A stretch of DNA of 64,000 nt from the NCBI RefSeq assembly GCF_963975005.1, contig NZ_CAXBFR010000001.1, positions 9,594-73,593 of the forward strand. The letters are read 5' to 3'. The first letter of the stretch is position 1. Every line of letters starts with the position of its first letter. This document shows, one piece after another, positions 1-64,000 of this stretch. The position numbers and the translations under genes were made by a program. The DNA comes from an uncultured Flavobacterium sp. (GTDB lineage: Bacteria > Bacteroidota > Bacteroidia > Flavobacteriales > Flavobacteriaceae). The notes under the pieces are model-generated. The model ran no database searches. It saw only the letters and a list, made by a program, of their open reading frames with translations, and was not told the origin of the DNA.

Positions 1-1152
1 AAAGACTATGCAATGGTTGAATGGAGAAAAGTTATATTATATCCATTAGAATCAGGAAATAAAAACCTAGATCCTTTAACAATTACAATGGATGTAAATG
101 TACCCGTTAGAAGAACTTCTCCTTATGAAAGTCCTTTTCAAACGGTTTCAAAAACTATTTCGGCTGGTGCAAGAACAATTAATGTAAAGCCTTTGCCAGA
201 AGCTAACAAACCAATAGATTTTAAAGGAGCAGTTGGAGACTTTGCATTTAAAATTGTGCCTTCGAAAAAGCAAGTTAAGTTTGGTGAATCATTAGATTTA
301 GTTGTTGAAGTTTCAGGAAAAGGAAATTTAAAATTATTTGAATTACCAAAACTTGAATTACCAACTGCTTTTGATGTTTTCGAACCAAAACACAACGAAG
401 AAGTAAATACACCGTTATCTGGAATGATTGGAAAAATTTCAGACACTTACACAATTGTACCTCAATCCAAAGGAAAATTCCCGATAAAACCTGTTGTATT
501 TTCTTATTTTGATTTGAAATCTAATTCATACAAAACTATCACTTCTGATGAATTTGTTGTAGATGTTATAGATGGGCCAGGTTTAGCAACAGTTGCCTCA
601 AATAATCCTGATAAACAAGATATTACTAAAACGGAAACCTTTCAATTCATAAATAGAAAAACAAGTTTTGAACCTATAAATAAAAGCACACCATTTGGAT
701 CAACTATTTATTATTCATTATTGCTATTGCCGTTGTGTTTTATTCCAATTTTATTCATAGTGAAACGCAAAACAGACCAATATGTAAGTGATGAACACGG
801 AAATAGAATTCGAATGAATAACAAATTAGCGAAGAAATATTTAGGGGAAGCTAAAAAACAATTAGGAAACAAAGTGCCTTTCTATTTGGCTATTGAAAAA
901 GCATTACACAATTTCTTAAAAGCTAAATTGAATATTGAAACGTCTGAAATGGATAAAGAAAACATCCAATTATTACTATTGCAGAAAAATGCTTCTCAAG
1001 AATCTGTTGCTAATTTTATAAATACAATGAAATCAGCTGAATTTGCAAGATATGCACCTTCATCAGATGATACTATGAAAATGGATTTTGAAAAAGCAGT
1101 GGAGAGTATTTCACTATTAGAAAAAGAATTAACTCAAACTAAATCAGTTTAA
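1..1152 (+). CDS. batD: BatD-like (aerotolerance locus) membrane protein, C-terminal portion; 5' end lies upstream of the window
   Basis: Frame is open from nt 1. Long beta-rich domain, then a TM segment (YYSLLLLPLCFIPILFIV) and a helical tail. Followed 4 nt later by a TPR/SH3 gene, as in Bacteroidetes bat loci. Family call is from remembered architecture, not a search. Confidence 0.55.
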   Translation, partial: KDYAMVEWRKVILYPLESGNKNLDPLTITMDVNVPVRRTSPYESPFQTVSKTISAGARTINVKPLPEANKPIDFKGAVGDFAFKIVPSKKQVKFGESLDLVVEVSGKGNLKLFELPKLELPTAFDVFEPKHNEEVNTPLSGMIGKISDTYTIVPQSKGKFPIKPVVFSYFDLKSNSYKTITSDEFVVDVIDGPGLATVASNNPDKQDITKTETFQFINRKTSFEPINKSTPFGSTIYYSLLLLPLCFIPILFIVKRKTDQYVSDEHGNRIRMNNKLAKKYLGEAKKQLGNKVPFYLAIEKALHNFLKAKLNIETSEMDKENIQLLLLQKNASQESVANFINTMKSAEFARYAPSSDDTMKMDFEKAVESISLLEKELTQTKSV

Positions 1153-1156
1153 TAAA

Positions 1157-1924
1157 ATGAAGAATTTAGTTTACATATTTATACTATTGTTCCAATTTTC
1201 ATTTGGACAATCAGCCGATGAATCTTCTCAGAAAGTATTTGAGATTGCAAATGAAATGTATAAAAAAGGAGATTACGAAAATGCGATTCAGAAATATGAA
1301 TTTATTGAAAAAAGCTTGAAACAAGAATCAGCTGATTTATATTTTAACCTTGGAAACTCTTATTACAAATTAAATAAGGTTGCTCCTTCAATTTATTATT
1401 ATGAAAAAGCATTGTTATTAAAACCTAGTGATAAAGCTATAAAAACAAATCTAGCATTTGCACAAAAAAGAACTATTGACAACATAAAAGTAGTTAACGA
1501 ATTAGGATTTACTAAATTTATTAAAGGTATAACTTCCATTTTTTCTATCAATACTTGGACGTGGTTGAGCGTTGCTTTTTCAGTAATTACCATATTGAGT
1601 TTTGGTTTGTTTTTATATAAAGAAGAATCAGGCACCAAAAGAGTTTCATTCATTGGAATTTTTGTTTCTTTATTTTTGGTAATAGTTTCCTTTTTATCAG
1701 CCAATTTTTTGACAAACTACAAAAAAATAGACAAACCAGCCATAATTTTTGAAGACACTGTTGAGGTAAAAGCAGAACCCAAAGAAGATGCAGACAATGC
1801 TTTCACACTTCACGAAGGTACAAAAGTCTATGTGAAAGAAACATTAGATAATTACAAAAGAATTCATTTAACAGATAAAACTGAAGGTTGGGTTTTGAGT
1901 AGTGCTGTTAAGGAAGTTAGGTAG
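1157..1924 (+). CDS. batE: TPR-repeat protein with TM segments and C-terminal SH3b-like domain (BatE-like)
   Basis: Signal or anchor at the N-terminus, TPR-like YENAIQKYE / YYKLNKVAPSIYYYEKALLLKP, and C-terminal EGTKVYVKE..EGWVLSSAV typical of bacterial SH3. Lies immediately after the batD-like gene. Confidence 0.5.
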   Translation: MKNLVYIFILLFQFSFGQSADESSQKVFEIANEMYKKGDYENAIQKYEFIEKSLKQESADLYFNLGNSYYKLNKVAPSIYYYEKALLLKPSDKAIKTNLAFAQKRTIDNIKVVNELGFTKFIKGITSIFSINTWTWLSVAFSVITILSFGLFLYKEESGTKRVSFIGIFVSLFLVIVSFLSANFLTNYKKIDKPAIIFEDTVEVKAEPKEDADNAFTLHEGTKVYVKETLDNYKRIHLTDKTEGWVLSSAVKEVR

Positions 1925-1947
1925 ATTTTATTTAAAATAAAGTTTAA

Positions 1948-2322
1948 TTATTTTAATTTTAAATCATTTACTTGTTTACTTAAATCGTAAATCATTTGTT
2001 CTAATAATTTTACTTTTTTTGGTAAATTAAGAAATTCATTAATTGATATGTTTTCATCAGCATTAATATTAGAAAAACTTTCAGAAACTTCAGTTTTTAA
2101 AGGTGTGCCATGACCTCTTTTTAAATATAAATGATTAACTTCTGGATAAGCATTAAGGATTCTGTTAATCATATCATTAGAAATACCATGTACACCATTA
2201 TAAACATTGTAAATTGTTGTATTAGAACTGTATTTAAGAGCTTTTCTAAATTCAGGTTTTTTTACTCCTAAAGCTTCAATAACGTTATCAAGGATTTCTT
2301 TGTTTTCTAATTTTGTCATCAT
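1948..2322 (-). CDS. small helix-turn-helix-like protein (phage CI-repressor-type N-terminus, coiled-coil C-terminus), function unknown
   Basis: 124-aa ORF. The N-terminal 60 aa resemble an HTH DNA-binding module and the C-terminal LLEQMIYDLSKQVNDLKLK looks like a coiled coil. Confidence 0.4.
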   Translation of the reverse strand: MMTKLENKEILDNVIEALGVKKPEFRKALKYSSNTTIYNVYNGVHGISNDMINRILNAYPEVNHLYLKRGHGTPLKTEVSESFSNINADENISINEFLNLPKKVKLLEQMIYDLSKQVNDLKLK

Positions 2323-2424
2323 ATAGTTTTTCGAAATGCAATTTAATAATTATCTTATTAATTATATAAATGTTTTTTAAATTTTTAAATTTTCACCGTT
2401 ATCTGAATTCTGCTCACTGCCAAC

Positions 2425-2928
2425 TTAAGACTGAACACTTTTTTCATACCATTCTTCTATCTGTGGATAAACAAACTCTGAGACTTTCTTGATCGGATTA
2501 TAAAACATAGAATTATCAAGCGTTTCTTGTTTAGCAATCATGTTATTTACATTGATTTTTTCAAACAATAAAATAACAATACTCAAAGCCAAAATAGTTT
2601 TAAGCATACTAAAAACGGCTCCAGCTAATTTGTTAATCCAACCTAAAAAAGCAAAATCAGCAATTTTTGTCAAGACTTTAGCCAAAAGATGAATTCCGGC
2701 TACAACAGCAATAAAAGTCAAAGCAAAAGCTATAATTGCAATATATTTTGGATCCCAAGAAACATTATTTTCAATAATAGATTTCGCAAAATTAGAAAAT
2801 TTTAAAGCAACAAATATTCCTGCCAACAAAGCAACTAAAGAAGCCAGCTCAACAAATAGGCCATTTTTAATTCCTTTATATAAAGCATAAGCTAAAAAAG
2901 CAGCAAAAATTATATCAATAAAACTCAT
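2425..2928 (-). CDS. cvpA: CvpA family membrane protein
   Basis: MSFIDIIFAAFLAYALYKGIKNGLF N-terminus and four hydrophobic segments are typical of CvpA (colicin V production) proteins. Confidence 0.7.
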   Translation of the reverse strand: MSFIDIIFAAFLAYALYKGIKNGLFVELASLVALLAGIFVALKFSNFAKSIIENNVSWDPKYIAIIAFALTFIAVVAGIHLLAKVLTKIADFAFLGWINKLAGAVFSMLKTILALSIVILLFEKINVNNMIAKQETLDNSMFYNPIKKVSEFVYPQIEEWYEKSVQS

Positions 2929-3013
2929 ATAATATATAATAGATTGTAAGACATTAGAGAATAGTCAATGGAACAAAGATAAAAGAATTATCGAAAGTCA
3001 AATTACTAGTTAC

Positions 3014-3021
3014 TATCTTTG
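3014..3021 (+). promoter_or_regulatory. Bacteroidetes-type -7 promoter box TATCTTTG
   Basis: Matches TAnnTTTG, 68 nt upstream of the ATG at 3089. Confidence 0.5.
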
Positions 3022-3055
3022 CAAAAATTGTTATTAGTTAAAGTTAGGTTAGATC

Positions 3056-3083
3056 TAACTTCTAACTTCTAACTTCTAATTTC
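3056..3083 (+). repeat. tandem heptamer repeat (TAACTTC x3 + TAATTTC) in the 5' leader of the 3089 gene
   Basis: Direct reading. Preceded by the palindrome GTTAGATCTAAC. Confidence 0.9.
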
Positions 3084-3088
3084 AAAAG

Positions 3089-3445
3089 ATGTCAAGAGAC
3101 GAACAATTAAAAGAACGTTGGGAAACAGTAGTTTCGTTATTATCAAACAAATTTGCTGATGGTGACACGCTAGATCTTGATGCCATTATATACTTAATAG
3201 GAGTTCAAGAATTGGGAAAATTTAATCAAGAATTCAAAAAAGATGAGAAAGTAAACCTTATGCACATTGCTATTTGTCGTTTGCTTGAGCCTTATGGTTA
3301 TTACGAATTTGATTATTTTGATGCTGAAGGTTGGCCTCACTATACTGTAAAAGAAGAACTACCAACACTAAAAGCTGGAGAACAATCGGTTTTAATGAAA
3401 GATGCAATTGTGAATTACTTTCTTGAAAAAGAAGTTATAAAATAG
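3089..3445 (+). CDS. hypothetical cytoplasmic protein (118 aa)
   Basis: Clean ORF preceded by a TATCTTTG -7 box at 3014-3021. No motif recognised. Confidence 0.5.
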   Translation: MSRDEQLKERWETVVSLLSNKFADGDTLDLDAIIYLIGVQELGKFNQEFKKDEKVNLMHIAICRLLEPYGYYEFDYFDAEGWPHYTVKEELPTLKAGEQSVLMKDAIVNYFLEKEVIK

Positions 3446-3515
3446 TGTTCAGTGTTCAGTTATTAGTGTTCAGTAAAAAAAACCTATAACCTAATACCGA
3501 CAACCTAAAACCTTT
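3444..3515 (+). repeat. heptad-periodic repeats: AGTGTTC-type units (3444-3474), then AACCTAA-type units (about 3481-3515)
   Basis: AGTGTTC AGTGTTC AGTTATT AGTGTTC AGT, then AACCTAT AACCTAA TACCGAC AACCTAA AACC. Confidence 0.85.
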
Positions 3516-3519
3516 TCAC

Positions 3520-3527
3520 TAAATTTG
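3520..3527 (+). promoter_or_regulatory. -7 box TAAATTTG upstream of pheS
   Basis: Matches TAnnTTTG, 19 nt before the ATG at 3546. Confidence 0.55.
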
Positions 3528-3545
3528 CCCTTTACAAAATGAAAG

Positions 3546-4565
3546 ATGATAGACAAGATTAAAATACACATTGAAGAAGCCAAAGCTTTCAATGCTGAAA
3601 ACAAAGAAAAGTTAGAAGAGTTTCGTATTAAATATTTAGGTAGCAAAGGATTACTTAAAGAATTATTTGCCGAATTTAAAAATGTTCCTAACGAAATGAA
3701 AAAAGAATTCGGTCAAGTAATCAATCAATTGAAAACGACTGCCGAAGAAAAAGTAGCTTCTCTTCAAGAAGTTTTAGAAACAAAAGACGAAGCAAAAGGA
3801 ACATATGGCGATTTAACGCGCCCAGGGGAACCAGTTGCTATTGGTTCTCGTCATCCTATTTCTATTGTAAAAAACCAAATCATTGATATATTTTCAACTT
3901 TAGGATTCAATGTTTCCGAAGGACCAGAAATTGAAGATGATTGGCATAATTTCACAGCCTTAAATTTACCAGAATATCACCCAGCACGTGATATGCAAGA
4001 TACTTTCTTTACACAAACAAATCCCGATTTGCTTTTGCGCACACATACTTCATCTGTGCAAGTACGTTACATGGAAAACAACAAACCACCTATCAGAACT
4101 ATTTCTCCAGGTCGTGTTTTTCGTAATGAAGCGGTTTCGGCTCGTTCACATTGTATTTTCCATCAAGTAGAAGGATTATACATTGATAAAGACGTGTCAT
4201 TTGCTGACTTAAAACAGACTTTGTTGTACTTCACGAAAGAAATGTTTGGAAAGTCAAAAATTCGTCTTAGACCTTCTTATTTTCCATTTACAGAACCAAG
4301 TGCAGAAATAGATATTTATTGGGGTTTAAAAACAGAAACAGACTACAGAATCACTAAAGGAACCGGCTGGTTAGAAATTGGTGGTTGTGGAATGGTTGAC
4401 CCAAATGTTCTAAAAAATTGCGGCATTGATTCTGAAGAATATTCAGGTTTTGCATTCGGAATGGGAGTAGAGCGTATTGCTATGCTTTTATACCAAATTG
4501 GAGACATCAGAATGTTTTATGAAAATGATGTTAGATTTTTAGAGCAATTTAAGGCAACTATATAA
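3546..4565 (+). CDS. pheS: phenylalanine--tRNA ligase alpha subunit
   Basis: 339 aa with class II aaRS motifs (HPARDMQDTF, FRNEAVSARSH, GFAFGMGVERIAML). Confidence 0.95.
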   Translation: MIDKIKIHIEEAKAFNAENKEKLEEFRIKYLGSKGLLKELFAEFKNVPNEMKKEFGQVINQLKTTAEEKVASLQEVLETKDEAKGTYGDLTRPGEPVAIGSRHPISIVKNQIIDIFSTLGFNVSEGPEIEDDWHNFTALNLPEYHPARDMQDTFFTQTNPDLLLRTHTSSVQVRYMENNKPPIRTISPGRVFRNEAVSARSHCIFHQVEGLYIDKDVSFADLKQTLLYFTKEMFGKSKIRLRPSYFPFTEPSAEIDIYWGLKTETDYRITKGTGWLEIGGCGMVDPNVLKNCGIDSEEYSGFAFGMGVERIAMLLYQIGDIRMFYENDVRFLEQFKATI

Positions 4566-4573
4566 TTTACTAG

Positions 4574-4608
4574 ACCTAACAGGTTATCAAAATCTGTTAG
4601 GTTTTTTT
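4574..4608 (+). terminator. intrinsic terminator after pheS
   Basis: ACCTAACAG (4574-4582) pairs with CTGTTAGGT (4594-4602), followed by a T-run. Confidence 0.8.
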
Positions 4609-4618
4609 ATTTACATTT

Positions 4619-5026
4619 ATGAAAGCAGATATAGAAATCCCAAAAGTAGAAAACGTTTACATAGTTGCTATCAATGAATTTAGCGATGATTTTCAAGAAA
4701 ATTGTTGGTATGCCTATTTATTAAATGCAACAGATGAAACGCTAGAAATGGCTATGATTGTTTCAAAAGCTCACGGTTTAATTAATGGTGAAGAACGAAA
4801 TACCATGCAATTACGTCACGCATTTGCAACACTTGCACCACAAACAGCTGTAAAAATGGAATTTTTAGAAAACAGTGTTTTACAACTAAACAATGAGTTT
4901 TCATTGTCCTATTTTATAGGAAATAAGATGTATGATAAAAATTTTGTATTTAAAGCCAACTCTATAAATATAAACGATCAAGTTGATTTACCTGTCATAA
5001 ATAAACAAGGCATAATTGGTGTTTAA
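4619..5026 (+). CDS. hypothetical protein (135 aa)
   Basis: ORF with coding-like composition between the pheS terminator and the GH92 gene. No motif recognised. Confidence 0.45.
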   Translation: MKADIEIPKVENVYIVAINEFSDDFQENCWYAYLLNATDETLEMAMIVSKAHGLINGEERNTMQLRHAFATLAPQTAVKMEFLENSVLQLNNEFSLSYFIGNKMYDKNFVFKANSININDQVDLPVINKQGIIGV

Positions 5027-5090
5027 GAAATAACACTATTGTATTCCTCATAAAAATTCCTCAATTTTATAGCAAATTAAAACCTATAAA

Positions 5091-7922
5091 ATGAGGAATT
5101 TTCTTTTTACTATACTTTTTATTACAAGTAGTGTATTTGCACAAGATTTTGCAAAACACGTAAATCCATTTATTGGAACTGGTGGACATGGACATACTTT
5201 TCCTGGTGCAACAACTCCTTATGGCATGGTGCAATTGTCCCCAGATACACGAATTGATGGAAGTTGGGACGGTTGCTCTGGTTATCATTATTCAGATAAT
5301 TTGATTTATGGATTTTCTCATACTCATTTGAATGGAACTGGAGTTTCTGATTTTGGTGATATTATGTTGATGCCCACAATGGGAGAACCTTCATTTGATA
5401 AAGAAAAATATTCTTCTGATTTTTTACATCAAACCGAAAATGCTTCAGCCGGATATTACAGTGTAAAATTAGAAAAACATAATATTGATGTTCGATTAAC
5501 TTCTTCAACTCGTGTTGGCTTTCACGAATATACATTCAATCATGATGGTCAAGCTAATATCATTTTAGATTTGAACCATCGAGATAAATTATTGGAAGGA
5601 AGAATTAGAGTAATTGATGATAAAACAGTTGAGGTTTTAAGAAGAAGTGAAGCTTGGGCAACCAATCAATACGTTTACGCTCGAATTGAGTTTAATGTCC
5701 CTTTAGAATTACTTAAAGCATCGACAGAATCGAATAATACTAACAATGAGTTTCCTAATAATATAGTAAAAGCAAGTTTCTCAAAACAAGTCCAAAAAGG
5801 AGAAAAAATTCTAGTAAAAGTATCACTTTCTCCAACAAGTTATGAAGGAGCAAAATTAAACAGTTCTGAAATTAAACATTGGGATTTTGAAAAAGTAAAG
5901 AAAGATGCAGAAGTACTTTGGAATAAAGAATTGTCAAAGATTGAAGTCAATTCTGATGATAAAGAAAAATTAGCCATTTTCTACACCGCTTTATATCACA
6001 CCATGATGCAACCTAATATTGCTCAAGATTTAGACGGAAAATATCGTGGTCGTGATAACGAAATTCACACTGCTGAAGGATTTGATTATTACACCGTTTT
6101 TTCACTTTGGGACACGTTTCGAGCAGCTCACCCTTTATATACTTTGATTGATAAGAAACGAACTTCCGATTATATTAATACGTTTTTAAAACAATACGAA
6201 CAAGGTGGAAGATTGCCGGTTTGGGAATTAGCTTCCAATGAAACCGATTGTATGATTGGATATCATTCTGTTTCAGTAATTGCAGATGCTATGGCAAAAG
6301 GAATTACAGGTTTTGATTACGAAAAAGCCTTCGAAGCTAGCAAAGCATCAGCGATGAGAGATGTTCTAGGATTAAAAGCTTACAAAGAAAACGGGTTTAT
6401 TTCCATGGATGATGATCACGAAAGTGTTTCAAAAACATTGGAATATGCTTATGATGATTGGTGTATTGCTCAAATGGCTCAAATTTTAAATAAAAAAGAA
6501 GATTACGAATACTTTATGAAACGTTCGCAGAACTGGAAGAACATTTTCGATTGGAATACTGGTTTTATGCGTCCAAAGAAAAATGGAGGTTGGGACAAAC
6601 CTTTTGACCCAAGAGAAGTGAATAATAATTATACAGAAGGAAATTCATGGCAATACTCATTTTTTGTACCTCAAGATATTCCTGGAATGATTGAAGCTTA
6701 TGGTGGAGCAGAACAATTTGAAGCCAAACTAGACGAAATGTTCAACAGTGAAAGCAAAACTACAGGAAGAGAACAAGTTGATGTTACAGGTTTAATCGGA
6801 CAATATGCGCACGGAAACGAACCAAGTCACCACATGGCTTATTTGTATAATTATGTTGGAAAACCAGAAAAAACCAACGAAAAAGTAAAATACATTTTAG
6901 AGAATTTCTATAAAAACACACCAGATGGTTTAATTGGAAACGAAGATTGCGGACAAATGAGTGCTTGGTATGTGTTGAGTTCGATGGGTACATATTTTGT
7001 AACACCAGGCACATTAGTAGATATATATGATAATGAAATGTTTTTCGAAAAAATCAAATTAACAAATGACAATAATGAATCAATTATTCTTTCAGAAAAA
7101 ATTAAAAAAGAGTTAAAAGAAAAAGCTGTTGAGGAAGCGAATAATCGAGTTGAAAATAATAATTATCTTTTGGATGAAAGCTTTAAACCTGAATTAATAA
7201 TTTCTGTTCCTGTAATTGAAGCTGAAAGTAAATCATTTAAAGATAAATTAAAAATTGAAATAAATTCTCAATTTTTAAACGATTCTATTTACTATATTAT
7301 TCAAGAAAAAAATATAGATTATTCAACTATTAAAATGACTTATATAAAATACAAAAAGCCATTTTTTATTGATAAAACAACAACGATTAATGCTTTTATT
7401 AAAGATAAAAATAGTCAAAGCAACACCATTTCAGCCCAATTCTTCAAAAAGCCAAACGACTTTACAATTGACATTAAAGGAAAATACAATCCACAATATC
7501 ACGCTGGTGGTGAAGATGGTTTGTTAGACGGAATTTACGGCAACGAAAACTGGAGAAAAGGCGAATGGCAAGGTTTTCAAAACCAAGATTTCGAATGTGT
7601 AGTAGATATGCAATCTACACATAAAATAAGTTCAATCACATCGAATTACTTACAAGATACACGTTCTTGGATATTAATGCCAACCAAAGTAGACTACTAT
7701 ATTTCTGAAGATAATGTCACATTTAAAAAAGTTGGAACTATTGAAAATACAGTTAATTCTAAAAATTATGAAACCATAATAAAACCTTTTGAACTAAAAT
7801 TTAAATCACAAAAAGCTAGATATGTAAAAGTCGTAGCCACTAATTTTGGAAAACTTCCAGAATGGCATCAAGGTTTTGGAGGTGATGCGTTTATTTTTAT
7901 AGATGAAATTGAAGTGAAGTAA
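5091..7922 (+). CDS. secreted glycoside hydrolase family 92 (alpha-mannosidase-like) with C-terminal chitobiase-C-like and F5/8 type C (discoidin) modules
   Basis: Signal peptide, then VNPFIGTGGHGHTFPGATTPYGMVQLSPDT and GNEPSHHMAYLY, which are characteristic GH92 motifs. The last ~150 aa (ARYVKVVATNFG..FIFIDEIEV) look like a discoidin domain. Confidence 0.85.
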   Translation: MRNFLFTILFITSSVFAQDFAKHVNPFIGTGGHGHTFPGATTPYGMVQLSPDTRIDGSWDGCSGYHYSDNLIYGFSHTHLNGTGVSDFGDIMLMPTMGEPSFDKEKYSSDFLHQTENASAGYYSVKLEKHNIDVRLTSSTRVGFHEYTFNHDGQANIILDLNHRDKLLEGRIRVIDDKTVEVLRRSEAWATNQYVYARIEFNVPLELLKASTESNNTNNEFPNNIVKASFSKQVQKGEKILVKVSLSPTSYEGAKLNSSEIKHWDFEKVKKDAEVLWNKELSKIEVNSDDKEKLAIFYTALYHTMMQPNIAQDLDGKYRGRDNEIHTAEGFDYYTVFSLWDTFRAAHPLYTLIDKKRTSDYINTFLKQYEQGGRLPVWELASNETDCMIGYHSVSVIADAMAKGITGFDYEKAFEASKASAMRDVLGLKAYKENGFISMDDDHESVSKTLEYAYDDWCIAQMAQILNKKEDYEYFMKRSQNWKNIFDWNTGFMRPKKNGGWDKPFDPREVNNNYTEGNSWQYSFFVPQDIPGMIEAYGGAEQFEAKLDEMFNSESKTTGREQVDVTGLIGQYAHGNEPSHHMAYLYNYVGKPEKTNEKVKYILENFYKNTPDGLIGNEDCGQMSAWYVLSSMGTYFVTPGTLVDIYDNEMFFEKIKLTNDNNESIILSEKIKKELKEKAVEEANNRVENNNYLLDESFKPELIISVPVIEAESKSFKDKLKIEINSQFLNDSIYYIIQEKNIDYSTIKMTYIKYKKPFFIDKTTTINAFIKDKNSQSNTISAQFFKKPNDFTIDIKGKYNPQYHAGGEDGLLDGIYGNENWRKGEWQGFQNQDFECVVDMQSTHKISSITSNYLQDTRSWILMPTKVDYYISEDNVTFKKVGTIENTVNSKNYETIIKPFELKFKSQKARYVKVVATNFGKLPEWHQGFGGDAFIFIDEIEVK

Positions 7923-7930
7923 AATATAAA

Positions 7931-7968
7931 AACCATTTAGAACTTATAGCCTAGCTTCTAAATGGTTT
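7931..7968. terminator. bidirectional terminator hairpin between the GH92 gene (+) and gpsA (-)
   Basis: AACCATTTAGAA pairs with TTCTAAATGGTT (12 bp). Flanked by A-rich sequence on the left and T-rich on the right. Confidence 0.7.
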
Positions 7969-7986
7969 TATAATTTTATTTGAAAA

Positions 7987-8982
7987 TTAATCTAATTTAT
8001 CAGTCAATTTAGCAAATACTTTTTTGGCTTCTTTACCTTCATACAAAATTTGATACACGGCATCAATAATTGGAGTTTTAGCACCATATTCTTGATTCAA
8101 TTTATAAGCACTTTTAGCAGCATAATAGCCTTCAGCAACCATGCTCATTTCCATTTGTGCTGATTTAACGGTGTAGCCTTTTCCAATCATGTTTCCAAAC
8201 ATTCTATTTCTAGAAAACACGGAATAACCTGTAACTAATAAATCTCCTAAATAAGCAGAATCATTAATATTACGTTTCATTTTATGTACTTTTCGAATAA
8301 ATTTTTTCATTTCACGAATTCCGTTACTCATCAAAACCGATTGAAAGTTATCTCCATAACCTAATCCATGAGCAATTCCGGCAGCGATAGCATAAATATT
8401 TTTTAACATGGCTGCATATTCAGTCCCAATAATATCATCTGAAGTTTTGGCCTTGATATAATCTCCACTTAAATTAGTTGCCATTATTTCGGCTTTATTT
8501 AAATCTCCACATGCAATTGTTAAATAAGATAAACGTTCCAAAGCAACTTCTTCCGCATGACAAGGACCAGTGATTACTCCAATATTTTCATACGGAATAT
8601 CATATTTTTTATGAAAATGTTCCCCAACAATTAAACTAGTTTCAGGAACAATTCCTTTAATAGCAGAAAAAATGACTTTATCTTTTAAACTTTCTGTAAG
8701 TTTTTCCAATTCACCACTCAAAAAAGCAGAAGGAATAGCAAATATTACATAATCAGCAAAAGCAACAGCTTCATTGATGTCATTGGTTAACTTAAGTTTT
8801 TTAATGTCAAATTCAACTGAACTTAAATAATTAGGATTATGTTTTTGATGTTTTAAATGTTCTAAAGCATAGACATTTCGCATGTACCATGCAATTTCAG
8901 TTTGGTTTTCACATAACATTTTGGCAATTGCTGTTGCCCAACTTCCGCCACCAATAACTGCAAACTTTGGATTTGAATTCAT
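7987..8982 (-). CDS. gpsA: NAD(P)H-dependent glycerol-3-phosphate dehydrogenase
   Basis: N-terminal GGGSWATA Rossmann motif and full-length similarity to the GpsA architecture (331 aa). Confidence 0.9.
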   Translation of the reverse strand: MNSNPKFAVIGGGSWATAIAKMLCENQTEIAWYMRNVYALEHLKHQKHNPNYLSSVEFDIKKLKLTNDINEAVAFADYVIFAIPSAFLSGELEKLTESLKDKVIFSAIKGIVPETSLIVGEHFHKKYDIPYENIGVITGPCHAEEVALERLSYLTIACGDLNKAEIMATNLSGDYIKAKTSDDIIGTEYAAMLKNIYAIAAGIAHGLGYGDNFQSVLMSNGIREMKKFIRKVHKMKRNINDSAYLGDLLVTGYSVFSRNRMFGNMIGKGYTVKSAQMEMSMVAEGYYAAKSAYKLNQEYGAKTPIIDAVYQILYEGKEAKKVFAKLTDKLD

Positions 8983-9002
8983 TTCTCAATCGATTAAGTA
9001 AC

Positions 9003-9010
9003 CAAAATTA
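9003..9010 (-). promoter_or_regulatory. -7 box TAATTTTG upstream of gpsA
   Basis: Minus-strand TAnnTTTG, 21 nt before the start at 8982. Confidence 0.55.
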
Positions 9011-9195
9011 GCAAATTAAAACGCATTATCAAATCAATTGTTAAAAGTGTTAAGGGAAAGTTTAACAAAATTTTAAATTTCTTAGTACAATTTAAAATTC
9101 ATCAAAGCGTTTTTAGTTGAGTAATATGTTCAAAATATTACAAATACATAAATTAGTTGGGTTAAGTTAATTTTTGTTTTGGGGTTAAAAGAAAA

Positions 9196-9221
9196 GCGTT
9201 CAAGTTGAAAAACCTGAACGC
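9196..9221 (-). terminator. terminator hairpin downstream of the ADH gene
   Basis: GCGTTCA (9196-9202) pairs with TGAACGC (9215-9221). An A-run on the left and a T-run on the right make it usable on either strand. Confidence 0.6.
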
Positions 9222-9325
9222 TTTTTGATTTTAATTATAACTCTTTTTTCTCTCCATTGGATAAAGCCAAACTACAGTAAATATAAAGTGTTGAAAATCT
9301 AATATCCGAAAACCGAGCATCGAAA

Positions 9326-10507
9326 TTAATAACTCATTTCCACAATTTCTCTTACTTTGTCTGGAGTAATGTTTTGTTTTTCTCCTAAAGCTTTCCAGCC
9401 TCTTTCTTCAAAACGATTTACTATGAAGTCAGCAGTTTTTGAAAAATCTTCATCTGTGTTTTCAGATAATTTAGTTTTCATTCCCATAGTGTGGAAAAAA
9501 GCTACTGTTTTTTCAATCGCTTTTTCTGCAATTTCTTCTGTTGAACCTTCTTGAATATTCCAAACACGTTTTCCGTATTGCGCTAATTTGTCTTTCTTAG
9601 TTTCAAACATTATTCTGTATAAGTTTGGACCAATGATAGCTAAAGTTCTTGCATGATCAATTTCGTATAAAGCTGTTAATTCGTGACCAATCATGTGTGT
9701 TGCCCAATCTGACGGAACACCTTTCTGGATTAATCCATTTAAAGCCATTGTTGCACACCAAACAAAGTTAGAAGCCAATTTGTAGTCTTTTGGATTTTCA
9801 ACTACATCTGGACCAATTTCAACTAAAGTTTGTAAAATGCTTTCTGCTATTCTATCTTGTAAAATAGCATCATGCCTGTAAGTCAAATACTGTTCCATTG
9901 TGTGTGTAAAAGCATCTACAACACCATTTTGTAATTGTCTTTTTGGTAAAGATGTAATTACAGTTGGGTCAACAATGGAGAATTTTGGAAATAAAGCACT
10001 TCCGCCCAAAGTTAATTTTTCTTGTGTTTCGTTAATCGTAACGACTGCTCCTGAATTCATTTCTGATCCTGTTGCTGGTAAAGTTAAAACTGTTCCAAAA
10101 GGTACTACATTGTCACCTTCTTTGAAAAGAATTCTTTTTCTTAAAATTTCAGCGGCATCACCTTCGTAGTTTACAGCTGCAGAAATAAACTTTGTTCCAT
10201 CAATAACACTTCCACCACCAACTGCTAAAATAAATCCGATTTTTTGTTCGCGGACGATTTCAACAGCTTTCATTAAAGTTTCATATCTCGGATTTGGTTC
10301 TATTCCACCAAATTCTACAATATTATTTTCTTCAAATTGTGTTGCTAAAGCAGTTTTTACTTGGTCGTAAACACCATTTTTGAAAATACTTCCACCACCA
10401 TAAGTGATAAGAATTTTTGTATTTGCAGGTACTAAATCTTTTAATTTTTCAATTTGTCCTTTACCAAAGACATAATTTACTGGATTATATAATTCGAAAT
10501 TGTTCAT
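9326..10507 (-). CDS. iron-containing (group III) alcohol dehydrogenase, YqhD/butanol-dehydrogenase-like
   Basis: GGGSVIDGTK nucleotide-binding motif, His-rich metal site region (HTMEQY, HMIGHELT), 393 aa. Confidence 0.85.
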   Translation of the reverse strand: MNNFELYNPVNYVFGKGQIEKLKDLVPANTKILITYGGGSIFKNGVYDQVKTALATQFEENNIVEFGGIEPNPRYETLMKAVEIVREQKIGFILAVGGGSVIDGTKFISAAVNYEGDAAEILRKRILFKEGDNVVPFGTVLTLPATGSEMNSGAVVTINETQEKLTLGGSALFPKFSIVDPTVITSLPKRQLQNGVVDAFTHTMEQYLTYRHDAILQDRIAESILQTLVEIGPDVVENPKDYKLASNFVWCATMALNGLIQKGVPSDWATHMIGHELTALYEIDHARTLAIIGPNLYRIMFETKKDKLAQYGKRVWNIQEGSTEEIAEKAIEKTVAFFHTMGMKTKLSENTDEDFSKTADFIVNRFEERGWKALGEKQNITPDKVREIVEMSY

Positions 10508-10511
10508 TTTA

Positions 10512-11303
10512 TTATTTTTTTAATTGTTCTAATAATTTTTGAGCTACTAATTTAGAGGAAGCAGGGTTTTGACCTGTTATCAGTAAACCATCTTCAACTG
10601 CATAAGGTGCCCAATTTTCACCTTTACTATATTCTGCTCCGTTTGCTTTTAAAGCATCTTCTAATAAAAATGGAACTACTTTGGTTAAACCAACAGCTTC
10701 TTCTTCTTCATTAGTGAAACCAGTAACTTTTTTACCTTTAACTAAATACTCTCCGTTAACTTTTACATCTTTTAAAACAGCAGGTGCGTGACATACAAAA
10801 GCAACTGGTTTATTGTTTGTGTAAAATGATTCGATTAAAGATATCGAATTTTTATCAGATACTAAATCCCATAATGGTCCATGACCACCTGGATAAAATA
10901 CAGCATCATAATCGGCTTGATTTATCTCAGCTAATTTAACTGTATTTGCTAATTTTTCTTGTAACGCTGCATCAGCATCAAATCTTTTAGTGTCTTCTGT
11001 AGCTGAACTTGGATCAGCACTTTTTGGATCAATTGGAGGTTGTCCACCTAATGGGGAAGCAATTGTTATTTCTACTCCTTTGTCTGCTAATTCATAATAT
11101 GGAGCTGCAAATTCTTCTATCCAAAATCCTGTTTTTTCTCCTGTGTTTCCTAAGTCTTCGTGACTAGTTAAAACAAATAATACCTTTTTCATAGTTTCTT
11201 TTTTTGTTATTTGATTTTCTTGTGTTGTTGTTTCAGTTGTGTTTTCTTTGTCTTTACAACTTACTGACAAAATTACGATTAATGCTACTGCTATGCGTTT
11301 CAT
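10512..11303 (-). CDS. DJ-1/PfpI (type 1 glutamine amidotransferase-like) family lipoprotein
   Basis: Lipobox (LSVSC) followed by a DJ-1/PfpI core with nucleophile elbow VAFVCHAP. 4 nt upstream of the ADH gene. Confidence 0.75.
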   Translation of the reverse strand: MKRIAVALIVILSVSCKDKENTTETTTQENQITKKETMKKVLFVLTSHEDLGNTGEKTGFWIEEFAAPYYELADKGVEITIASPLGGQPPIDPKSADPSSATEDTKRFDADAALQEKLANTVKLAEINQADYDAVFYPGGHGPLWDLVSDKNSISLIESFYTNNKPVAFVCHAPAVLKDVKVNGEYLVKGKKVTGFTNEEEEAVGLTKVVPFLLEDALKANGAEYSKGENWAPYAVEDGLLITGQNPASSKLVAQKLLEQLKK

Positions 11304-11321
11304 GATTTGTTATTTATTTTA

Positions 11322-11329
11322 CAAAATTA
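11322..11329 (-). promoter_or_regulatory. -7 box TAATTTTG upstream of the DJ-1/ADH operon
   Basis: Minus-strand TAnnTTTG, 19 nt before the start at 11303. Lies in the divergent region shared with the LysR gene. Confidence 0.55.
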
Positions 11330-11390
11330 CATCATATATGGTATTAGTAAAAATAATTTAAATTATGTTTGTGATAAATATATTTATATC

Positions 11391-12290
11391 ATGGTGAGTT
11401 TAGAATGGTACAGAACTTTTAAATCCGTTTACAAAAACGAAAACTTTTCACAAGCTGCAAAAGAATTGTTTATTAGTCAACCAGCTGTTAGTCAGCAAAT
11501 AGCAATGTTGGAAGCACATGTAGGTTATAAATTATTCAATCGAAAATCAAAAGGAGTAGAACCAACAGAATATGCAAAGTTATTAAATAACTTAATTATT
11601 GAAGCATTGGATCGTTTAGAAAGTGTTGAAAATGGTTTCCGTGAAAAAGCATTTAGTTCGAATAGATTAGTTTCAGTTGGTATCTCAAAACATTTGTTTG
11701 CTAGTATCGGGACTAAACTAATTTCAAAATTTGATTTTATTGACTTTACTTATGGTGAAAATGAAGAATTATTCAATTTAGTCAATGATAAAAAAATTGA
11801 TTTTGCTATTGTAACCCAAAAATTCGTCACTTTTGATACGGTTCAAAAAGAGTTGGGGAAAATCAAGCAAATAATCGTTGCAAGTAATGATTTGGATTTA
11901 AAAGGTGTTATGAATGAAATCAAAAATCAAAAATATTCATATGTTGAAAATTGGTTAAACGAACAAAAGTGGTATAATTTTGATGCTCGAATTCCGCACG
12001 TGAAGTTGTTTTGGTTGCATGTTTTTGATAAAAAAAGACCTTCCATGGTTTCTAACTATATTATCCCATCTGAATCGGAAATGTTAGCTACTTTGGCAGA
12101 AAACTCAGGTGTTTCAGTTGTTTGGGATATTAATGCAAAGCATTACTTAAATAAAAATAAAATTCAATTGGTTTGGAATAGTTCAAAAATGCCATCCACA
12201 GAAGTTTTTTTATTGGCTCGAAAAAATGATACGTTGAATGCAGTTTTAGATGAAGTAAAAGAAGAAATTAGAACTTATATGTTAGAATAA
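11391..12290 (+). CDS. LysR family transcriptional regulator
   Basis: N-terminal wHTH (FSQAAKELFISQPAVSQQIAMLE). Start moved to the ATG at 11391, because the longer ORF-track start would overlap the divergent promoter. Confidence 0.85.
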   Translation: MVSLEWYRTFKSVYKNENFSQAAKELFISQPAVSQQIAMLEAHVGYKLFNRKSKGVEPTEYAKLLNNLIIEALDRLESVENGFREKAFSSNRLVSVGISKHLFASIGTKLISKFDFIDFTYGENEELFNLVNDKKIDFAIVTQKFVTFDTVQKELGKIKQIIVASNDLDLKGVMNEIKNQKYSYVENWLNEQKWYNFDARIPHVKLFWLHVFDKKRPSMVSNYIIPSESEMLATLAENSGVSVVWDINAKHYLNKNKIQLVWNSSKMPSTEVFLLARKNDTLNAVLDEVKEEIRTYMLE

Positions 12291-12291
12291 A

Positions 12292-12873
12292 TTACTTCTT
12301 ATAAAATAAATTATGTTCGACATATTCCCAAACTTCTTTAGGTAGCATGGGAACAATATTTTTGTCATTTTTGATGCTTTCGCGAATAAATGTCGAAGAT
12401 AATTCAACTATCGGAGCACCAATCCTGTGAATTTTAGGATGATTTACAAATTGATCATCCATTTCACCAGAATTCAATCTTGGATAAACATAAATAGCAT
12501 GATTTTTCAAGATAACTTCATAGTTTTTCCACTTGTGAAGCGAATTCAAGTTGTCTTCACCCATGATTAAAGAAAATTTGTGCTGTGGAAATTTTTCAAA
12601 CAAATGAGCTAAAGTATTTACCGTGTAATTTGGTTGAGGTAATTTGAATTCAATATCTGAAGGTTGAATTTTTGGAAAATCTTTAGTAGCCAAATGCACC
12701 ATTTCTAAACGATGATAATCATCTAAAAGTGTATTCTTCTTCTTGTGTGGATTATGAGGCGTAACAACCATCCAAATTTGATCTAAATCAGAATGTTCAG
12801 CCATATGATTGGCAATAATCATGTGACCCACATGAATTGGATTGAATGTTCCGAAATATAAACCGATTTTCAT
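12292..12873 (-). CDS. nadD: nicotinate-nucleotide adenylyltransferase
   Basis: GLYFGTFNPIHVGH (HxGH) motif. Start placed at MKIGLYFG, because the 12-codon upstream extension runs into a tandem repeat. Confidence 0.9.
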   Translation of the reverse strand: MKIGLYFGTFNPIHVGHMIIANHMAEHSDLDQIWMVVTPHNPHKKKNTLLDDYHRLEMVHLATKDFPKIQPSDIEFKLPQPNYTVNTLAHLFEKFPQHKFSLIMGEDNLNSLHKWKNYEVILKNHAIYVYPRLNSGEMDDQFVNHPKIHRIGAPIVELSSTFIRESIKNDKNIVPMLPKEVWEYVEHNLFYKK

Positions 12874-12880
12874 TTTTTTT

Positions 12881-12922
12881 GTTTCACAGAGTTTTACAAA
12901 GTTTTTCACAGAGTTTTACAAA
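12881..12922. repeat. tandem 20/22-nt direct repeat in the nadD upstream region
   Basis: GTTTCACAGAGTTTTACAAA followed by GTTTTTCACAGAGTTTTACAAA. Confidence 0.9.
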
Positions 12923-12971
12923 GTTTTGTGTCTCTTTGTGTTTAACTTAGTAATACTTTGTGCTATATTTT

Positions 12972-13550
12972 TTATTCTTTTGTCGCACAGTTAGAATTAT
13001 AAAACTCGACTATCTCATCATAGTTTTTCTTTTTAAATTCTTTTTTTTCTACTTTAGTTACTATTTCTAGACAATCTGTAAAATAAGAATTTATGAACTT
13101 TTTAAAACTATTACCTACATAACCAAAAGCGGCACATTGTTGAGCAATTTCTTCCGTTTGTTTTTTTAAATAATAAGTTGAAGAGCTTCTAAATCCACCC
13201 ATTCCACTTCCACCAAAATTTGAGCTATATTGTGTTGTGTTTTCTGTATAAAGTCTTAAAAAACCATCAGCTAATATTTCAAGTATAACAGGTTTTTTAT
13301 TTTCTTTAATAACTACATATTCAAATTTTGATTTTTTACCTTTTTTGTCTATTACTGTTGCTTCTTTAGCATTTTCATAATCATAGGTTATACTTTTTTC
13401 TTCAAGTGAAGATCTAAATTTAATTTTATTTGAAACACTTACATAGCCATTTAAAATTGTACCATCGATTAATGTAACGGTTCCTTTTTCTTTTTGTGCA
13501 AAAGAGAAATAAGTTGATAATGCAAAAATAAATAAGAGTACTTTTTTCAT
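12972..13550 (-). CDS. secreted hypothetical protein (192 aa)
   Basis: Sec signal peptide (MKKVLLFIFALSTYFSFAQ). No recognised domain. Confidence 0.5.
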   Translation of the reverse strand: MKKVLLFIFALSTYFSFAQKEKGTVTLIDGTILNGYVSVSNKIKFRSSLEEKSITYDYENAKEATVIDKKGKKSKFEYVVIKENKKPVILEILADGFLRLYTENTTQYSSNFGGSGMGGFRSSSTYYLKKQTEEIAQQCAAFGYVGNSFKKFINSYFTDCLEIVTKVEKKEFKKKNYDEIVEFYNSNCATKE

Positions 13551-13554
13551 GATT

Positions 13555-14127
13555 TTATTTTTTAATAAAATTTTTCACCAATTGATAAGCTTCTTCCTTA
13601 GCTGTATCTAAATCGTAATTTTTAATGATTTTGTCAAATTGAGGTGCAGTTGCTAATTCAACAGAAGCTTTTGCAACACGCATATTTATTTTGTCTTCAC
13701 TTTCTGTGGAACGTAATTTTAACCTTCTTTTTAATTCGTCTACGCTTGGTGGTTTTACAAAAACAGCTAAAGTTTGTTCTGGAAATTTATGTTTAATACG
13801 TAATCCACCAACAACATCAATATCAAAAATTACATGTTTTCCTAAAGCCCAAATTCGTTCAATTTCAGCTTTTAAAGTTCCGTAAAAATTATCCGTGTAA
13901 ACTTCTTCCCATTCTACAAAGTCTTCGGCTTTAATATGATTTTTAAATTCTTCCCAAGAAATGAAATAATAATCTGTACCATTAATTTCTGTTCCTCTCG
14001 GTTCACGCGTTGTACATGAAATTGAGAATTCTAAATTTAATTCTTCTTTTTCTAATAAGTGTCTTACTATGGTAGTTTTTCCAGAACCTGATGGCGCTGA
14101 GAAAACAAATAATTTTCCTTTAGTCAT
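13555..14127 (-). CDS. gmk: guanylate kinase
   Basis: P-loop SAPSGSGKTT and TTREPRGTE motif. Start placed at MTKGKLF, because the upstream MLKQVQHK codons are the translation of a palindromic repeat. Confidence 0.9.
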   Translation of the reverse strand: MTKGKLFVFSAPSGSGKTTIVRHLLEKEELNLEFSISCTTREPRGTEINGTDYYFISWEEFKNHIKAEDFVEWEEVYTDNFYGTLKAEIERIWALGKHVIFDIDVVGGLRIKHKFPEQTLAVFVKPPSVDELKRRLKLRSTESEDKINMRVAKASVELATAPQFDKIIKNYDLDTAKEEAYQLVKNFIKK

Positions 14128-14130
14128 TTT

Positions 14131-14209
14131 ATGCTGAACTTGTTTCAGCATCTCGCGATGCTTAATAATATTTAATTTGAACTTGTTTCAGCATCTTTCC
14201 ATGCTGAAA
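14131..14209. repeat. cluster of ATGCTGAA..TTCAGCAT palindromic (REP-like) elements between yicC and gmk
   Basis: ATGCTGAACTTGTTTCAGCAT (14131-14151), TGAACTTGTTTCAGCAT (14178-14194) and ATGCTGAAA (14201-14209). Alternative hairpins are possible. Confidence 0.85.
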
Positions 14210-14238
14210 ATTTATATTTTTAATCTTTATATGTGCTT

Positions 14239-15099
14239 TTAAAGCACATTCAATACTTGTTCCTTAATTTTCTCCAATTCATCTTTCATTTGCACTACTA
14301 ATTTTTGCATTTCGGTATGATTAGACTTTGAACCCATTGTATTGATTTCTCTACCAATTTCTTGGGTAATGAATCCAAGTTTTCTTCCTAAAGCTTCTTC
14401 GTTTTGCATTGTTTCTAAGAAATATTTTAAATGATTTCCTAAACGAACTCTTTCTTCTGTGATGTCATATTTCTCCAAATAAAAAATCAATTCTTGTTCA
14501 AAACGATTTTCATCAATAGTAGCTTTTAGTTCTTCTAATGCTGTGCGAAGTCTAGTTTTTACTGTTTCAACTCTTTCAGCATCATAAGAAACGGCTTCAT
14601 TCATCAAGTTTTCAATATTTGAAATTCTTAACTTAAATTCTTTTTCCAAAGAAAGCCCTTCATCACTTCTAAAAGTGGCAATATTGTCCAAAGCTTCATT
14701 AATTACTTTTTCAATTTGAAGCCATTCTGTTTTGTCTAATTCTTCGCGTTCTGTTTTTAATGCATCAGGCATTCTGACAGCCATTTTCATTAATTCAGTT
14801 TCATCTGCATTAGGAATAACTTCTTTCATTTGATTAATATATCCTTTAACAATTGGTACATTAATTTTAGCGGAAGTTTCTTCACCAGTTACTTCTATAT
14901 ATAACGAAAAATCAATTTTTCCACGTTCTAATCTTTGTGCAATTGTATTTCGAATTTGTAATTCCATTTCTCTATAAACAGAAGGAGTTCTTACGTTTAA
15001 GTCTAATCCTTTACTGTTTAATGATTTAATTTCTACTGTTATTTTTTTGTTTGATAATTGCATAAATGCTTTACCAAAACCTGTCATTGATTGTATCAT
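14239..15099 (-). CDS. yicC: YicC family protein
   Basis: MIQSMTGFG N-terminus and C-terminal SKSN..QMKDELEKIKEQVLNV are typical of YicC/DUF1732. Start chosen at MIQSMTGFG. Confidence 0.85.
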   Translation of the reverse strand: MIQSMTGFGKAFMQLSNKKITVEIKSLNSKGLDLNVRTPSVYREMELQIRNTIAQRLERGKIDFSLYIEVTGEETSAKINVPIVKGYINQMKEVIPNADETELMKMAVRMPDALKTEREELDKTEWLQIEKVINEALDNIATFRSDEGLSLEKEFKLRISNIENLMNEAVSYDAERVETVKTRLRTALEELKATIDENRFEQELIFYLEKYDITEERVRLGNHLKYFLETMQNEEALGRKLGFITQEIGREINTMGSKSNHTEMQKLVVQMKDELEKIKEQVLNVL

Positions 15100-15151
15100 A
15101 TTGTGTTTTAAAGAATTCAAAGATAATAAAAAGTGTTCAGTCTTTAGTTTT

Positions 15152-16051
15152 TTACTCTTCAGTAGTTTTTAGGTTCTTTTTATGAGTAACTAAATACACT
15201 CCAACAAAAATTAAAATAGCTGAAATTACCTTAATAAAATTAAGTTCATCTTTTTGAAGACTAATTGCAATTATTGAAGCAAATAATGGTTGTAAATAGA
15301 TAAAAACCGATAAAGTTGTAGGCTTTAATTCTTTCATTGCCATCAGATTAATTAAATAAGCTAAGAATGTTGTAAACAAAACTACAAAACCAATATTGTA
15401 ATAAATAGTAGTTGGAATGCTTTCCCAATTAATTTCTATAAATTCTTGATAGCCAAAAGGAAGTACAAACAATAATCCGAAAGTATAAATCCATTTAATA
15501 AATGTAAAAGCATGATATTTAGTGATCAGTTTTTTAATAATAATCAAATAAACGGCATAAGCTGAAGCATTAATAAAAACTAAAAAGTTACCAAAACTAG
15601 CATTTGGACTGTTTTCAATATCTTTTCCATAAAGTATTAAAATTGAAGTTCCTGTAAGTCCAATAAATATTCCAATGACTTTTTTGAGTTTAATTTTTTC
15701 TTTTAGTAGAATTGCCGATAAAATCAAAACCAAAATAGGAGCAGTAACCATAATTACTGATGCACTAATCGGTGAAGTCATGCTTAATCCCTTAAAAAAA
15801 GTCAGTTGATTTATCGCGACACCAAATAAAGCAGCTGCAATTATTCTTGGAAAATCATTTAAAGCAATTTTTTCTTTCGGACCAAAAAAGGTTAAGAGCC
15901 AAAATAAAAAAGCACCACCAATAGCTCTTATTAAAATAAAGCCATAAGGTTTTACATAAATAGGCATAACTTCTTTAGCAAAAATAAAAGTTGCACCATA
16001 AATTAAAGCGACAAATGTTGCGCCAATTAAGGCTAAGATCCTTTTAGACAT
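15152..16051 (-). CDS. EamA/DMT family transporter
   Basis: Ten hydrophobic segments in two EamA-like halves, 299 aa. Confidence 0.75.
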   Translation of the reverse strand: MSKRILALIGATFVALIYGATFIFAKEVMPIYVKPYGFILIRAIGGAFLFWLLTFFGPKEKIALNDFPRIIAAALFGVAINQLTFFKGLSMTSPISASVIMVTAPILVLILSAILLKEKIKLKKVIGIFIGLTGTSILILYGKDIENSPNASFGNFLVFINASAYAVYLIIIKKLITKYHAFTFIKWIYTFGLLFVLPFGYQEFIEINWESIPTTIYYNIGFVVLFTTFLAYLINLMAMKELKPTTLSVFIYLQPLFASIIAISLQKDELNFIKVISAILIFVGVYLVTHKKNLKTTEE

Positions 16052-16400
16052 TTTTTAAAGTCTTCATTAGTTTTAAAATATTAGGTTGTGTGTTTCCTAT
16101 AAATATTTCATTTTTTATTATAAAAACAGGTCTGCTTAAAAAGGTATAATGTTCTAAAATCAATGCTTTGTAATCGTCTTCAGTCAGTTTTTGATTTTTT
16201 AAATTTCTTTCTTTATATAATTGAGCTCTTTTACTGAACAAGGCTTCATAACTTCCAGCTAATTCGTGCATTTTTTCTATTTCTTCAACTGTAATTTTAT
16301 CTTGTCTGATGTCTTGAAATTCTAATTCAATTCCTTTTGGTAAAGATTTAATGATTTTTCTACAAGTATCACATGAAGCTAAGTAGTATATTTTATCCAT
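16044..16400 (-). CDS. ArsC/Spx family protein (arsenate reductase-like thioredoxin fold)
   Basis: N-terminal YYLASCDTCRK and ~118 aa size. Overlaps the downstream EamA gene by 8 nt. Confidence 0.65.
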   Translation of the reverse strand: MDKIYYLASCDTCRKIIKSLPKGIELEFQDIRQDKITVEEIEKMHELAGSYEALFSKRAQLYKERNLKNQKLTEDDYKALILEHYTFLSRPVFIIKNEIFIGNTQPNILKLMKTLKNV

Positions 16401-16480
16401 TTGGTCTAAAATTTTAATTTGAATGCAAAAATACGGTAGTTATTGTCTTTAAAATAATTATTTTTAACAAAATTCTACAA

Positions 16481-17626
16481 ATGAAATTCAATACTAAAAC
16501 CATACACGGTGGACAACACCATGAAAAAACAACAGGTTCAGTAATGACTCCTATTTTTCAAACATCAACTTTTGCACAAACCAGTCCAGGTAAACCTATT
16601 GGTGAATACAAATATGCAAGATCAGCAAATCCAACTAGAACAGCTTTAGAAGATTCTTTAGCAAGTATAGAAAACGGAACAAGAGGTTTAGCTTTTGCTT
16701 CGGGTTTAGCGGCTACAGATGCTGTAATGAAAATGCTAAAACCAGGTGATGATGTTATTGCGATAGACAATTTGTATGGTGGAACCTATAGGATGTTTAC
16801 CAAGGTTTATCAAGATTTTGGAATAAAGTTCCATTTTGTTGACATGACTGATTTAAAAAAGCTCGAATCTTTAATAAATAAAAAAACAAAATTAGTTTGG
16901 CTTGAAACACCTACAAATCCTTTAATGAAATTAGCTGATATTGCTGAAGTTTCTAAAATTACTAAAAGGCATAAATTACTTTTAGCTGTAGACAATACTT
17001 TTGCAACACCTTATCTGCAAAAGCCTTTGGATTTAGGTGCTGATATTGTAATGCATTCAGCAACAAAATATTTAGGAGGACATTCAGATGTGATTGCTGG
17101 TGCTTTAATCGTGAAAGATAAAGAACTCGGCGAAAAATTACATTTTACACAATTTGCAACAGGTGGAATTTTAGGACCAATGGATTGTTATTTGGTTTTA
17201 AGAGGAATCAAAACCTTACATTTGAGAATGCAACGCCATTGTGAAAATGGAATAAAAGTAGCTGAATACTTAAGCTCACATTCAGCAGTTAAAAGAGTTT
17301 ATTATCCTGGATTAGAAAGCCATCCAAATCACGATATTGCAAAAAAACAAATGATTGGTGGTTTTGGAGGAATGGTTTCATTTACTTTTAAATCTGGAAA
17401 AATGGAAGATGCTGTTGCTTTTTTTCAAAAATTAAAAGTATTTACTTTAGCAGAGTCATTAGGCGGAGTAGAATCTTTGGCAAATCATTCAGCCACTATG
17501 ACTCACGGTTCTTTAACCAAAGAAGAAAGAGCAGAAATTGGAATTACTGATGATTTAGTTCGTTTGAGTGTTGGAGTAGAAGATATAGATGATTTAATTG
17601 ATGATTTAGAGCAAGCGCTATCTTAA
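16481..17626 (+). CDS. PLP-dependent trans-sulfuration enzyme (cystathionine gamma-synthase / beta- or gamma-lyase family)
   Basis: Cys/Met metabolism PLP family pattern with SATKYLGGHSDV (PLP lysine), 381 aa. Confidence 0.85.
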   Translation: MKFNTKTIHGGQHHEKTTGSVMTPIFQTSTFAQTSPGKPIGEYKYARSANPTRTALEDSLASIENGTRGLAFASGLAATDAVMKMLKPGDDVIAIDNLYGGTYRMFTKVYQDFGIKFHFVDMTDLKKLESLINKKTKLVWLETPTNPLMKLADIAEVSKITKRHKLLLAVDNTFATPYLQKPLDLGADIVMHSATKYLGGHSDVIAGALIVKDKELGEKLHFTQFATGGILGPMDCYLVLRGIKTLHLRMQRHCENGIKVAEYLSSHSAVKRVYYPGLESHPNHDIAKKQMIGGFGGMVSFTFKSGKMEDAVAFFQKLKVFTLAESLGGVESLANHSATMTHGSLTKEERAEIGITDDLVRLSVGVEDIDDLIDDLEQALS

Positions 17627-17640
17627 AAAGAAAACTAAAA

Positions 17641-17671
17641 ACCATCGCTATCCTGTAGTGATGGTTTTTTT
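17641..17671 (+). terminator. intrinsic terminator after the trans-sulfuration gene
   Basis: 10-bp stem ACCATCGCTA / TAGTGATGGT followed by T7. Overlaps the 3' end of the convergent DUF3078-like ORF. Confidence 0.75.
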
Positions 17672-18616
17672 CTTGAATTCGTATACTATTCCTATTCCCA
17701 TAATTTGTTTTAGTTGAATTTTTGGGCCAGAAATAACTTGAATGTTATCTACTTGTTTTTTGGTTTTTATGTCGTCATCATAAATTAATTGTGTTCCGAT
17801 ACTTGCTTTTACATATTCATTTACTGTCATTTCAAACTGTATTTGCCAATTAACATCTATGTTTCCAAAATGGTTTAAATAATCAGAATATAAAGAAATG
17901 CGATTCTCAAACATAATGTTTTTATAAATTTCTGTTTCCCATTCGTTGCTAACTAAAACACCTAGTTCGGTTCTTGATTTTTTTCCTAAAGAAACTATAT
18001 TCCCATTTTCATCATAAATTGCTTTATCTACACCAAAAGCACCTTCATTTGCTAGCCTTTGATTAAGAACTAAAGTTGTTTTATGAGTTAAAGGAGATAA
18101 ATAAAATCTAAGATGTTCTTTTTTGTTAAAGTATTCAGCACCAATTCCTAAGAAAAAATAAGCAGGTGCAAAAGGAGCAGAAATAGAAACATCGGTATTT
18201 GGATAAGCATATCCATTGTAAAATTGCGTATTGAAATTAAATTTTCCGGCATAAAACCATTTTGAAATAGTATCATTCCTAAAAGAAACTGTTGAGTTAA
18301 TTTGTAATTGATCATCTGTCTTTCTCAACTCTTGTCCTTCTTGTTTGTTTATTCCATATCGAAAAATTAATTCGTTGTCCCAATTGAGTTTCTCAATATT
18401 GTAATCTCTTTTAAAATTTCCTTTCAAAAGTCCAGAAATCGAATTGTTTCCACCTGCATTCCAGTTTACAAATGAAATTTGTGAAATATCAAAACCAACT
18501 TTATTTTTTGATTTCCAATATGATATTGTGTCAGGCAATTTAGTTCTTATAACTTGAGAAAACCCATTTTGAAAAAGGAGTAATGAAGCTATGATAAATA
18601 TTATTTTTTTAAACAT
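17648..18616 (-). CDS. outer-membrane beta-barrel-like protein, DUF3078-like
   Basis: Signal peptide, alternating beta-strand pattern ending in aromatic-rich strands. Sits next to dxs, as I recall for DUF3078 genes in Flavobacteriia. Confidence 0.5.
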   Translation of the reverse strand: MFKKIIFIIASLLLFQNGFSQVIRTKLPDTISYWKSKNKVGFDISQISFVNWNAGGNNSISGLLKGNFKRDYNIEKLNWDNELIFRYGINKQEGQELRKTDDQLQINSTVSFRNDTISKWFYAGKFNFNTQFYNGYAYPNTDVSISAPFAPAYFFLGIGAEYFNKKEHLRFYLSPLTHKTTLVLNQRLANEGAFGVDKAIYDENGNIVSLGKKSRTELGVLVSNEWETEIYKNIMFENRISLYSDYLNHFGNIDVNWQIQFEMTVNEYVKASIGTQLIYDDDIKTKKQVDNIQVISGPKIQLKQIMGIGIVYEFKKKTITTG

Positions 18617-18618
18617 GT

Positions 18619-20388
18619 TTATATAGTACTAATAGTTTTTAATATAGATATAACGTCAATTTTGCAAATCTGTTGTAATTCATTAACACTTCCTTGTTCC
18701 ACAAAATTGTCAGAAATGCCTAAATTAACAATTTTGTTAGTATAAGTATTTGAAGTGGCAAAGGAGTTTATTAAACTGCTAAATCCGCCAATAATAACGC
18801 CATCTTCAATTGTAATTATTTTAGAATTCGTTTTAAAAATTTCATTTAAGGTCTTTTCGTCAATAGGCTTAATAAAAGGGAAATGATAATGCGATATTTT
18901 TTTAATTTGACTGAATTCAGCAATAGCTTTTTCTATATTTGAAGCTATAGTTCCAGTTGAAAGAATTGCTATTTCAGAACCTTTTTTCAAACATTCAGCT
19001 TTGCCGATTTCAATAATCTCAAAAGGCTTTTTCCAGTCCACAATTTCTCCTCTTCCTCTTGGATAACGAATTGCAATCGGATGATTTAGTCCTAAAGAAG
19101 CTGTGTACATGATGTTTCTTAATTCAATTGCGTCTTTTGGGGCATAAATTATTAAATTAGGAATGCAATTTAAATAAGCAATATCAAAAACACCATGATG
19201 TGTTGCTCCATCTTCTCCAACTAAACCTGCTCTGTCTAAACAAAAAATAACAGGTAAATTTTGCAAAGCCACATCGTGAATAATTTGATCATAAGCACGC
19301 TGCATAAAAGTGGAATAAATATTACAAAAAACCACCATGCCTTGCGTTGCCATTCCAGCAGCTAAAGTTACAGCATGTTGTTCTGCAATTCCGACATCAA
19401 AAGCTCTTTCAGGAAACGCTTCCATCATGTATTTCATAGAACTTCCGCTTGGCATTGCAGGAGTGATTCCAATTATCTTTTGATTTTTTTCTGCTAATTC
19501 AACTAATGTATGCCCAAAAACATCTTGAAATTTAGGCGGCAAATTTTCTTCATTTTTAGGATGAATTTTACCTGTTTTAGCTTCAAACTTCCCTGGAGCA
19601 TGATATTTAACCTGATCTTTTTCTGCCAATTCTAATCCTTTCCCTTTAGTAGTAATAACATGTAGGAATTTTGGACCTTTTATTTTTTTTAGTCGTTCTA
19701 ATTCGGCTAATAATTTTGGTAAATCGTGACCGTCAATTGGTCCTGAATAATCAAAATTTAAGGATTTTATAATATTATTTTGTTTTGGATTTTTCCCTTC
19801 TTTAACAGCTGTCAAATAATTTTTTAAAGCACCAACACTTGGATCAATTCCAATGGCATTGTCATTTAAAATTACTAATAAATTGGCATCAGTTACTCCA
19901 GCGTGATTTAAGCCTTCAAAAGCCATTCCACTTGCTATAGAAGCATCACCAATTACGGCAATATGTTGTTTTTCAAAATCACCTTTTAGTTTAGAAGCAA
20001 TTGCCATTCCCAAAGCTGCCGAAATTGAAGTTGAAGAATGTCCAACACCAAAAGTATCATATTCGCTTTCACTTCTTTTAGGAAAACCCGAAATCCCGTT
20101 TAAAGTTCTATTAGTTTCAAAAACGTCACGTCGTTCAGTCAAAATTTTATGACCATACGCTTGATGACCAACATCCCAAACCAATAAATCTTCAGGTGTA
20201 TTGAAAATGTAATGTAAAGCAATGGTCAATTCTACAACACCTAAACTTGCTCCCAAATGGCCTTCTCTTTGTGAAATAACATCAATGATGAATTCACGCA
20301 ATTCTTTGGCCAATTGAGTAAGTTGATTTGGAGTAAGTTTCTTCAAATCTTTAGGATTGTTAATATGTGAAAGTAAATTTTCCTTCAT
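18619..20388 (-). CDS. dxs: 1-deoxy-D-xylulose-5-phosphate synthase
   Basis: 589 aa with a TPP-binding region (GDASIASGMAFEGLNHAG) and transketolase-like pyrimidine and C-terminal domains. Confidence 0.95.
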   Translation of the reverse strand: MKENLLSHINNPKDLKKLTPNQLTQLAKELREFIIDVISQREGHLGASLGVVELTIALHYIFNTPEDLLVWDVGHQAYGHKILTERRDVFETNRTLNGISGFPKRSESEYDTFGVGHSSTSISAALGMAIASKLKGDFEKQHIAVIGDASIASGMAFEGLNHAGVTDANLLVILNDNAIGIDPSVGALKNYLTAVKEGKNPKQNNIIKSLNFDYSGPIDGHDLPKLLAELERLKKIKGPKFLHVITTKGKGLELAEKDQVKYHAPGKFEAKTGKIHPKNEENLPPKFQDVFGHTLVELAEKNQKIIGITPAMPSGSSMKYMMEAFPERAFDVGIAEQHAVTLAAGMATQGMVVFCNIYSTFMQRAYDQIIHDVALQNLPVIFCLDRAGLVGEDGATHHGVFDIAYLNCIPNLIIYAPKDAIELRNIMYTASLGLNHPIAIRYPRGRGEIVDWKKPFEIIEIGKAECLKKGSEIAILSTGTIASNIEKAIAEFSQIKKISHYHFPFIKPIDEKTLNEIFKTNSKIITIEDGVIIGGFSSLINSFATSNTYTNKIVNLGISDNFVEQGSVNELQQICKIDVISILKTISTI

Positions 20389-20427
20389 TTGACAAAAGTA
20401 CTAACTTGAAATTGTATTTTTGCTATT

Positions 20428-20868
20428 ATGATAGATATTTTCACCGATGATTATTTTATGAAGAAAGCTTTGCAAGAAGCTGAAACGGCTTTTGAAAAAG
20501 GAGAAGTTCCTGTTGGTGCAATAATTGTTATTGATAACAAAGTCATTGCAAGAAGTCATAACCTAACAGAATTGCTTAATGATGTTACAGCTCATGCTGA
20601 AATGCAAGCGATTACAAGCGCTGCAAATTTTATTGGAGGAAAATATTTAAAAGGGTGCACGCTTTATGTTACCTTAGAACCTTGCCAAATGTGTGCTGGT
20701 GCTTTGTATTGGAGTCAAATTTCTAAAATAGTTTATGGCGCTTCCGATGAAAATAGAGGTTTTGTAAAAATGGGAACACAATTACACCCCAAAACAGAAG
20801 TTGTAAGTGGAGTTTTAGAAAAAGATTGTTCACTGTTGATGAGAGCTTTTTTTAGAATGAAAAGGTAA
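20428..20868 (+). CDS. tadA: tRNA adenosine(34) deaminase
   Basis: HAEMQAI and PCQMCAGAL zinc-binding deaminase motifs, 146 aa. Confidence 0.9.
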   Translation: MIDIFTDDYFMKKALQEAETAFEKGEVPVGAIIVIDNKVIARSHNLTELLNDVTAHAEMQAITSAANFIGGKYLKGCTLYVTLEPCQMCAGALYWSQISKIVYGASDENRGFVKMGTQLHPKTEVVSGVLEKDCSLLMRAFFRMKR

Positions 20869-20970
20869 TTTTTGTAAGTTAAGCTTTAATTTTTTTTATA
20901 TCTTTAGACAATAATAAACTCAATATTAGAGTTTTGTTTTTTATTAGATAAATCTTTAAAAATAATTGCT

Positions 20971-23900
20971 ATGAAGTTAAATCGCTATTTACAGTTGATC
21001 GTATTGTTAATTGTGAGTTACTCTTGTGGAAAAAAATCAGAAAATTTCAATTCGGATTTTAGTTTGTATAAAGATTACATTCTTAATTTTAGTTCTGGAT
21101 TAGTTTCTGCAGAAACCGATTTTAGAGTTGTTTTAGCTTTTGATAATAAAGAATGGACGCCAAATCAAGAATTAGACAGTGATTTGTTCTCAATAAGTCC
21201 AAATGTATCAGGAAAAGTTGTAGCGCTTTCTTCAAATACAGTTGCTTTTATTCCATCAGAAAAATTAAAACAGGACACAGAATATCAAATAACTTTTCAT
21301 TTAGATGAAGTTAAAGATGTGCCTAAAAAGTTAGAAGAATTCAATTTTACAATAAAAACTATAAAGCAAGATTTTTTAGTAAACACATTAGATTTACAAT
21401 CGTATAGCAAAGAATATCAATATCTTAATGCTACAATTGCTTTTAGCGATAACATGGATGTTGAATCAGCCAAAAAAATAATTAAAGCGAGCCAAGGGGA
21501 TAAAAATTTAAAGATCAAATTTGATAAAGATTTATCAAATACAAAAGAATATAAATTTGTTATCGATAGCATTCAACGAAAAGTAGAGGATAGCAAAATA
21601 AATATTTTATGGGATGGCTCTGCTCTTGATATTGATCAACAAGGAACAGTAAATTTTGATATTCCAGGAAAAAACAATTTCAAAGTTATTTCAGCTCAAA
21701 TTCAAGAAGACAATGCGCAAGTTTTATTGATTAATTTTTCTGATCCCATAAAAAAAGGCCAAAATTTAGATGGTTTGGTTCAAGTTGAATCAGCGTCTAA
21801 TTTAAAATTTGCTACTGCAGGAAATCTTTTAAAAGTCTTTTTTACTGAATCTTTGAAAGGAGAATTATTAGTTGAAGTTTTTCAAGGCATTCAAAGTGAA
21901 GATGGTTATAAAATGAAATACGATTTTTCAGAAAAAGTAACTTTTGACCAAGTAAAACCTGAGATTAGATTTGTAAAAAGCGGAACTATACTACCAAGTT
22001 CAAACAATTTAAAAATCAATTTTGAAGCAGTTAATCTTAAGGCTGTTGATGTAAAAGTATATCAAATTTATAAAAACAACATACTACAATTTCTTCAATA
22101 TAATGAAATTAATGGAAGTCAAAATCTTAGGAATGTAGCCCAACCAATAGCAAAACAAACCATAATTTTAAAAACAAACAATTTAGCTAATTATGGCGAT
22201 TGGAATGCATATGCATTAGATTTGTCTAAAATAATTGCAGTTGATCAGGGTTCAATTTATAGAGTAGAATTAACCTATAAAAAGAAATATTCATTATATA
22301 AATGTACTTCAACAACTATAGACGAAGAAGAAGAGGAAGCTGTAGATGAAGATGAAGTACGTTCTAACCAATATTATTATGATGATGACGATTACTATTA
22401 TGACGATTACAATTGGAATGAAAGAGATGATCCGTGCTCAAATTCATACTATTATAACAACAAAATTTTTACGAATGTAATTGCAACCGATTTAGGAGTA
22501 ATTGCTAAAAGAGGTGAAAACGGTTCTTACTTTTTTGCTGTAAATAACATCATTACAACTGAACCTGTCGCTGGAGCTGTTATTGATTTATACAACTTTC
22601 AACAACAAAAATTAGCAACTATAAAAACGGATGCTCAAGGTTTGGTAAATGCAGATATTACTAAATACGCTTATTTTGCTATAGTGACGAATGACAACAA
22701 TACAACTTATGTTAAATTAGATGAAGGGCAATCACTTTCGGTAAGTAACTTTGATGTTGGAGGAGAACAATTACAAAAGGGATTGAAAGGTTATATTTAT
22801 GGGGAAAGAGGAGTCTGGCGACCAGGTGACACATTACACATAGCTTTTATGTTGAATGATAATGAAAGTAAATTAGAAAAAACACATCCTCTAAAATTCA
22901 AATTGTCAAATCCGCAAGGAAAAGCAATGTATGTTGCGGTTCAAAAATATAATGAAAACAATCATTATAAGTTTAAAGTTGTGACTAAAGATTCAGACAT
23001 TACTGGAAATTGGGAAGCTAAAATATCAATTGGTGGAGTTCATTTTTATAAAAGTATTAAAATTGAAACCATAAAACCGAATCGTCTAAAAATCAAAAAT
23101 AGTTTTGCTGATGGAAATTTATCGGGCAACAAACCCAATAACGGAACCATTGAAGTAGCTTGGTTGCATGGATCAATTGCAAAAAACTTAAAAGTGGATA
23201 TGCAAGCCAAATTTATGCAACAAGTAACTGCTTTTAAAGGGTTTTCAAACTATGATTTTGATGATGACGTTAGAAGTTTTTCATCAGAAGAAGTCAATGT
23301 ATTCTCTGGAAAAGTGGATGATTTTGGAAAAACAAATGTTACCATTCAACCTAAAATTAAAAATCAAGCACCCGGAAAATTGAAAGTCGTTTTTCAAACC
23401 AAAGCTTATGAAAATGGAGGTGACTTTAGTACAGATGTAGTAACAGCAACTTATTCACCCTACAAAACTTATGTTGGAATTAAAAGTCCAGAACCGAATA
23501 AGTACGGAATGTTAGAAACTGAAAAAGTAAATCGTTTTGACATCGTTACCGTAGATGAAAATGGCAAACCAAAAGCAGTCAAAAATCTTGAAGCACGAGT
23601 GTATAAAGTTGATTGGCGTTGGTGGTGGAACAGTTCAGGTGATGATTTATCTAAATATAATTCTTCTCAAGTTACAACGGCTTACAAAAATTTTAATGTA
23701 AGTACGAATGCTTCAGGGAAATCAAGCGTTCAATTCAAAGTATCTGAAAACGATTGGGGAAGATACTTGATAAGAGTAATTGATAATGAAGGTGGTCATG
23801 CAACAAGCAAAACGGAAATTATCGATTGGCCAATTTGGTCAGGAAAAACAAAATCTGGTGATGCTTCAACTGCAAACATGCTAGTGTTTACTTCTGATAA

Positions 23901-26469
23901 AACAAAATACACAGTTGGTGAAAAAGCAACCGTTTCTTTCCCGTCAAGTCAAGGTGGAAGAGCTTTAATTTCAATTGAAAATGGTTCTAAAGTAGTTTCA
24001 TCATTTTGGGCAATGACAACAAAAGGAGAAACAAAAGTTGAAATTCCTGTTACACCAGAAATGGCTCCTAATGTGTATGTAAATATTTCATTATTAAAAC
24101 CACATGCTTCAACAGTAAATGATACTCCAATTAGAATGTATGGAATTTTACCGATTGAAGTGGTTGATAAAAACACTTTACTTCAACCTGAAATTGCTAT
24201 GGCAAGTGTTTTAAAACCTGAAACTAAAACTACTATCAAAGTAAGTGAAAAAGAAGGGAAAGAGATGACTTACACATTAGCAATTGTAGATGATGGTTTG
24301 TTAGATTTAACACGATTCAAAACACCAAATGCTTGGGATAAATTTTATGCTCGACAAGCTTTAGGTGTAAAAACTTGGGATGTTTATGATGATGTAATTG
24401 GTGCTTATGGTGGAAAAATAAACCAAATTTTCAGTATTGGTGGAGATGAAGATTTAGGTGGTGGAAGTTCCAAAAAAGCCAACCGATTTAAACCTGTTGT
24501 TATTTATTTAGGGCCTTTCAAATTAGAAAAAGGACAAACAAAATTACATACAGTTGAATTGCCAAATTATATAGGTTCAGTTCGTACAATGGTTGTAGCT
24601 GGTGATGCCAAAACAAACGCTTATGGAAGTGTCGAAAAAACAACTCCAGTAAGAAAACCTTTAATGGTGTTGGCTTCCGTTCCAAGAAAAATTTCTCCAA
24701 ACGAAAAAGTAACTTTACCAATTACGGTTTTCGCAATGGAAAATCATGTGAAAAATGTAACAGTTCAGTTAAAAACCAATAATGCTGTTCGATTGACTTC
24801 TGCTTCAAAACAGAATGTAAGTTTTAGTTCACCTGATGAAAAAATGGTGTACTTTGATTTAGAAGTTGGAAATGTTTTAGGAATCGGAAAAATTGAAGTA
24901 ATTGCTACTTCAGGAAATGAAAAAGCTACTTATGAAGTCGAATTAGATGTTACCAATCCAAATCCAATAACAAATGATTTTGTAGATGTGGTGATTGAAC
25001 CCAATTCAAGTAAAACTATTCAATGGAATACTTTTGGAGTCGAAGGAAGTAACAAAGCTAGGTTAGAAGTTTCTTCTTTTCCAACAATTGATTTTAATGG
25101 TCGAATTCAATATTTGATTCAATATCCTCATGGTTGTGTAGAGCAAACAACTTCAAGTGTTTTTCCTCAATTGTATTTAGGTGATGTTATGGATTTAGAT
25201 GGCAATAGAAAATCAGAAATGCAAAAAAACATCAACGCTGGAATTCAAAAATTAGGAGGTTTCCAACAAGTAAATGGTGGATTGTCCTATTGGCCAGGAA
25301 GTTCTAGTGCTGATGATTGGGGAACTTCTTATGCAGGACATTTCCTTTTAGAAGCGGAGAAAAAAGGCTATGTTTTGCCAATTTCTTTCAAACAAAAATG
25401 GATTTCGTACCAACAAACAGAAGCCAAAAAATGGAGGTTTAACCAACAATATCATAATGATTTTGCACAAGCTTATCGTTTGTATACTTTAGCTTTAGCT
25501 GGCGTTCCAGATATGGGTTCAATGAATCGTTTAAGAGAAACTTCTGGAATTTCAAATGAATCTAAAATAAGACTAGCTGCAACTTACGCAATCACAGGAC
25601 AGAAAAATACAGCTTTAGCTTTGTTAAATTCAACTTCTGTTGATAATTCAAATGATAGAAATTACTATTATTATGGCTCTTCTGAAAGAAATAGAGCGAT
25701 GCTTTTAGAAACGTATTTGTTAGTAAATGACAATCAAAAAGCATTTGGTTTAGCTACTAAAATTGCTAATTCACTTTCTTCTAAAAATTACATGAGTACG
25801 CAAACAACAGCTTATTGTTTATATGCTATGTCAAAATTTGCCATTAAAAATGGTGGAAAAGGAATCAATGCTTCTTTCACTAATAACGGAAAATCCGAAA
25901 CAATAACTTCCAACAAATCTATTGCAGATAGAAAGTTATTGGTAAAAAACGGTTCAAATAGCGTGACGATTAAAAACAACAAAGACAATACCATTTATGT
26001 CCGTGTTTTAAACAGCGGAATTTTACCTGTAGGTGAAGAAAAAGTTATGCAGAATAACTTATTCGGAAACATTACATTCAAAACTAGAAATGGTAACACA
26101 ATTTCTTTAAACGAAATCAAACAAGGAACTGAAATTGTGGCTCAAGTTACTATCAGAAATCAATCCAATGATAATATTGACAATGTAGCGTTATCTCAGA
26201 TTATTCCGTCAGGATTTGAAATCATGAATTCACGTTATACAGATTTTGGTGATTTTGCTCAAAATAAGGCTGATTACATCGATATTCGTGATGATAGAAC
26301 ACAATTCTATTTTGAACTTCGAGCAAATGAATCCAGAACATTTACGGTTTTATTAAACGCAACTTATTTAGGAGATTATTATTTCCCAGGTATTCAATGT
26401 GAAGCTATGTATGACAACAATTATATAGTAAGAACAAAAGGAGAATGGGTGAAAATTGTAAAGGATTAA
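20971..26469 (+). CDS. alpha-2-macroglobulin family lipoprotein (YfhM/ECAM-like) with intact thioester motif
   Basis: 1832 aa, lipobox (VSYSC), repeated MG-like beta domains and the thioester site YPHGCVEQTTSS (CVEQ at nt 25135-25146). Followed 3 nt later by pbpC. Confidence 0.9.
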   Translation: MKLNRYLQLIVLLIVSYSCGKKSENFNSDFSLYKDYILNFSSGLVSAETDFRVVLAFDNKEWTPNQELDSDLFSISPNVSGKVVALSSNTVAFIPSEKLKQDTEYQITFHLDEVKDVPKKLEEFNFTIKTIKQDFLVNTLDLQSYSKEYQYLNATIAFSDNMDVESAKKIIKASQGDKNLKIKFDKDLSNTKEYKFVIDSIQRKVEDSKINILWDGSALDIDQQGTVNFDIPGKNNFKVISAQIQEDNAQVLLINFSDPIKKGQNLDGLVQVESASNLKFATAGNLLKVFFTESLKGELLVEVFQGIQSEDGYKMKYDFSEKVTFDQVKPEIRFVKSGTILPSSNNLKINFEAVNLKAVDVKVYQIYKNNILQFLQYNEINGSQNLRNVAQPIAKQTIILKTNNLANYGDWNAYALDLSKIIAVDQGSIYRVELTYKKKYSLYKCTSTTIDEEEEEAVDEDEVRSNQYYYDDDDYYYDDYNWNERDDPCSNSYYYNNKIFTNVIATDLGVIAKRGENGSYFFAVNNIITTEPVAGAVIDLYNFQQQKLATIKTDAQGLVNADITKYAYFAIVTNDNNTTYVKLDEGQSLSVSNFDVGGEQLQKGLKGYIYGERGVWRPGDTLHIAFMLNDNESKLEKTHPLKFKLSNPQGKAMYVAVQKYNENNHYKFKVVTKDSDITGNWEAKISIGGVHFYKSIKIETIKPNRLKIKNSFADGNLSGNKPNNGTIEVAWLHGSIAKNLKVDMQAKFMQQVTAFKGFSNYDFDDDVRSFSSEEVNVFSGKVDDFGKTNVTIQPKIKNQAPGKLKVVFQTKAYENGGDFSTDVVTATYSPYKTYVGIKSPEPNKYGMLETEKVNRFDIVTVDENGKPKAVKNLEARVYKVDWRWWWNSSGDDLSKYNSSQVTTAYKNFNVSTNASGKSSVQFKVSENDWGRYLIRVIDNEGGHATSKTEIIDWPIWSGKTKSGDASTANMLVFTSDKTKYTVGEKATVSFPSSQGGRALISIENGSKVVSSFWAMTTKGETKVEIPVTPEMAPNVYVNISLLKPHASTVNDTPIRMYGILPIEVVDKNTLLQPEIAMASVLKPETKTTIKVSEKEGKEMTYTLAIVDDGLLDLTRFKTPNAWDKFYARQALGVKTWDVYDDVIGAYGGKINQIFSIGGDEDLGGGSSKKANRFKPVVIYLGPFKLEKGQTKLHTVELPNYIGSVRTMVVAGDAKTNAYGSVEKTTPVRKPLMVLASVPRKISPNEKVTLPITVFAMENHVKNVTVQLKTNNAVRLTSASKQNVSFSSPDEKMVYFDLEVGNVLGIGKIEVIATSGNEKATYEVELDVTNPNPITNDFVDVVIEPNSSKTIQWNTFGVEGSNKARLEVSSFPTIDFNGRIQYLIQYPHGCVEQTTSSVFPQLYLGDVMDLDGNRKSEMQKNINAGIQKLGGFQQVNGGLSYWPGSSSADDWGTSYAGHFLLEAEKKGYVLPISFKQKWISYQQTEAKKWRFNQQYHNDFAQAYRLYTLALAGVPDMGSMNRLRETSGISNESKIRLAATYAITGQKNTALALLNSTSVDNSNDRNYYYYGSSERNRAMLLETYLLVNDNQKAFGLATKIANSLSSKNYMSTQTTAYCLYAMSKFAIKNGGKGINASFTNNGKSETITSNKSIADRKLLVKNGSNSVTIKNNKDNTIYVRVLNSGILPVGEEKVMQNNLFGNITFKTRNGNTISLNEIKQGTEIVAQVTIRNQSNDNIDNVALSQIIPSGFEIMNSRYTDFGDFAQNKADYIDIRDDRTQFYFELRANESRTFTVLLNATYLGDYYFPGIQCEAMYDNNYIVRTKGEWVKIVKD

Positions 26470-26472
26470 AAG

Positions 26473-28500
26473 GTGTTTCAACGAATAAAAAAATGGATAC
26501 TAAACAATAAAATAAAAACTACCATCATCCTTTTTTTGATGGTAGTTTATTACTTTTCATTACCCAGAAAATTATTTGAAAATAATTATGCAACAGTCAT
26601 AGAAAGTAATGACGGACAATTATTAGGAGCCAAAATTGCCAAAGATGGTCAATGGCGTTTTCCTGAAAGTGATAGCATTCCCACAAAGTTTAAAGAATGT
26701 ATCATTGCTTTTGAAGACCAACATTTTTATCAACATTTTGGATTTAATCCAGTTTCCATGTATCATGCTTTTTTGCAAAATCGAAAAGCCAATAAAGTGG
26801 TTCGTGGGGGAAGTACCTTAACGCAACAAGTCATTAGATTACATCGAAAGGGCAAAAGCAGAAGCTATTTAGAAAAAATAATCGAACTCATTTTATCTAC
26901 ACGTTTAGAATTTAGACATTCAAAAGATGAAATTCTACAATTATATGCAGCTCATGCACCTTTTGGAAGTAATGTTGTCGGATTAGAAATGGCTTCTTGG
27001 AAATATTTTGGTTTGCAACCCAATCAATTATCTTGGGCAGAAGCATCAACTTTAGCGGTTTTACCCAATGCTCCAAGTTTGATTTATCCTGGGAAAAATC
27101 AAGAAAGATTGCTTAAAAAACGAAATATTTTACTCAAAAAACTATTTTCAAATGAAGTAATTGATAAAGAAACTTATGAATTAGCACTTCAAGAAATGTT
27201 ACCTCAAAAACCTTTTGATGTACCACAAATTGCTCCTCATTTACTCGAAAAAATAGCTAAAACAAATCGTGGAGAGAAAATCAAAACTACAATTAATACG
27301 CATGTTCAAGAACAAGCTAATGAAATTGTAAGGCAATATTATAATTTGTACAAACAAAACCAAGTTTACAATATTTCTGTTTTGGTTGTTGAAGTAAAAA
27401 CCCGAAATGTTGTTGCTTATGTAGGAAATAGCCCAACGGATAAAAATCATCAAAAAGATGTGGATATTATTTCAGCACCAAGAAGTACAGGAAGTATTTT
27501 GAAACCTTTTTTGTATGCTTCTATGTTAGATGATGGTGAACTTTTGCCAAATACTTTAATTCCAGATATTCCAACACAAATTTCAGGATATTCTCCCCAA
27601 AATTATAATTTGACTTATGATGGTGCTGTACCAGCAAGTAAGGCTTTATCACGTTCTTTAAATATTCCAGCTGTTTTGATGCTTCAAGATTATTCTGTCA
27701 ATAAATTTTATGAGCAGTTACAAAAGTTAAAATTGAGTGATATCAACAGACAACCAAGTAATTATGGCTTGTCCTTAATTTTAGGTGGAGCAGAATCAAA
27801 CTTATGGGATTTATGCAATTCTTATGCGTATATGTCAAGCACGTTGAATCATTTCAATAAAAACAATGACGAATATAGAACTAATGAATTAAGTAGTTTA
27901 AACCTAAATTTCAATAAAAAATTAGATTTTGGAAAGTCAACGCGACAAAAAAATGTATTTGGAGCTGGAGCCATTTGGCAAACCTTCAATGCTATGAAAG
28001 AAGTCAATCGTCCAGAAGGTGATGAGGCTTGGCGTTTTTATGATTCTTCACTAGAAATTGCTTGGAAAACAGGAACAAGTTTTGGAAGTAGAGATGCTTG
28101 GGCAATTGGTGCAACCAAAGAATATGTAGTTGGAGTTTGGGTTGGAAATGCAACTGGTGAAGGAAGGCCATTATTAACTGGAGTAGAAAGTGCAGCGCCG
28201 ATTTTGTTTGATGTTTTTCATTTGTTACCCAAATCAAAATGGTTTGAAACCCCTTTTAATGATTTAGAAGAAGTTAAGGTTTGTTCTGTTTCAGGCTATT
28301 TAGCCCAAGAAAATTGTCCATCAAAAAATCAATGGATTCCGAAAAGAGCTAAGAAAACAGAAAATTGTCCTTATCATAAATTAATTCATTTAGATAAGAG
28401 TGAACAATTTAGAGTAAATTCAATTTGTGAAAGTGTTGATGCTATAGTTTCAAAATCTTGGTTTGTTTTGCCGCCATTAATTGTTTTGGTATTTAGATAA
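26473..28500 (+). CDS. pbpC: penicillin-binding protein 1C (bifunctional transglycosylase/transpeptidase), apparently truncated at the C-terminus
   Basis: GT51 motifs (AFEDQHFYQHFGFNP, RGGSTLTQQ) and transpeptidase SxxK (STGSILKP), SRS and KTGTS motifs. GTG start. The reading frame ends at ..WFVLPPLIVLVFR*, while the expected C-terminal residues continue in another frame (next feature). Confidence 0.85.
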   Translation: MFQRIKKWILNNKIKTTIILFLMVVYYFSLPRKLFENNYATVIESNDGQLLGAKIAKDGQWRFPESDSIPTKFKECIIAFEDQHFYQHFGFNPVSMYHAFLQNRKANKVVRGGSTLTQQVIRLHRKGKSRSYLEKIIELILSTRLEFRHSKDEILQLYAAHAPFGSNVVGLEMASWKYFGLQPNQLSWAEASTLAVLPNAPSLIYPGKNQERLLKKRNILLKKLFSNEVIDKETYELALQEMLPQKPFDVPQIAPHLLEKIAKTNRGEKIKTTINTHVQEQANEIVRQYYNLYKQNQVYNISVLVVEVKTRNVVAYVGNSPTDKNHQKDVDIISAPRSTGSILKPFLYASMLDDGELLPNTLIPDIPTQISGYSPQNYNLTYDGAVPASKALSRSLNIPAVLMLQDYSVNKFYEQLQKLKLSDINRQPSNYGLSLILGGAESNLWDLCNSYAYMSSTLNHFNKNNDEYRTNELSSLNLNFNKKLDFGKSTRQKNVFGAGAIWQTFNAMKEVNRPEGDEAWRFYDSSLEIAWKTGTSFGSRDAWAIGATKEYVVGVWVGNATGEGRPLLTGVESAAPILFDVFHLLPKSKWFETPFNDLEEVKVCSVSGYLAQENCPSKNQWIPKRAKKTENCPYHKLIHLDKSEQFRVNSICESVDAIVSKSWFVLPPLIVLVFR

Positions 28501-28627
28501 TAAGTATTTAGGAAGTACAAAAACATTCCATGAAATGCCAATCATAGCTAAAACAGGCTTTCATATTGTAACGGTAGTTGATGAATTAGGAAATGAAATT
28601 AGGAGAAAAGTAGAATTTGAACAATAA
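28481..28627 (+). pseudogene. pbpC: out-of-frame 3' remnant of pbpC (end of the C-terminal beta-sandwich domain)
   Basis: My translation of the frame starting at nt 28481 gives LFWYLDNKYLGSTKTFHEMPIIAKTGFHIVTVVDELGNEIRRKVEFEQ*. This looks like a PbpC C-terminal domain ending, immediately followed by a strong terminator. Confidence 0.6.
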
Positions 28628-28632
28628 AAAAA

Positions 28633-28662
28633 CCGTTTAGAACTAAATCTAAACGGTTTTTT
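28633..28662. terminator. bidirectional terminator between pbpC (+) and rng (-)
   Basis: CCGTTTAGA (28633-28641) pairs with TCTAAACGG (28648-28656). A7 upstream and T6 downstream. Confidence 0.8.
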
Positions 28663-28669
28663 AATAATC

Positions 28670-30217
28670 TTACTTGATTGCCTTTCCTTTGTCATCAAAG
28701 AAATGATATTCAAGATACGTGTAAGCGTCACGAGGTATAATTTTCACCCATTTTTTATGTTCAAAAAACCATTTTGAACGTATTGATGGAAAACCTTTTT
28801 CAAGGTATGCTGCCACAAAAGGATGCACATGAAGTGTAACTTTTTTATGGGCTTTAATAATTTTTTCAAGGCTAAACGCAATTTTATCAATAATCAAAAT
28901 TGGAGCTTCAATTTCCCCATTTTCATTGGGATCTTCTTCTCTTGTTTTGATATTTACTTCTGGTCTAACTCTTTGTCTAGTAATTTGAATTAATCCAAAT
29001 TTGCTAGGAGGCAAGATTTTATGCTTGGCCTTATCGTCACTCATTTCTTCTTTTAAGAAATCGTATAAAACTCTGCGGTTTTCTGGATTTTGCATATCAA
29101 TGAAATCCACCACAATAATTCCACCCATGTCTCGTAATCGCAATTGTCGTGCAATCTCTGCAGCAGCAATCATGTTTACTTCTAAAGCAGTATCTTCTTG
29201 ATTACGAGCTTTGTTTGATCGATTTCCACTATTCACATCCACTACGTGTAATGCTTCTGTGTGTTCGATAATCAAATAAGCTCCTTTACTCATCGAAACT
29301 GTTTTTCCAAAGGAAGTTTTAATTTGTCTTTCCACGTTATATTTCTCAAATAAAGGTAAGTCTTTCGACTGATAGTGTTTTACGATAGACACTCTGTCTG
29401 GAGCTATTTCTTGCAAATAGTCCTTGGTTTGCAAATACAATTCTTCATCATCAATATGAATACTAGTAAAAGTATCATTAAATACATCTCTCAAGATGGA
29501 GGAAGCTTTATTAACTTCTCCTAAAACTTTTGATGGATGATGAGCAGTTTGCAGCTTCTTACACATACTAGACCATTTGTCTAATAGGTTTTGAAGATCT
29601 TTGTTTAGTTCAGCTACTTTTTTGCCTTCGGCTACTGTTCTTACAATAACACCGAATCCTTTTGGTTTAATAGATTGAACCAATCGTTTTAATCGTTCTT
29701 TTTCTTCTTTTGATTCAATTTTTTGAGAAATTGAAACTCTATCCGAAAACGGAACTAAAACAACAAATCTACCAGCTAACGAAATTTCTGAAGAAATACG
29801 GGGGCCTTTTGTAGATATTGGTTCTTTAACTATTTGAACAAGAAGTGATTGATTGGCACTGATAATATCAGCTATACTACCATCTTTATCAATTTCTTTT
29901 TCAAAAGGAAAATTTTTGAGTGAATAATCTTTTATTTTACCTGCGCTTACAAGTTTTATAAACTTCATCATTGAAGGAAGATTTGGACCTAAATCATGAT
30001 AATGCAAAAAAGCATCTTTTTCATAACCTACGTTTACAAAAGCAGCGTTTAAACCGGCTACTGGCTTTCTTATTTTTGAAATAAAAATATCGCCAACAGC
30101 AAAATTACTACCACTACTGTTTTCTTCTTCTTTGTGAAGTTCAATTAGTTTTCCATCTTTTAATAAGGCAAAATCTACAGCGTCTGAACTTGATCTAATA
30201 ATTAATTCTTTGTTCAA
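28670..30217 (-). CDS. rng: ribonuclease G/E family endoribonuclease
   Basis: 515 aa with an S1-like N-terminus and the RNase E/G catalytic core (ALHVVDVNSG, GGIIVVDFIDM). Deduced start codon is TTG. Confidence 0.9.
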   Translation of the reverse strand: MNKELIIRSSSDAVDFALLKDGKLIELHKEEENSSGSNFAVGDIFISKIRKPVAGLNAAFVNVGYEKDAFLHYHDLGPNLPSMMKFIKLVSAGKIKDYSLKNFPFEKEIDKDGSIADIISANQSLLVQIVKEPISTKGPRISSEISLAGRFVVLVPFSDRVSISQKIESKEEKERLKRLVQSIKPKGFGVIVRTVAEGKKVAELNKDLQNLLDKWSSMCKKLQTAHHPSKVLGEVNKASSILRDVFNDTFTSIHIDDEELYLQTKDYLQEIAPDRVSIVKHYQSKDLPLFEKYNVERQIKTSFGKTVSMSKGAYLIIEHTEALHVVDVNSGNRSNKARNQEDTALEVNMIAAAEIARQLRLRDMGGIIVVDFIDMQNPENRRVLYDFLKEEMSDDKAKHKILPPSKFGLIQITRQRVRPEVNIKTREEDPNENGEIEAPILIIDKIAFSLEKIIKAHKKVTLHVHPFVAAYLEKGFPSIRSKWFFEHKKWVKIIPRDAYTYLEYHFFDDKGKAIK

Positions 30218-30246
30218 AAGAGTACATTTTTATCCATACTTTATAA

Positions 30247-30309
30247 AGTTAGAAATTAGAAGTTAGAAGTTAGAAATATTCTAAATTCTGAATTCTAAAT
30301 TCTGAATTC
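30247..30309. repeat. nine consecutive heptad units upstream of rng (AGTTAGA-type x4, then TGAATTC/TAAATTC-type x5)
   Basis: AGTTAGA AATTAGA AGTTAGA AGTTAGA AATATTC TAAATTC TGAATTC TAAATTC TGAATTC. Confidence 0.9.
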
Positions 30310-30429
30310 CATTAGTACAGATGGATTAAACAATAATTTTTACAGGATTTTTACCCGATAACCAATCCTTACAATTGGTTTTTTTCAAAGAACATCTTTT
30401 TTTTCTAAAAAAGAAAAAGTAGTTAAATA

Positions 30430-30522
30430 CTACTTTTTCTTCTTGTGACGGTTAGCTCTCGCTCTTTTTTTACGTTTGTGCGTTGCTACCTTATGTCTTT
30501 TTCTTTTTTTACCGCTTGGCAT
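30430..30522 (-). CDS. 30-aa Lys/Arg-rich protein, candidate bS22-type (AURKAIP1/COX24-like) small ribosomal protein; not in the supplied ORF track
   Basis: My translation of the minus strand gives MPSGKKRKRHKVATHKRKKRARANRHKKKK*. ATG start, 28 nt downstream of the hup stop. Confidence 0.55.
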   Translation of the reverse strand: MPSGKKRKRHKVATHKRKKRARANRHKKKK

Positions 30523-30550
30523 AATGTCGTTAGTTTAGATTAATAAATAA

Positions 30551-30844
30551 TTATACTGCTATTTCTGTTTTTGTTTTAACTCCTTCTACAAACACCTTAG
30601 CTGGTTTAAAAGCTGGAATGTTGTGTGCTGGAATCTTTATTGTTGTGTTTTTAGAAATGTTTCTTCCCGTTTTTTCAGCTCTAGTTTTGATGATAAAACT
30701 TCCGAAACCTCTTAAATAAACATTGTCTCCTGATTCTAAAGAATCTTTTACTTCTTCCATAAATGTCTCTACAGTAGCTTGAACATCTCCTTTTTCAAGT
30801 CCTAATCTGTCAGAAATTTTTGCTACGATATCTGCTTTCGTCAT
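30551..30844 (-). CDS. HU/IHF family DNA-binding protein
   Basis: 97 aa with the pattern VYLRGFGSF..R..R.GRN..T...I.IP....P.FKP. Confidence 0.9.
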   Translation of the reverse strand: MTKADIVAKISDRLGLEKGDVQATVETFMEEVKDSLESGDNVYLRGFGSFIIKTRAEKTGRNISKNTTIKIPAHNIPAFKPAKVFVEGVKTKTEIAV

Positions 30845-30950
30845 TTTTCTTGCGTATTAATTTTATTCTAATTTTTTTGAGAGTGCAAATATAGGAATTA
30901 AAAAAACAATATTTCAAGCATAATCAATTATATTTTAATATAATAAAAGT

Positions 30951-30958
30951 TAATTTTG
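30951..30958 (+). promoter_or_regulatory. -7 box TAATTTTG upstream of mutY
   Basis: TAnnTTTG, 18 nt before the ATG at 30976. Confidence 0.55.
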
Positions 30959-30975
30959 CGCCAACAACAAATTTT

Positions 30976-32007
30976 ATGTCTTTTTCTAACTCTTTAATTT
31001 ATTGGTATTTACAAAACAAAAGGGATTTACCTTGGCGAAATACTACCGATTCCTATACTATTTGGCTTTCAGAAATAATTCTTCAGCAAACTAGAGTAGC
31101 ACAAGGAACGCCTTATTTTGAGACTTTTATCTCTCATTTTCCTACTGTTTTTGATTTAGCTAAAGCCAATGAAGAACAAGTATTAAAACTTTGGCAAGGA
31201 TTAGGGTATTATTCTCGAGCAAGAAATCTTCATGCTACAGCAAAATATGTAGTTGTTGAATTAAATGGAGTTTTTCCAACATCATATAAAGAATTAATTA
31301 AATTAAAAGGAATTGGTGAATATACAGCAGCTGCAATTGCTTCTTTTTCTGTAAATGAAAATGTAGCAGTTTTAGATGGAAATGTTTATAGGGTTTTGGC
31401 AAGGTATTTTAATGTTCACAATGATATTTCTGTGTCATCAACCAAAAAAGTGTTTCAGGAATTGGCTAAAGAAGTACTTCCTAAAAAAGACGCACATATA
31501 TACAACCAGGCCATTATGGAATTTGGTGCTTTGCAATGTGTGCCCAAAAGTCCAAATTGTTCTGACTGTGCTTTGTCTGATAGTTGTGCTGCTCTTCAAA
31601 ATAAAACCGTAAACATTTTACCCATTAAATCTAAAAAAACAAAAGTGACAAATCGTTACTTTAATTATATAGTTTTTGAAGATTTGAATCGTAATACTGT
31701 AATTAATCAACGTTTAGGTAAAGGTATCTGGCAAAATTTATATGAATTTCCAGTAATTGAACTAGATTCAATAATTCATGAAGATGAAATATTTAACTTA
31801 ATAAGTGATAAATATTCTGACATTACAAGCATTACATTTCTACCAGCTTTTGATGTTATTCATAAATTATCACATCAAACTTTATATATTCAATTTGTTA
31901 AAGTTCAGTTGTCTAACCAATTAGAAAATTTTATTTCAATGCAGGATTTAAAAAAACTTCCTTTTCCTATAGTTATTCATAATTTTATAGAAAGATATTT
32001 CAGCTAA
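30976..32007 (+). CDS. mutY: A/G-specific adenine DNA glycosylase
   Basis: HhH-GPD region (LKGIGEYTAAAIASF), 4Fe-4S cysteine cluster (CVPKSPNCSDCALSDSC) and a C-terminal NUDIX-like domain. Confidence 0.9.
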   Translation: MSFSNSLIYWYLQNKRDLPWRNTTDSYTIWLSEIILQQTRVAQGTPYFETFISHFPTVFDLAKANEEQVLKLWQGLGYYSRARNLHATAKYVVVELNGVFPTSYKELIKLKGIGEYTAAAIASFSVNENVAVLDGNVYRVLARYFNVHNDISVSSTKKVFQELAKEVLPKKDAHIYNQAIMEFGALQCVPKSPNCSDCALSDSCAALQNKTVNILPIKSKKTKVTNRYFNYIVFEDLNRNTVINQRLGKGIWQNLYEFPVIELDSIIHEDEIFNLISDKYSDITSITFLPAFDVIHKLSHQTLYIQFVKVQLSNQLENFISMQDLKKLPFPIVIHNFIERYFS

Positions 32008-32020
32008 TTAAAATATTTAG

Positions 32021-32028
32021 TACATTTG
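32021..32028 (+). promoter_or_regulatory. -7 box TACATTTG upstream of ssb
   Basis: TAnnTTTG, 22 nt before the ATG at 32050. Confidence 0.55.
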
Positions 32029-32049
32029 ATATAATTAAAATTATAAGCC

Positions 32050-32502
32050 ATGAGCGGAACGTTGAACAAAGTTATGTTAATAGGTCACTTGGGTGATGAA
32101 GTAAAAATGCACTATTTTGATGGGGGAAATTGTATAGGAAGATTTCCTTTAGCCACAAATGAGATTTATATCAATAAAAGCACTGGTGAAAAAATCACTT
32201 CTACTGAATGGCATAATTTAGTAGTTCGCAATAAAGCCGCTGAAATTTGCGAAAAATACTTATCAAAAGGAGATAAAATTTATGTTGAAGGAAGAATAAA
32301 ATCAAGAAATTGGCAAGCTGAAGACGGTTCAACTAAATATACTACAGAAATTCAAGTAACAGAATTTACTTTTTTGTCAACCAAGAAAGATTCGGATGTT
32401 AACAAACAAAATATCCCTTCAAATGAAAATGATAGCACAAAAAAGACTAATTTTGACGCACAAAATGAAGCGCCAAATCAAAAAGACGATTTACCTTTTT
32501 AA
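32050..32502 (+). CDS. ssb: single-stranded DNA-binding protein
   Basis: OB-fold N-terminus (LNKVMLIGHLGDEVK..TEWHNLV), disordered tail ending in DDLPF. Confidence 0.95.
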   Translation: MSGTLNKVMLIGHLGDEVKMHYFDGGNCIGRFPLATNEIYINKSTGEKITSTEWHNLVVRNKAAEICEKYLSKGDKIYVEGRIKSRNWQAEDGSTKYTTEIQVTEFTFLSTKKDSDVNKQNIPSNENDSTKKTNFDAQNEAPNQKDDLPF

Positions 32503-32524
32503 TGTTTAACCAATACCTACGAAT

Positions 32525-33817
32525 TTGGACTCAGATCCTTCCAGTTTTATAAATACAATAGATTTTAGTTTAGTTTTTGGGCTAGTTGGAGTAGCCTTTT
32601 TATTGTTGTGTTCTGCTTTTATATCCGGTTCAGAAGTAGCTTTGTTTTCTCTGGATCAAAAAAATCTAGATGATCTAGAAGCAAATGATAGTCACAAAGG
32701 GAAATTAATTTCTGATCTTTTAGGTAGGCCCAAAAAATTATTAGCCACTATTTTAATAGCTAATAACTTTATAAATATTGGAGTTGTAATTTTGTTTACT
32801 TCCATAAATGAAAAATTATTTAGCGCTATTACTTCTTCAACGCTACAGTTTTTAGTTGAAGTAATTCTTTTGACTTTTTTAATATTGCTTTTTGGGGAAG
32901 TTTTGCCTAAAATATATGCCAGTAGAAATAACGTGAGTTTTTCTAAAACAGTTTGTATTCCTATTGCTTTTTTAAATAAAGTTTTGAGTCCTATTAGTGT
33001 TCCAATGCGAAATATTACGGTCTTTATAGAGAAAAAATTTAGTGTCCAAAAAACAAATTTTTCGGTTGACCAATTATCACAAGCTTTAGAGTTAACAGAT
33101 CAAAAAGAGACAACTTCAGACGAGCAAAAAATTTTAGAAGGTATTGTGACTTTCGGAAACACAGATGTTAAACAAGTAATGAGTCCTAGAATTGATATTT
33201 TTGCTATTGAATTTTCTGAAAGTTTTACAGAAATAATGTCAAAAATCATTGAAAAAGGATATTCTCGAATTCCAGTTTACAAAGAAGGAATAGATCATAT
33301 CGAAGGAGTTTTGTTTATTAAAGATTTAATTCCATACATTGATTATAAAGATTACGAATGGCAAACTTTATTAAGAGAACCATTTTTTGTTCCTGAAAAT
33401 AAAAAGTTAGACAATCTTTTGAAAGAATTCCAAGGCATGAAAAACCACCTAGCTATTGTCGTTGATGAATATGGTGGAACTTCTGGATTGGTTTCTTTGG
33501 AAGATATTCTAGAAGAAATTGTAGGTGACATTAGCGATGAATTTGACGATATAGATATAAGTTACACGAAAATAGACGATAAAAATTATCTCTTTGATGG
33601 AAAGGTAAGTTTAAAAGATTTTTATAGAGTTGTTGATGTCAATGAAGAAAAGTTTGAAAATGCAAAAGGAGAAGCAGAAACTTTAGCGGGTTTCATATTA
33701 GAAATATCTGGAAATTTTCCAAGAAAAAATGCCAAATTAGTATTTGATACTTGTAAATTTAGCATAGAAAATGTAGACAAACGAAGAATAAAACAAGTAA
33801 AAGTTACGTTACCATAA
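32525..33817 (+). CDS. gldE: gliding motility-associated protein GldE (CNNM/CorC-HlyC family, CBS pair)
   Basis: DUF21 TM domain, CBS pair and a CorC_HlyC C-terminus. Position mutY-ssb-gldE-gldD matches the Flavobacterium johnsoniae locus as I recall it. TTG start in the track. Confidence 0.8.
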   Translation: MDSDPSSFINTIDFSLVFGLVGVAFLLLCSAFISGSEVALFSLDQKNLDDLEANDSHKGKLISDLLGRPKKLLATILIANNFINIGVVILFTSINEKLFSAITSSTLQFLVEVILLTFLILLFGEVLPKIYASRNNVSFSKTVCIPIAFLNKVLSPISVPMRNITVFIEKKFSVQKTNFSVDQLSQALELTDQKETTSDEQKILEGIVTFGNTDVKQVMSPRIDIFAIEFSESFTEIMSKIIEKGYSRIPVYKEGIDHIEGVLFIKDLIPYIDYKDYEWQTLLREPFFVPENKKLDNLLKEFQGMKNHLAIVVDEYGGTSGLVSLEDILEEIVGDISDEFDDIDISYTKIDDKNYLFDGKVSLKDFYRVVDVNEEKFENAKGEAETLAGFILEISGNFPRKNAKLVFDTCKFSIENVDKRRIKQVKVTLP

Positions 33818-33830
33818 CAAACTGATTATA

Positions 33831-34388
33831 ATGAATAAATTTTTTGCTTTTGTTGGATTAGCTATTTGTTTGCAATCATGTAATGAAGACGCCATTCCTA
33901 GGCCAACAAGTCAATTGCGTTTAGATTATCCTACACCTACATATATTTCAAAAGAATCAAAATATCCATTTTCTTTAGATATTAATGATTTTTCTACGAT
34001 TCTTTCAAAAGATAATGGAGCAATAGAAGTGCATTATCCAAAAATGAAAGCAACGGTTTATTTAAGTTATAAAACAGTGAATAATGATTTGGAAAAATTA
34101 TTAACTGATGCTCAAAAGCTGACATACAAATTACATGTTATGAAAGCTGACGAAATCACTGAACAGCCTTTTGTAAATCCGGATAAGAAAGTATATGGTA
34201 TGTTTTACACTGTTGGAGGTGATGCTGCATCGAATGCATTATTTTACGCTACTGACAGTACTAAAAATTTCGTTACAGGAAGTGTTTATTTTTATACTAA
34301 ACCTAATTACGATTCTATTTTACCGGCATCAAGTTATATAACAAACGACATGAAAAAGATGTTGGAATCTATTAAGTGGAAGGAGTAG
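33831..34388 (+). CDS. gldD: gliding motility lipoprotein GldD
   Basis: 185-aa lipoprotein (lipobox LQSC) immediately downstream of gldE. Confidence 0.75.
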   Translation: MNKFFAFVGLAICLQSCNEDAIPRPTSQLRLDYPTPTYISKESKYPFSLDINDFSTILSKDNGAIEVHYPKMKATVYLSYKTVNNDLEKLLTDAQKLTYKLHVMKADEITEQPFVNPDKKVYGMFYTVGGDAASNALFYATDSTKNFVTGSVYFYTKPNYDSILPASSYITNDMKKMLESIKWKE

Positions 34389-34393
34389 TTTTT

Positions 34394-34428
34394 AGTGCTC
34401 AGTGGTCAGTTTTTAGTTGGCAGTTTTA
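34394..34428. repeat. degenerate AGT-anchored heptad repeat between gldD and the OMP gene
   Basis: AGTGCTC AGTGGTC AGTTTTT AGTTGGC AGTTTTA. Confidence 0.7.
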
Positions 34429-34470
34429 TAAATTAGAAATATGTGTTTTTATCATATTATCAACCATAAA

Positions 34471-37152
34471 CTACAACTTATAACTAATAGTCAACATAAA
34501 AATTCTTGGTAAAATAAAAGTAGTGTTATTTGAAATTAAAAAATCTGAAAAAGAATTAGTAATAATTTTTCCATTATTCAAATAATTTTGTGCTTTTAGT
34601 TCAAAAGTAAATGGATTATCTTTTTTGTGATATAAAAGTGATGCATTTGCGACGTTAAACTTAGAATTTTGATTGTTACTGTTATTGTTAAAGGTAATTT
34701 CATAATCAGTTTTAAATGTGAAACTTTTTAAGAAATCAACATCAAAATCAAAATTGAAAGAATCTGTTTCAAAAGACGATTTTGTTAAACCACTAAACTG
34801 ACTAAAACCTTTATCATAACCAACACTTATACTTGGCCAACTTTTAGAAGCAGTTCTTATGTTTATTCCAACATTTTGATTGTTTCTGTTATTAGAAGTA
34901 AAAATTCCATTTAGATTTTGAAAATAATTAAACCAACTTAAATTTGAATTAAGTCTAGCTTTAAAACGGTAAATTTTCTTTTCCACAGAACCATTAACTC
35001 GCCAAGAAGTTTCTGGATTATCAGTTAAAATCGGTGTTGTAAATTGATTGATTCCATCTAATTCAATAGCATTTCTTGTGGTTTTTGTTTTCTTAGTATA
35101 ATTGATGTTTCCAAAAATCATAATTCCTCTATACATACTCATTTTATTGTACCTCAAACTTGCACTATGAAAACGTTCATTATTCAATAAAGCATTTCCT
35201 TTAAAAACCGAATTATAACCTTGTAAAGTATAACGTTCTACTAATTGAGAGGCTTCAGGAAAATCATTAGTTAATTTATAATTAAATTTTAAAGATTCTG
35301 AACTATTGAATTCATATTCACTATTCCATTGAGGTTCAAATAAGTTTTTATTGATGACATAATCATCTGTAATCTGTTTGGTTTTTAAATGATACGAATG
35401 CAAGTATAAACCGGGTTTATTAATCCATTTTCCTATTTTGAACTTGTATTCAAATCCTGCATAAATATCATTTAAAGTATAATTCAAATCATTACCAAAA
35501 CCATTTAAAGCAAAATCGTTTATGGAACCATTTGTAAGGAATTGTTTTTCTGAAATTTGCAAAGATGAATTTTCAATATTAGCTCCAACATTGGTGTAAA
35601 TATGATTGAAATTATTAAGAATCCAATAATGTTTTAGCAAAGCATCAACAGCATTGTTTTTTATGTTCTTAATTTGATTGATGTTGTAAAATGTATCGTT
35701 CTGTAATGGAATTAGTCCTGTTAAGAATTCAGCATCTGTTAGCCAAGTATTTTGTGGTTTGCTGTTTTCGTAAGTATGATTAACCACAAAAGTTGTAGTA
35801 TGATTTATGTTTTTGTATTGTTTGTGCCATTCGATATATTGTTTTAAACTCGAATTATCGGCTTTGTTTATGGTTTCAAAAGTTGAACTTGTATTATCTC
35901 TTACTGAATTGATGAAGCTATTGTTGTTATTATTATTGGCTTGAAATTGTACGTTATAATAGACTTTTTGCGATTTATTTGGTGTGTAGTTTAGTTTTAC
36001 ATTTCCAATGCCTAAAAGCGTTTTATTTTCACCATTTGATGTTTTATTTTCTAATGTAAAACTGCTGTTTTGTAAATATTCATTGTTAGTTATAGAAGAA
36101 CTTGCCGTGAATAATTTTGAAAATATGCCATAACTATCAACATCTAATTTTGAATTTATTTCTTGACGAAAATTCAAAGCTGCAAATTGCGATTTATTTT
36201 CAATAATGTTTTGGTTATCCATTGAAAAGGAATACAAATTAGTCAGTGATTTTCTTCCTGAAAGAAAACTACTTGCACCACCTTGAAAACGCATCAAATC
36301 TTGAAAAGAAAAAGTGCTTTTACCAATGTTATTAATATCACCAATAAAACTAACATTTGTTTTTGGACTGTAATAAAACAAAGCACTATGTAAAAGATGG
36401 TAGCCATTATCGTTACCAACTTCAGCTCCAGCATCTATATCACCAAAGAGAAATTTCTTTTTATCTTCTTTTAGTTTAACGTTCATGGCTAAATCTTCAC
36501 TATCTGATACTTGTTTTAGAAAACCAACTTCATTGAAATTATCAATGACCTCTATTTTATCTAAAGCATCAGCAGGAATATTTTCTACAGCTAACTTTGT
36601 GCCACCACCAAAAAAAGATTTGCCTTCCACAAGCATTTTGGTAACTTTTTTACCTTGCACAGTTACACCACCATCTTTGTCTACTTCTACGCCTGGCAAT
36701 TTTTCTAAAATTTCCTTCATTTTGCGTTCGTTACCTTTTGCAAAGGCTGAAACATCATAGATGAGAGTGTCTTTTTTTACAATAACGGGTTTATATTCAT
36801 AAGAAATAACAATTTCTTTGAGTTCTTCTCCTGTTTCTTGTAGAATGAAATTGTGTATTTTTAATTCACTGTTAGGTTCAATTATAAGTACTTGGTCTTT
36901 ATAACCTATATAGGAAACTTTAATTTCATATTTAACGCTACTCTCTAAAACCAATTTAAACCTACCTAAATGATCTGCAATAGCAAACTTTATCCCAGTA
37001 TTATCTTGCAGTGGTTTTGCTATAACATTGGCTCTTTCTAGCGGTTTGTTTAGAGAATCTGAAACGATGCCTGTTAGGGTTCTTTCTTGGGAGAAGGAGG
37101 AAAGAGATAATAGTATTAAAATGAAACAATTAATTTTGTTTTTTGTCTTCAA
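34471..37152 (-). CDS. large outer-membrane protein: CarboxypepD_reg-like N-terminal domain + TonB-dependent-receptor plug + beta-barrel
   Basis: Signal peptide, then ERTLTGIVSDSLNKPLERANV (carboxypeptidase-regulatory-like fold), a plug-like LEKLPGVEVDKDGGVTVQGKKVTKMLVEGKSFFGG..NIPADALDKIEVI, a long beta-strand region and a terminal aromatic (..ISYKL). Deduced start is TTG, overlapping the upstream GLPGLI gene by 23 nt. Confidence 0.8.
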   Translation of the reverse strand: MKTKNKINCFILILLSLSSFSQERTLTGIVSDSLNKPLERANVIAKPLQDNTGIKFAIADHLGRFKLVLESSVKYEIKVSYIGYKDQVLIIEPNSELKIHNFILQETGEELKEIVISYEYKPVIVKKDTLIYDVSAFAKGNERKMKEILEKLPGVEVDKDGGVTVQGKKVTKMLVEGKSFFGGGTKLAVENIPADALDKIEVIDNFNEVGFLKQVSDSEDLAMNVKLKEDKKKFLFGDIDAGAEVGNDNGYHLLHSALFYYSPKTNVSFIGDINNIGKSTFSFQDLMRFQGGASSFLSGRKSLTNLYSFSMDNQNIIENKSQFAALNFRQEINSKLDVDSYGIFSKLFTASSSITNNEYLQNSSFTLENKTSNGENKTLLGIGNVKLNYTPNKSQKVYYNVQFQANNNNNNSFINSVRDNTSSTFETINKADNSSLKQYIEWHKQYKNINHTTTFVVNHTYENSKPQNTWLTDAEFLTGLIPLQNDTFYNINQIKNIKNNAVDALLKHYWILNNFNHIYTNVGANIENSSLQISEKQFLTNGSINDFALNGFGNDLNYTLNDIYAGFEYKFKIGKWINKPGLYLHSYHLKTKQITDDYVINKNLFEPQWNSEYEFNSSESLKFNYKLTNDFPEASQLVERYTLQGYNSVFKGNALLNNERFHSASLRYNKMSMYRGIMIFGNINYTKKTKTTRNAIELDGINQFTTPILTDNPETSWRVNGSVEKKIYRFKARLNSNLSWFNYFQNLNGIFTSNNRNNQNVGINIRTASKSWPSISVGYDKGFSQFSGLTKSSFETDSFNFDFDVDFLKSFTFKTDYEITFNNNSNNQNSKFNVANASLLYHKKDNPFTFELKAQNYLNNGKIITNSFSDFLISNNTTFILPRIFMLTISYKL
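36915..37152 (-). repeat. copy A of the duplicated OMP 5' segment (copy B = 38428-38663)
   Basis: First 75 nt (36915-36989) are identical to 38428-38502. The remainder has scattered substitutions. Confidence 0.85.
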
Positions 37153-37864
37153 CTTTTGTTTTTTGCTTAAGTATTCTTTGTTTTAAAATATTTTCATACT
37201 CATTAAATTCAATTTTTTTTGTTGATTCAGGTATTTCAATATTATTTTTTTTAAATTCAATTTTTTTTACTCCATATGTAATGTTTTTATCTTGTAATTC
37301 TAAAATTAATCCAGGTAAACCGCAATAGCCATTTGGTCCAAAGCTGTAAGGAAGTTCAGGGCAAAACCAAGCGGTTACAATCCTTTTTACTTCTTTACCT
37401 TTTCTGTTTATACTTTTTAAAGTGTATTCTGATTTATAGCAAGTAAAACCATTTATAATTTTAGATTCATTATATATTAACCAATCATTATAATATTCTT
37501 TTATGACTAGAAACTCATTTTTTTTAAACATTCCATATTTATTTTCAGTAAAAAAAAATATTTTTTTTAAAAAGGAATTCATATAAATGGGATTTATATA
37601 ATTACACCAAGATAAAGCAATTTCTACATCTTTAGATTCATTTATTTCCATGAAATCTAATAATTCAAATTTAGATATTGAATCATTAAATTTTAAAGAA
37701 AAAACTAGATAATCAGAACCTTTTACAGCACTATTTAGTATTTTCTTTATTGAATTATTTTTAATTGTTGTGTCATTTTCAATTTTTATATGATAAAATA
37801 TTTCACCAGATTTTTGTGAAAAGGAATAAATGCTAAAGAATAATATAATTAAATGTTTTTTCAT
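37130..37864 (-). CDS. GLPGLI family protein (TIGR01200-type), secreted
   Basis: Signal peptide. Eponymous motif in CPELPYSFGPNGYCGLPGLILELQ. Confidence 0.85.
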   Translation of the reverse strand: MKKHLIILFFSIYSFSQKSGEIFYHIKIENDTTIKNNSIKKILNSAVKGSDYLVFSLKFNDSISKFELLDFMEINESKDVEIALSWCNYINPIYMNSFLKKIFFFTENKYGMFKKNEFLVIKEYYNDWLIYNESKIINGFTCYKSEYTLKSINRKGKEVKRIVTAWFCPELPYSFGPNGYCGLPGLILELQDKNITYGVKKIEFKKNNIEIPESTKKIEFNEYENILKQRILKQKTKVEDKKQN

Positions 37865-37918
37865 TTGTTTTTAAAATAATTAGGGTATCTGAATTACTAG
37901 ATACCCCTTAGTTAAAAT

Positions 37919-38167
37919 TTATCCACCATACATTTCATCTAAACAAGCTTCCCATGCATGATTTGCAACAGCATTAGCTTCTGCAAATGTTGCATCGTAG
38001 TAATCCATTAAAAAATCAACGTCATCGCTCCACTGATCGGTGCAAGGTGTTTCGCTTTCTTTTACTTTCTCCAATTGATTATTCAACTTCTCTTCACCAC
38101 CAGTACTTGCCATACCAGCAAAAGAGAACGCTACTAGTGCTACTGCACTAAACATAAATTTCTTCAT
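37919..38167 (-). CDS. small secreted, strongly acidic two-cysteine protein (82 aa), unknown family
   Basis: Sec signal MKKFMFSAVALVAFSFAGMA, conserved STGGEEKL, then a unique acidic region with 2 Cys. Preceded by a TAGTTTTG -7 box. A paralogue with the same leader lies at 39547-39822. Confidence 0.65.
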   Translation of the reverse strand: MKKFMFSAVALVAFSFAGMASTGGEEKLNNQLEKVKESETPCTDQWSDDVDFLMDYYDATFAEANAVANHAWEACLDEMYGG

Positions 38168-38377
38168 TTTTAAATGTTTTTAAAATTAATAATTTTTTTG
38201 ATACAAAACTATTTCTGCAGATATTTTGTAAGGCAAATATGAAAAAAAAAAACGATTTATGCAAGAGTATGTTGTGTTAATTATCGTACAAAAATGCTTT
38301 TCATCTAATTTACGGTCTAACCGTAATTTTAAAAAGGTTTTGCCGTAATTATTTGTTAATTAATTATTTGTATTATG
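38084..38377 (-). repeat. copy A of the duplicated promoter + leader + signal-peptide module (copy B = about 39739-40030)
   Basis: Manual alignment. The approximately 290 bp is near-identical apart from scattered substitutions and an A11 versus A13 tract. Confidence 0.85.
38204..38211 (-). promoter_or_regulatory. -7 box TAGTTTTG of cassette 1 (small protein / GLPGLI / OMP operon)
   Basis: Minus-strand TAnnTTTG, 37 nt before the ATG at 38167. A TTTG lies 22 nt further upstream. Confidence 0.55.
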
Positions 38378-38402
38378 TAATTACGATTTGGTTTTAAAAT
38401 TA

Positions 38403-38663
38403 TTATTGAATCTTGGCTACTAAATTTAAAACTTTAATTTCATATTTAACGCTACTCTCTAAAACCAATTTAAACCTACCTAAATGATCTGCAATAGCAA
38501 ATTTTAGTCCAGCATTGTCTTGCAAAGGCTTTGCTATAACATTGGCTCTTTCTAATGATTTGTTAAGCGTGTCTGAAACTATGCCTGTTATTGTTCTTTC
38601 TTGGGAAAAGGCGAAAAGAGTGTATAGTAATAATAATAATAAATATTTTGTTTTCTTTTTCAA
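38403..38663 (-). pseudogene. 5' fragment (86 codons) of a paralogue of the 34471-37152 outer-membrane protein gene
   Basis: Encodes signal peptide plus QERTITGIVSDTLNKSLERANVIAKPLQDNAGLKFAIADHLGRFKLVLESSVKYEIKV, then diverges and stops. Nt 38428-38502 are identical to 36915-36989 by my alignment, and the rest is roughly 85-90% identical. Confidence 0.8.
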
Positions 38664-38758
38664 ATAATTATTTTTTTTACAAATAAAAATTTATGAATCT
38701 CTGGTAAAATTATAAGCTTTTCAATATTGACTTTTTATATTATAAAAGATAATAAAAA

Positions 38759-39490
38759 TCAATTTCTCACTTTTATTAAATCGTCTTTTAACAGTTTAAA
38801 TATCTCATCTTCTGTTTTAACCTTTAATTTTGGAATTTTATTTATTTTTTCATTTGAATTCAAAATTATACTTTCTAAAGCAAAAATCACTTTTCCATTT
38901 TTTTCGTAGCCTTCAAAAACAATGCCTGGTAGGCCATAAAATTCATCTGGCCCATAACTAAACGGAAAGTCTGGACAAAACCAAGCTTCTAAACCTATAG
39001 TAGTAACTTTATCTTTGATTTTTCCATCTTTTTTATCGAATTCTAAAGTTATCCTCTTAACAGAAGAGTTTGCTTTATAGCAATTAAAATTATTTATTAA
39101 TTTTGTTTCAGATGTAATTTTCCAATCAGTAATATTTTTACCGTCTTTTATTAAAAATTTTTCACCAAAAAAATCAAATTCTTTATAGCTTCTAATTAGT
39201 GTGTCTTTTTTTTGTAGGTATCTAGTATTTCCACCTCCGTATAATATTGCTCCTTTATCAAAACTATCTTTATAGACTTTTTCCATTGAGCTAAAAAGAC
39301 TAACAGTATCATTAAAAACTAATGTATATTGAGTTTGTTGAATCGAACTCAGTAAGTTTTTAACTCTATCGATTTTTATGTCTTCTGTTTTTTCAGTACT
39401 AATTTTTTTGTAAACAAATGTATTGGTTTCGCTTTTTTGCGCACAACAAATAAAAAAATTTAATAAAAATAAACTCAAGTATTTTTTCAT
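38759..39490 (-). CDS. GLPGLI family protein, divergent paralogue
   Basis: Signal peptide. Motif region CPDFPFSYGPDEFYGLPGIVFEG. Confidence 0.8.
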   Translation of the reverse strand: MKKYLSLFLLNFFICCAQKSETNTFVYKKISTEKTEDIKIDRVKNLLSSIQQTQYTLVFNDTVSLFSSMEKVYKDSFDKGAILYGGGNTRYLQKKDTLIRSYKEFDFFGEKFLIKDGKNITDWKITSETKLINNFNCYKANSSVKRITLEFDKKDGKIKDKVTTIGLEAWFCPDFPFSYGPDEFYGLPGIVFEGYEKNGKVIFALESIILNSNEKINKIPKLKVKTEDEIFKLLKDDLIKVRN

Positions 39491-39546
39491 ATCATATTTT
39501 ATAATTTAGCAGACTTAGAAAAAAATTTATAAGTCTGCTGTTAGCT

Positions 39547-39822
39547 TTAACCTATTAGAATTACTACGTTTCCAGTTGCTCCACCATTTGCATTACATAA
39601 GTTTTCATAATACATTACTGTTGAAACAAAATCAGTTAGTGTCATAGCACCAAACGCCTCAAGTTCAATTAGTGCGTTTTGATTTCCATAATCACGACAA
39701 TTACTATGCTCTGTTAATTTAAGTGTTTCAATTAATTCTAATTTATCTTCTCCACCAGTATTAGCAATACCAGCAAAGGAGAACGCAATAAGTGCTACTG
39801 CACTAAACATAAATTTTTTCAT
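39547..39822 (-). CDS. small secreted acidic two-cysteine protein (91 aa), paralogue of 37919-38167 with unrelated mature region
   Basis: MKKFMFSAVALIAFSFAGIANTGGEDKL leader nearly identical to the first copy, with an unrelated mature part containing 2 Cys. TACTTTTG -7 box upstream. Confidence 0.65.
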   Translation of the reverse strand: MKKFMFSAVALIAFSFAGIANTGGEDKLELIETLKLTEHSNCRDYGNQNALIELEAFGAMTLTDFVSTVMYYENLCNANGGATGNVVILIG

Positions 39823-40030
39823 AATTTGATTTTTAAAATTAATAAATTTTTTGTTACAAAAGTATTTCTCGAGATATTTTGTTAGGCAAATATGAAAAAA
39901 AAAAAAACGATTTATGCAAGAGCATGTTGTGTTAATTATCGTACAAAAATGCTTTTCATCTAATTTACGGTTTAACCGTAATTCTGAAAAGGTTTTGCTG
40001 TAAGTATTTGTAAATAAATGGTTTGTAAAT
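39739..40030 (-). repeat. copy B of the duplicated promoter + leader + signal-peptide module
   Basis: See copy A. Confidence 0.85.
39857..39864 (-). promoter_or_regulatory. -7 box TACTTTTG of cassette 2
   Basis: Same position within the duplicated upstream module, 35 nt before the ATG at 39822. Confidence 0.55.
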
Positions 40031-40090
40031 GAAAAAATGAAATCCTTTTTTGGAAGAATTTATTATAAAAAATTAAGTTCTTTTGTTAAA

Positions 40091-40804
40091 CTATTCTTTG
40101 TTTTCAAATCGATCTTCCATTATTTTTTTAATTTTATTGTTGTAATCTTCATCTGTGATTACTTCTCCTTTTGTAGGAAGTTTAATGGGTTCTTCAATTT
40201 TATGATCTAATATGATTTTTTCAACTCCAAAAACATTATTTCTAACTTGTAATTCTAAAATTAAACCTGGAAGTCCTCCATAGCCAACTGGTCCAAATGA
40301 ATAGGGTAATTGTGGACAATACCAAGCCACAACAGGATGCCTCAATTCACCTTTTGAATTGATTACAATATATTCGTTTGTGGCTTTATAGCATTCATAG
40401 CCATCTATTAATTTTGATTCGTTTAAAAATTTCCAATTCATATTTAAACTATCAATAATAAGGAATTCGTTTTTTTTAAATAAACCTTCTGTATTACTTC
40501 TGTAAACCTTGTAATTATAAATATATATGTCTTCTTTACAATTGCAAAAGGCAACAGCCATATTTCTATTATTTTCTTCAGCGCTCATGGTTTCTTGCAT
40601 TTTGAATCTAGCAATAGTGTCATTAAACTCTAAATTTAATTTAATATGTTTTGCTTGTTCAATGCCTTTTTTATATAAGTCACCAAGTGTTTTGTTTTCC
40701 ATAAATTTCTTGTCCTCTAAAAGTTTAAAATTATAAACTACTAGTTTGTCTTGTGAAAAACTATTTAAAGTAATAAAGATTAAAAAAATTATTTGTTTCA
40801 TCAT
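40091..40804 (-). CDS. GLPGLI family protein, third copy (solo)
   Basis: Signal peptide and CPQLPYSFGPVGYGGLPGLILELQ. Closest to the 37130-37864 copy. Confidence 0.8.
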   Translation of the reverse strand: MMKQIIFLIFITLNSFSQDKLVVYNFKLLEDKKFMENKTLGDLYKKGIEQAKHIKLNLEFNDTIARFKMQETMSAEENNRNMAVAFCNCKEDIYIYNYKVYRSNTEGLFKKNEFLIIDSLNMNWKFLNESKLIDGYECYKATNEYIVINSKGELRHPVVAWYCPQLPYSFGPVGYGGLPGLILELQVRNNVFGVEKIILDHKIEEPIKLPTKGEVITDEDYNNKIKKIMEDRFENKE

Positions 40805-40916
40805 TTAGTTTTATTTTAAACGTCAAAAATATGGGAATTAGTATTTAAATTTAAATAAAAAAAATCCTACATATGTAGAATTTTTAGATTTTGTAAGAAA
40901 TATTGCAAATGCATTA

Positions 40917-41297
40917 CTACGATTTCACTTTAGAAACTTTATATAAATCTCCACCAGCAACACCTTCAACGGTTTTTGTAAGTTTTTCTTGGTTTAATTT
41001 GTCAGCATCATAAGTTACTGTTGCTGTTTTTGTTTCAAAATCAACTTTTGCTTCTGTTACTCCGTCAACTTTGTTTAGTTTACTTTCAATTAAGCTAGCA
41101 CAACCAACTGCGCAAGTCATTCCTTCAATTTCGAAAGAAGCTGTTTTAGGGTTTGCAGCAATTGTTTTAGGGCTTTCTGTTGCAATAGTTTCTGTTTCTA
41201 CAACATTAGCTTCGGTTGATGTTTCTTTATCGTTTTTGCAACTAATTGTAGCTAAAGCCAAAGTTGCAACTAAAAGGGTTTGTTTTACTATTTTCAT
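40917..41297 (-). CDS. heavy-metal-associated (HMA) domain lipoprotein
   Basis: Lipobox (TISC) and the GMTCAVGC metal-binding motif in a ferredoxin-like HMA domain. Start set at MKIVKQ, because a TATCTTTG -7 box lies inside the longer track ORF. Confidence 0.8.
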   Translation of the reverse strand: MKIVKQTLLVATLALATISCKNDKETSTEANVVETETIATESPKTIAANPKTASFEIEGMTCAVGCASLIESKLNKVDGVTEAKVDFETKTATVTYDADKLNQEKLTKTVEGVAGGDLYKVSKVKS

Positions 41298-41319
41298 GAT
41301 AACTTTATAAGATGTTTTA

Positions 41320-41327
41320 CAAAGATA
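41320..41327 (-). promoter_or_regulatory. -7 box TATCTTTG upstream of the HMA lipoprotein gene
   Basis: Minus-strand TAnnTTTG, 23 nt before the ATG at 41297. Confidence 0.55.
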
Positions 41328-41435
41328 CAAATTCTGTTTTTTTTAAATGTTACAATTATCACAAACGAACTAATGTGTAATTTATATTAATATCAAAATA
41401 AAGTCGCATTTTTGCACTTTATAAATTTTAACTTA

Positions 41436-41453
41436 CTGAATTAAATTCAGCAT
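41436..41453. repeat. CTGAATTAAATTCAGCAT palindromic element upstream of the EamA gene
   Basis: Same arm sequence (CTGAA..TTCAGCAT) as the elements at 14.1 kb and 47.0 kb. Confidence 0.7.
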
Positions 41454-41457
41454 AAAC

Positions 41458-42324
41458 ATGGAAAACAATAAAAAATGGTATTTACTAGTCTTTCTGGGCT
41501 GTGTTTGGGGAAGTTCTTTTATTCTAATGAAATTAGGGTTAAAAGGTGTAAATCCTATTCAAATGGGAAGTTTAAGAATTTTATTTGCAGCTGCTTTTTT
41601 AATTGTAATTGGGTTTAAACATATTGCAAAAATCCCTTTACATAAGTGGAAATATATTGCTGTAACTTCTATGTTTGGTACTTTTCTGCCTGTTTACTTA
41701 TTTGCCGTTGCCTTGTCAAAAATTGATGGTTCAATCAGTTCGATTTTAAATTCACTAACACCATTGAATACTTTGATAGCTGGAATGTTATTTTTTCAAT
41801 TGGACGTTCAAAGAAGACAAATTTTTGGGGTAATTATTGGTTTTGTAGGTTGTGTTTTGTTGGTTTTATTTGGAGAAGGACAAAATAATACTGAAAATTA
41901 TTACTATGCTTTATTGATAGTTTTAGCTTCTATTTTTTATGGAATTAATGTCAATTTAATCAAAAAATATCTATCGGATTTAAAGCCTTTGACTATTAGT
42001 ACAGGAAACTTCGTTGTCCTTTTTGTTCCAGCTTTAGTTGTGCTTTACTTTTCTGGTTTTTTTGAAGTTGCTGACGAACCAAAAGTTATAACTTCATTAG
42101 GATACATAGCTATTTTAGGAGTTATAGGAACTGGGTTGTCTAATATTTTGTTTTTTAAATTAATACAAATTTCTTCACCGGTTTTTGCTTCATCGGTGAC
42201 TTATTTAATTCCCGTTGTAGCCATTATGTTGGGTTATTTTATTATGGATGAAACCTTAACTTTTGTCCAAGGAATTGGAGCGTTAGTAGTTTTGTTAGGA
42301 GTTTATTTTTCGAGTAGAAAATAA
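41458..42324 (+). CDS. EamA/DMT family transporter
   Basis: Ten TM segments in two EamA halves, 288 aa. Confidence 0.75.
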   Translation: MENNKKWYLLVFLGCVWGSSFILMKLGLKGVNPIQMGSLRILFAAAFLIVIGFKHIAKIPLHKWKYIAVTSMFGTFLPVYLFAVALSKIDGSISSILNSLTPLNTLIAGMLFFQLDVQRRQIFGVIIGFVGCVLLVLFGEGQNNTENYYYALLIVLASIFYGINVNLIKKYLSDLKPLTISTGNFVVLFVPALVVLYFSGFFEVADEPKVITSLGYIAILGVIGTGLSNILFFKLIQISSPVFASSVTYLIPVVAIMLGYFIMDETLTFVQGIGALVVLLGVYFSSRK

Positions 42325-42427
42325 AAATTGAAGTTTATCGATTGATTCTTTTTAAGTTTTAGAATCCATCTTATAAAAAAAGCCATTCTTTTTACGGAAT
42401 GGCTTTTGAATTTATGTTGAAGATTCT

Positions 42428-44470
42428 TTATTCAAAATCTTTAGCAGTAACACCTTCGTTGATTTTTACATCTTGAGTAACAAATTCTAATTCCATTCCA
42501 ACATTCATTACAACGTTATATGGGAATTTGATTCCTTTAACTTCTTTATAATCATTAAAGTTTGTTACTTGAGTCATAGTTTGACCACCTTGTTCTTGTT
42601 CAACTGATTCGGCAACTTTTAAGCCAGATTTTACATCATACATCATGGTTTTTTTACCAATTGTTAATGCATAAGCATCTGAGCCATTTATTGTTTCAAC
42701 ACCTTTTAAAACAACATCTTTATTGTTAGCTAATAAAAGTTCAGGAAAAGTATATGCCATTGCTTGCATTTCTTTTAATTTTTCTCCTTCAAAGTCTTTT
42801 CTTTGTCCTTGTTGATTTGCATAAGCTCCTTTTTCTGTAACAACCATTTTCATAACTGTCATCCCAGACATAGACATTTCTGAAGACATTTTGTTGTCAC
42901 TAGTAGTTTTAGCAGTAAGTTGTAATTCTTGTCCTTGTACAGTAGCTTTTGATATAATGACAGTAGATTTTACAGCTTTTAAAGCTTTCTCACCACCAAT
43001 GGCATTTATATAGTTTTCTAGCACTGTTTTTGCTGTAACTCCTTTAGGAATTTCTTTTTTGATAACAGGCTTGTCAACTTTATTTCCAAAACGATCAAAA
43101 TACATAACTGGAATTCCAGATTTTTCTAATCCTGGAACAACATCGGCCGCTTTTCCAACAACAACTATTCTTAAGTTGTCAGCTAAAAAGTATTTGTTTG
43201 CAGCAGCCTTAATGTCTTCTGCAGTCACAGCATTGATGTTTTTAATGTATTTTTCATAAAAATCATCTGGTAAGTTTTGAGTTTCTTTGTTTAGTGCATA
43301 AAAAGCAACCGTTTCAGGTTTTTCGATTTGCATTACAAAGTTTCCAACGTATTTAGCTTTTGCGTTTCTTAAATCTTCGTCAGAAACTAAATCCATTCTC
43401 ATTCTTTTAACTTCATTCAATATTTCTGCAATTGCACTATCAGTAACTGAATTTCTTACAGAAGCACCAGCTCTAAATTTTGAAGTGTATTTTCCTGATC
43501 CAATTGATGAATAAGAACCATATGTCCAACCATGTTTTTCACGTAAGTTTAAGAATAATCTTCCTTCTCCACCGCCACCAAGAATTTGGTTAGCTAAAAG
43601 AGCAGCATAATATTCTTTGTCAGTCATTTTTAAATTTGAAGTATTTATCACTGCAATTTCTGATTGAACTGCATTTGACATGTCTATAAAGTTAATTTGA
43701 CTATATTGTAAATCTGTAGGCTCTGTGAAAGTAAGTTGTGGAGCAGTTGCTTTTTTCCAGCCTTTAAACGCTTTTTCAACTTGTTTTTTGATGTCTTTTA
43801 ATTTCACATCACCAATAATTACTAAATAAGCATTTTCAGGAACAAAATTAGTATCATAGTTTAATTTTACATCTTCTAGAGAAACATTGTTTAAAGTTTC
43901 TTCGCTAACATATTCACCTCTAGGATGGTTTTTCCCATAAACTAAAATATTTTCAACCCTTCTTGCATTAGCTGTTACGTTTTTTTCATCAGACTTAAGG
44001 TTCTCAATCATTTTAGATTTTTCCTTGTCAAATTCTTCTTGCGAAAATTTAGGCTCTAAACTACCTTCTGCCATTAACTCGAGGATTCTTTCAGAATATT
44101 TAGATAGTCCGCTTGCTCTAGCGCCACTTGACGAAAAGTTAATGTTTGCTCCTAAAAAGTCAATTTCTTCATTAAAAGCTTCTTTAGAAGTTTTTTCTGT
44201 TTCATTTCCAATCATTGCACTCAACATATCGTCAACCCCTTTTTTGCTACCTTCAGCATAAGGAGTATTGTCTATTGTTAATGTGTAAGAAACTCTTGGT
44301 AATTTTGAGTTTTCAACTACTAAAACTTTTAACCCATTTTTAAGGTTAAAAGATTCAGGTTTTTTTATGTTTATACTTGGCGCTGGACCAGATTTTGGCA
44401 TCGGTCTATCTTGTGCTGTCAATGTTGTCATAAAGAACAAACTAGTTACTATATATAATAATTTTTTCAT
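42428..44470 (-). CDS. M16 (pitrilysin/insulinase) family peptidase-like protein, likely non-catalytic partner with extra C-terminal domain
   Basis: Signal peptide and M16 fold pattern, but I see no HxxEH. 680 aa. 11 nt downstream of a catalytic M16 gene. Confidence 0.7.
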   Translation of the reverse strand: MKKLLYIVTSLFFMTTLTAQDRPMPKSGPAPSINIKKPESFNLKNGLKVLVVENSKLPRVSYTLTIDNTPYAEGSKKGVDDMLSAMIGNETEKTSKEAFNEEIDFLGANINFSSSGARASGLSKYSERILELMAEGSLEPKFSQEEFDKEKSKMIENLKSDEKNVTANARRVENILVYGKNHPRGEYVSEETLNNVSLEDVKLNYDTNFVPENAYLVIIGDVKLKDIKKQVEKAFKGWKKATAPQLTFTEPTDLQYSQINFIDMSNAVQSEIAVINTSNLKMTDKEYYAALLANQILGGGGEGRLFLNLREKHGWTYGSYSSIGSGKYTSKFRAGASVRNSVTDSAIAEILNEVKRMRMDLVSDEDLRNAKAKYVGNFVMQIEKPETVAFYALNKETQNLPDDFYEKYIKNINAVTAEDIKAAANKYFLADNLRIVVVGKAADVVPGLEKSGIPVMYFDRFGNKVDKPVIKKEIPKGVTAKTVLENYINAIGGEKALKAVKSTVIISKATVQGQELQLTAKTTSDNKMSSEMSMSGMTVMKMVVTEKGAYANQQGQRKDFEGEKLKEMQAMAYTFPELLLANNKDVVLKGVETINGSDAYALTIGKKTMMYDVKSGLKVAESVEQEQGGQTMTQVTNFNDYKEVKGIKFPYNVVMNVGMELEFVTQDVKINEGVTAKDFE

Positions 44471-44481
44471 AATATGTGTTC

Positions 44482-45807
44482 TTATTTTTGAGTTTTATCA
44501 GTTGCAGGCATGTAGTTTAAAAGTAATCTTTGATTTGGATTCAAATATTTTTTAGCTACATCTCTAATTTCTTCTTTAGTGATTGATTTGTAAATATCCA
44601 ATTCGGTATTGATTAAGTTAACATCACCATATAGCATGTAATAAGTAGCTAAATTACTTGCAATCCCTTCGACACTAGTATTACTGTTTACGTATTGATT
44701 TTCAAAAATATTTCTCAATTTTTCTAAATCTTTGTCTGAGATTAAGTCCGTTTGAACTTTTACAATTTCTTCATCAATTTCTCTGTTGATGTCTTCTTGT
44801 GTAAATCCTTCCATAGGAATACCTAATAGAATGTACATGCTATGGTCTTCTTGGCTAAAGTTGAATGCTCCTATTTGAAGAGCCATTTTCCTGTCGTCAA
44901 CAATTTTTTTATAAAGAACAGAACTTTTTCCATCTGATAAGTAAGTAGATAGCATATCAAGAACTCTAGCTTCTCTAGTTTTCATTGATGGTGTTCTATA
45001 AGTTTGAATAAACATTGGTTTTTGAATGTTTGGATCTTCCCAAGTAGCATTAATTGTTTGTGTAATTGGAGCTTCTTCTACTTTGTTTCTGTTTATGGTT
45101 GCTCCTTTTGGAATTGAACCAAAGTATTTTTGAATCCATTCTTTAGCCTGTCCTTTGTCAAATTGACCAGCAACAACTAAAACAGCATTGTTTGGAATAT
45201 AGAATTTTTTATTAAATGCCTGAAACTCTTCTAAAGTTGCAGCGTCTAAATGTTCCATTTCTCCAATTGTTGTCCATTTATAAGGATGTGTTTTGAATAA
45301 GTTTTGTTTGACAGCTTTAATTAAATTTCCATAAGGTTGATTGTCAACTCTTAATCTTTTTTCTTCTTTTACTACTTCGTTTTGTGTATCAACGCCAATT
45401 TGGTTAATTACTGGATGCATTAATCTTTCTGATTCCATCCATAAAGCTAATTCTAAATTATTAGAAGGGAAAACCTCATAATAATAGGTTCTATCATCAG
45501 AAGTATTAGCATTGTTCTGACCACCATTTGCGGTTACAATTTTAAACCATTCTCCTCTTTCAATATTTTTAGTTCCTTCAAATAAAAGGTGTTCAAAAAA
45601 GTGAGCGAAACCTGTACGGTTAGGTTGTTCGTCTTTGGCACCTACATGATACATAACAGATGTAATTATTACAGGAGCAGAATTATCTTGATGTAGAATA
45701 ACATGTAAGCCATTGTCTAAATCAAATTCTTCAAAAACTACGTTTTGAGCGTTAGAAATGCTTCCTATCATAAGTATTGAGCTTAGCGCTATTAATGATT
45801 TTTTCAT
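44482..45807 (-). CDS. M16 family zinc peptidase
   Basis: Signal peptide and inverted zinc motif GFAHFFEHLLFEG (HxxEH), 441 aa. Confidence 0.85.
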   Translation of the reverse strand: MKKSLIALSSILMIGSISNAQNVVFEEFDLDNGLHVILHQDNSAPVIITSVMYHVGAKDEQPNRTGFAHFFEHLLFEGTKNIERGEWFKIVTANGGQNNANTSDDRTYYYEVFPSNNLELALWMESERLMHPVINQIGVDTQNEVVKEEKRLRVDNQPYGNLIKAVKQNLFKTHPYKWTTIGEMEHLDAATLEEFQAFNKKFYIPNNAVLVVAGQFDKGQAKEWIQKYFGSIPKGATINRNKVEEAPITQTINATWEDPNIQKPMFIQTYRTPSMKTREARVLDMLSTYLSDGKSSVLYKKIVDDRKMALQIGAFNFSQEDHSMYILLGIPMEGFTQEDINREIDEEIVKVQTDLISDKDLEKLRNIFENQYVNSNTSVEGIASNLATYYMLYGDVNLINTELDIYKSITKEEIRDVAKKYLNPNQRLLLNYMPATDKTQK

Positions 45808-45925
45808 AAAATGAAATTATTGTTTTTGTATAAGTTGCTAAATTCGTAAAAAAGTTACAATTTTTTATTAAAAAAGACTTAAAAAAATAACTCCACTAAA
45901 GTATTGTGTGTATAGTAATTAGTTG

Positions 45926-45933
45926 TATATTTG
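45926..45933 (+). promoter_or_regulatory. -7 box TATATTTG upstream of rplU-rpmA
   Basis: TAnnTTTG, 34 nt before the ATG at 45967. Confidence 0.6.
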
Positions 45934-45966
45934 CAACCTTAAAAAAATTAATTTAAACACATTGTT

Positions 45967-46656
45967 ATGTACGCAATCGTAGAGATAGCAGGGCAACAAT
46001 TTAAAGTTAGCAAAGACCAAAAAGTTTTTGTACACCGTTTATCTGAAGATGAAGGTTCGAAAGTTACTTTCGACAAAGTTCTTTTAGTAGACGATAATGG
46101 TACAGTTACTCTAGGCGCCCCAGCTATAGAAGGTGCTTCTGTTGAAGCCAAAGTGTTAAGACACTTAAAAGGAGATAAAGTAATCGTTTTCAAGAAGAAA
46201 AGAAGAAAAGGGTACAAAAAGAAAAATGGTCATAGACAATCATTATCTCAAATCGTAATTGAAGGAATTTTAGCAACTGGTTCTAAAAAGGCTGCTCCTA
46301 AAAAGGAAGAAGCAAAAAAAGAAGCTCCAGCTAAAGCTCAAAAATTAGTAGAAACTCCTGCTGCTGAAGCGAAAGCTCCAAAAGCAAAAGCTTCTAAAAA
46401 AGGAGATGATTTGAAATTGATCGAAGGAGTTGGTCCTAAAGCTGCTGAAGTATTAGTTGCTGCTGGTATTGATACTTTCGCAAAATTGGCTAAAACTTCT
46501 GCAGAAAAAGTAAAAGAAATTTTAGATGCTGCTGAAGCTAAAGTACAACATTTAGATCCAGGTACTTGGGCACAACAAGCTCAATTAGCTGCTGATGGTA
46601 AAATGGACGAATTAAAAAAATTACAAGACGAATTAAACGGTGGTAAAGCTGTTTAA
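45967..46656 (+). CDS. rplU: 50S ribosomal protein L21 with ~125-aa C-terminal extension
   Basis: [14 protein letters not shown].. L21 core (~104 aa), then an AKP-rich linker and an HhH-like [29 protein letters not shown] module. Confidence 0.9.
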
Positions 46657-46687
46657 TTTTAATATTAACTTATAAAACCAAAACATC

Positions 46688-46948
46688 ATGGCTCACAAGA
46701 AAGGTGTCGGTAGTTCGAAGAATGGTAGAGAATCAGAATCGAAACGTTTAGGCGTTAAGATTTATGGTGGTCAAGCTGCTATTGCTGGAAACATAATCGT
46801 AAGACAAAGAGGTTCTAAACACAATCCGGGTGAAAACGTTTACATGGGTAAAGATCATACTTTACATGCAAGAGTTGACGGATTAGTTAAGTTTCAGAAA
46901 AAAGGAGAGAACAAATCATTTGTATCTATAGTTCCTTTTGAAGCATAA
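46688..46948 (+). CDS. rpmA: 50S ribosomal protein L27
   Basis: [24 protein letters not shown].. canonical L27 N-terminus. Confidence 0.95.
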
Positions 46949-46975
46949 TTAGTTAATCTTCAAAAAAATAAAAAT

Positions 46976-47003
46976 CCCAATTCGAAAGAGTTGGGTTTTT
47001 TTT
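46976..47003 (+). terminator. intrinsic terminator after rpmA
   Basis: CCCAATTC-GAAA-GAGTTGGG hairpin (one mismatch) followed by T8. Confidence 0.75.
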
Positions 47004-47017
47004 GTTTATTTACTTTT

Positions 47018-47077
47018 ATCCTGAACTTGTTTCAGGATCTTTTCATGAGATTTCTGATGCTGAAATTAATTCAGCAT
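47018..47077. repeat. two palindromic elements of the CTGAA..TTCAG family after the rpmA terminator
   Basis: ATCCTGAACTTGTTTCAGGAT (47018-47038) and ATGCTGAAATTAATTCAGCAT (47057-47077). A degenerate third copy lies at 47253-47273. Confidence 0.85.
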
Positions 47078-47213
47078 TACAATGATAGGAATATTTTATG
47101 AATTGAAAACGATACTGCAATAGGGATAGCAATGGCAGCTTTTGCAAAACTTTGATAAATGGTTTTGCAAAACTAGAATGAATAGCGCGGTGCCTTGGCA
47201 ATTGCTCAAAAGA

Positions 47214-47239
47214 AAACCCTTACATTGCTGCAAGGGTTT
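47214..47239 (-). terminator. terminator hairpin downstream of ahcY
   Basis: AAACCCTT (47214-47221) pairs with AAGGGTTT (47232-47239). On the minus strand it is followed by TTCTTTT. Confidence 0.6.
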
Positions 47240-47287
47240 ATTCTTAATTGAGATGCTAAATCAAGTTCAGCATAACAAAAAAATATA

Positions 47288-48604
47288 CTAGTATCTGTAA
47301 TATTCTGGTTTAAATGGTCCTTCAACAGGTACGCCAATATATGATGCTTGATCTGGTCTTAATTCTTCCAATTCAACGCCTAATTTAGCTAAGTGAAGAG
47401 CTGCTACTTTTTCATCTAAATGTTTTGGTAACATATAAACTTCATTTTTGTATGCAGCAGTGTTAGTCCAAAGTTCTAATTGAGCTAATGTTTGGTTTGT
47501 GAATGAATTACTCATAACAAAACTTGGGTGACCTGTAGCGCAACCAAGGTTAACTAAACGACCTTCGGCTAAGATAATGATGTCTTTTCCGTTAATTGTG
47601 TATTTGTCAACTTGTGGTTTGATTTCATTTTTAGTAGCACCATGTGTTTTGTTTAACCAAGCCATGTCGATTTCGTTATCGAAGTGACCAATGTTACAAA
47701 CGATAGTTTTATCTTTCATTTGCTCAAAGTGAGAACCTAAAATAATATCTTTATTTCCTGTAGTTGTGATGATAATATCTGCATTACCTACAACCGTGTT
47801 TAGTTTTTTAACTTCAAATCCGTCCATTGCAGCTTGTAAAGCACAAATTGGGTCAATTTCAGTAACAGTTACAATAGAACCTGCACCTTTAAATGAAGCA
47901 GCAGTTCCTTTTCCAACATCACCGTATCCACAAACCACAACTCTTTTCCCAGCTAACATAAGATCAGTTGCTCTTCTTACTGCGTCAACTGCAGATTCTT
48001 TACAACCATATTTGTTATCGAATTTAGATTTAGTAACTGAATCATTTACGTTTATAGCAGGCATGTGTAAAGTTCCGTTTTTCATTCTTTCGTATAAACG
48101 GTGAACTCCAGTTGTAGTTTCTTCAGATAATCCTTTAATATCAGCAATTAATTCAGGAAAACGGTCAAAAACCATATTTGTTAAATCTCCACCATCATCA
48201 AGAATCATGTTTAATGGTTTTCTGTCTTCACCAAACCATAATGTTTGTTCGATACACCAATCAAATTCTTCTTCATTTAATCCTTTCCATGCGTAAACCG
48301 GAATTCCAGCAGCAGCAATAGCAGCAGCAGCATGATCTTGAGTTGAAAAGATATTACAAGAAGACCAAGTAACATCAGCACCAAGAGCAACTAAAGTTTC
48401 AATTAATACTGCAGTTTGAATTGTCATGTGTAAACATCCAGCAATTCTAGCTCCTTTTAAAGGTTGGCTTGCACCATACTCTTCTCTTAAGGCCATTAAT
48501 CCTGGCATTTCAGCTTCAGCTAATTCAATTTCTTTTCTTCCCCAGTCCGCTAAAGTGATATCTTTAACTTTATAAGGTACATAATTTACGATTTTTGTAC
48601 TCAT
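47288..48604 (-). CDS. ahcY: adenosylhomocysteinase
   Basis: 438 aa with the NAD-binding GYGDVGKG motif and the SAHH signature region. Confidence 0.95.
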
Positions 48605-48637
48605 CTATTGTATATTTGTATTATTAATTTTAAAGTG

Positions 48638-48645
48638 CAAAGGTA
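48638..48645 (-). promoter_or_regulatory. -7 box TACCTTTG upstream of ahcY
   Basis: Minus-strand TAnnTTTG, 34 nt before the start at 48604. Confidence 0.55.
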
Positions 48646-48732
48646 AGGAATTCCTTTTTATTTTTAAAATTGATTCACTTATTTTGTGAATTGTTTAATA
48701 GTATAATCAACTGAAATTCAATAAAATATTCA

Positions 48733-49380
48733 ATGCCACTACATAAAGTTATTTATTTATCTAACAACACTAAATTATATTTGTGGAAAATCACAGAAGA
48801 CTTAGATACGTTGTCTAAAGATACAAAATTAAAAGATTCTTCAATTGCAAGATTAGAATCCATGAAATCTGAAAGTCATAAAAAAGGGTTTTTAGCTGTT
48901 AGAAAGTTGTTGCAACATATTGATTACAATGATTTTGACTTATATTATGATGCATTTGGAAAGCCTAATTTAAAGCCTCAAGGATGTAGTATAAAGGATA
49001 TGCACATTTCCATTTCTCATTCACATGATTTTTCAGCTATTGCTATTAGTGAAAGAAATATTGGAATCGATATTGAAATTCTCAAAGAAAAAATAATTAG
49101 AATAGCTCCCAAGTTTATGGATATTTCTCATATTGAAAATCTAAACGTTAAAGAGCAAATCGAAAAAGCAACTGTCATTTGGGGAATTAAAGAAAGTATT
49201 TTTAAAATCAAAAATGAACCTGGAATAAGTTTTCCAAAGCATATTTTTGAAGACAACTTTATTTTTGAAGACAAAGTAGCAACGGCCAAATTAAAATTTA
49301 ATAACAAAGTAGAAAAATTTACCATTGAATTTGATTCTTATGATGGATATATGTTTGTTTGTGCTTTTGAGAATAATTAA
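48733..49380 (+). CDS. 4'-phosphopantetheinyl transferase (Sfp-type) family protein
   Basis: IGIDIEIL and WGIKESIFK (W..KE..K) PPTase motifs. Confidence 0.75.
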   Translation: MPLHKVIYLSNNTKLYLWKITEDLDTLSKDTKLKDSSIARLESMKSESHKKGFLAVRKLLQHIDYNDFDLYYDAFGKPNLKPQGCSIKDMHISISHSHDFSAIAISERNIGIDIEILKEKIIRIAPKFMDISHIENLNVKEQIEKATVIWGIKESIFKIKNEPGISFPKHIFEDNFIFEDKVATAKLKFNNKVEKFTIEFDSYDGYMFVCAFENN

Positions 49381-50096
49381 TGAAAAATATTTATCAAGAA
49401 ATACTAAATTCTAAAAACAGGAACGAAAAGTTACTTGCTATTTTAATTGATCCTGATAAAATTCAGTTAGAGCAATTAGATAACTTGATTTTAAAAATAA
49501 ATCAATCACCTGCAACACATGTTTTTGTTGGAGGAAGCTTTGTTGAAACAAATCAAATAGATTTAATTATCCAAGAAATTAAATTAAACTGTAACTTACC
49601 AATCCTTTTATTTCCAGGAAATCCATCACAAATTTCAGCATATGCTGATGGTGTTTTATTTCTAAATTTAATTTCAGGCAGAAATTCAGACTATTTAATT
49701 GAACATCAAGTTAATGCAGTTCCAATTCTTGAAAAAACAGCTTTAGAAGTTATTTCTACAGGTTATGTTTTAATTGCAAGCGGAAAAGAAACGGCTGTTG
49801 AACGTATAAGTCAAACAAAACCTTTAAATAGAAATGATATAGATTATGTTTGTCAAACCACAAAAGCAGGAGAATATATGGGAAATAAATTAATTTATTT
49901 AGAAGCAGGAAGTGGTGCCGAAAAAGCAATTCCGTTAGAGATGATTAAAGAAGTTTCTAAAAAACTGACTATCCCTTTAATTATTGGTGGTGGAATTAGA
50001 TCTAAAATTGGAATCGAAAATGCGTTTAAAGCAGGAGCTGATTTAGTGGTAATAGGAACTGCTTTTGAAAACAACGCTAATTTTTTTGAAGAATGA
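49380..50096 (+). CDS. geranylgeranylglyceryl phosphate synthase family protein (PcrB/GGGPS-like TIM barrel)
   Basis: ~238 aa with YLEAGSGA and IGGGIRS phosphate-binding motifs typical of GGGPS/PcrB. Start overlaps the PPTase stop (ATGA-type junction). Confidence 0.75.
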   Translation: MKNIYQEILNSKNRNEKLLAILIDPDKIQLEQLDNLILKINQSPATHVFVGGSFVETNQIDLIIQEIKLNCNLPILLFPGNPSQISAYADGVLFLNLISGRNSDYLIEHQVNAVPILEKTALEVISTGYVLIASGKETAVERISQTKPLNRNDIDYVCQTTKAGEYMGNKLIYLEAGSGAEKAIPLEMIKEVSKKLTIPLIIGGGIRSKIGIENAFKAGADLVVIGTAFENNANFFEE

Positions 50097-50707
50097 TAGA
50101 GTTTTTATTTTCACAATACAAAGGGTATGAAACAATTGATATTGTCTTAGAAATTATTGCAATTTTATTTGGACTTGCGAGTGTTCTTCTTGCCAAAAAA
50201 AACAATATATTGGTTTATCCCACAGGAATTGTAAGTACAATTATTTTTGTTTATTTACTTAATAAATGGGGCTTGGTTGGAGATATGTTAATTAATGGTT
50301 ATTACACGACTATGAGCATATATGGTTGGTATATTTGGACAAGAAAAACTGATGACAAACCCGAATTTCCGATTTCAAGAGTTACTACGCAAGAAATTTA
50401 TTATGGCATCATTATTTTTTTGATAACAATAGCTTTCGTAGTAATAGTCTATAAATATTTTAATAAATTTACACATTGGACAGCTTATGTAGACACATTT
50501 ACAACGGGTGTTTTCTTTGTAGGAATGTGGTTAATGGCAAAAAGGAAGATAGAAAACTGGATACTTTGGATCATTGGGGATATAGTTTCTGTACCTTTAT
50601 ATTTTTACAAGGGATATACTTTTACTAGTATTCAATATGTTATATTTACAATAATTGCAATTTATGCTTATTTAGAATGGAAGAAAAACTTAGCAAAAAA
50701 GATATAA
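50093..50707 (+). CDS. pnuC: PnuC family (nicotinamide riboside-type) transporter
   Basis: ~200 aa, 7-8 TM segments, and Trp-rich motifs (GWYIW, ENWILWIIGD) typical of PnuC. Confidence 0.75.
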   Translation: MIEFLFSQYKGYETIDIVLEIIAILFGLASVLLAKKNNILVYPTGIVSTIIFVYLLNKWGLVGDMLINGYYTTMSIYGWYIWTRKTDDKPEFPISRVTTQEIYYGIIIFLITIAFVVIVYKYFNKFTHWTAYVDTFTTGVFFVGMWLMAKRKIENWILWIIGDIVSVPLYFYKGYTFTSIQYVIFTIIAIYAYLEWKKNLAKKI

Positions 50708-52218
50708 AACAAATTCAAGATAAAGGGATTTTGTTAGATAAAATAGAACAACAACTTCAGTTTTTTACTAATGGAATAGCAAAAGTAAATCTTGAAAAGT
50801 CTGCAACAATTAATGATGGTATTTTAGTTTTTTCTACTGAAGAAATTGAAGAACTATGTCAATTTTTTGATAAAAACAAAAGTAATAGAACTATAAAAAA
50901 GTTTGTTCCTGCTTCAGGTGCTGCCAGTAGAATGTTCAAATTTTTGATAGAATTTTTAACTGAATTTAGTTTTGAAGAAGGAACAATAAATTCATATATA
51001 AACCACAAACAAGAACACGATTTGCCTGTTTTTCTAGTTGGGATGAAAGATTTTCCTTTTTATAGCGAAGTAAAAGATCAAGTCATTCAATTAAATTCAA
51101 ATTATTATGAACTTGAAAAAGATGAAAAAGATTATCTTTTTATAAAAACACTTTTGTCTTCCGAATATTTTAATTTTGCGAATAAACCAAAAGGAATTTT
51201 GCCATTTCATACCAAAGATAAAGCAGTTTTAACTCCAGTTGAAGAACACTTAAGTGAGACTTTTTTTTATAAAAAAGAAGGTGAAAAAGCAAAAGTTCAT
51301 TTTACAATTTCAAAAGAGCATCAAGAACATTTTGAAACTATCACAAAGAATCAGTCTAATATTGATGTTACTTACTCTTATCAAAAAGAATCAACAGATA
51401 CAATAGCGGTTAATCTTGATAATACACCTTTCAGATTGGAAGATGGTAGCTTGTTATTTAGGCCAGGTGGACATGGTGCATTAATTGAAAATTTAAATCA
51501 ATTAGAATCAGATATTATTTTCATAAAAAACATTGATAATGTTTCGCAAAATCATATTGTGGATATAATTAAATATAAAAAAGTATTAGGCGGTTTGTTA
51601 ATAAAAATCCAAGAACAAGTTTTTGATTATTTAGAAAAATTAGAGAGCAAAAATGTTACGGAAGAATTAATAACTGAAATTAAAAGTTTTGCAAAAGAAA
51701 AGTTAAACATTTCATTACCCATTAGTTTTGATAAATTTCAATTGGAGTATAAAGTTGAGTTTCTTTTTAATGAATTAAACCGACCAATACGTGTTTGTGG
51801 AATGGTTAAAAACGAAGGAGAGCCTGGTGGAGGCCCTTTTTGGGTTAAAAACGAAAACGGATTATCATCATTGCAAATAGTTGAAACTTCTCAAATTAAT
51901 TTAAAAGATAAAGTACAAAAGAAAATTGCTGAATTTGCCACTCATTTTAACCCAGTTGACTTGGTTTGTGGTATTAAAGATTATAAAAACAAAAAGTTTG
52001 ATTTAACACAATTTGTCGATGAGAAAACAGGTTTTATCGTAGAAAAAAACAAGTTTGGAAAACCTGTAAAATCTTTTGAATTACCTGGCCTATGGAATGG
52101 AGCAATGGCTAATTGGATTACTCTTTTTGTAGAAGTGCCCTTGTCTACTTTTAATCCTGTTAAAACGGTAAATGACTTATTAAAACCTTCTCACCAACCA
52201 GAAGATAAAATTGCTTAA
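50677..52218 (+). CDS. DUF4301-like protein with UDP-sugar-pyrophosphorylase-like nucleotidyltransferase motifs
   Basis: 513 aa. FVPASGAASRMFK and RPGGHGALIENL resemble UGPase-type motifs. Overlaps the pnuC 3' end by 31 nt, with no alternative in-frame ATG. Confidence 0.55.
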   Translation: MEEKLSKKDIKQIQDKGILLDKIEQQLQFFTNGIAKVNLEKSATINDGILVFSTEEIEELCQFFDKNKSNRTIKKFVPASGAASRMFKFLIEFLTEFSFEEGTINSYINHKQEHDLPVFLVGMKDFPFYSEVKDQVIQLNSNYYELEKDEKDYLFIKTLLSSEYFNFANKPKGILPFHTKDKAVLTPVEEHLSETFFYKKEGEKAKVHFTISKEHQEHFETITKNQSNIDVTYSYQKESTDTIAVNLDNTPFRLEDGSLLFRPGGHGALIENLNQLESDIIFIKNIDNVSQNHIVDIIKYKKVLGGLLIKIQEQVFDYLEKLESKNVTEELITEIKSFAKEKLNISLPISFDKFQLEYKVEFLFNELNRPIRVCGMVKNEGEPGGGPFWVKNENGLSSLQIVETSQINLKDKVQKKIAEFATHFNPVDLVCGIKDYKNKKFDLTQFVDEKTGFIVEKNKFGKPVKSFELPGLWNGAMANWITLFVEVPLSTFNPVKTVNDLLKPSHQPEDKIA

Positions 52219-52620
52219 ATGGATAAATATATTCTTTTAAAAGAACTTAACTACAAAGCTATTAGAAGTAGTGGAGCAGGTGGGCAAAATGTAAATAAAG
52301 TTTCGTCTAAAGTAGTTTTGAATTTTGATTTAGAAAATTCTAATGGTTTGACTGAAAATGAAAAAACCTATTTAAAGGAAAAATTAGCTTCAAAATTGAC
52401 TCAAGAATTTATTTTGATTTTAAATTGTGATGAAGACAGAAGTCAAATAAAAAACAAATCCATTGTCACCAAACGTTTTATAGGGATCATTGAAAAAGGA
52501 TTAACAAAGCCAAAAATAAGAAGAGCAACAAAAGCAACAAAAGCTTCTAAAGAAAGACGTTTAAAATCTAAAAAGACTACAGCCTTACTTAAACAAAATA
52601 GAAAAAAACCTGATTTATAG
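52219..52620 (+). CDS. arfB: alternative ribosome-rescue factor ArfB (peptidyl-tRNA hydrolase, GGQ)
   Basis: 133 aa with the SSGAGGQNVNKVSSKV motif and a basic C-terminal tail. Confidence 0.85.
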   Translation: MDKYILLKELNYKAIRSSGAGGQNVNKVSSKVVLNFDLENSNGLTENEKTYLKEKLASKLTQEFILILNCDEDRSQIKNKSIVTKRFIGIIEKGLTKPKIRRATKATKASKERRLKSKKTTALLKQNRKKPDL

Positions 52621-52693
52621 TATTAAGAATGATGCGGTTAGAAAAAGTTTTAAAAATCTTAATACTTAATACTCAAATCTTAATACTTTCAAT

Positions 52694-52701
52694 TATATTT
52701 G
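52694..52701 (+). promoter_or_regulatory. -7 box TATATTTG driving the TPP riboswitch leader
   Basis: TAnnTTTG immediately 5' of the riboswitch P1 stem. Confidence 0.6.
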
Positions 52702-52703
52702 CA

Positions 52704-52788
52704 CTGTCTCAAAGGGGTGCTCTAAAAAACGAGCTGAGATTATACCCATAGAACCTAGAACAGGTAATGCTGTTTAGGGAATAGACAC
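52704..52788 (+). promoter_or_regulatory. TPP (THI-box) riboswitch aptamer
   Basis: GGGGTGC .. GCTGAGA .. TACCC .. GAACCT .. CAGGTAATGCTG .. TAGGGA in canonical order. P1 is tgtct (52705-52709) paired with agaca (52783-52787). Starts ~5 nt after a TATATTTG -7 box. Confidence 0.85.
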
Positions 52789-52830
52789 AAGCAAATGTGC
52801 ACGTTTGCTTGTGTCTGGAGTTTTTCAATT
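52783..52830 (+). terminator. 13-bp perfect hairpin plus U-tract: expression platform of the TPP riboswitch
   Basis: AGACACAAGCAAA (52783-52795) pairs with TTTGCTTGTGTCT (52804-52816), followed by GGAGTTTTTCAATTTT. Confidence 0.7.
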
Positions 52831-52883
52831 TTAATTTTAACCAAAGAATAATTACCCCTTTTATTCGTATAATTTATTTACGA

Positions 52884-55076
52884 ATGAAACAATTATTTGC
52901 AAAAAGTACAAAGTACAAAGTACAAAGTACAAAGACTTATTTAAGTCTATTCACTTTATTTTACTCGGCATTTGCCATTTCACAGGAAGTAGAAACAGAT
53001 TCAACTAAAGTTACACAGCTTAAAGAAGTTGTATTGACATCTGTTCGAGCAAAAGAAAAAGATCCAATTACTTTTACTAATATTTCTAAAGAAGAAATTG
53101 CTAAAAGAAATCTTGGACAAGACCTTCCAGTTTTATTAAACTATCAGCCTTCTGTTGTAACTACAACCGATGCCGGAAATGGTGTAGGTTATACTTACAT
53201 GCGTGTAAGAGGCTCTGATGGTTCTAGAATTAACGTAACATTAAACGGAGTTCCATTTAATGATAGTGAGAGTCAAGGAACTTTCTTTGTTAATTTGCCC
53301 GATTTTGCTTCATCCATACAAAGTGCTCAATTGCAAAGAGGAGTTGGAACTTCTACAAATGGAGCTGGAGCTTTTGGAGCAAGTTTAAATGTAGAAACAA
53401 AATCTTATCAAGAAGAAGCTTATGCGGAAATTGCTAACTCTGTTGGTAGTTTTGGAACTAGAAAACACACTTTAGCTTTTGGAACAGGCTTGCAAAACAA
53501 TTTTGAAATAAACGGTAGACTGTCTCAAATTGCTTCTGATGGTTTTATTGATAGAGCTTCAACTAACATGTTTGGGTATTTTTTGAATGCTAATTATGTA
53601 AAAGAAAATACACTAATAAAATTTTTGGCTTTTGGAGGAAAAGAGAAAACCTATCAAGCATGGTATGGTCTTGAAGATGAGGAAAAGCTAAAAAATGATA
53701 GAACTTATAATGTTGCAGGAATCTATTTTGATGAATATGGAAATGAGCAATTTTATGATAATGAAACTGATAACTATTGGCAAAATCATTTTCAATTGCA
53801 TTGGTCAGAGAAGTGGAATTCTAAATGGAATTCTAATGTTGCTTTGCATTACACTTTAGGGAAAGGATATTTTGAACAATATAAAGAAGACGAAATGCTT
53901 TCGGATTATAATTTACCTGATTTTAATGGAAATTCAATTTCAGATTTAGTTCGAAAAAGATGGCTAGACAATGACTTTTTTGGAGCTACAGCATCCTTAA
54001 ATTATGATTCTAAAAAGACTAGCTTTCAAATAGGCGGTGCTGCAAATCGTTATTTAGGGAAGCATTATGGTGAAGTAGTAGATACTCAATATTATGTTCC
54101 AAATGCGAATCGTTATTACGATAATTTTGGAAACAAAGATGATGTAAATGTCTACGGTAAAATATCACATGAAGTTATTAATAAATTAAGTGTTTTTGCA
54201 GATATGCAATATCGAATGGTTTTTTACCAAGCAGATAGTTATAAGTTTGAGGAAGATGTAAATGACACGTTTCGTTTCTTTAATCCAAAAGTAGGATTGA
54301 ATTATCAATTGAATAATTCCAATATGTTTTATGGTTATTTCGGAATTGCAAACAAAGAACCAAGAAGAGATGATTATGAAAACGGAAGTACAAAATCAGA
54401 ACGTTTGAAAGATTTAGAACTAGGATGGAAATATAATTCTAAAAAACTGAAAGTAAATACTAATGCATTTTTTATGGACTATACCGATCAGTTGGTTTTA
54501 ACAGGTGCTTTAAACGATGTAGGTTCGCCAATTTTCACAAATAGTGGGAAAAGTTATAGAGTTGGACTTGAAATTGATGCACAAATTGAAATTACAGACA
54601 AATTGTTTTTTCAGCCTAATGTTACCTTAAGTCAAAATAAAAATAAAGATTTCAATTTTCAACGTGATGGTATTTTGAAAAATTTAGGAGATACTAACAT
54701 TGCTTTTTCTCCAAATTTAATTGCTGGTGGAAACATTACTTTTTTGCCAATAAAGTCACTACAAGTTTCTTTACTATCTAAATATGTTAGCAAACAATAT
54801 ATGGGAAATATTGATGCGAAAAAATCAGAATTAGAAGCTTATTTTATAAATGATTTAAATATAAACTATGAATGGAAAATTAACAAAGGCATAAAATCAA
54901 TTATTTTGTCTGGATTAGTAAATAATATTTTTGATGTAAAATATATTTCTAACGGTTATTTCTACACTTATGATGATAATTATTCAAATCCTCCTGCAAT
55001 AACAACAATTGAAGGAGCAGGTTATTATCCTCAAGCGGGCATAAATTTTTTAGCCGGAATGGTATTAAAATTTTAA
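52884..55076 (+). CDS. TonB-dependent receptor (thiamine-riboswitch controlled)
   Basis: Signal peptide, plug (TFTNISKEEI..LNYQPSVV..YMRVRGSD..INVTLNGVPFND), 22-strand-type barrel and terminal F. Start moved to the ATG at 52884, because the track start at 52797 lies inside the riboswitch terminator. Confidence 0.85.
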   Translation: MKQLFAKSTKYKVQSTKTYLSLFTLFYSAFAISQEVETDSTKVTQLKEVVLTSVRAKEKDPITFTNISKEEIAKRNLGQDLPVLLNYQPSVVTTTDAGNGVGYTYMRVRGSDGSRINVTLNGVPFNDSESQGTFFVNLPDFASSIQSAQLQRGVGTSTNGAGAFGASLNVETKSYQEEAYAEIANSVGSFGTRKHTLAFGTGLQNNFEINGRLSQIASDGFIDRASTNMFGYFLNANYVKENTLIKFLAFGGKEKTYQAWYGLEDEEKLKNDRTYNVAGIYFDEYGNEQFYDNETDNYWQNHFQLHWSEKWNSKWNSNVALHYTLGKGYFEQYKEDEMLSDYNLPDFNGNSISDLVRKRWLDNDFFGATASLNYDSKKTSFQIGGAANRYLGKHYGEVVDTQYYVPNANRYYDNFGNKDDVNVYGKISHEVINKLSVFADMQYRMVFYQADSYKFEEDVNDTFRFFNPKVGLNYQLNNSNMFYGYFGIANKEPRRDDYENGSTKSERLKDLELGWKYNSKKLKVNTNAFFMDYTDQLVLTGALNDVGSPIFTNSGKSYRVGLEIDAQIEITDKLFFQPNVTLSQNKNKDFNFQRDGILKNLGDTNIAFSPNLIAGGNITFLPIKSLQVSLLSKYVSKQYMGNIDAKKSELEAYFINDLNINYEWKINKGIKSIILSGLVNNIFDVKYISNGYFYTYDDNYSNPPAITTIEGAGYYPQAGINFLAGMVLKF
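52904..52934 (+). repeat. AAGTACA heptamer x4.4 inside the 5' coding region of the TonB-dependent receptor
   Basis: Direct reading. Translates as KSTKYKVQSTK in the n-region of the signal peptide. Confidence 0.9.
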
Positions 55077-55115
55077 ATGCAAACAAAAAGGGAAGTGTTT
55101 AACTTCCCTTTTTGT

Positions 55116-55538
55116 TTAATTATATACTCTAATTATATTTCCATTTACTTCGGTTCGATATGCTTTCATCGGGTAATTTTTTCCAGGACTCAAGCCCGTG
55201 AATAAACTATATTCGGCAGCATCACAAGAACATTTTGCGTTTATTCCGTTTAATGTCATTGTAGAACAATCACTCAATGCTTGATTTGGACAAGCTGCAT
55301 CATAGGCAGCATAAATGTTGTTTCCTGTATTAAAGACAAAAACACCTCTAATTCCTACACCAGCTGTAGTAATTAAAACACCATTACTAGGATATTTTAA
55401 AACATTATAAGCTGGCAAATTTAAATTTATATTTAAATTCACAGAATAATCAGGTAAAAAAGGATTGTTGCTCCCGACGCTATCTTTTTCACAACCTATA
55501 AAAAAAGGAATTAGTAGTAATAAGATATATTTCTTCAT
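55116..55538 (-). CDS. lipoprotein of unknown function (140 aa)
   Basis: Lipobox (FIGC) and a Cys-rich beta protein (ACPNQ..CS..CSCD). Confidence 0.5.
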   Translation of the reverse strand: MKKYILLLLIPFFIGCEKDSVGSNNPFLPDYSVNLNINLNLPAYNVLKYPSNGVLITTAGVGIRGVFVFNTGNNIYAAYDAACPNQALSDCSTMTLNGINAKCSCDAAEYSLFTGLSPGKNYPMKAYRTEVNGNIIRVYN

Positions 55539-55623
55539 GGTTTATTTTTAGTCAAATTTAATACTTTTGAATTACTAACAGTCAAAATTATATCTTAAAA
55601 AATTTGGGAATCAAAATATTTGT

Positions 55624-55631
55624 TATATTTG
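55624..55631 (+). promoter_or_regulatory. -7 box TATATTTG upstream of greA
   Basis: TAnnTTTG, 56 nt before the ATG at 55687. Confidence 0.55.
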
Positions 55632-55638
55632 CATATAG

Positions 55639-55672
55639 GAATCCCACTCGTATGGGATTCTTTCTATTTTTA
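55639..55672 (+). terminator. terminator-like hairpin inside the greA 5' leader
   Basis: GAATCCCA (55639-55646) pairs with TGGGATTC (55653-55660), then TTTCTATTTTTA. Lies between the -7 box and the greA ATG. Confidence 0.5.
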
Positions 55673-55686
55673 TAAACGATTAAGTT

Positions 55687-56160
55687 ATGAGTACAGTATC
55701 TTATTACACAGCAGAAGGGTTAAAACATCTTAGAGATGAATTAGACCAGCTTAAAAATATACAAAGACCAAAAGCATCACAAGACATCGCAGACGCTAGA
55801 GATAAAGGAGATTTATCTGAGAATGCAGAATATGATGCAGCCAAAGAAGCACAAGGTCTTCTTGAAATGAAAATTTCTAAAATGGAAGAAGTTGTAGCTA
55901 ATGCACGTTTAATTGATGAATCTCAATTGGATGTGTCTAAAGTTTTAGTGTTATCTAAAGTAAAAATCAAAAACCAAACCAATGGAATGGAAATGAATTA
56001 TACTTTAGTAGCAGAAAGTGAGGCTGATTTAAAAACAGGAAAAATATCAGTAACTTCTCCTATTGGAAAAGGTTTGCTTGGTAAATCTGTTGGAGAAATT
56101 GCCGAAATAACGGTTCCAAACGGGATATTAAAATTCGAAATATTAGAAATTTCAAGATAA
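55687..56160 (+). CDS. greA: transcription elongation factor GreA
   Basis: 157 aa with a coiled-coil N-terminus containing DLSENAEYDAAKE and a C-terminal FKBP-like domain. Confidence 0.95.
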   Translation: MSTVSYYTAEGLKHLRDELDQLKNIQRPKASQDIADARDKGDLSENAEYDAAKEAQGLLEMKISKMEEVVANARLIDESQLDVSKVLVLSKVKIKNQTNGMEMNYTLVAESEADLKTGKISVTSPIGKGLLGKSVGEIAEITVPNGILKFEILEISR

Positions 56161-56170
56161 AAATTTAACT

Positions 56171-56560
56171 ATGGCTTCTATTTTTACTAAAATAGTAAAC
56201 GGTGAAATTCCTTGTTATAAAATTGCTGAAGACGAAAATTATTTGGCTTTTTTAGATGTTAATCCAAATGCAAAAGGACATACCCTGTGTATTCCTAAAC
56301 AGGAGATTAATAAAATCTTTGATATGGAAGAAGATCTTTATTTAGGTCTAATGCAATTTAGCCGAAAAGTTGCCAAAGCTTTAGAAAAATCTATTGATTG
56401 TAAAAGAGTAGGAGTTGCAGTTGTAGGTTTAGAAGTGCCTCATGTACATGTTCACTTAATTCCTTTGCAAGATATGGATGACATGCGTTTTCAGCGAAAG
56501 GTTAGTTTAGAAAAAGAAGAATTTGAAGAATTTGCCAAAAAAATAACTTCAAACTTATAA
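56171..56560 (+). CDS. HIT (histidine triad) family protein
   Basis: HVHVHLIP histidine triad. Confidence 0.9.
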   Translation: MASIFTKIVNGEIPCYKIAEDENYLAFLDVNPNAKGHTLCIPKQEINKIFDMEEDLYLGLMQFSRKVAKALEKSIDCKRVGVAVVGLEVPHVHVHLIPLQDMDDMRFQRKVSLEKEEFEEFAKKITSNL

Positions 56561-56602
56561 TAAAAAGCACCTTTTTGGTGTTTTTTTGTTTTACTTACTA
56601 TC

Positions 56603-57751
56603 ATGAAATATTTAATTTATTTTTTATTTTTTCAAACAGTTGCTTTTGCTCAAGTTAAAAGCTTCTATTCTGATGTAGAAAAAACAATACAATCTATTCC
56701 TGCAAGTCAAAAAAAAGCTACAGCAAAAATTGCAGCTTTTATTCAAGAAAAATTTACTTCTGAAGATTTACAAATTAAAGCAGCATACTATTATGTAATT
56801 TCAAATGTTGCTTATGATATTTCTCATGAATTTACAGTGAATTTAGTGATTTCAGATGATGAAATGGTTTCAAAAACTATTACTTCTAAAAAAGGAGTTT
56901 GTATTCATTACGCTAAATTTTTTAAGAATATAGTCAACCAATTAGGATATAATAGTCAAGTCATTTCGGGTTACACCAAAAGAGATAATGTTTTAGCAGA
57001 ACAATCACATGCTTGGTGTGCTATAAAATTAAAAGATGGCAAGTGGTATGTTTTTGATCCAACATGGGATTCAGGATATATTCAAAACGGAAAATTTGTT
57101 AGAAGTTTAAATTCTAAATATTTCAAAACAAATCCATCTGAAAGCATAAAATCACACATGCCTTTTGATTATATATGGCAATTTTTAAAGTCTCCAATAA
57201 CAGAACAAGACTTTGTTAAAGGTGATTTAAATCAAGACGAGAGTCGAAAGTCATTTGATTATAATGAAACTATTAAAACATTTCTAAATCTTTCGGAAAA
57301 CGAACAATTAAATGAGCTAAAAACAAGAATGATTCAAACAGGTTATAAAAATAAACTAGCCAAAGAGCGATTTGAAATCCTGAAAAAACAACTTGAGGTT
57401 TTTTCTTTAAATTTTAATGTAAGAGAGCTGAATGCTATCACAAATAATTATAACAACGGAATAAATTTACTAAATGAATTTATTTACTACAGAAACGCAC
57501 AATTTAAACCAGTAAAAGAAGATCAGGAAATTTTAGAAATGATTACAAAACCATTAAGTATTTTTGAAGATTGCAGCGATAAAATATATAAATTAGGTTT
57601 TGTGGGGCAAGATAATTTATACGATTTAAATAAATTTAAAAGAAGCATAATTGATATAATCGAAGAAGCTAAAAAGCACAAAGTTTTTGTAGATGATTAT
57701 TTGACTAAAAGTGAAAGAGAACGAAAAAAAATGTTCTTACTTAAGAAATAG
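56603..57751 (+). CDS. secreted transglutaminase-like cysteine peptidase-fold protein
   Basis: Signal peptide and a Cys-His-Asp core (KKGVCIHYAKFF .. HAWCAIKL .. FDPTWD). Confidence 0.7.
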   Translation: MKYLIYFLFFQTVAFAQVKSFYSDVEKTIQSIPASQKKATAKIAAFIQEKFTSEDLQIKAAYYYVISNVAYDISHEFTVNLVISDDEMVSKTITSKKGVCIHYAKFFKNIVNQLGYNSQVISGYTKRDNVLAEQSHAWCAIKLKDGKWYVFDPTWDSGYIQNGKFVRSLNSKYFKTNPSESIKSHMPFDYIWQFLKSPITEQDFVKGDLNQDESRKSFDYNETIKTFLNLSENEQLNELKTRMIQTGYKNKLAKERFEILKKQLEVFSLNFNVRELNAITNNYNNGINLLNEFIYYRNAQFKPVKEDQEILEMITKPLSIFEDCSDKIYKLGFVGQDNLYDLNKFKRSIIDIIEEAKKHKVFVDDYLTKSERERKKMFLLKK

Positions 57752-58895
57752 GTTTCCCTTTCTTATAACTAATTTGCATAGTAGTTCCTTTGCCAATTTC
57801 AGAATGAGCTACTTTTATTTTTCCTTTGTGATATTCCTGAACAATTCTTTTAGTTAAAGACAAGCCTAAACCCCAACCACGTCTTTTGGTTGTAAAACCA
57901 GGTTCAAAAACTTTTGAAAAATCGGATTTCGGAATTCCTTTTCCTGAATCAGTAACTTTTATTCTTATATAATCTTCTTTCTCTTCAATAGTCAACGTAA
58001 GATTTCCTTTTCCCTTCATTGCATCAATGGCATTTTTGACTAAGTTTTCAATAGTCCAACTATGCAAAGCTGGATTTATAGCAATATTTATTGGTTTATC
58101 TGGAGCGATAAATTTAAAATTAATTTGTTTTGAACTTCTATCTCTTAAATAATCAAAAGAAGTTTTAGTTTCTTCAATAATATTTTTTTCTTCTAAAACA
58201 GGTTCTGAACCAACTTTAGAAAATCTATCCGTAATGGTTTGTAATCGATTAATGTCTTTCTCTATTTCTTCAATTGTAGATTCTTCAACATTTTCTAATT
58301 TCAATATTTCGAGCCAACCGATTAACGAAGACAAAGGTGTTCCTATCTGATGAGCTGTTTCTTTTGCCATTCCTGCCCATAATTTGTTTTGGGTTGACAT
58401 TTTTGTTGCTCTATAAAAATTATACACTACAGCAGCAAAAAGTATAATGATTAATAAAAGAGCAATTGGATAATATTTAAGTTGATTTATTAAAGTTGAA
58501 TTACCATAATACAAAAATTGGGTTTTTGTTTCAGAAATTTTGGTTACTATGGGTTTGTTTTGAAGTTTAATGGATTCAATATAATCTTTTAATTCTTCAG
58601 GATCATTAATTATTTTACTATCTATATTTGTAGTTAAACTTATAGAATCATTTATGGTAACAATTATAGGAATTCTAGGATTTTGAATAATCTCAAATGG
58701 TAATTCTAAATCTGCATTTAAGTCCTCAGAGTTAATTTTTTTTTGTGCTAAAGCCCACAATTCCATCTTATTTCTTTCTTCATTTTTAAAAATCTGAAAA
58801 AAATTATAAGTGTTCCATAAAATTAATAGAACAATTAAAAAGGAAGATATAATAATAAACCAGCGTGTTGAGTTGCTTCTTTCGGTAAACTGCAT
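57741..58895 (-). CDS. membrane sensor histidine kinase
   Basis: Two TM segments, an H-box (ETAHQIGTPLSSL), and N/G boxes (NLVKNAIDA, DSGKGI, GWGLGL). No response regulator is adjacent. Confidence 0.85.
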   Translation of the reverse strand: MQFTERSNSTRWFIIISSFLIVLLILWNTYNFFQIFKNEERNKMELWALAQKKINSEDLNADLELPFEIIQNPRIPIIVTINDSISLTTNIDSKIINDPEELKDYIESIKLQNKPIVTKISETKTQFLYYGNSTLINQLKYYPIALLLIIILFAAVVYNFYRATKMSTQNKLWAGMAKETAHQIGTPLSSLIGWLEILKLENVEESTIEEIEKDINRLQTITDRFSKVGSEPVLEEKNIIEETKTSFDYLRDRSSKQINFKFIAPDKPINIAINPALHSWTIENLVKNAIDAMKGKGNLTLTIEEKEDYIRIKVTDSGKGIPKSDFSKVFEPGFTTKRRGWGLGLSLTKRIVQEYHKGKIKVAHSEIGKGTTMQISYKKGKPIS

Positions 58896-58971
58896 GCAAT
58901 TTTTTGTTAAATGTACTAAAATTATAGTAAAGATTTAAGACCTTATTTAAACGATTTTAATCTTAAAAAAT

Positions 58972-58979
58972 TATATTTG
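58972..58979 (+). promoter_or_regulatory. -7 box TATATTTG upstream of the flavin reductase-like gene
   Basis: TAnnTTTG, 16 nt before the ATG at 58995. Confidence 0.55.
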
Positions 58980-58994
58980 TACCAAAGTTAATTT

Positions 58995-59870
58995 ATGATA
59001 AGTATTAATCCAAAAGAAGTTTCTCCAGCAAAATTACAAAGCTATTTACAAAGTGCTATTGCTCCAAGACCTATAGCTTTTGCAAGTACAGTTGACGAAA
59101 ATGGAAATCCGAATTTATCACCGTTTAGTTTTTTTAATGTATTTAGTTCTAATCCACCAATCTTGGTTTTTTCTCCAGCGAGAAGAGTAAGGAATAACAC
59201 TATAAAACATACATTAATAAATTGTGAGGCAACAAGAGAAGTTGTGATTAATATTGTTGATTATTCTATGGTTCAACAAATGTCATTGTCAAGTACAGAA
59301 TATGCTGATGGTGTAAATGAATTTGATAAATCAGGCTTTACGATGTTAAAATCGGATGTTGTAAGACCTTTTAGAGTTGCCGAAAGTCCAGTGCAATTTG
59401 AATGTAAAGTAAATGATATTATTGCTTTAGGAACAGAAGGTGGTGCAGGAAATTTAATAATTTGTGAAGTTGAAAAAATTCACGTAAGTGAAACTGTTTT
59501 AGATGAAAATGGAATGATTGACCAACAAAAGATTGATTTAGTTTCGCGTTTAGGTGGGAATTGGTATAGTAGAGCTATAAATGGTTTATTTGAAGTAGAA
59601 AAGCCATTGAGCACATTAGGAATAGGAGTTGACAATATTCCTGAATTCATAAAAGAAAGCACTTATTTTGATGGAAACGATTTAGGTAAATTAGGAAACA
59701 TAGAAGCTATTCCAAATGAAGAAGAAATTGCTATCTTTGTAAAACAGGATTTTGCGGTTAAAGGAGTTTTGAGTTCGGATGATGAAGGAAAGAAACACCA
59801 AATGGCAAAAGAATATTTAGATAATAACGATGCTTTGAGTGCTTGGAAAGTGCTTTTGGCAAAAAAATAA
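58995..59870 (+). CDS. flavin reductase-like (FMN-binding split-barrel) protein with C-terminal extension
   Basis: PRPIAFASTVDENGNPNLSPFSFFN is typical of the flavin reductase-like domain. Confidence 0.7.
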   Translation: MISINPKEVSPAKLQSYLQSAIAPRPIAFASTVDENGNPNLSPFSFFNVFSSNPPILVFSPARRVRNNTIKHTLINCEATREVVINIVDYSMVQQMSLSSTEYADGVNEFDKSGFTMLKSDVVRPFRVAESPVQFECKVNDIIALGTEGGAGNLIICEVEKIHVSETVLDENGMIDQQKIDLVSRLGGNWYSRAINGLFEVEKPLSTLGIGVDNIPEFIKESTYFDGNDLGKLGNIEAIPNEEEIAIFVKQDFAVKGVLSSDDEGKKHQMAKEYLDNNDALSAWKVLLAKK

Positions 59871-59881
59871 AAATAAGTAAT

Positions 59882-60256
59882 ATGGAAATTTCAGGAAAAG
59901 TAAAAGTAATTAGCGCAGAACAACAAATTAGTCCAACTTTTAAAAAAAGAGAATTAGTTGTAACAACAGATGAGCAATATCCTCAAAGTATTATGATTGA
60001 ATTTATTCAAGATAAAACGGATTTATTAAATACAATTTCAGTTGGTGAAGATGTAAAAGTTTCTATTAATTTAGGAGGAAGAGAATGGGTTAATCCACAA
60101 GGTGAAACAAAATATTTTAATTCGATTAAAGGTTGGAGAGTTGAAAAAATGCAAACTGGTACTCCACAAGGAAGTGTTCCTCCAATGCCTGCAGCTGATG
60201 CTTTTGAACCAGCTTCAAACTTTAATGAAGAAGAACACGACGATCTTCCTTTTTAA
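59882..60256 (+). CDS. DUF3127-like OB-fold protein with SSB-type acidic C-terminal tip
   Basis: MEISGKVKVISAEQQISPTFKKRELVVTTDEQYPQSIMIEF.. is typical of DUF3127. Ends ..EEEHDDLPF. Start set at the ATG at 59882. Confidence 0.65.
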   Translation: MEISGKVKVISAEQQISPTFKKRELVVTTDEQYPQSIMIEFIQDKTDLLNTISVGEDVKVSINLGGREWVNPQGETKYFNSIKGWRVEKMQTGTPQGSVPPMPAADAFEPASNFNEEEHDDLPF

Positions 60257-60376
60257 TTAGAAAATTAAAAAGGAAATAAACAAAAATTAAATTCCAAATT
60301 CCCATAAGAAAACGTTCATAAGTTCTTGAATGTCTATTTATTGGAATTTGGAATTTTTTAATTGGAATTTTTTCTT

Positions 60377-61012
60377 ATGTATTACGTAACCGATAAATTA
60401 TATTTTCCACCAGTTGAAGAAGCTTCTTATGAAGGGGTTTTGGCTGTAGGTGGTGATTTGTCTACTGAAAGATTGCTTTTAGCATATAACAGTGGTGTTT
60501 TTCCATGGTTTGAAGCTGATGAACCTATTCTTTGGTGGTCACCATCTGAACGAATGGTTGTAAATCCACAAGATTATAAAGTCAAGAAGAGTTTAAGAAA
60601 TATTATTAATCGCGATATTTTTAAAGTTACCATTAATCAGAATTTTGAAGAAGTAATCACCAATTGCCAGCAAATTAAGCGAGTTGGCCAAAACGGGACA
60701 TGGATTACACAAGATATGATTGATGCTTATTGTAAATTGCACAAACAAGGTCATGCAAAGTCTGTAGAGGTTTGGCAAAACGATGAATTAGTTGGTGGAT
60801 TATATGGCGTTGATTTAGGAACTGTATTTTGTGGTGAAAGTATGTTCTCAAAAGTACCAAATGCTTCAAAAGTCGCTTTTGTAAAATGGATTGAATATTT
60901 AAAAGTAAACAACTATCGTTTGTTGGATTGCCAAGTGCATAATGATCATCTAGAAAAGCTAGGTGCTTTTGAAATTTCTAGGGATGCATTTATGAAGATT
61001 TTGGAGTCATGA
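60377..61012 (+). CDS. aat: leucyl/phenylalanyl-tRNA--protein transferase
   Basis: FPPVEEASYEGVLAVGGDLS..LLLAYNSGVFPWF..PILWWSP and GESMFS motifs. Confidence 0.9.
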   Translation: MYYVTDKLYFPPVEEASYEGVLAVGGDLSTERLLLAYNSGVFPWFEADEPILWWSPSERMVVNPQDYKVKKSLRNIINRDIFKVTINQNFEEVITNCQQIKRVGQNGTWITQDMIDAYCKLHKQGHAKSVEVWQNDELVGGLYGVDLGTVFCGESMFSKVPNASKVAFVKWIEYLKVNNYRLLDCQVHNDHLEKLGAFEISRDAFMKILES

Positions 61013-61712
61013 TTTTTCTTTTAGTTAGGTTATAGTAAACTACAACATTATCTAGAAAAAGTGCAACTACTAATAATCCAACAGCAAAGAATAAAACTTT
61101 TAGTTGAAAAGGTACAAATAATAAACCTCCTAAAACACCACCAACAAAGAAAAACAGAATAATCGAAATTTTTAAGAATATAATTCTAGTTAGTCGTTTC
61201 AATTCGATTTTCTTTTTAGTGAAAAACAATTGAGATAAATTTATTCCTAAATCTGTAAAAAGGCCAGTAAGGTGTGTTGTTCTAATAACGGATTGTGATA
61301 TGTTTGTTACTAAGGCATTTTGTAATCCCATAGCAAAAAGTAAACCATAGGCAATATATATGGGATTTAAACCAGTTGAAAGTCCAATAATTGTTAATAT
61401 TAAAATTTCAATAAACATTGGAAGCGCATGAGAGATTCTGGGTCTTTTTCGCGAAATTATTTCAACAAGTAAGTTGCAGATAAAAGCACCAAAAAGAAAG
61501 AATAAAACATATAAGATAATGTGGATAGCTTCTAAGTAATTTTTTAACGATACTTCTTCAGCCAAAAAGGCAAAATGTCCAGTCACATTTGTAGTTAAAG
61601 TTGATACTGATAAAACGCCAACGATATTAACGATTCCAGCTACAAATGAAAGCGTAGAGGCCAATCGGAAATTATGCGAAAATGTTCTTTTTCTACCTTT
61701 ATGACGAAACAT
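60990..61712 (-). CDS. YoaK/DUF1275 family membrane protein
   Basis: Six to seven TM segments with a NVTGH-type motif (TTNVTGHFAF). Confidence 0.6.
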   Translation of the reverse strand: MFRHKGRKRTFSHNFRLASTLSFVAGIVNIVGVLSVSTLTTNVTGHFAFLAEEVSLKNYLEAIHIILYVLFFLFGAFICNLLVEIISRKRPRISHALPMFIEILILTIIGLSTGLNPIYIAYGLLFAMGLQNALVTNISQSVIRTTHLTGLFTDLGINLSQLFFTKKKIELKRLTRIIFLKISIILFFFVGGVLGGLLFVPFQLKVLFFAVGLLVVALFLDNVVVYYNLTKRKIMTPKSS

Positions 61713-61783
61713 AATGTTGGAATTTAAAACTAATTAAAAGTATTCATTTGTTAAAAATGAATTATGAAAACCGTAAGTTAGTG

Positions 61784-62344
61784 TTAATTTCTAGTAAAAC
61801 AATCTTCCACATGATCATTTATCATTCCAGTGGCTTGCATGTGTGCATACATAACGGTTGAACCTACAAATTTAAAACCACGTTTTTTTAAATCTTTACT
61901 AATAGCATCAGAAAGTGCAGTAGTTGCTGGAACTTCTTGTGTCGTTTTTGGTTTGTTATCAATAGGTTTTCCATCTACAAAACCCCAAATATATTTTGAA
62001 AAACTTTCAAATTCTTTTTGAATTTCCATAAAAGCAATTGCATTTGAAATGGTTGCTTTTACTTTTAATTTATTTCTGATAATTCCAACATTTTGAAGCA
62101 ATTCTTCAATCTTAGAATCATCGTATTGTGCTATTTTTTTATAATCGAAATTATCAAAAGCTTTTCTAAAATTCTCTCTTTTAGCTAAAATTGTATACCA
62201 ACTTAAACCCGCTTGAAACGTTTCTAAAATTAGAAATTCAAATAAGTTATCATCGTCATAAACAGGTTTTCCCCATTCGTTATCGTGATAATCTCTGTAT
62301 AAATCGTCTTTTTCGCACCAATAACAACGGTTTTTGTTTTCCAT
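61784..62344 (-). CDS. tag: DNA-3-methyladenine glycosylase I
   Basis: RCYWC..YHDNEWG N-terminal zinc/Tag signature, 186 aa. Confidence 0.9.
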   Translation of the reverse strand: MENKNRCYWCEKDDLYRDYHDNEWGKPVYDDDNLFEFLILETFQAGLSWYTILAKRENFRKAFDNFDYKKIAQYDDSKIEELLQNVGIIRNKLKVKATISNAIAFMEIQKEFESFSKYIWGFVDGKPIDNKPKTTQEVPATTALSDAISKDLKKRGFKFVGSTVMYAHMQATGMINDHVEDCFTRN

Positions 62345-62351
62345 CTATGAT

Positions 62352-64000
62352 TTAATCTTCGTAATATTCATCTTCATAACCGCCATACATATTGCTTACA
62401 TCACTTAATTTTTGATAAGTAGCACGTGGATGATTTGTGTTAATGCTTTCGTCAATAACAGCTCTAATATAAGGCTCTATTTCTTTTTCTTCAATAAAAG
62501 TCTTGGAACGTAATTTTTTAAATGCCTGTGGATTTATTTTTCCGTCTTCCATTACAAAGGCAATTCCGGTAATTTTCTCAGCATTTTTATTGTATGAATC
62601 TTCATCAATATCTACAATTTTATAGAAGAAATAATGAATCTCTTTTCTGTTTTGTTTGATGATCCTTTTTTCTAAAAACGTAACATCGTCTTTATCTTTC
62701 TTCAAATCATTAAAATAAGTAATACCAGCAAGAGCAATTGAATCTTCGCTATATTTGTTTAACTCCTCAATTTCTTTTGTGTGATGTAACATTTGAAGCG
62801 CTACAAATTTTGTCTTTGGTTTTGTTTGTAATATCTCAATGGTTTTTTTATCTACTTGGTTGTTTTTATCCAATTGAATTTTTGCCAAACCTATCGTAAC
62901 ATTGTCTACATCTAGTTTGTTAACTTTTGTGTAAAACTCAGCAACAGCTTTTTCTTTTTTAAAGGGATAAAGAATATTTAAATAACTTGTCAATTCTTCA
63001 GTCGGGGCATAACTTCCATCTTCATAATATCCATAACCATTATCTTCCTTAATGTTTTGTTTTTGTTTCCAACTTAAAACACGTTTGTATTCTAGTTTGG
63101 CATTTGTTAATAACATTTTTTTGTATGATTTCAATTTCTTTGGATTGCCCAAATTAGATTCAATTAATTTATTGGTAAAATCAATTATGGGTGTGTGATA
63201 TTCATTTACACTATAAAACTGAAATACATCTGGAAATAATACTTCACTATGCTCAATATCATATTCAAAACTGTTAAATAAACTCGTTACTTCGTATTCA
63301 TTGTCTGAAAGCGGTAAATCATATTCCAGTAATTTTGCAATAGTTTTGTAAGCATCTTTGCTTTTTTGATTTGTTAAAGCATTTAATATTGCAAATTGTA
63401 TCGAAGTAGTTACACTTTCTTTCTTGTAGATGTTTTCTAAATACGGAATAATTGCTGGATCTTTAATTCGACCAATTTTTTCATAAAGAGCTACTATTGC
63501 TTCATTTTCGTCTTGTTCGAATTCAAAACCATCTAAAAATTCTTTTACTTGTGGTAAATCTTCTTTTGAAATGTCTAAGAAGTAAACTGATTTTAAAGCT
63601 GAATATCTAATAGTATCATTATCGCTATATGCGTCTTCAACAAAATACTTGAATTTATTTTCAAATACAGAAGGACTTAGAATCGTATCAAAGGGTTTGA
63701 ATGAATTAAATGTTTTCTCTACAAAAGCATCGTCATTTTTATAGTCTTTTTCTACTAGCGTTTTCATTAAATAAGACATCCCGTCTTTAAAAACAGCTTT
63801 GTATTTAATGGCTTGATTGGAATTAGGTTTGACTGCCATGACATTCATCTCATGAACTGTTTTGTCTTCGTTAGAAGTCAATTTTTCATCGATTAGCTCA
63901 ATTTTGTTTTTGTCTTTTTTATTCAAGCCAAGCTCTTCATCCCAACGTGAAATGTTATAGCTAAATTTTTTCTTTTTATCTGATTTTTCTTTTGCTAAAT
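62352..64000 (-). CDS. large hypothetical protein, N-terminus outside the window
   Basis: The minus-strand frame stays open through nt 64000 by my translation. Helical-repeat-like composition with an acidic Tyr-rich C-terminus (GGYEDEYYED). Confidence 0.5.
   Translation of the reverse strand, partial: LAKEKSDKKKKFSYNISRWDEELGLNKKDKNKIELIDEKLTSNEDKTVHEMNVMAVKPNSNQAIKYKAVFKDGMSYLMKTLVEKDYKNDDAFVEKTFNSFKPFDTILSPSVFENKFKYFVEDAYSDNDTIRYSALKSVYFLDISKEDLPQVKEFLDGFEFEQDENEAIVALYEKIGRIKDPAIIPYLENIYKKESVTTSIQFAILNALTNQKSKDAYKTIAKLLEYDLPLSDNEYEVTSLFNSFEYDIEHSEVLFPDVFQFYSVNEYHTPIIDFTNKLIESNLGNPKKLKSYKKMLLTNAKLEYKRVLSWKQKQNIKEDNGYGYYEDGSYAPTEELTSYLNILYPFKKEKAVAEFYTKVNKLDVDNVTIGLAKIQLDKNNQVDKKTIEILQTKPKTKFVALQMLHHTKEIEELNKYSEDSIALAGITYFNDLKKDKDDVTFLEKRIIKQNRKEIHYFFYKIVDIDEDSYNKNAEKITGIAFVMEDGKINPQAFKKLRSKTFIEEKEIEPYIRAVIDESINTNHPRATYQKLSDVSNMYGGYEDEYYED

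Follow-up and report, generated by a model that had tools for sequence, protein, structure and literature searches.

A Flavobacterium array of small secreted protein and GLPGLI gene cassettes closed by an outer-membrane barrel gene, with a possible role in bacteriocin-like competition

In orphan arrays of polymorphic toxin/immunity systems (CDI cdiA-CT/cdiI, Rhs), variable cognate pairs are linked to a conserved recombination arm and exchanged horizontally, displaced modules retain a fragment of the conserved gene, and solo partner genes occur. Arrays of small-peptide genes with conserved leader and promoter and variable mature parts are known from the blp locus of Streptococcus pneumoniae and other class II bacteriocin loci, together with neighboring partner genes, orphan partners and shuffling between strains. 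SusC/SusD, HmuY/HmuR and HasA/HasR show close linkage of a barrel gene to the gene of its partner, sometimes together with a small secreted protein. Within the Bacteroidota, bacteroidetocins (class IIf bacteriocins) are 35-50 aa long and contain two or more cysteines (PMC6671954, PMC8546649); neither their passage across the outer membrane nor immunity to them has been solved (PMC6671954). Furthermore, Oar/PopC of Myxococcus xanthus implicates a TonB-dependent-type barrel with N-terminal CarboxypepD_reg in outward protein passage, this transporter being required for protein secretion (PMC6434023). Features of all these systems recur in the Flavobacterium locus described here, outward passage through its barrel being a prediction.

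The analyzed stretch of DNA (64,000 nucleotides, referred to as the window) carries a minus-strand array of two modules, each composed of a putative promoter, a gene for a signal-peptide protein of 82 or 91 aa, a stem-loop and a GLPGLI gene. Module 1 closes with a full 893-aa barrel gene and module 2 with an 86-codon barrel remnant; a third, solo GLPGLI gene lies upstream of both. Coordinates and strand of all ORFs listed in the initial annotation were reproduced by ORF calling, as were the TTG start of the barrel gene and its 23-nt overlap with the GLPGLI1 stop region.

The first small gene (small1, 37919-38167, minus strand) encodes an 82-aa precursor with a net charge of -12, in which a signal peptide and a charged linker precede a helix-turn-helix domain with Cys42...Cys75 (ORF, alignment), for which AF2 modeled helices at 41-57 and 61-80 with pLDDT above 90. 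The 91-aa precursor small2 (39547-39822, minus strand; ORF, alignment; net charge -7) has the signal peptide of small1, followed by a Cys42...Cys76 hairpin and a C-terminal GGxxGxVVIL tail. The mature parts had initially been called unrelated, which had to be corrected, since both share Cys42 and Cys75/76 and are members of a single family in which these two cysteines are invariant. This unannotated family comprises 608 clusters at 50% identity and is strongly acidic (median pI 4.7); its signal peptide is near-invariant and its helix-turn-helix domain, closed by the two cysteines, is hypervariable. Beyond these cysteines, no conserved metal-binding motif was found in the family.

All three partner proteins, encoded on the minus strand, passed TIGR01200 (110-126 bits, cutoff 50), in agreement with their previous assignment to GLPGLI. 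GLPGLI1 (37130-37864, 110 bits), the partner of small1, has a Sec-type signal peptide ending SFSQ, where cleavage would be expected; GLPGLI2 (38759-39490, 113 bits), the partner of small2, is 33% identical to it. GLPGLI3 (40091-40804, 126 bits) stands alone: upstream of it there is no small gene or 5' arm, no small-gene remnant was found there, and an orthologue occupies the same position in a relative (L002). The AF2 model of GLPGLI1 (pLDDT 92) has the fold of the bowl-shaped N-domain of PNGase F-II (4r4z; Foldseek E 2e-5, probability 1.0, 225 columns) at an identity of just 12%, and 4r4z was the only solved structure with this fold found by Foldseek. A weak Pfam match to PF22252 and a weak RseB/LolA-like resemblance were also recorded, and no catalytic-type fold match was obtained with Foldseek; the model thus points to a binding-type fold. 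In PNGase F-II, the bowl domain is fused to a glycosidase, unlike in GLPGLI; to our knowledge, no role has been assigned to it. Moreover, GLPGLI differs from the partners in SusC/SusD, HmuY/HmuR and HasA/HasR in that it is not a lipoprotein and showed no SusD, HmuY or HasA fold in Foldseek searches.

The barrel gene (34471-37152, minus strand) encodes a full-length 893-aa outer-membrane protein with signal peptide, CarboxypepD_reg, plug-like segment and a presumed barrel of about 650 aa, as deduced from ORF, Pfam and homology data. Of the domains proposed initially, only CarboxypepD_reg (PF13715, 36 bits) passed Pfam; plug and barrel were not established in this way, Plug scoring 16.8 bits against a threshold of 23.9 (sub-threshold likewise in 10/14 homologues) and PF14905 giving no direct Pfam match. 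Full-length homology to the PF14905-bearing barrel of another locus (L029; 32% identity, E 4e-116) was observed, and the N-domain matches the N-terminal extension (NTE) of a SusC homologue (9hfj), in which the protein resembles SusC. The remnant closing module 2 (38403-38663, minus strand; ORF, alignment) represents 86 codons of the 5' end of a paralogous barrel gene and overlaps 3' arm copy 2 (38420-38678); its product is 91% identical (aa) to residues 22-79 of the barrel, and beyond this segment similarity stops abruptly.

Conserved 5' and 3' arms around each pair were found as originally described. The 5' arm, which extends from the upstream region through the promoter-like site and the 5' UTR into the signal-peptide codons, occurs at 38085-38372 and, by direct repeat comparison, at 39740-40027 (both minus strand), with 88% identity over 288-290 nt and a longest exact run of 48 nt. 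The first 3' arm copy (36906-37164, minus strand; direct repeat D1) covers the GLPGLI1 end and the first ~80 barrel codons and aligns with 38429-38676 at 84% over about 250 nt, ending abruptly; its longest exact run measures 73 nt (36915-36987 in copy 1) instead of the 75 nt stated before. No further arm copies were found within the window, and between the arms the GLPGLI proteins are merely 33-37% identical. The promoter-like site (38234-38264, minus strand) reads TTG (38262-38264), a 20-nt T-rich spacer and cATATTTG (38234-38241); matched by eye to the published Bacteroidota consensus TTG...TAnnTTTG, it probably represents a promoter. Upstream of it, the palindrome TTACGGTTAGACCGTAA (38310-38326, unstranded) is conserved in arm copy 2 as TTACGGTTAAACCGTAA (39965-39981) and in L002, and is a possible regulator site. 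Between small and GLPGLI genes, a terminator-like stem-loop is located at 37882-37907 (spacer fold -13.1 kcal/mol, z -3.6) and its counterpart at 39508-39539 (-15.5 kcal/mol, z -3.7), both on the minus strand; a hairpin was present in 35/36 equivalent spacers of other loci.

The same arrangement was found at 27 independent loci in Flavobacterium genomes and thus lies far beyond chance. A GLPGLI gene follows within 92 bp downstream of 40 of the 42 small genes; the two remaining sit at contig ends, hence all 40 testable cases have GLPGLI next. Arrays close with one full barrel gene in 22/24 cases, and 11 barrel 5' remnants with differing end points follow internal modules. The GLPGLI-then-barrel order was detected in 44/51 metagenomic runs and also in Parabacteroides and Flammeovirga. 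GLPGLI-barrel pairs lacking any small gene occur, e.g., in Confluentibacter and Parabacteroides, and the pair therefore has a function for which small proteins are dispensable. Decay is asymmetric: among the loci examined, at least 4 small-gene pseudogenes precede intact GLPGLI genes, and a small gene is missing altogether for about 25 intact GLPGLI genes; the reverse, an intact small gene without intact GLPGLI, was never encountered.

Comparison with the relative L002, which has both flanks and module 1 together with other internal modules, identified small1-GLPGLI1 as a recently exchanged cassette (37070-38190, minus strand). Sliding identity reached 97-100% within this block versus 81-90% background, with edges in both arms, and dS values were 0.031 and 0.034 for the block versus 0.93 for the barrel. 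This cassette-limited near-identity to another genome indicates exchange and not decay. Furthermore, barrels that are 94-98% identical are preceded by pairs with no more than about 35% identity, and in one case conservation of the module exceeds that of its barrel. As judged from the sequences, array content is exchanged horizontally as cassettes between relatives; together with the synteny census, this comparison supports the cassette system of conserved arms, swappable cognate pair and orphan copy suggested in the initial annotation. Co-variation of small and GLPGLI proteins is modest (Mantel r 0.42, p 2e-4) and confounded by phylogeny, because small protein versus barrel also gives rho 0.30; it is supported by anticorrelated net charges of the partners (rho -0.53, p 5e-4).

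Differences from the described systems are equally evident. Compared with CDI and Rhs, the Flavobacterium locus has no large filamentous delivery protein and no homology; conservation concerns a barrel gene 3' of the modules and not, as in those systems, a toxin stem located 5' of them, each module has its own putative promoter, and the variable product would be a free Sec-exported protein of 60 aa. In contrast to blp of S. pneumoniae and other class II loci, it features a Sec signal peptide instead of a double-glycine leader, no ABC/C39 exporter and a soluble 220-aa GLPGLI partner instead of a membrane immunity protein, in a diderm host with a barrel gene closing the array. Partners in the SusC/SusD, HmuY/HmuR and HasA/HasR systems are not hypervariable and exchanged as cassettes as they are here. 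Oar belongs to another barrel subfamily and PopC is a large protease, with neither GLPGLI-like partner nor cassettes; export through the Flavobacterium barrel would follow by analogy to Oar. Bacteroidetocins A and B are basic, whereas the Flavobacterium small proteins are acidic, sequence similarity is not significant, and the GG leader, C39-ABC transporter, thiol oxidoreductase and 5-TM protein of bacteroidetocin loci were not found in the window. However, a plasmid of Flammeovirga pectinis carries a complete set of bacteroidetocin-type genes in which a peptide with GG leader and C-x32-C mature part is encoded immediately 5' of GLPGLI and a CarboxypepD_reg barrel follows downstream; this is one locus among about 115, and similarity of its peptide to the hairpin profile is not significant (p about 0.08).

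Of the two options left by the initial annotation, toxin/immunity-like pairs or accessories of a transporter, the evidence leans to the former, in view of the asymmetric decay, the persistence of solo GLPGLI genes and the presence of the pair in one bacteroidetocin-type cluster. The mini-proteins may accordingly be polymorphic and bacteriocin-like, each being bound in the periplasm by a cognate GLPGLI protein (immunity or carrier), while a TonB-type barrel shared by all would provide the conduit through the outer membrane, a reading preferred tentatively and with somewhat less than even confidence. Each cassette would provide, from its own promoter, a Sec-exported precursor in excess, the stem-loop 3' of the small gene lowering read-through into the GLPGLI gene. 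The mature mini-protein, an acidic helix-turn-helix of about 40 aa with presumably one disulfide, may be bound in the periplasm by the variable surface of its own GLPGLI, a Sec-exported, bowl-shaped beta-sheet protein serving immunity, transport as a carrier, or both. Docking on the barrel would involve the conserved GLPGLI motif, and this single TonB-dependent-type protein with its N-terminal CarboxypepD_reg could represent the outer-membrane route for all cassettes, with export from the producer and possibly target entry via the same highly conserved barrel. New cassettes would be acquired by homologous recombination via the arms (promoter plus signal peptide, and barrel 5' end), displaced ones remaining upstream with a barrel remnant and solo GLPGLI genes being retained orphan binders. 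Thus, the locus offers a first testable role for the uncharacterized GLPGLI family, most likely bacteriocin-like competition.

Several observations fit this reading poorly. The mini-proteins are strongly acidic and most pore-forming bacteriocins are not, a small-protein excess brought about by the hairpin is more in line with a carrier that is recycled than with an immunity protein acting 1:1, some GLPGLI-barrel pairs have no small gene, and so strongly conserved a motif is unusual in a pure immunity family. In gene order and in the hairpin after the subunit gene, the array mirrors fimA-fimC-fimD and pap operons. The mini-protein could accordingly be an abundant surface or fiber subunit diversified by phages or grazers, GLPGLI (roughly 230 aa, periplasmic, beta) its chaperone and the plugged barrel of roughly 890 aa with periplasmic N-domain the usher; the variable face could hold the subunit and the conserved motif could contact the barrel, which is conserved as well, and subunit excess fits a recycling chaperone. 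This is nevertheless unlikely: profile searches revealed no homology to usher or chaperone families, a closed 40-aa helical hairpin has no evident means of polymerization, one chaperone per subunit is atypical, and chaperone genes would not be expected to stay intact on their own where subunit genes have decayed. Characterized barrels of this kind are importers, as exemplified by the Pi-starvation-induced Fjoh_0545 (PMC8115612), a further point against bacteriocin export. Import would suit a secreted pherotype or kin-recognition signal that is taken up again via the barrel and captured by GLPGLI as its cognate receptor in the periplasm, with solo copies eavesdropping on other strains. Conserved leader, hypervariable mature part, co-varying partner and conserved flanks resemble agr and com pherotype loci, a conserved palindrome lies upstream of each promoter-like site, and regulators adjoin some loci: in one clade a receiver-domain gene is located immediately upstream, Pontimicrobium and Parabacteroides have two-component systems, and a LytTR gene lies near the Tenacibaculum locus. 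Such signaling is improbable, as no transducer or regulator was found in or beside the window's array or conserved across loci, the exit route is unexplained, and up to four signals per genome and pseudogenized signals beside intact receptors suit conflict better.

Import would also be compatible with nutrient capture, the mini-protein acting as hemophore- or metallophore-like scavenger re-imported via the TonB-dependent barrel and GLPGLI as periplasmic or lid partner. Such barrels beside a binding-protein gene are common in Bacteroidota, the mini-proteins are acidic and cysteine-bearing, and GLPGLI-barrel pairs do without them; in addition, phosphate starvation induces a PF14905 barrel (PMC8115612), and five GLPGLI genes are directly regulated by Riemerella PhoP (PMC9603813). 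A scavenger should, however, be conserved, whereas the ligand-facing domain is hypervariable, has no metal-binding motif besides its cysteines and is exchanged as a cassette with several versions per genome, making this role quite improbable. Reversed roles, with GLPGLI as exported effector and the small acidic protein as periplasmic inhibitor or immunity protein, would agree with the small, acidic, helical and abundant nature of typical immunity proteins or inhibitors and with the fusion of a GLPGLI-fold domain to a secreted enzyme in PNGase F-II; they are very improbable considering the many GLPGLI genes without, or behind decayed, small genes, as a toxin left without its guard would not be expected to be maintained, and no match to a catalytic-type fold was obtained. 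Ordinary decay of a tandemly duplicated small-GLPGLI-barrel operon, in which the upstream barrel gene was largely lost, would yield the window's layout without any cassette function, but is extremely improbable given the exchange with L002, arms that are 84-88% identical around genes of about 33% identity, and the occurrence of this layout in many species, in which the remnants end at different points.

The array lies on the minus strand, and the coordinates and strand read in the initial annotation were all reproduced by the ORF list. It comprises the barrel gene (34471-37152), encoding an 893-aa outer-membrane protein with a CarboxypepD_reg N-domain, and, at ascending coordinates, GLPGLI1 (37130-37864), the mini-protein gene small1 (82 aa; 37919-38167), an 86-codon barrel fragment (38403-38663), GLPGLI2 (38759-39490), the mini-protein gene small2 (91 aa; 39547-39822) and GLPGLI3 (40091-40804), a solo gene lacking a small partner. 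With its TTG start, the barrel gene shares 23 nt with the stop region of GLPGLI1. Each variable small-GLPGLI pair (a module) is bracketed by two conserved arms, which had been recognized in the first reading and are real. The 5' arm (putative promoter and signal peptide; 38085-38372 vs. 39740-40027) is ~290 nt long with 88% identity, and the 3' arm (barrel 5' end; 36906-37164 vs. 38429-38676) shows 84% identity. Within the 3' arm, a 73-nt exact run ends abruptly where the barrel fragment diverges, with a stop codon soon after. Between the arms, the GLPGLI proteins of the window share just 33-37% identity.

The mature small proteins had initially been taken as unrelated, which is refuted by Cys42 and Cys75/76 being present in both; they belong to one family. 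A profile search retrieved 205 relatives, and when 1.84 billion representatives were scanned in full with HMMER, 608 clusters (50% identity) were obtained. The family is not represented among Pfam and NCBIfam models, and an exact look-up of the small1 protein returned no record. The alignment shows a near-invariant signal peptide (MKKxxFSAVALVAFSFAGMAN) followed by a charged linker and a hypervariable stretch of ~40 aa, in which two invariant cysteines are separated by 31-36 residues. In an AlphaFold2 model, the hypervariable stretch forms two helices (41-57 and 61-80, pLDDT >90), a helix-turn-helix that is presumably closed by a disulfide. The structure search that had been recommended for the small protein gave no meaningful PDB fold match with Foldseek, as expected for a helical hairpin. 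A hairpin subfamily comprising small2 (C-terminus at 39547-39600) and the relatives P0013, P0030, P0045, P0052 and P0107 carries a conserved C-terminal tail, C-x3-5-GG-x2-4-G-x-(V/I)4, which looks like a short beta strand that might extend a beta sheet of a partner. The 1020-aa protein P0386, with eleven matches to the linker part of the profile, is probably a low-complexity charged repeat and not a true relative.

In a census scanning one genome per species, 27 loci were found, all of them in Flavobacterium, and the gene order described in the initial annotation proved to be the rule in this set. An intact GLPGLI gene follows the small gene after 19-92 bp in 40/42 cases, the remaining two being located at contig ends. 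Arrays contain one to four modules, and a single full barrel gene (~886 aa) terminates 22 of the 24 testable ones. Moreover, eleven barrel 5' remnants of 41-143 aa were detected after internal modules, and upstream positions are often occupied by GLPGLI genes lacking a small gene. Nearly all small gene-GLPGLI spacers (35/36) contain a strong stem-loop (median z -4.5) whose structure is kept while its sequence is not; the first one of the window was flagged as terminator-like. Since these spacers are too short for a promoter, expression of GLPGLI and barrel should depend on read-through, and the small protein should therefore be in excess. Terminal barrel and GLPGLI genes are split or truncated at some comparison loci (L013 1051-3714; L019 9893-11716; L005 12606-13318; L024 7787-8490) and are probable pseudogenes or assembly errors. 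F. tibetense has a second small-GLPGLI array without adjoining barrel gene on scaffold 4 (L017 7845-11997), and its complete array including the barrel is located elsewhere, on scaffold 1 (L010).

The initial annotation had raised swapping of the variable pair among relatives, and array content indeed differs in a related Flavobacterium MAG (L002). L002 and the window have module 1 in common as well as the flanks on either side (84-89% nt identity); where the window has module 2, L002 carries different modules that occupy ~3.8 kb and include three arm copies. Identity is 81-90% except for a block from ~38190 to 37070, spanning the small1 signal-peptide codons to the barrel gene start, which alone reaches 97-100%. 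The corresponding dS values of 0.031 for small1 and 0.034 for GLPGLI1 vs. 0.93 for the barrel point to recent transfer of the small1-GLPGLI1 block rather than constraint, as judged from sequence divergence. The opposite case was also observed: genomes with near-identical barrels (dS 0.085) hold old alleles (dS 1.2-3.2), and barrels of 94-98% identity stand behind small-GLPGLI pairs that are ~35% identical. The locus thus shows a variable cognate pair between conserved recombination arms, together with displaced orphan modules, the arrangement by which polymorphic toxin-immunity cassette loci are recognized.

Regarding the genomic setting, the array has a fixed position in one clade, with EF-G, S41 peptidase and OmpA on one side and DUF4837, SLT-LysM and PGK on the other; it therefore represents a chromosomal hot spot and not a mobile element. 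A mobile element or defence island was ruled out because the flanking genes are housekeeping genes that differ among clades, with L001 as the exception. PADLOC anti-phage defence models gave 0 matches for all six proteins. In L001 (Flavobacterium sp. HNIBRBA15423), the array is located between a type I restriction-modification system, with four HsdS fragments and an integrase in a shufflon-like layout, and IS110, MobC and AbiEii genes (flanking features at 230-9453 and 16239-20242). In the window, gldD lies downstream (33831-34388) and an HMA-domain protein with lipoprotein-like signal upstream (40917-41330), neither of which is conserved beside arrays of other clades.

In several respects, small protein and GLPGLI behave as partners. 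Their similarity matrices correlate (Mantel r 0.42, p 2e-4), with a contribution of phylogeny. A more telling result is an anticorrelation between the net charges of mature small proteins and their partner GLPGLIs (rho -0.53, p 5e-4, n=38); in the window, small proteins of -12 and -7 are paired with GLPGLIs of +7 and +5. Intact small genes without an intact GLPGLI gene were not found, at least four intact GLPGLI genes lie behind small-gene pseudogenes and ~25 have no small gene at all, some of these solo GLPGLIs being 75-89% identical to paired ones elsewhere. The small gene appears to depend on GLPGLI, which appears worth retaining alone. For a toxic variable product that its partner would specifically neutralise, the charge anticorrelation and the asymmetric decay are indirect evidence only. 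Hypervariability, cassette transfer, orphan modules with conserved-gene remnants, retained solo partners and one-way dependence are a signature of conflict or recognition. The array is of a polymorphic effector-partner cassette type whose parts lack homology to characterised toxin, immunity or secretion systems.

GLPGLI proteins, named from their motif alone, constitute a large family in Bacteroidota, whose genomes encode many paralogues each. All three genes designated as such in the first reading exceed the TIGR01200 cutoff (110, 113 and 126 bits; cutoff 50), their products also match PF09697 (Porph_ging; 44-53 bits, cutoff 25), and the GLPGL/GLPGI motif is visible in their alignment. The structure search envisaged for GLPGLI was run on a confident GLPGLI1 model (pLDDT 92), and only PNGase F-II, through its N-terminal bowl domain, emerged as a clear structural relative (E 2e-5), accompanied by a weak RseB/LolA-like match. 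Based on this model, the predicted GLPGLI fold is of a binding type and not that of an enzyme. Foldseek against viral structures returned nothing for GLPGLI, and PDB sequence searches with the barrel, GLPGLI and small proteins gave nothing useful except for the barrel N-domain. The publications mentioning GLPGLI in the searched library assign no function to it, and literature searches revealed neither a functional study of GLPGLI nor a prior description of the small-GLPGLI-barrel triad.

For the barrel, the proposed domain order of CarboxypepD_reg, plug and barrel held in part: the CarboxypepD_reg domain passes Pfam (PF13715, 36.1 bits, cutoff 32.2; likewise in 14/14 homologues), and neither plug nor barrel is established by it. 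The plug model PF07715 scored 16.8 bits, below the cutoff of 23.9, with sub-threshold matches in 10 of 14 homologues (best E 0.0024), and PF14905 gave no direct match in the window barrel. Over its full length, the latter aligns with a barrel from Confluentibacter (L029:6882-9608; BLASTP, 32% identity, E 4e-116) for which PF14905 is on record. Furthermore, the N-domain profile matches the N-terminal extension of a SusC homologue (9hfj), and a candidate TonB box segment, LKEIVISYEYKP, was read by eye after this domain.

Beyond the census, metagenomes were scanned using GLPGLI alignment A6, the broader alignment A8 being too diverse. Among the 79 GLPGLI loci obtained, a barrel homologue lies directly downstream in 44/51 testable runs and a short signal-peptide ORF upstream in at least 30 of 61. 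Most upstream ORFs combine a signal peptide, belonging to several different families, with C-x(26-36)-C. The triad was also found in Tenacibaculum, Pontimicrobium, Polaribacter and Flammeovirga, the Polaribacter small protein showing significant similarity to the hairpin profile (p ~0.003), and in Confluentibacter and Parabacteroides, GLPGLI-barrel pairs were seen with no small gene. The window locus and its relatives tie GLPGLI to two fixed partners: the TonB-type barrel encoded downstream and, upstream in many lineages, an exported mini-protein that is hypervariable. Questions rendered testable by the locus are GLPGLI function, the purpose of PF14905 barrels with CarboxypepD_reg domain and the outer-membrane crossing of Sec- or ABC-exported peptides in Bacteroidota. 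Added to this is a family so far without annotation, comprising at least 600 sequence types of presumably disulfide-closed helical mini-proteins, which are candidate narrow-spectrum antimicrobials or strain-recognition tags of aquatic Flavobacteriia.

The favoured interpretation is that the mini-proteins are putatively bacteriocin-like, that each of them would be bound by its own cognate periplasmic GLPGLI, and that the shared TonB-type barrel would act as their outer-membrane conduit; for Oar/PopC, such a barrel was reported to be required for export (PMC6434023). Difficulties for this reading are the acidity of the mini-proteins, their excess over GLPGLI, the conserved GLPGLI motif and the GLPGLI-barrel pairs lacking a small gene. 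A carrier function would account for the last three points no less well than pure immunity, and on this ground a dual role is proposed in which GLPGLI would serve as carrier and immunity protein. Rival explanations are pherotype signalling, nutrient capture, reversed roles of GLPGLI and small protein, and a surface pathway resembling the chaperone-usher type; against the latter, neither usher PF00577 nor PapD-like chaperone PF00345 was matched in Pfam, NCBIfam and PDB searches. Known polymorphic toxins (CdiA, Rhs, MafB) carry the toxin domain on a large delivery protein, whereas the window encodes free-standing precursors of 82-91 aa, and no large delivery protein was found in its array by Pfam and NCBIfam searches.

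Bacteroidetocin or class II bacteriocin and microcin clusters share with the window small proteins at least two cysteines in a small mature peptide. However, the leader of bacteroidetocins and class II bacteriocins (15-16 aa) is of the double-glycine type and is removed by a C39-ABC exporter, in contrast to the Sec-type signal peptide of the window proteins, and neither the window array nor its immediate surroundings contain an ABC/C39 gene. A link between both types was observed on the Flammeovirga pectinis plasmid NZ_CP034564.1 (L114 1151-10342; also L115), which encodes a 5-TM protein, a redoxin, a C39-ABC transporter and a 51-aa peptide with double-glycine leader, i.e., the exact bacteroidetocin four-gene set (PMC6671954). 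A GLPGLI gene comes immediately after this set, genes for a LanC-like protein, a glycosyltransferase and a CarboxypepD_reg barrel lie downstream, and the mature peptide contains C-x32-C. When the peptide was tested for homology to the hairpin family, its similarity to the profile was not significant (p ~0.08). In ~115 GLPGLI loci, C39-ABC, LanC, redoxin and 5-TM genes were found nowhere beyond this plasmid, where an SdpA-family antimicrobial-peptide gene lies further along.

A broader reading is possible, albeit rather unlikely: GLPGLI and PF14905-type CarboxypepD_reg barrels would constitute the two parts of an undescribed export route across the outer membrane, present throughout Bacteroidota and serving small Sec-delivered proteins or peptides, and the Flavobacterium hairpin mini-proteins would then represent a new Sec-dependent bacteriocin class with GLPGLI as both immunity protein and carrier. 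If true, this would supply the missing outer-membrane step and immunity factor of bacteroidetocin-like peptides.

Two further classes of small ORFs were observed upstream of GLPGLI. The 2-Cys type, beta-rich by eye, has its own conserved signal peptide and a variable part of ~90 aa with C-x(27-31)-C (L005 1527-6754; L027 13825-18482; L030 5541-9432; L117 2525-8642); it adjoins divergent GLPGLI and barrel paralogues, and four paralogues reside on one Flavobacterium plasmid. The cysteine-free, ~115-aa type consists of signal-peptide proteins of ~110-125 aa, or 194 aa in L077 (L031 3799-4137; L077 5280-5864; L096 5217-5588; L099 3188-3550), and precedes longer GLPGLI genes (~280 aa) and barrels of ~905-919 aa, with PF14905 on record for the L031 barrel.

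Concerning regulation, a sigma-70 promoter scan performed no better than on shuffled sequence, and an Rfam search gave no match. In the window, both promoter-like sites have a 17-nt palindrome, TTACGGTTA(G/A)ACCGTAA, on their upstream side (38310-38326, 39965-39981), and in other species a TTGG-N4-CCAA palindrome is located between a -7-like box and the start codon (upstream of small genes in loci L004, L006, L010, L014, L017, L021 and L022); both types look like operator sites of some regulator. A 218-aa receiver-domain protein is encoded directly upstream in one Flavobacterium clade (L016 9211-9864, also L007, L014 and L017), a histidine kinase and response regulator beside the arrays of Pontimicrobium and Parabacteroides (L031 1473-3679; L112 2310-4405) and a LytTR protein beside the Tenacibaculum array (L030 3493-4332). 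In Riemerella, five GLPGLI genes were reported to have PhoP bound upstream of them (PMC9603813).
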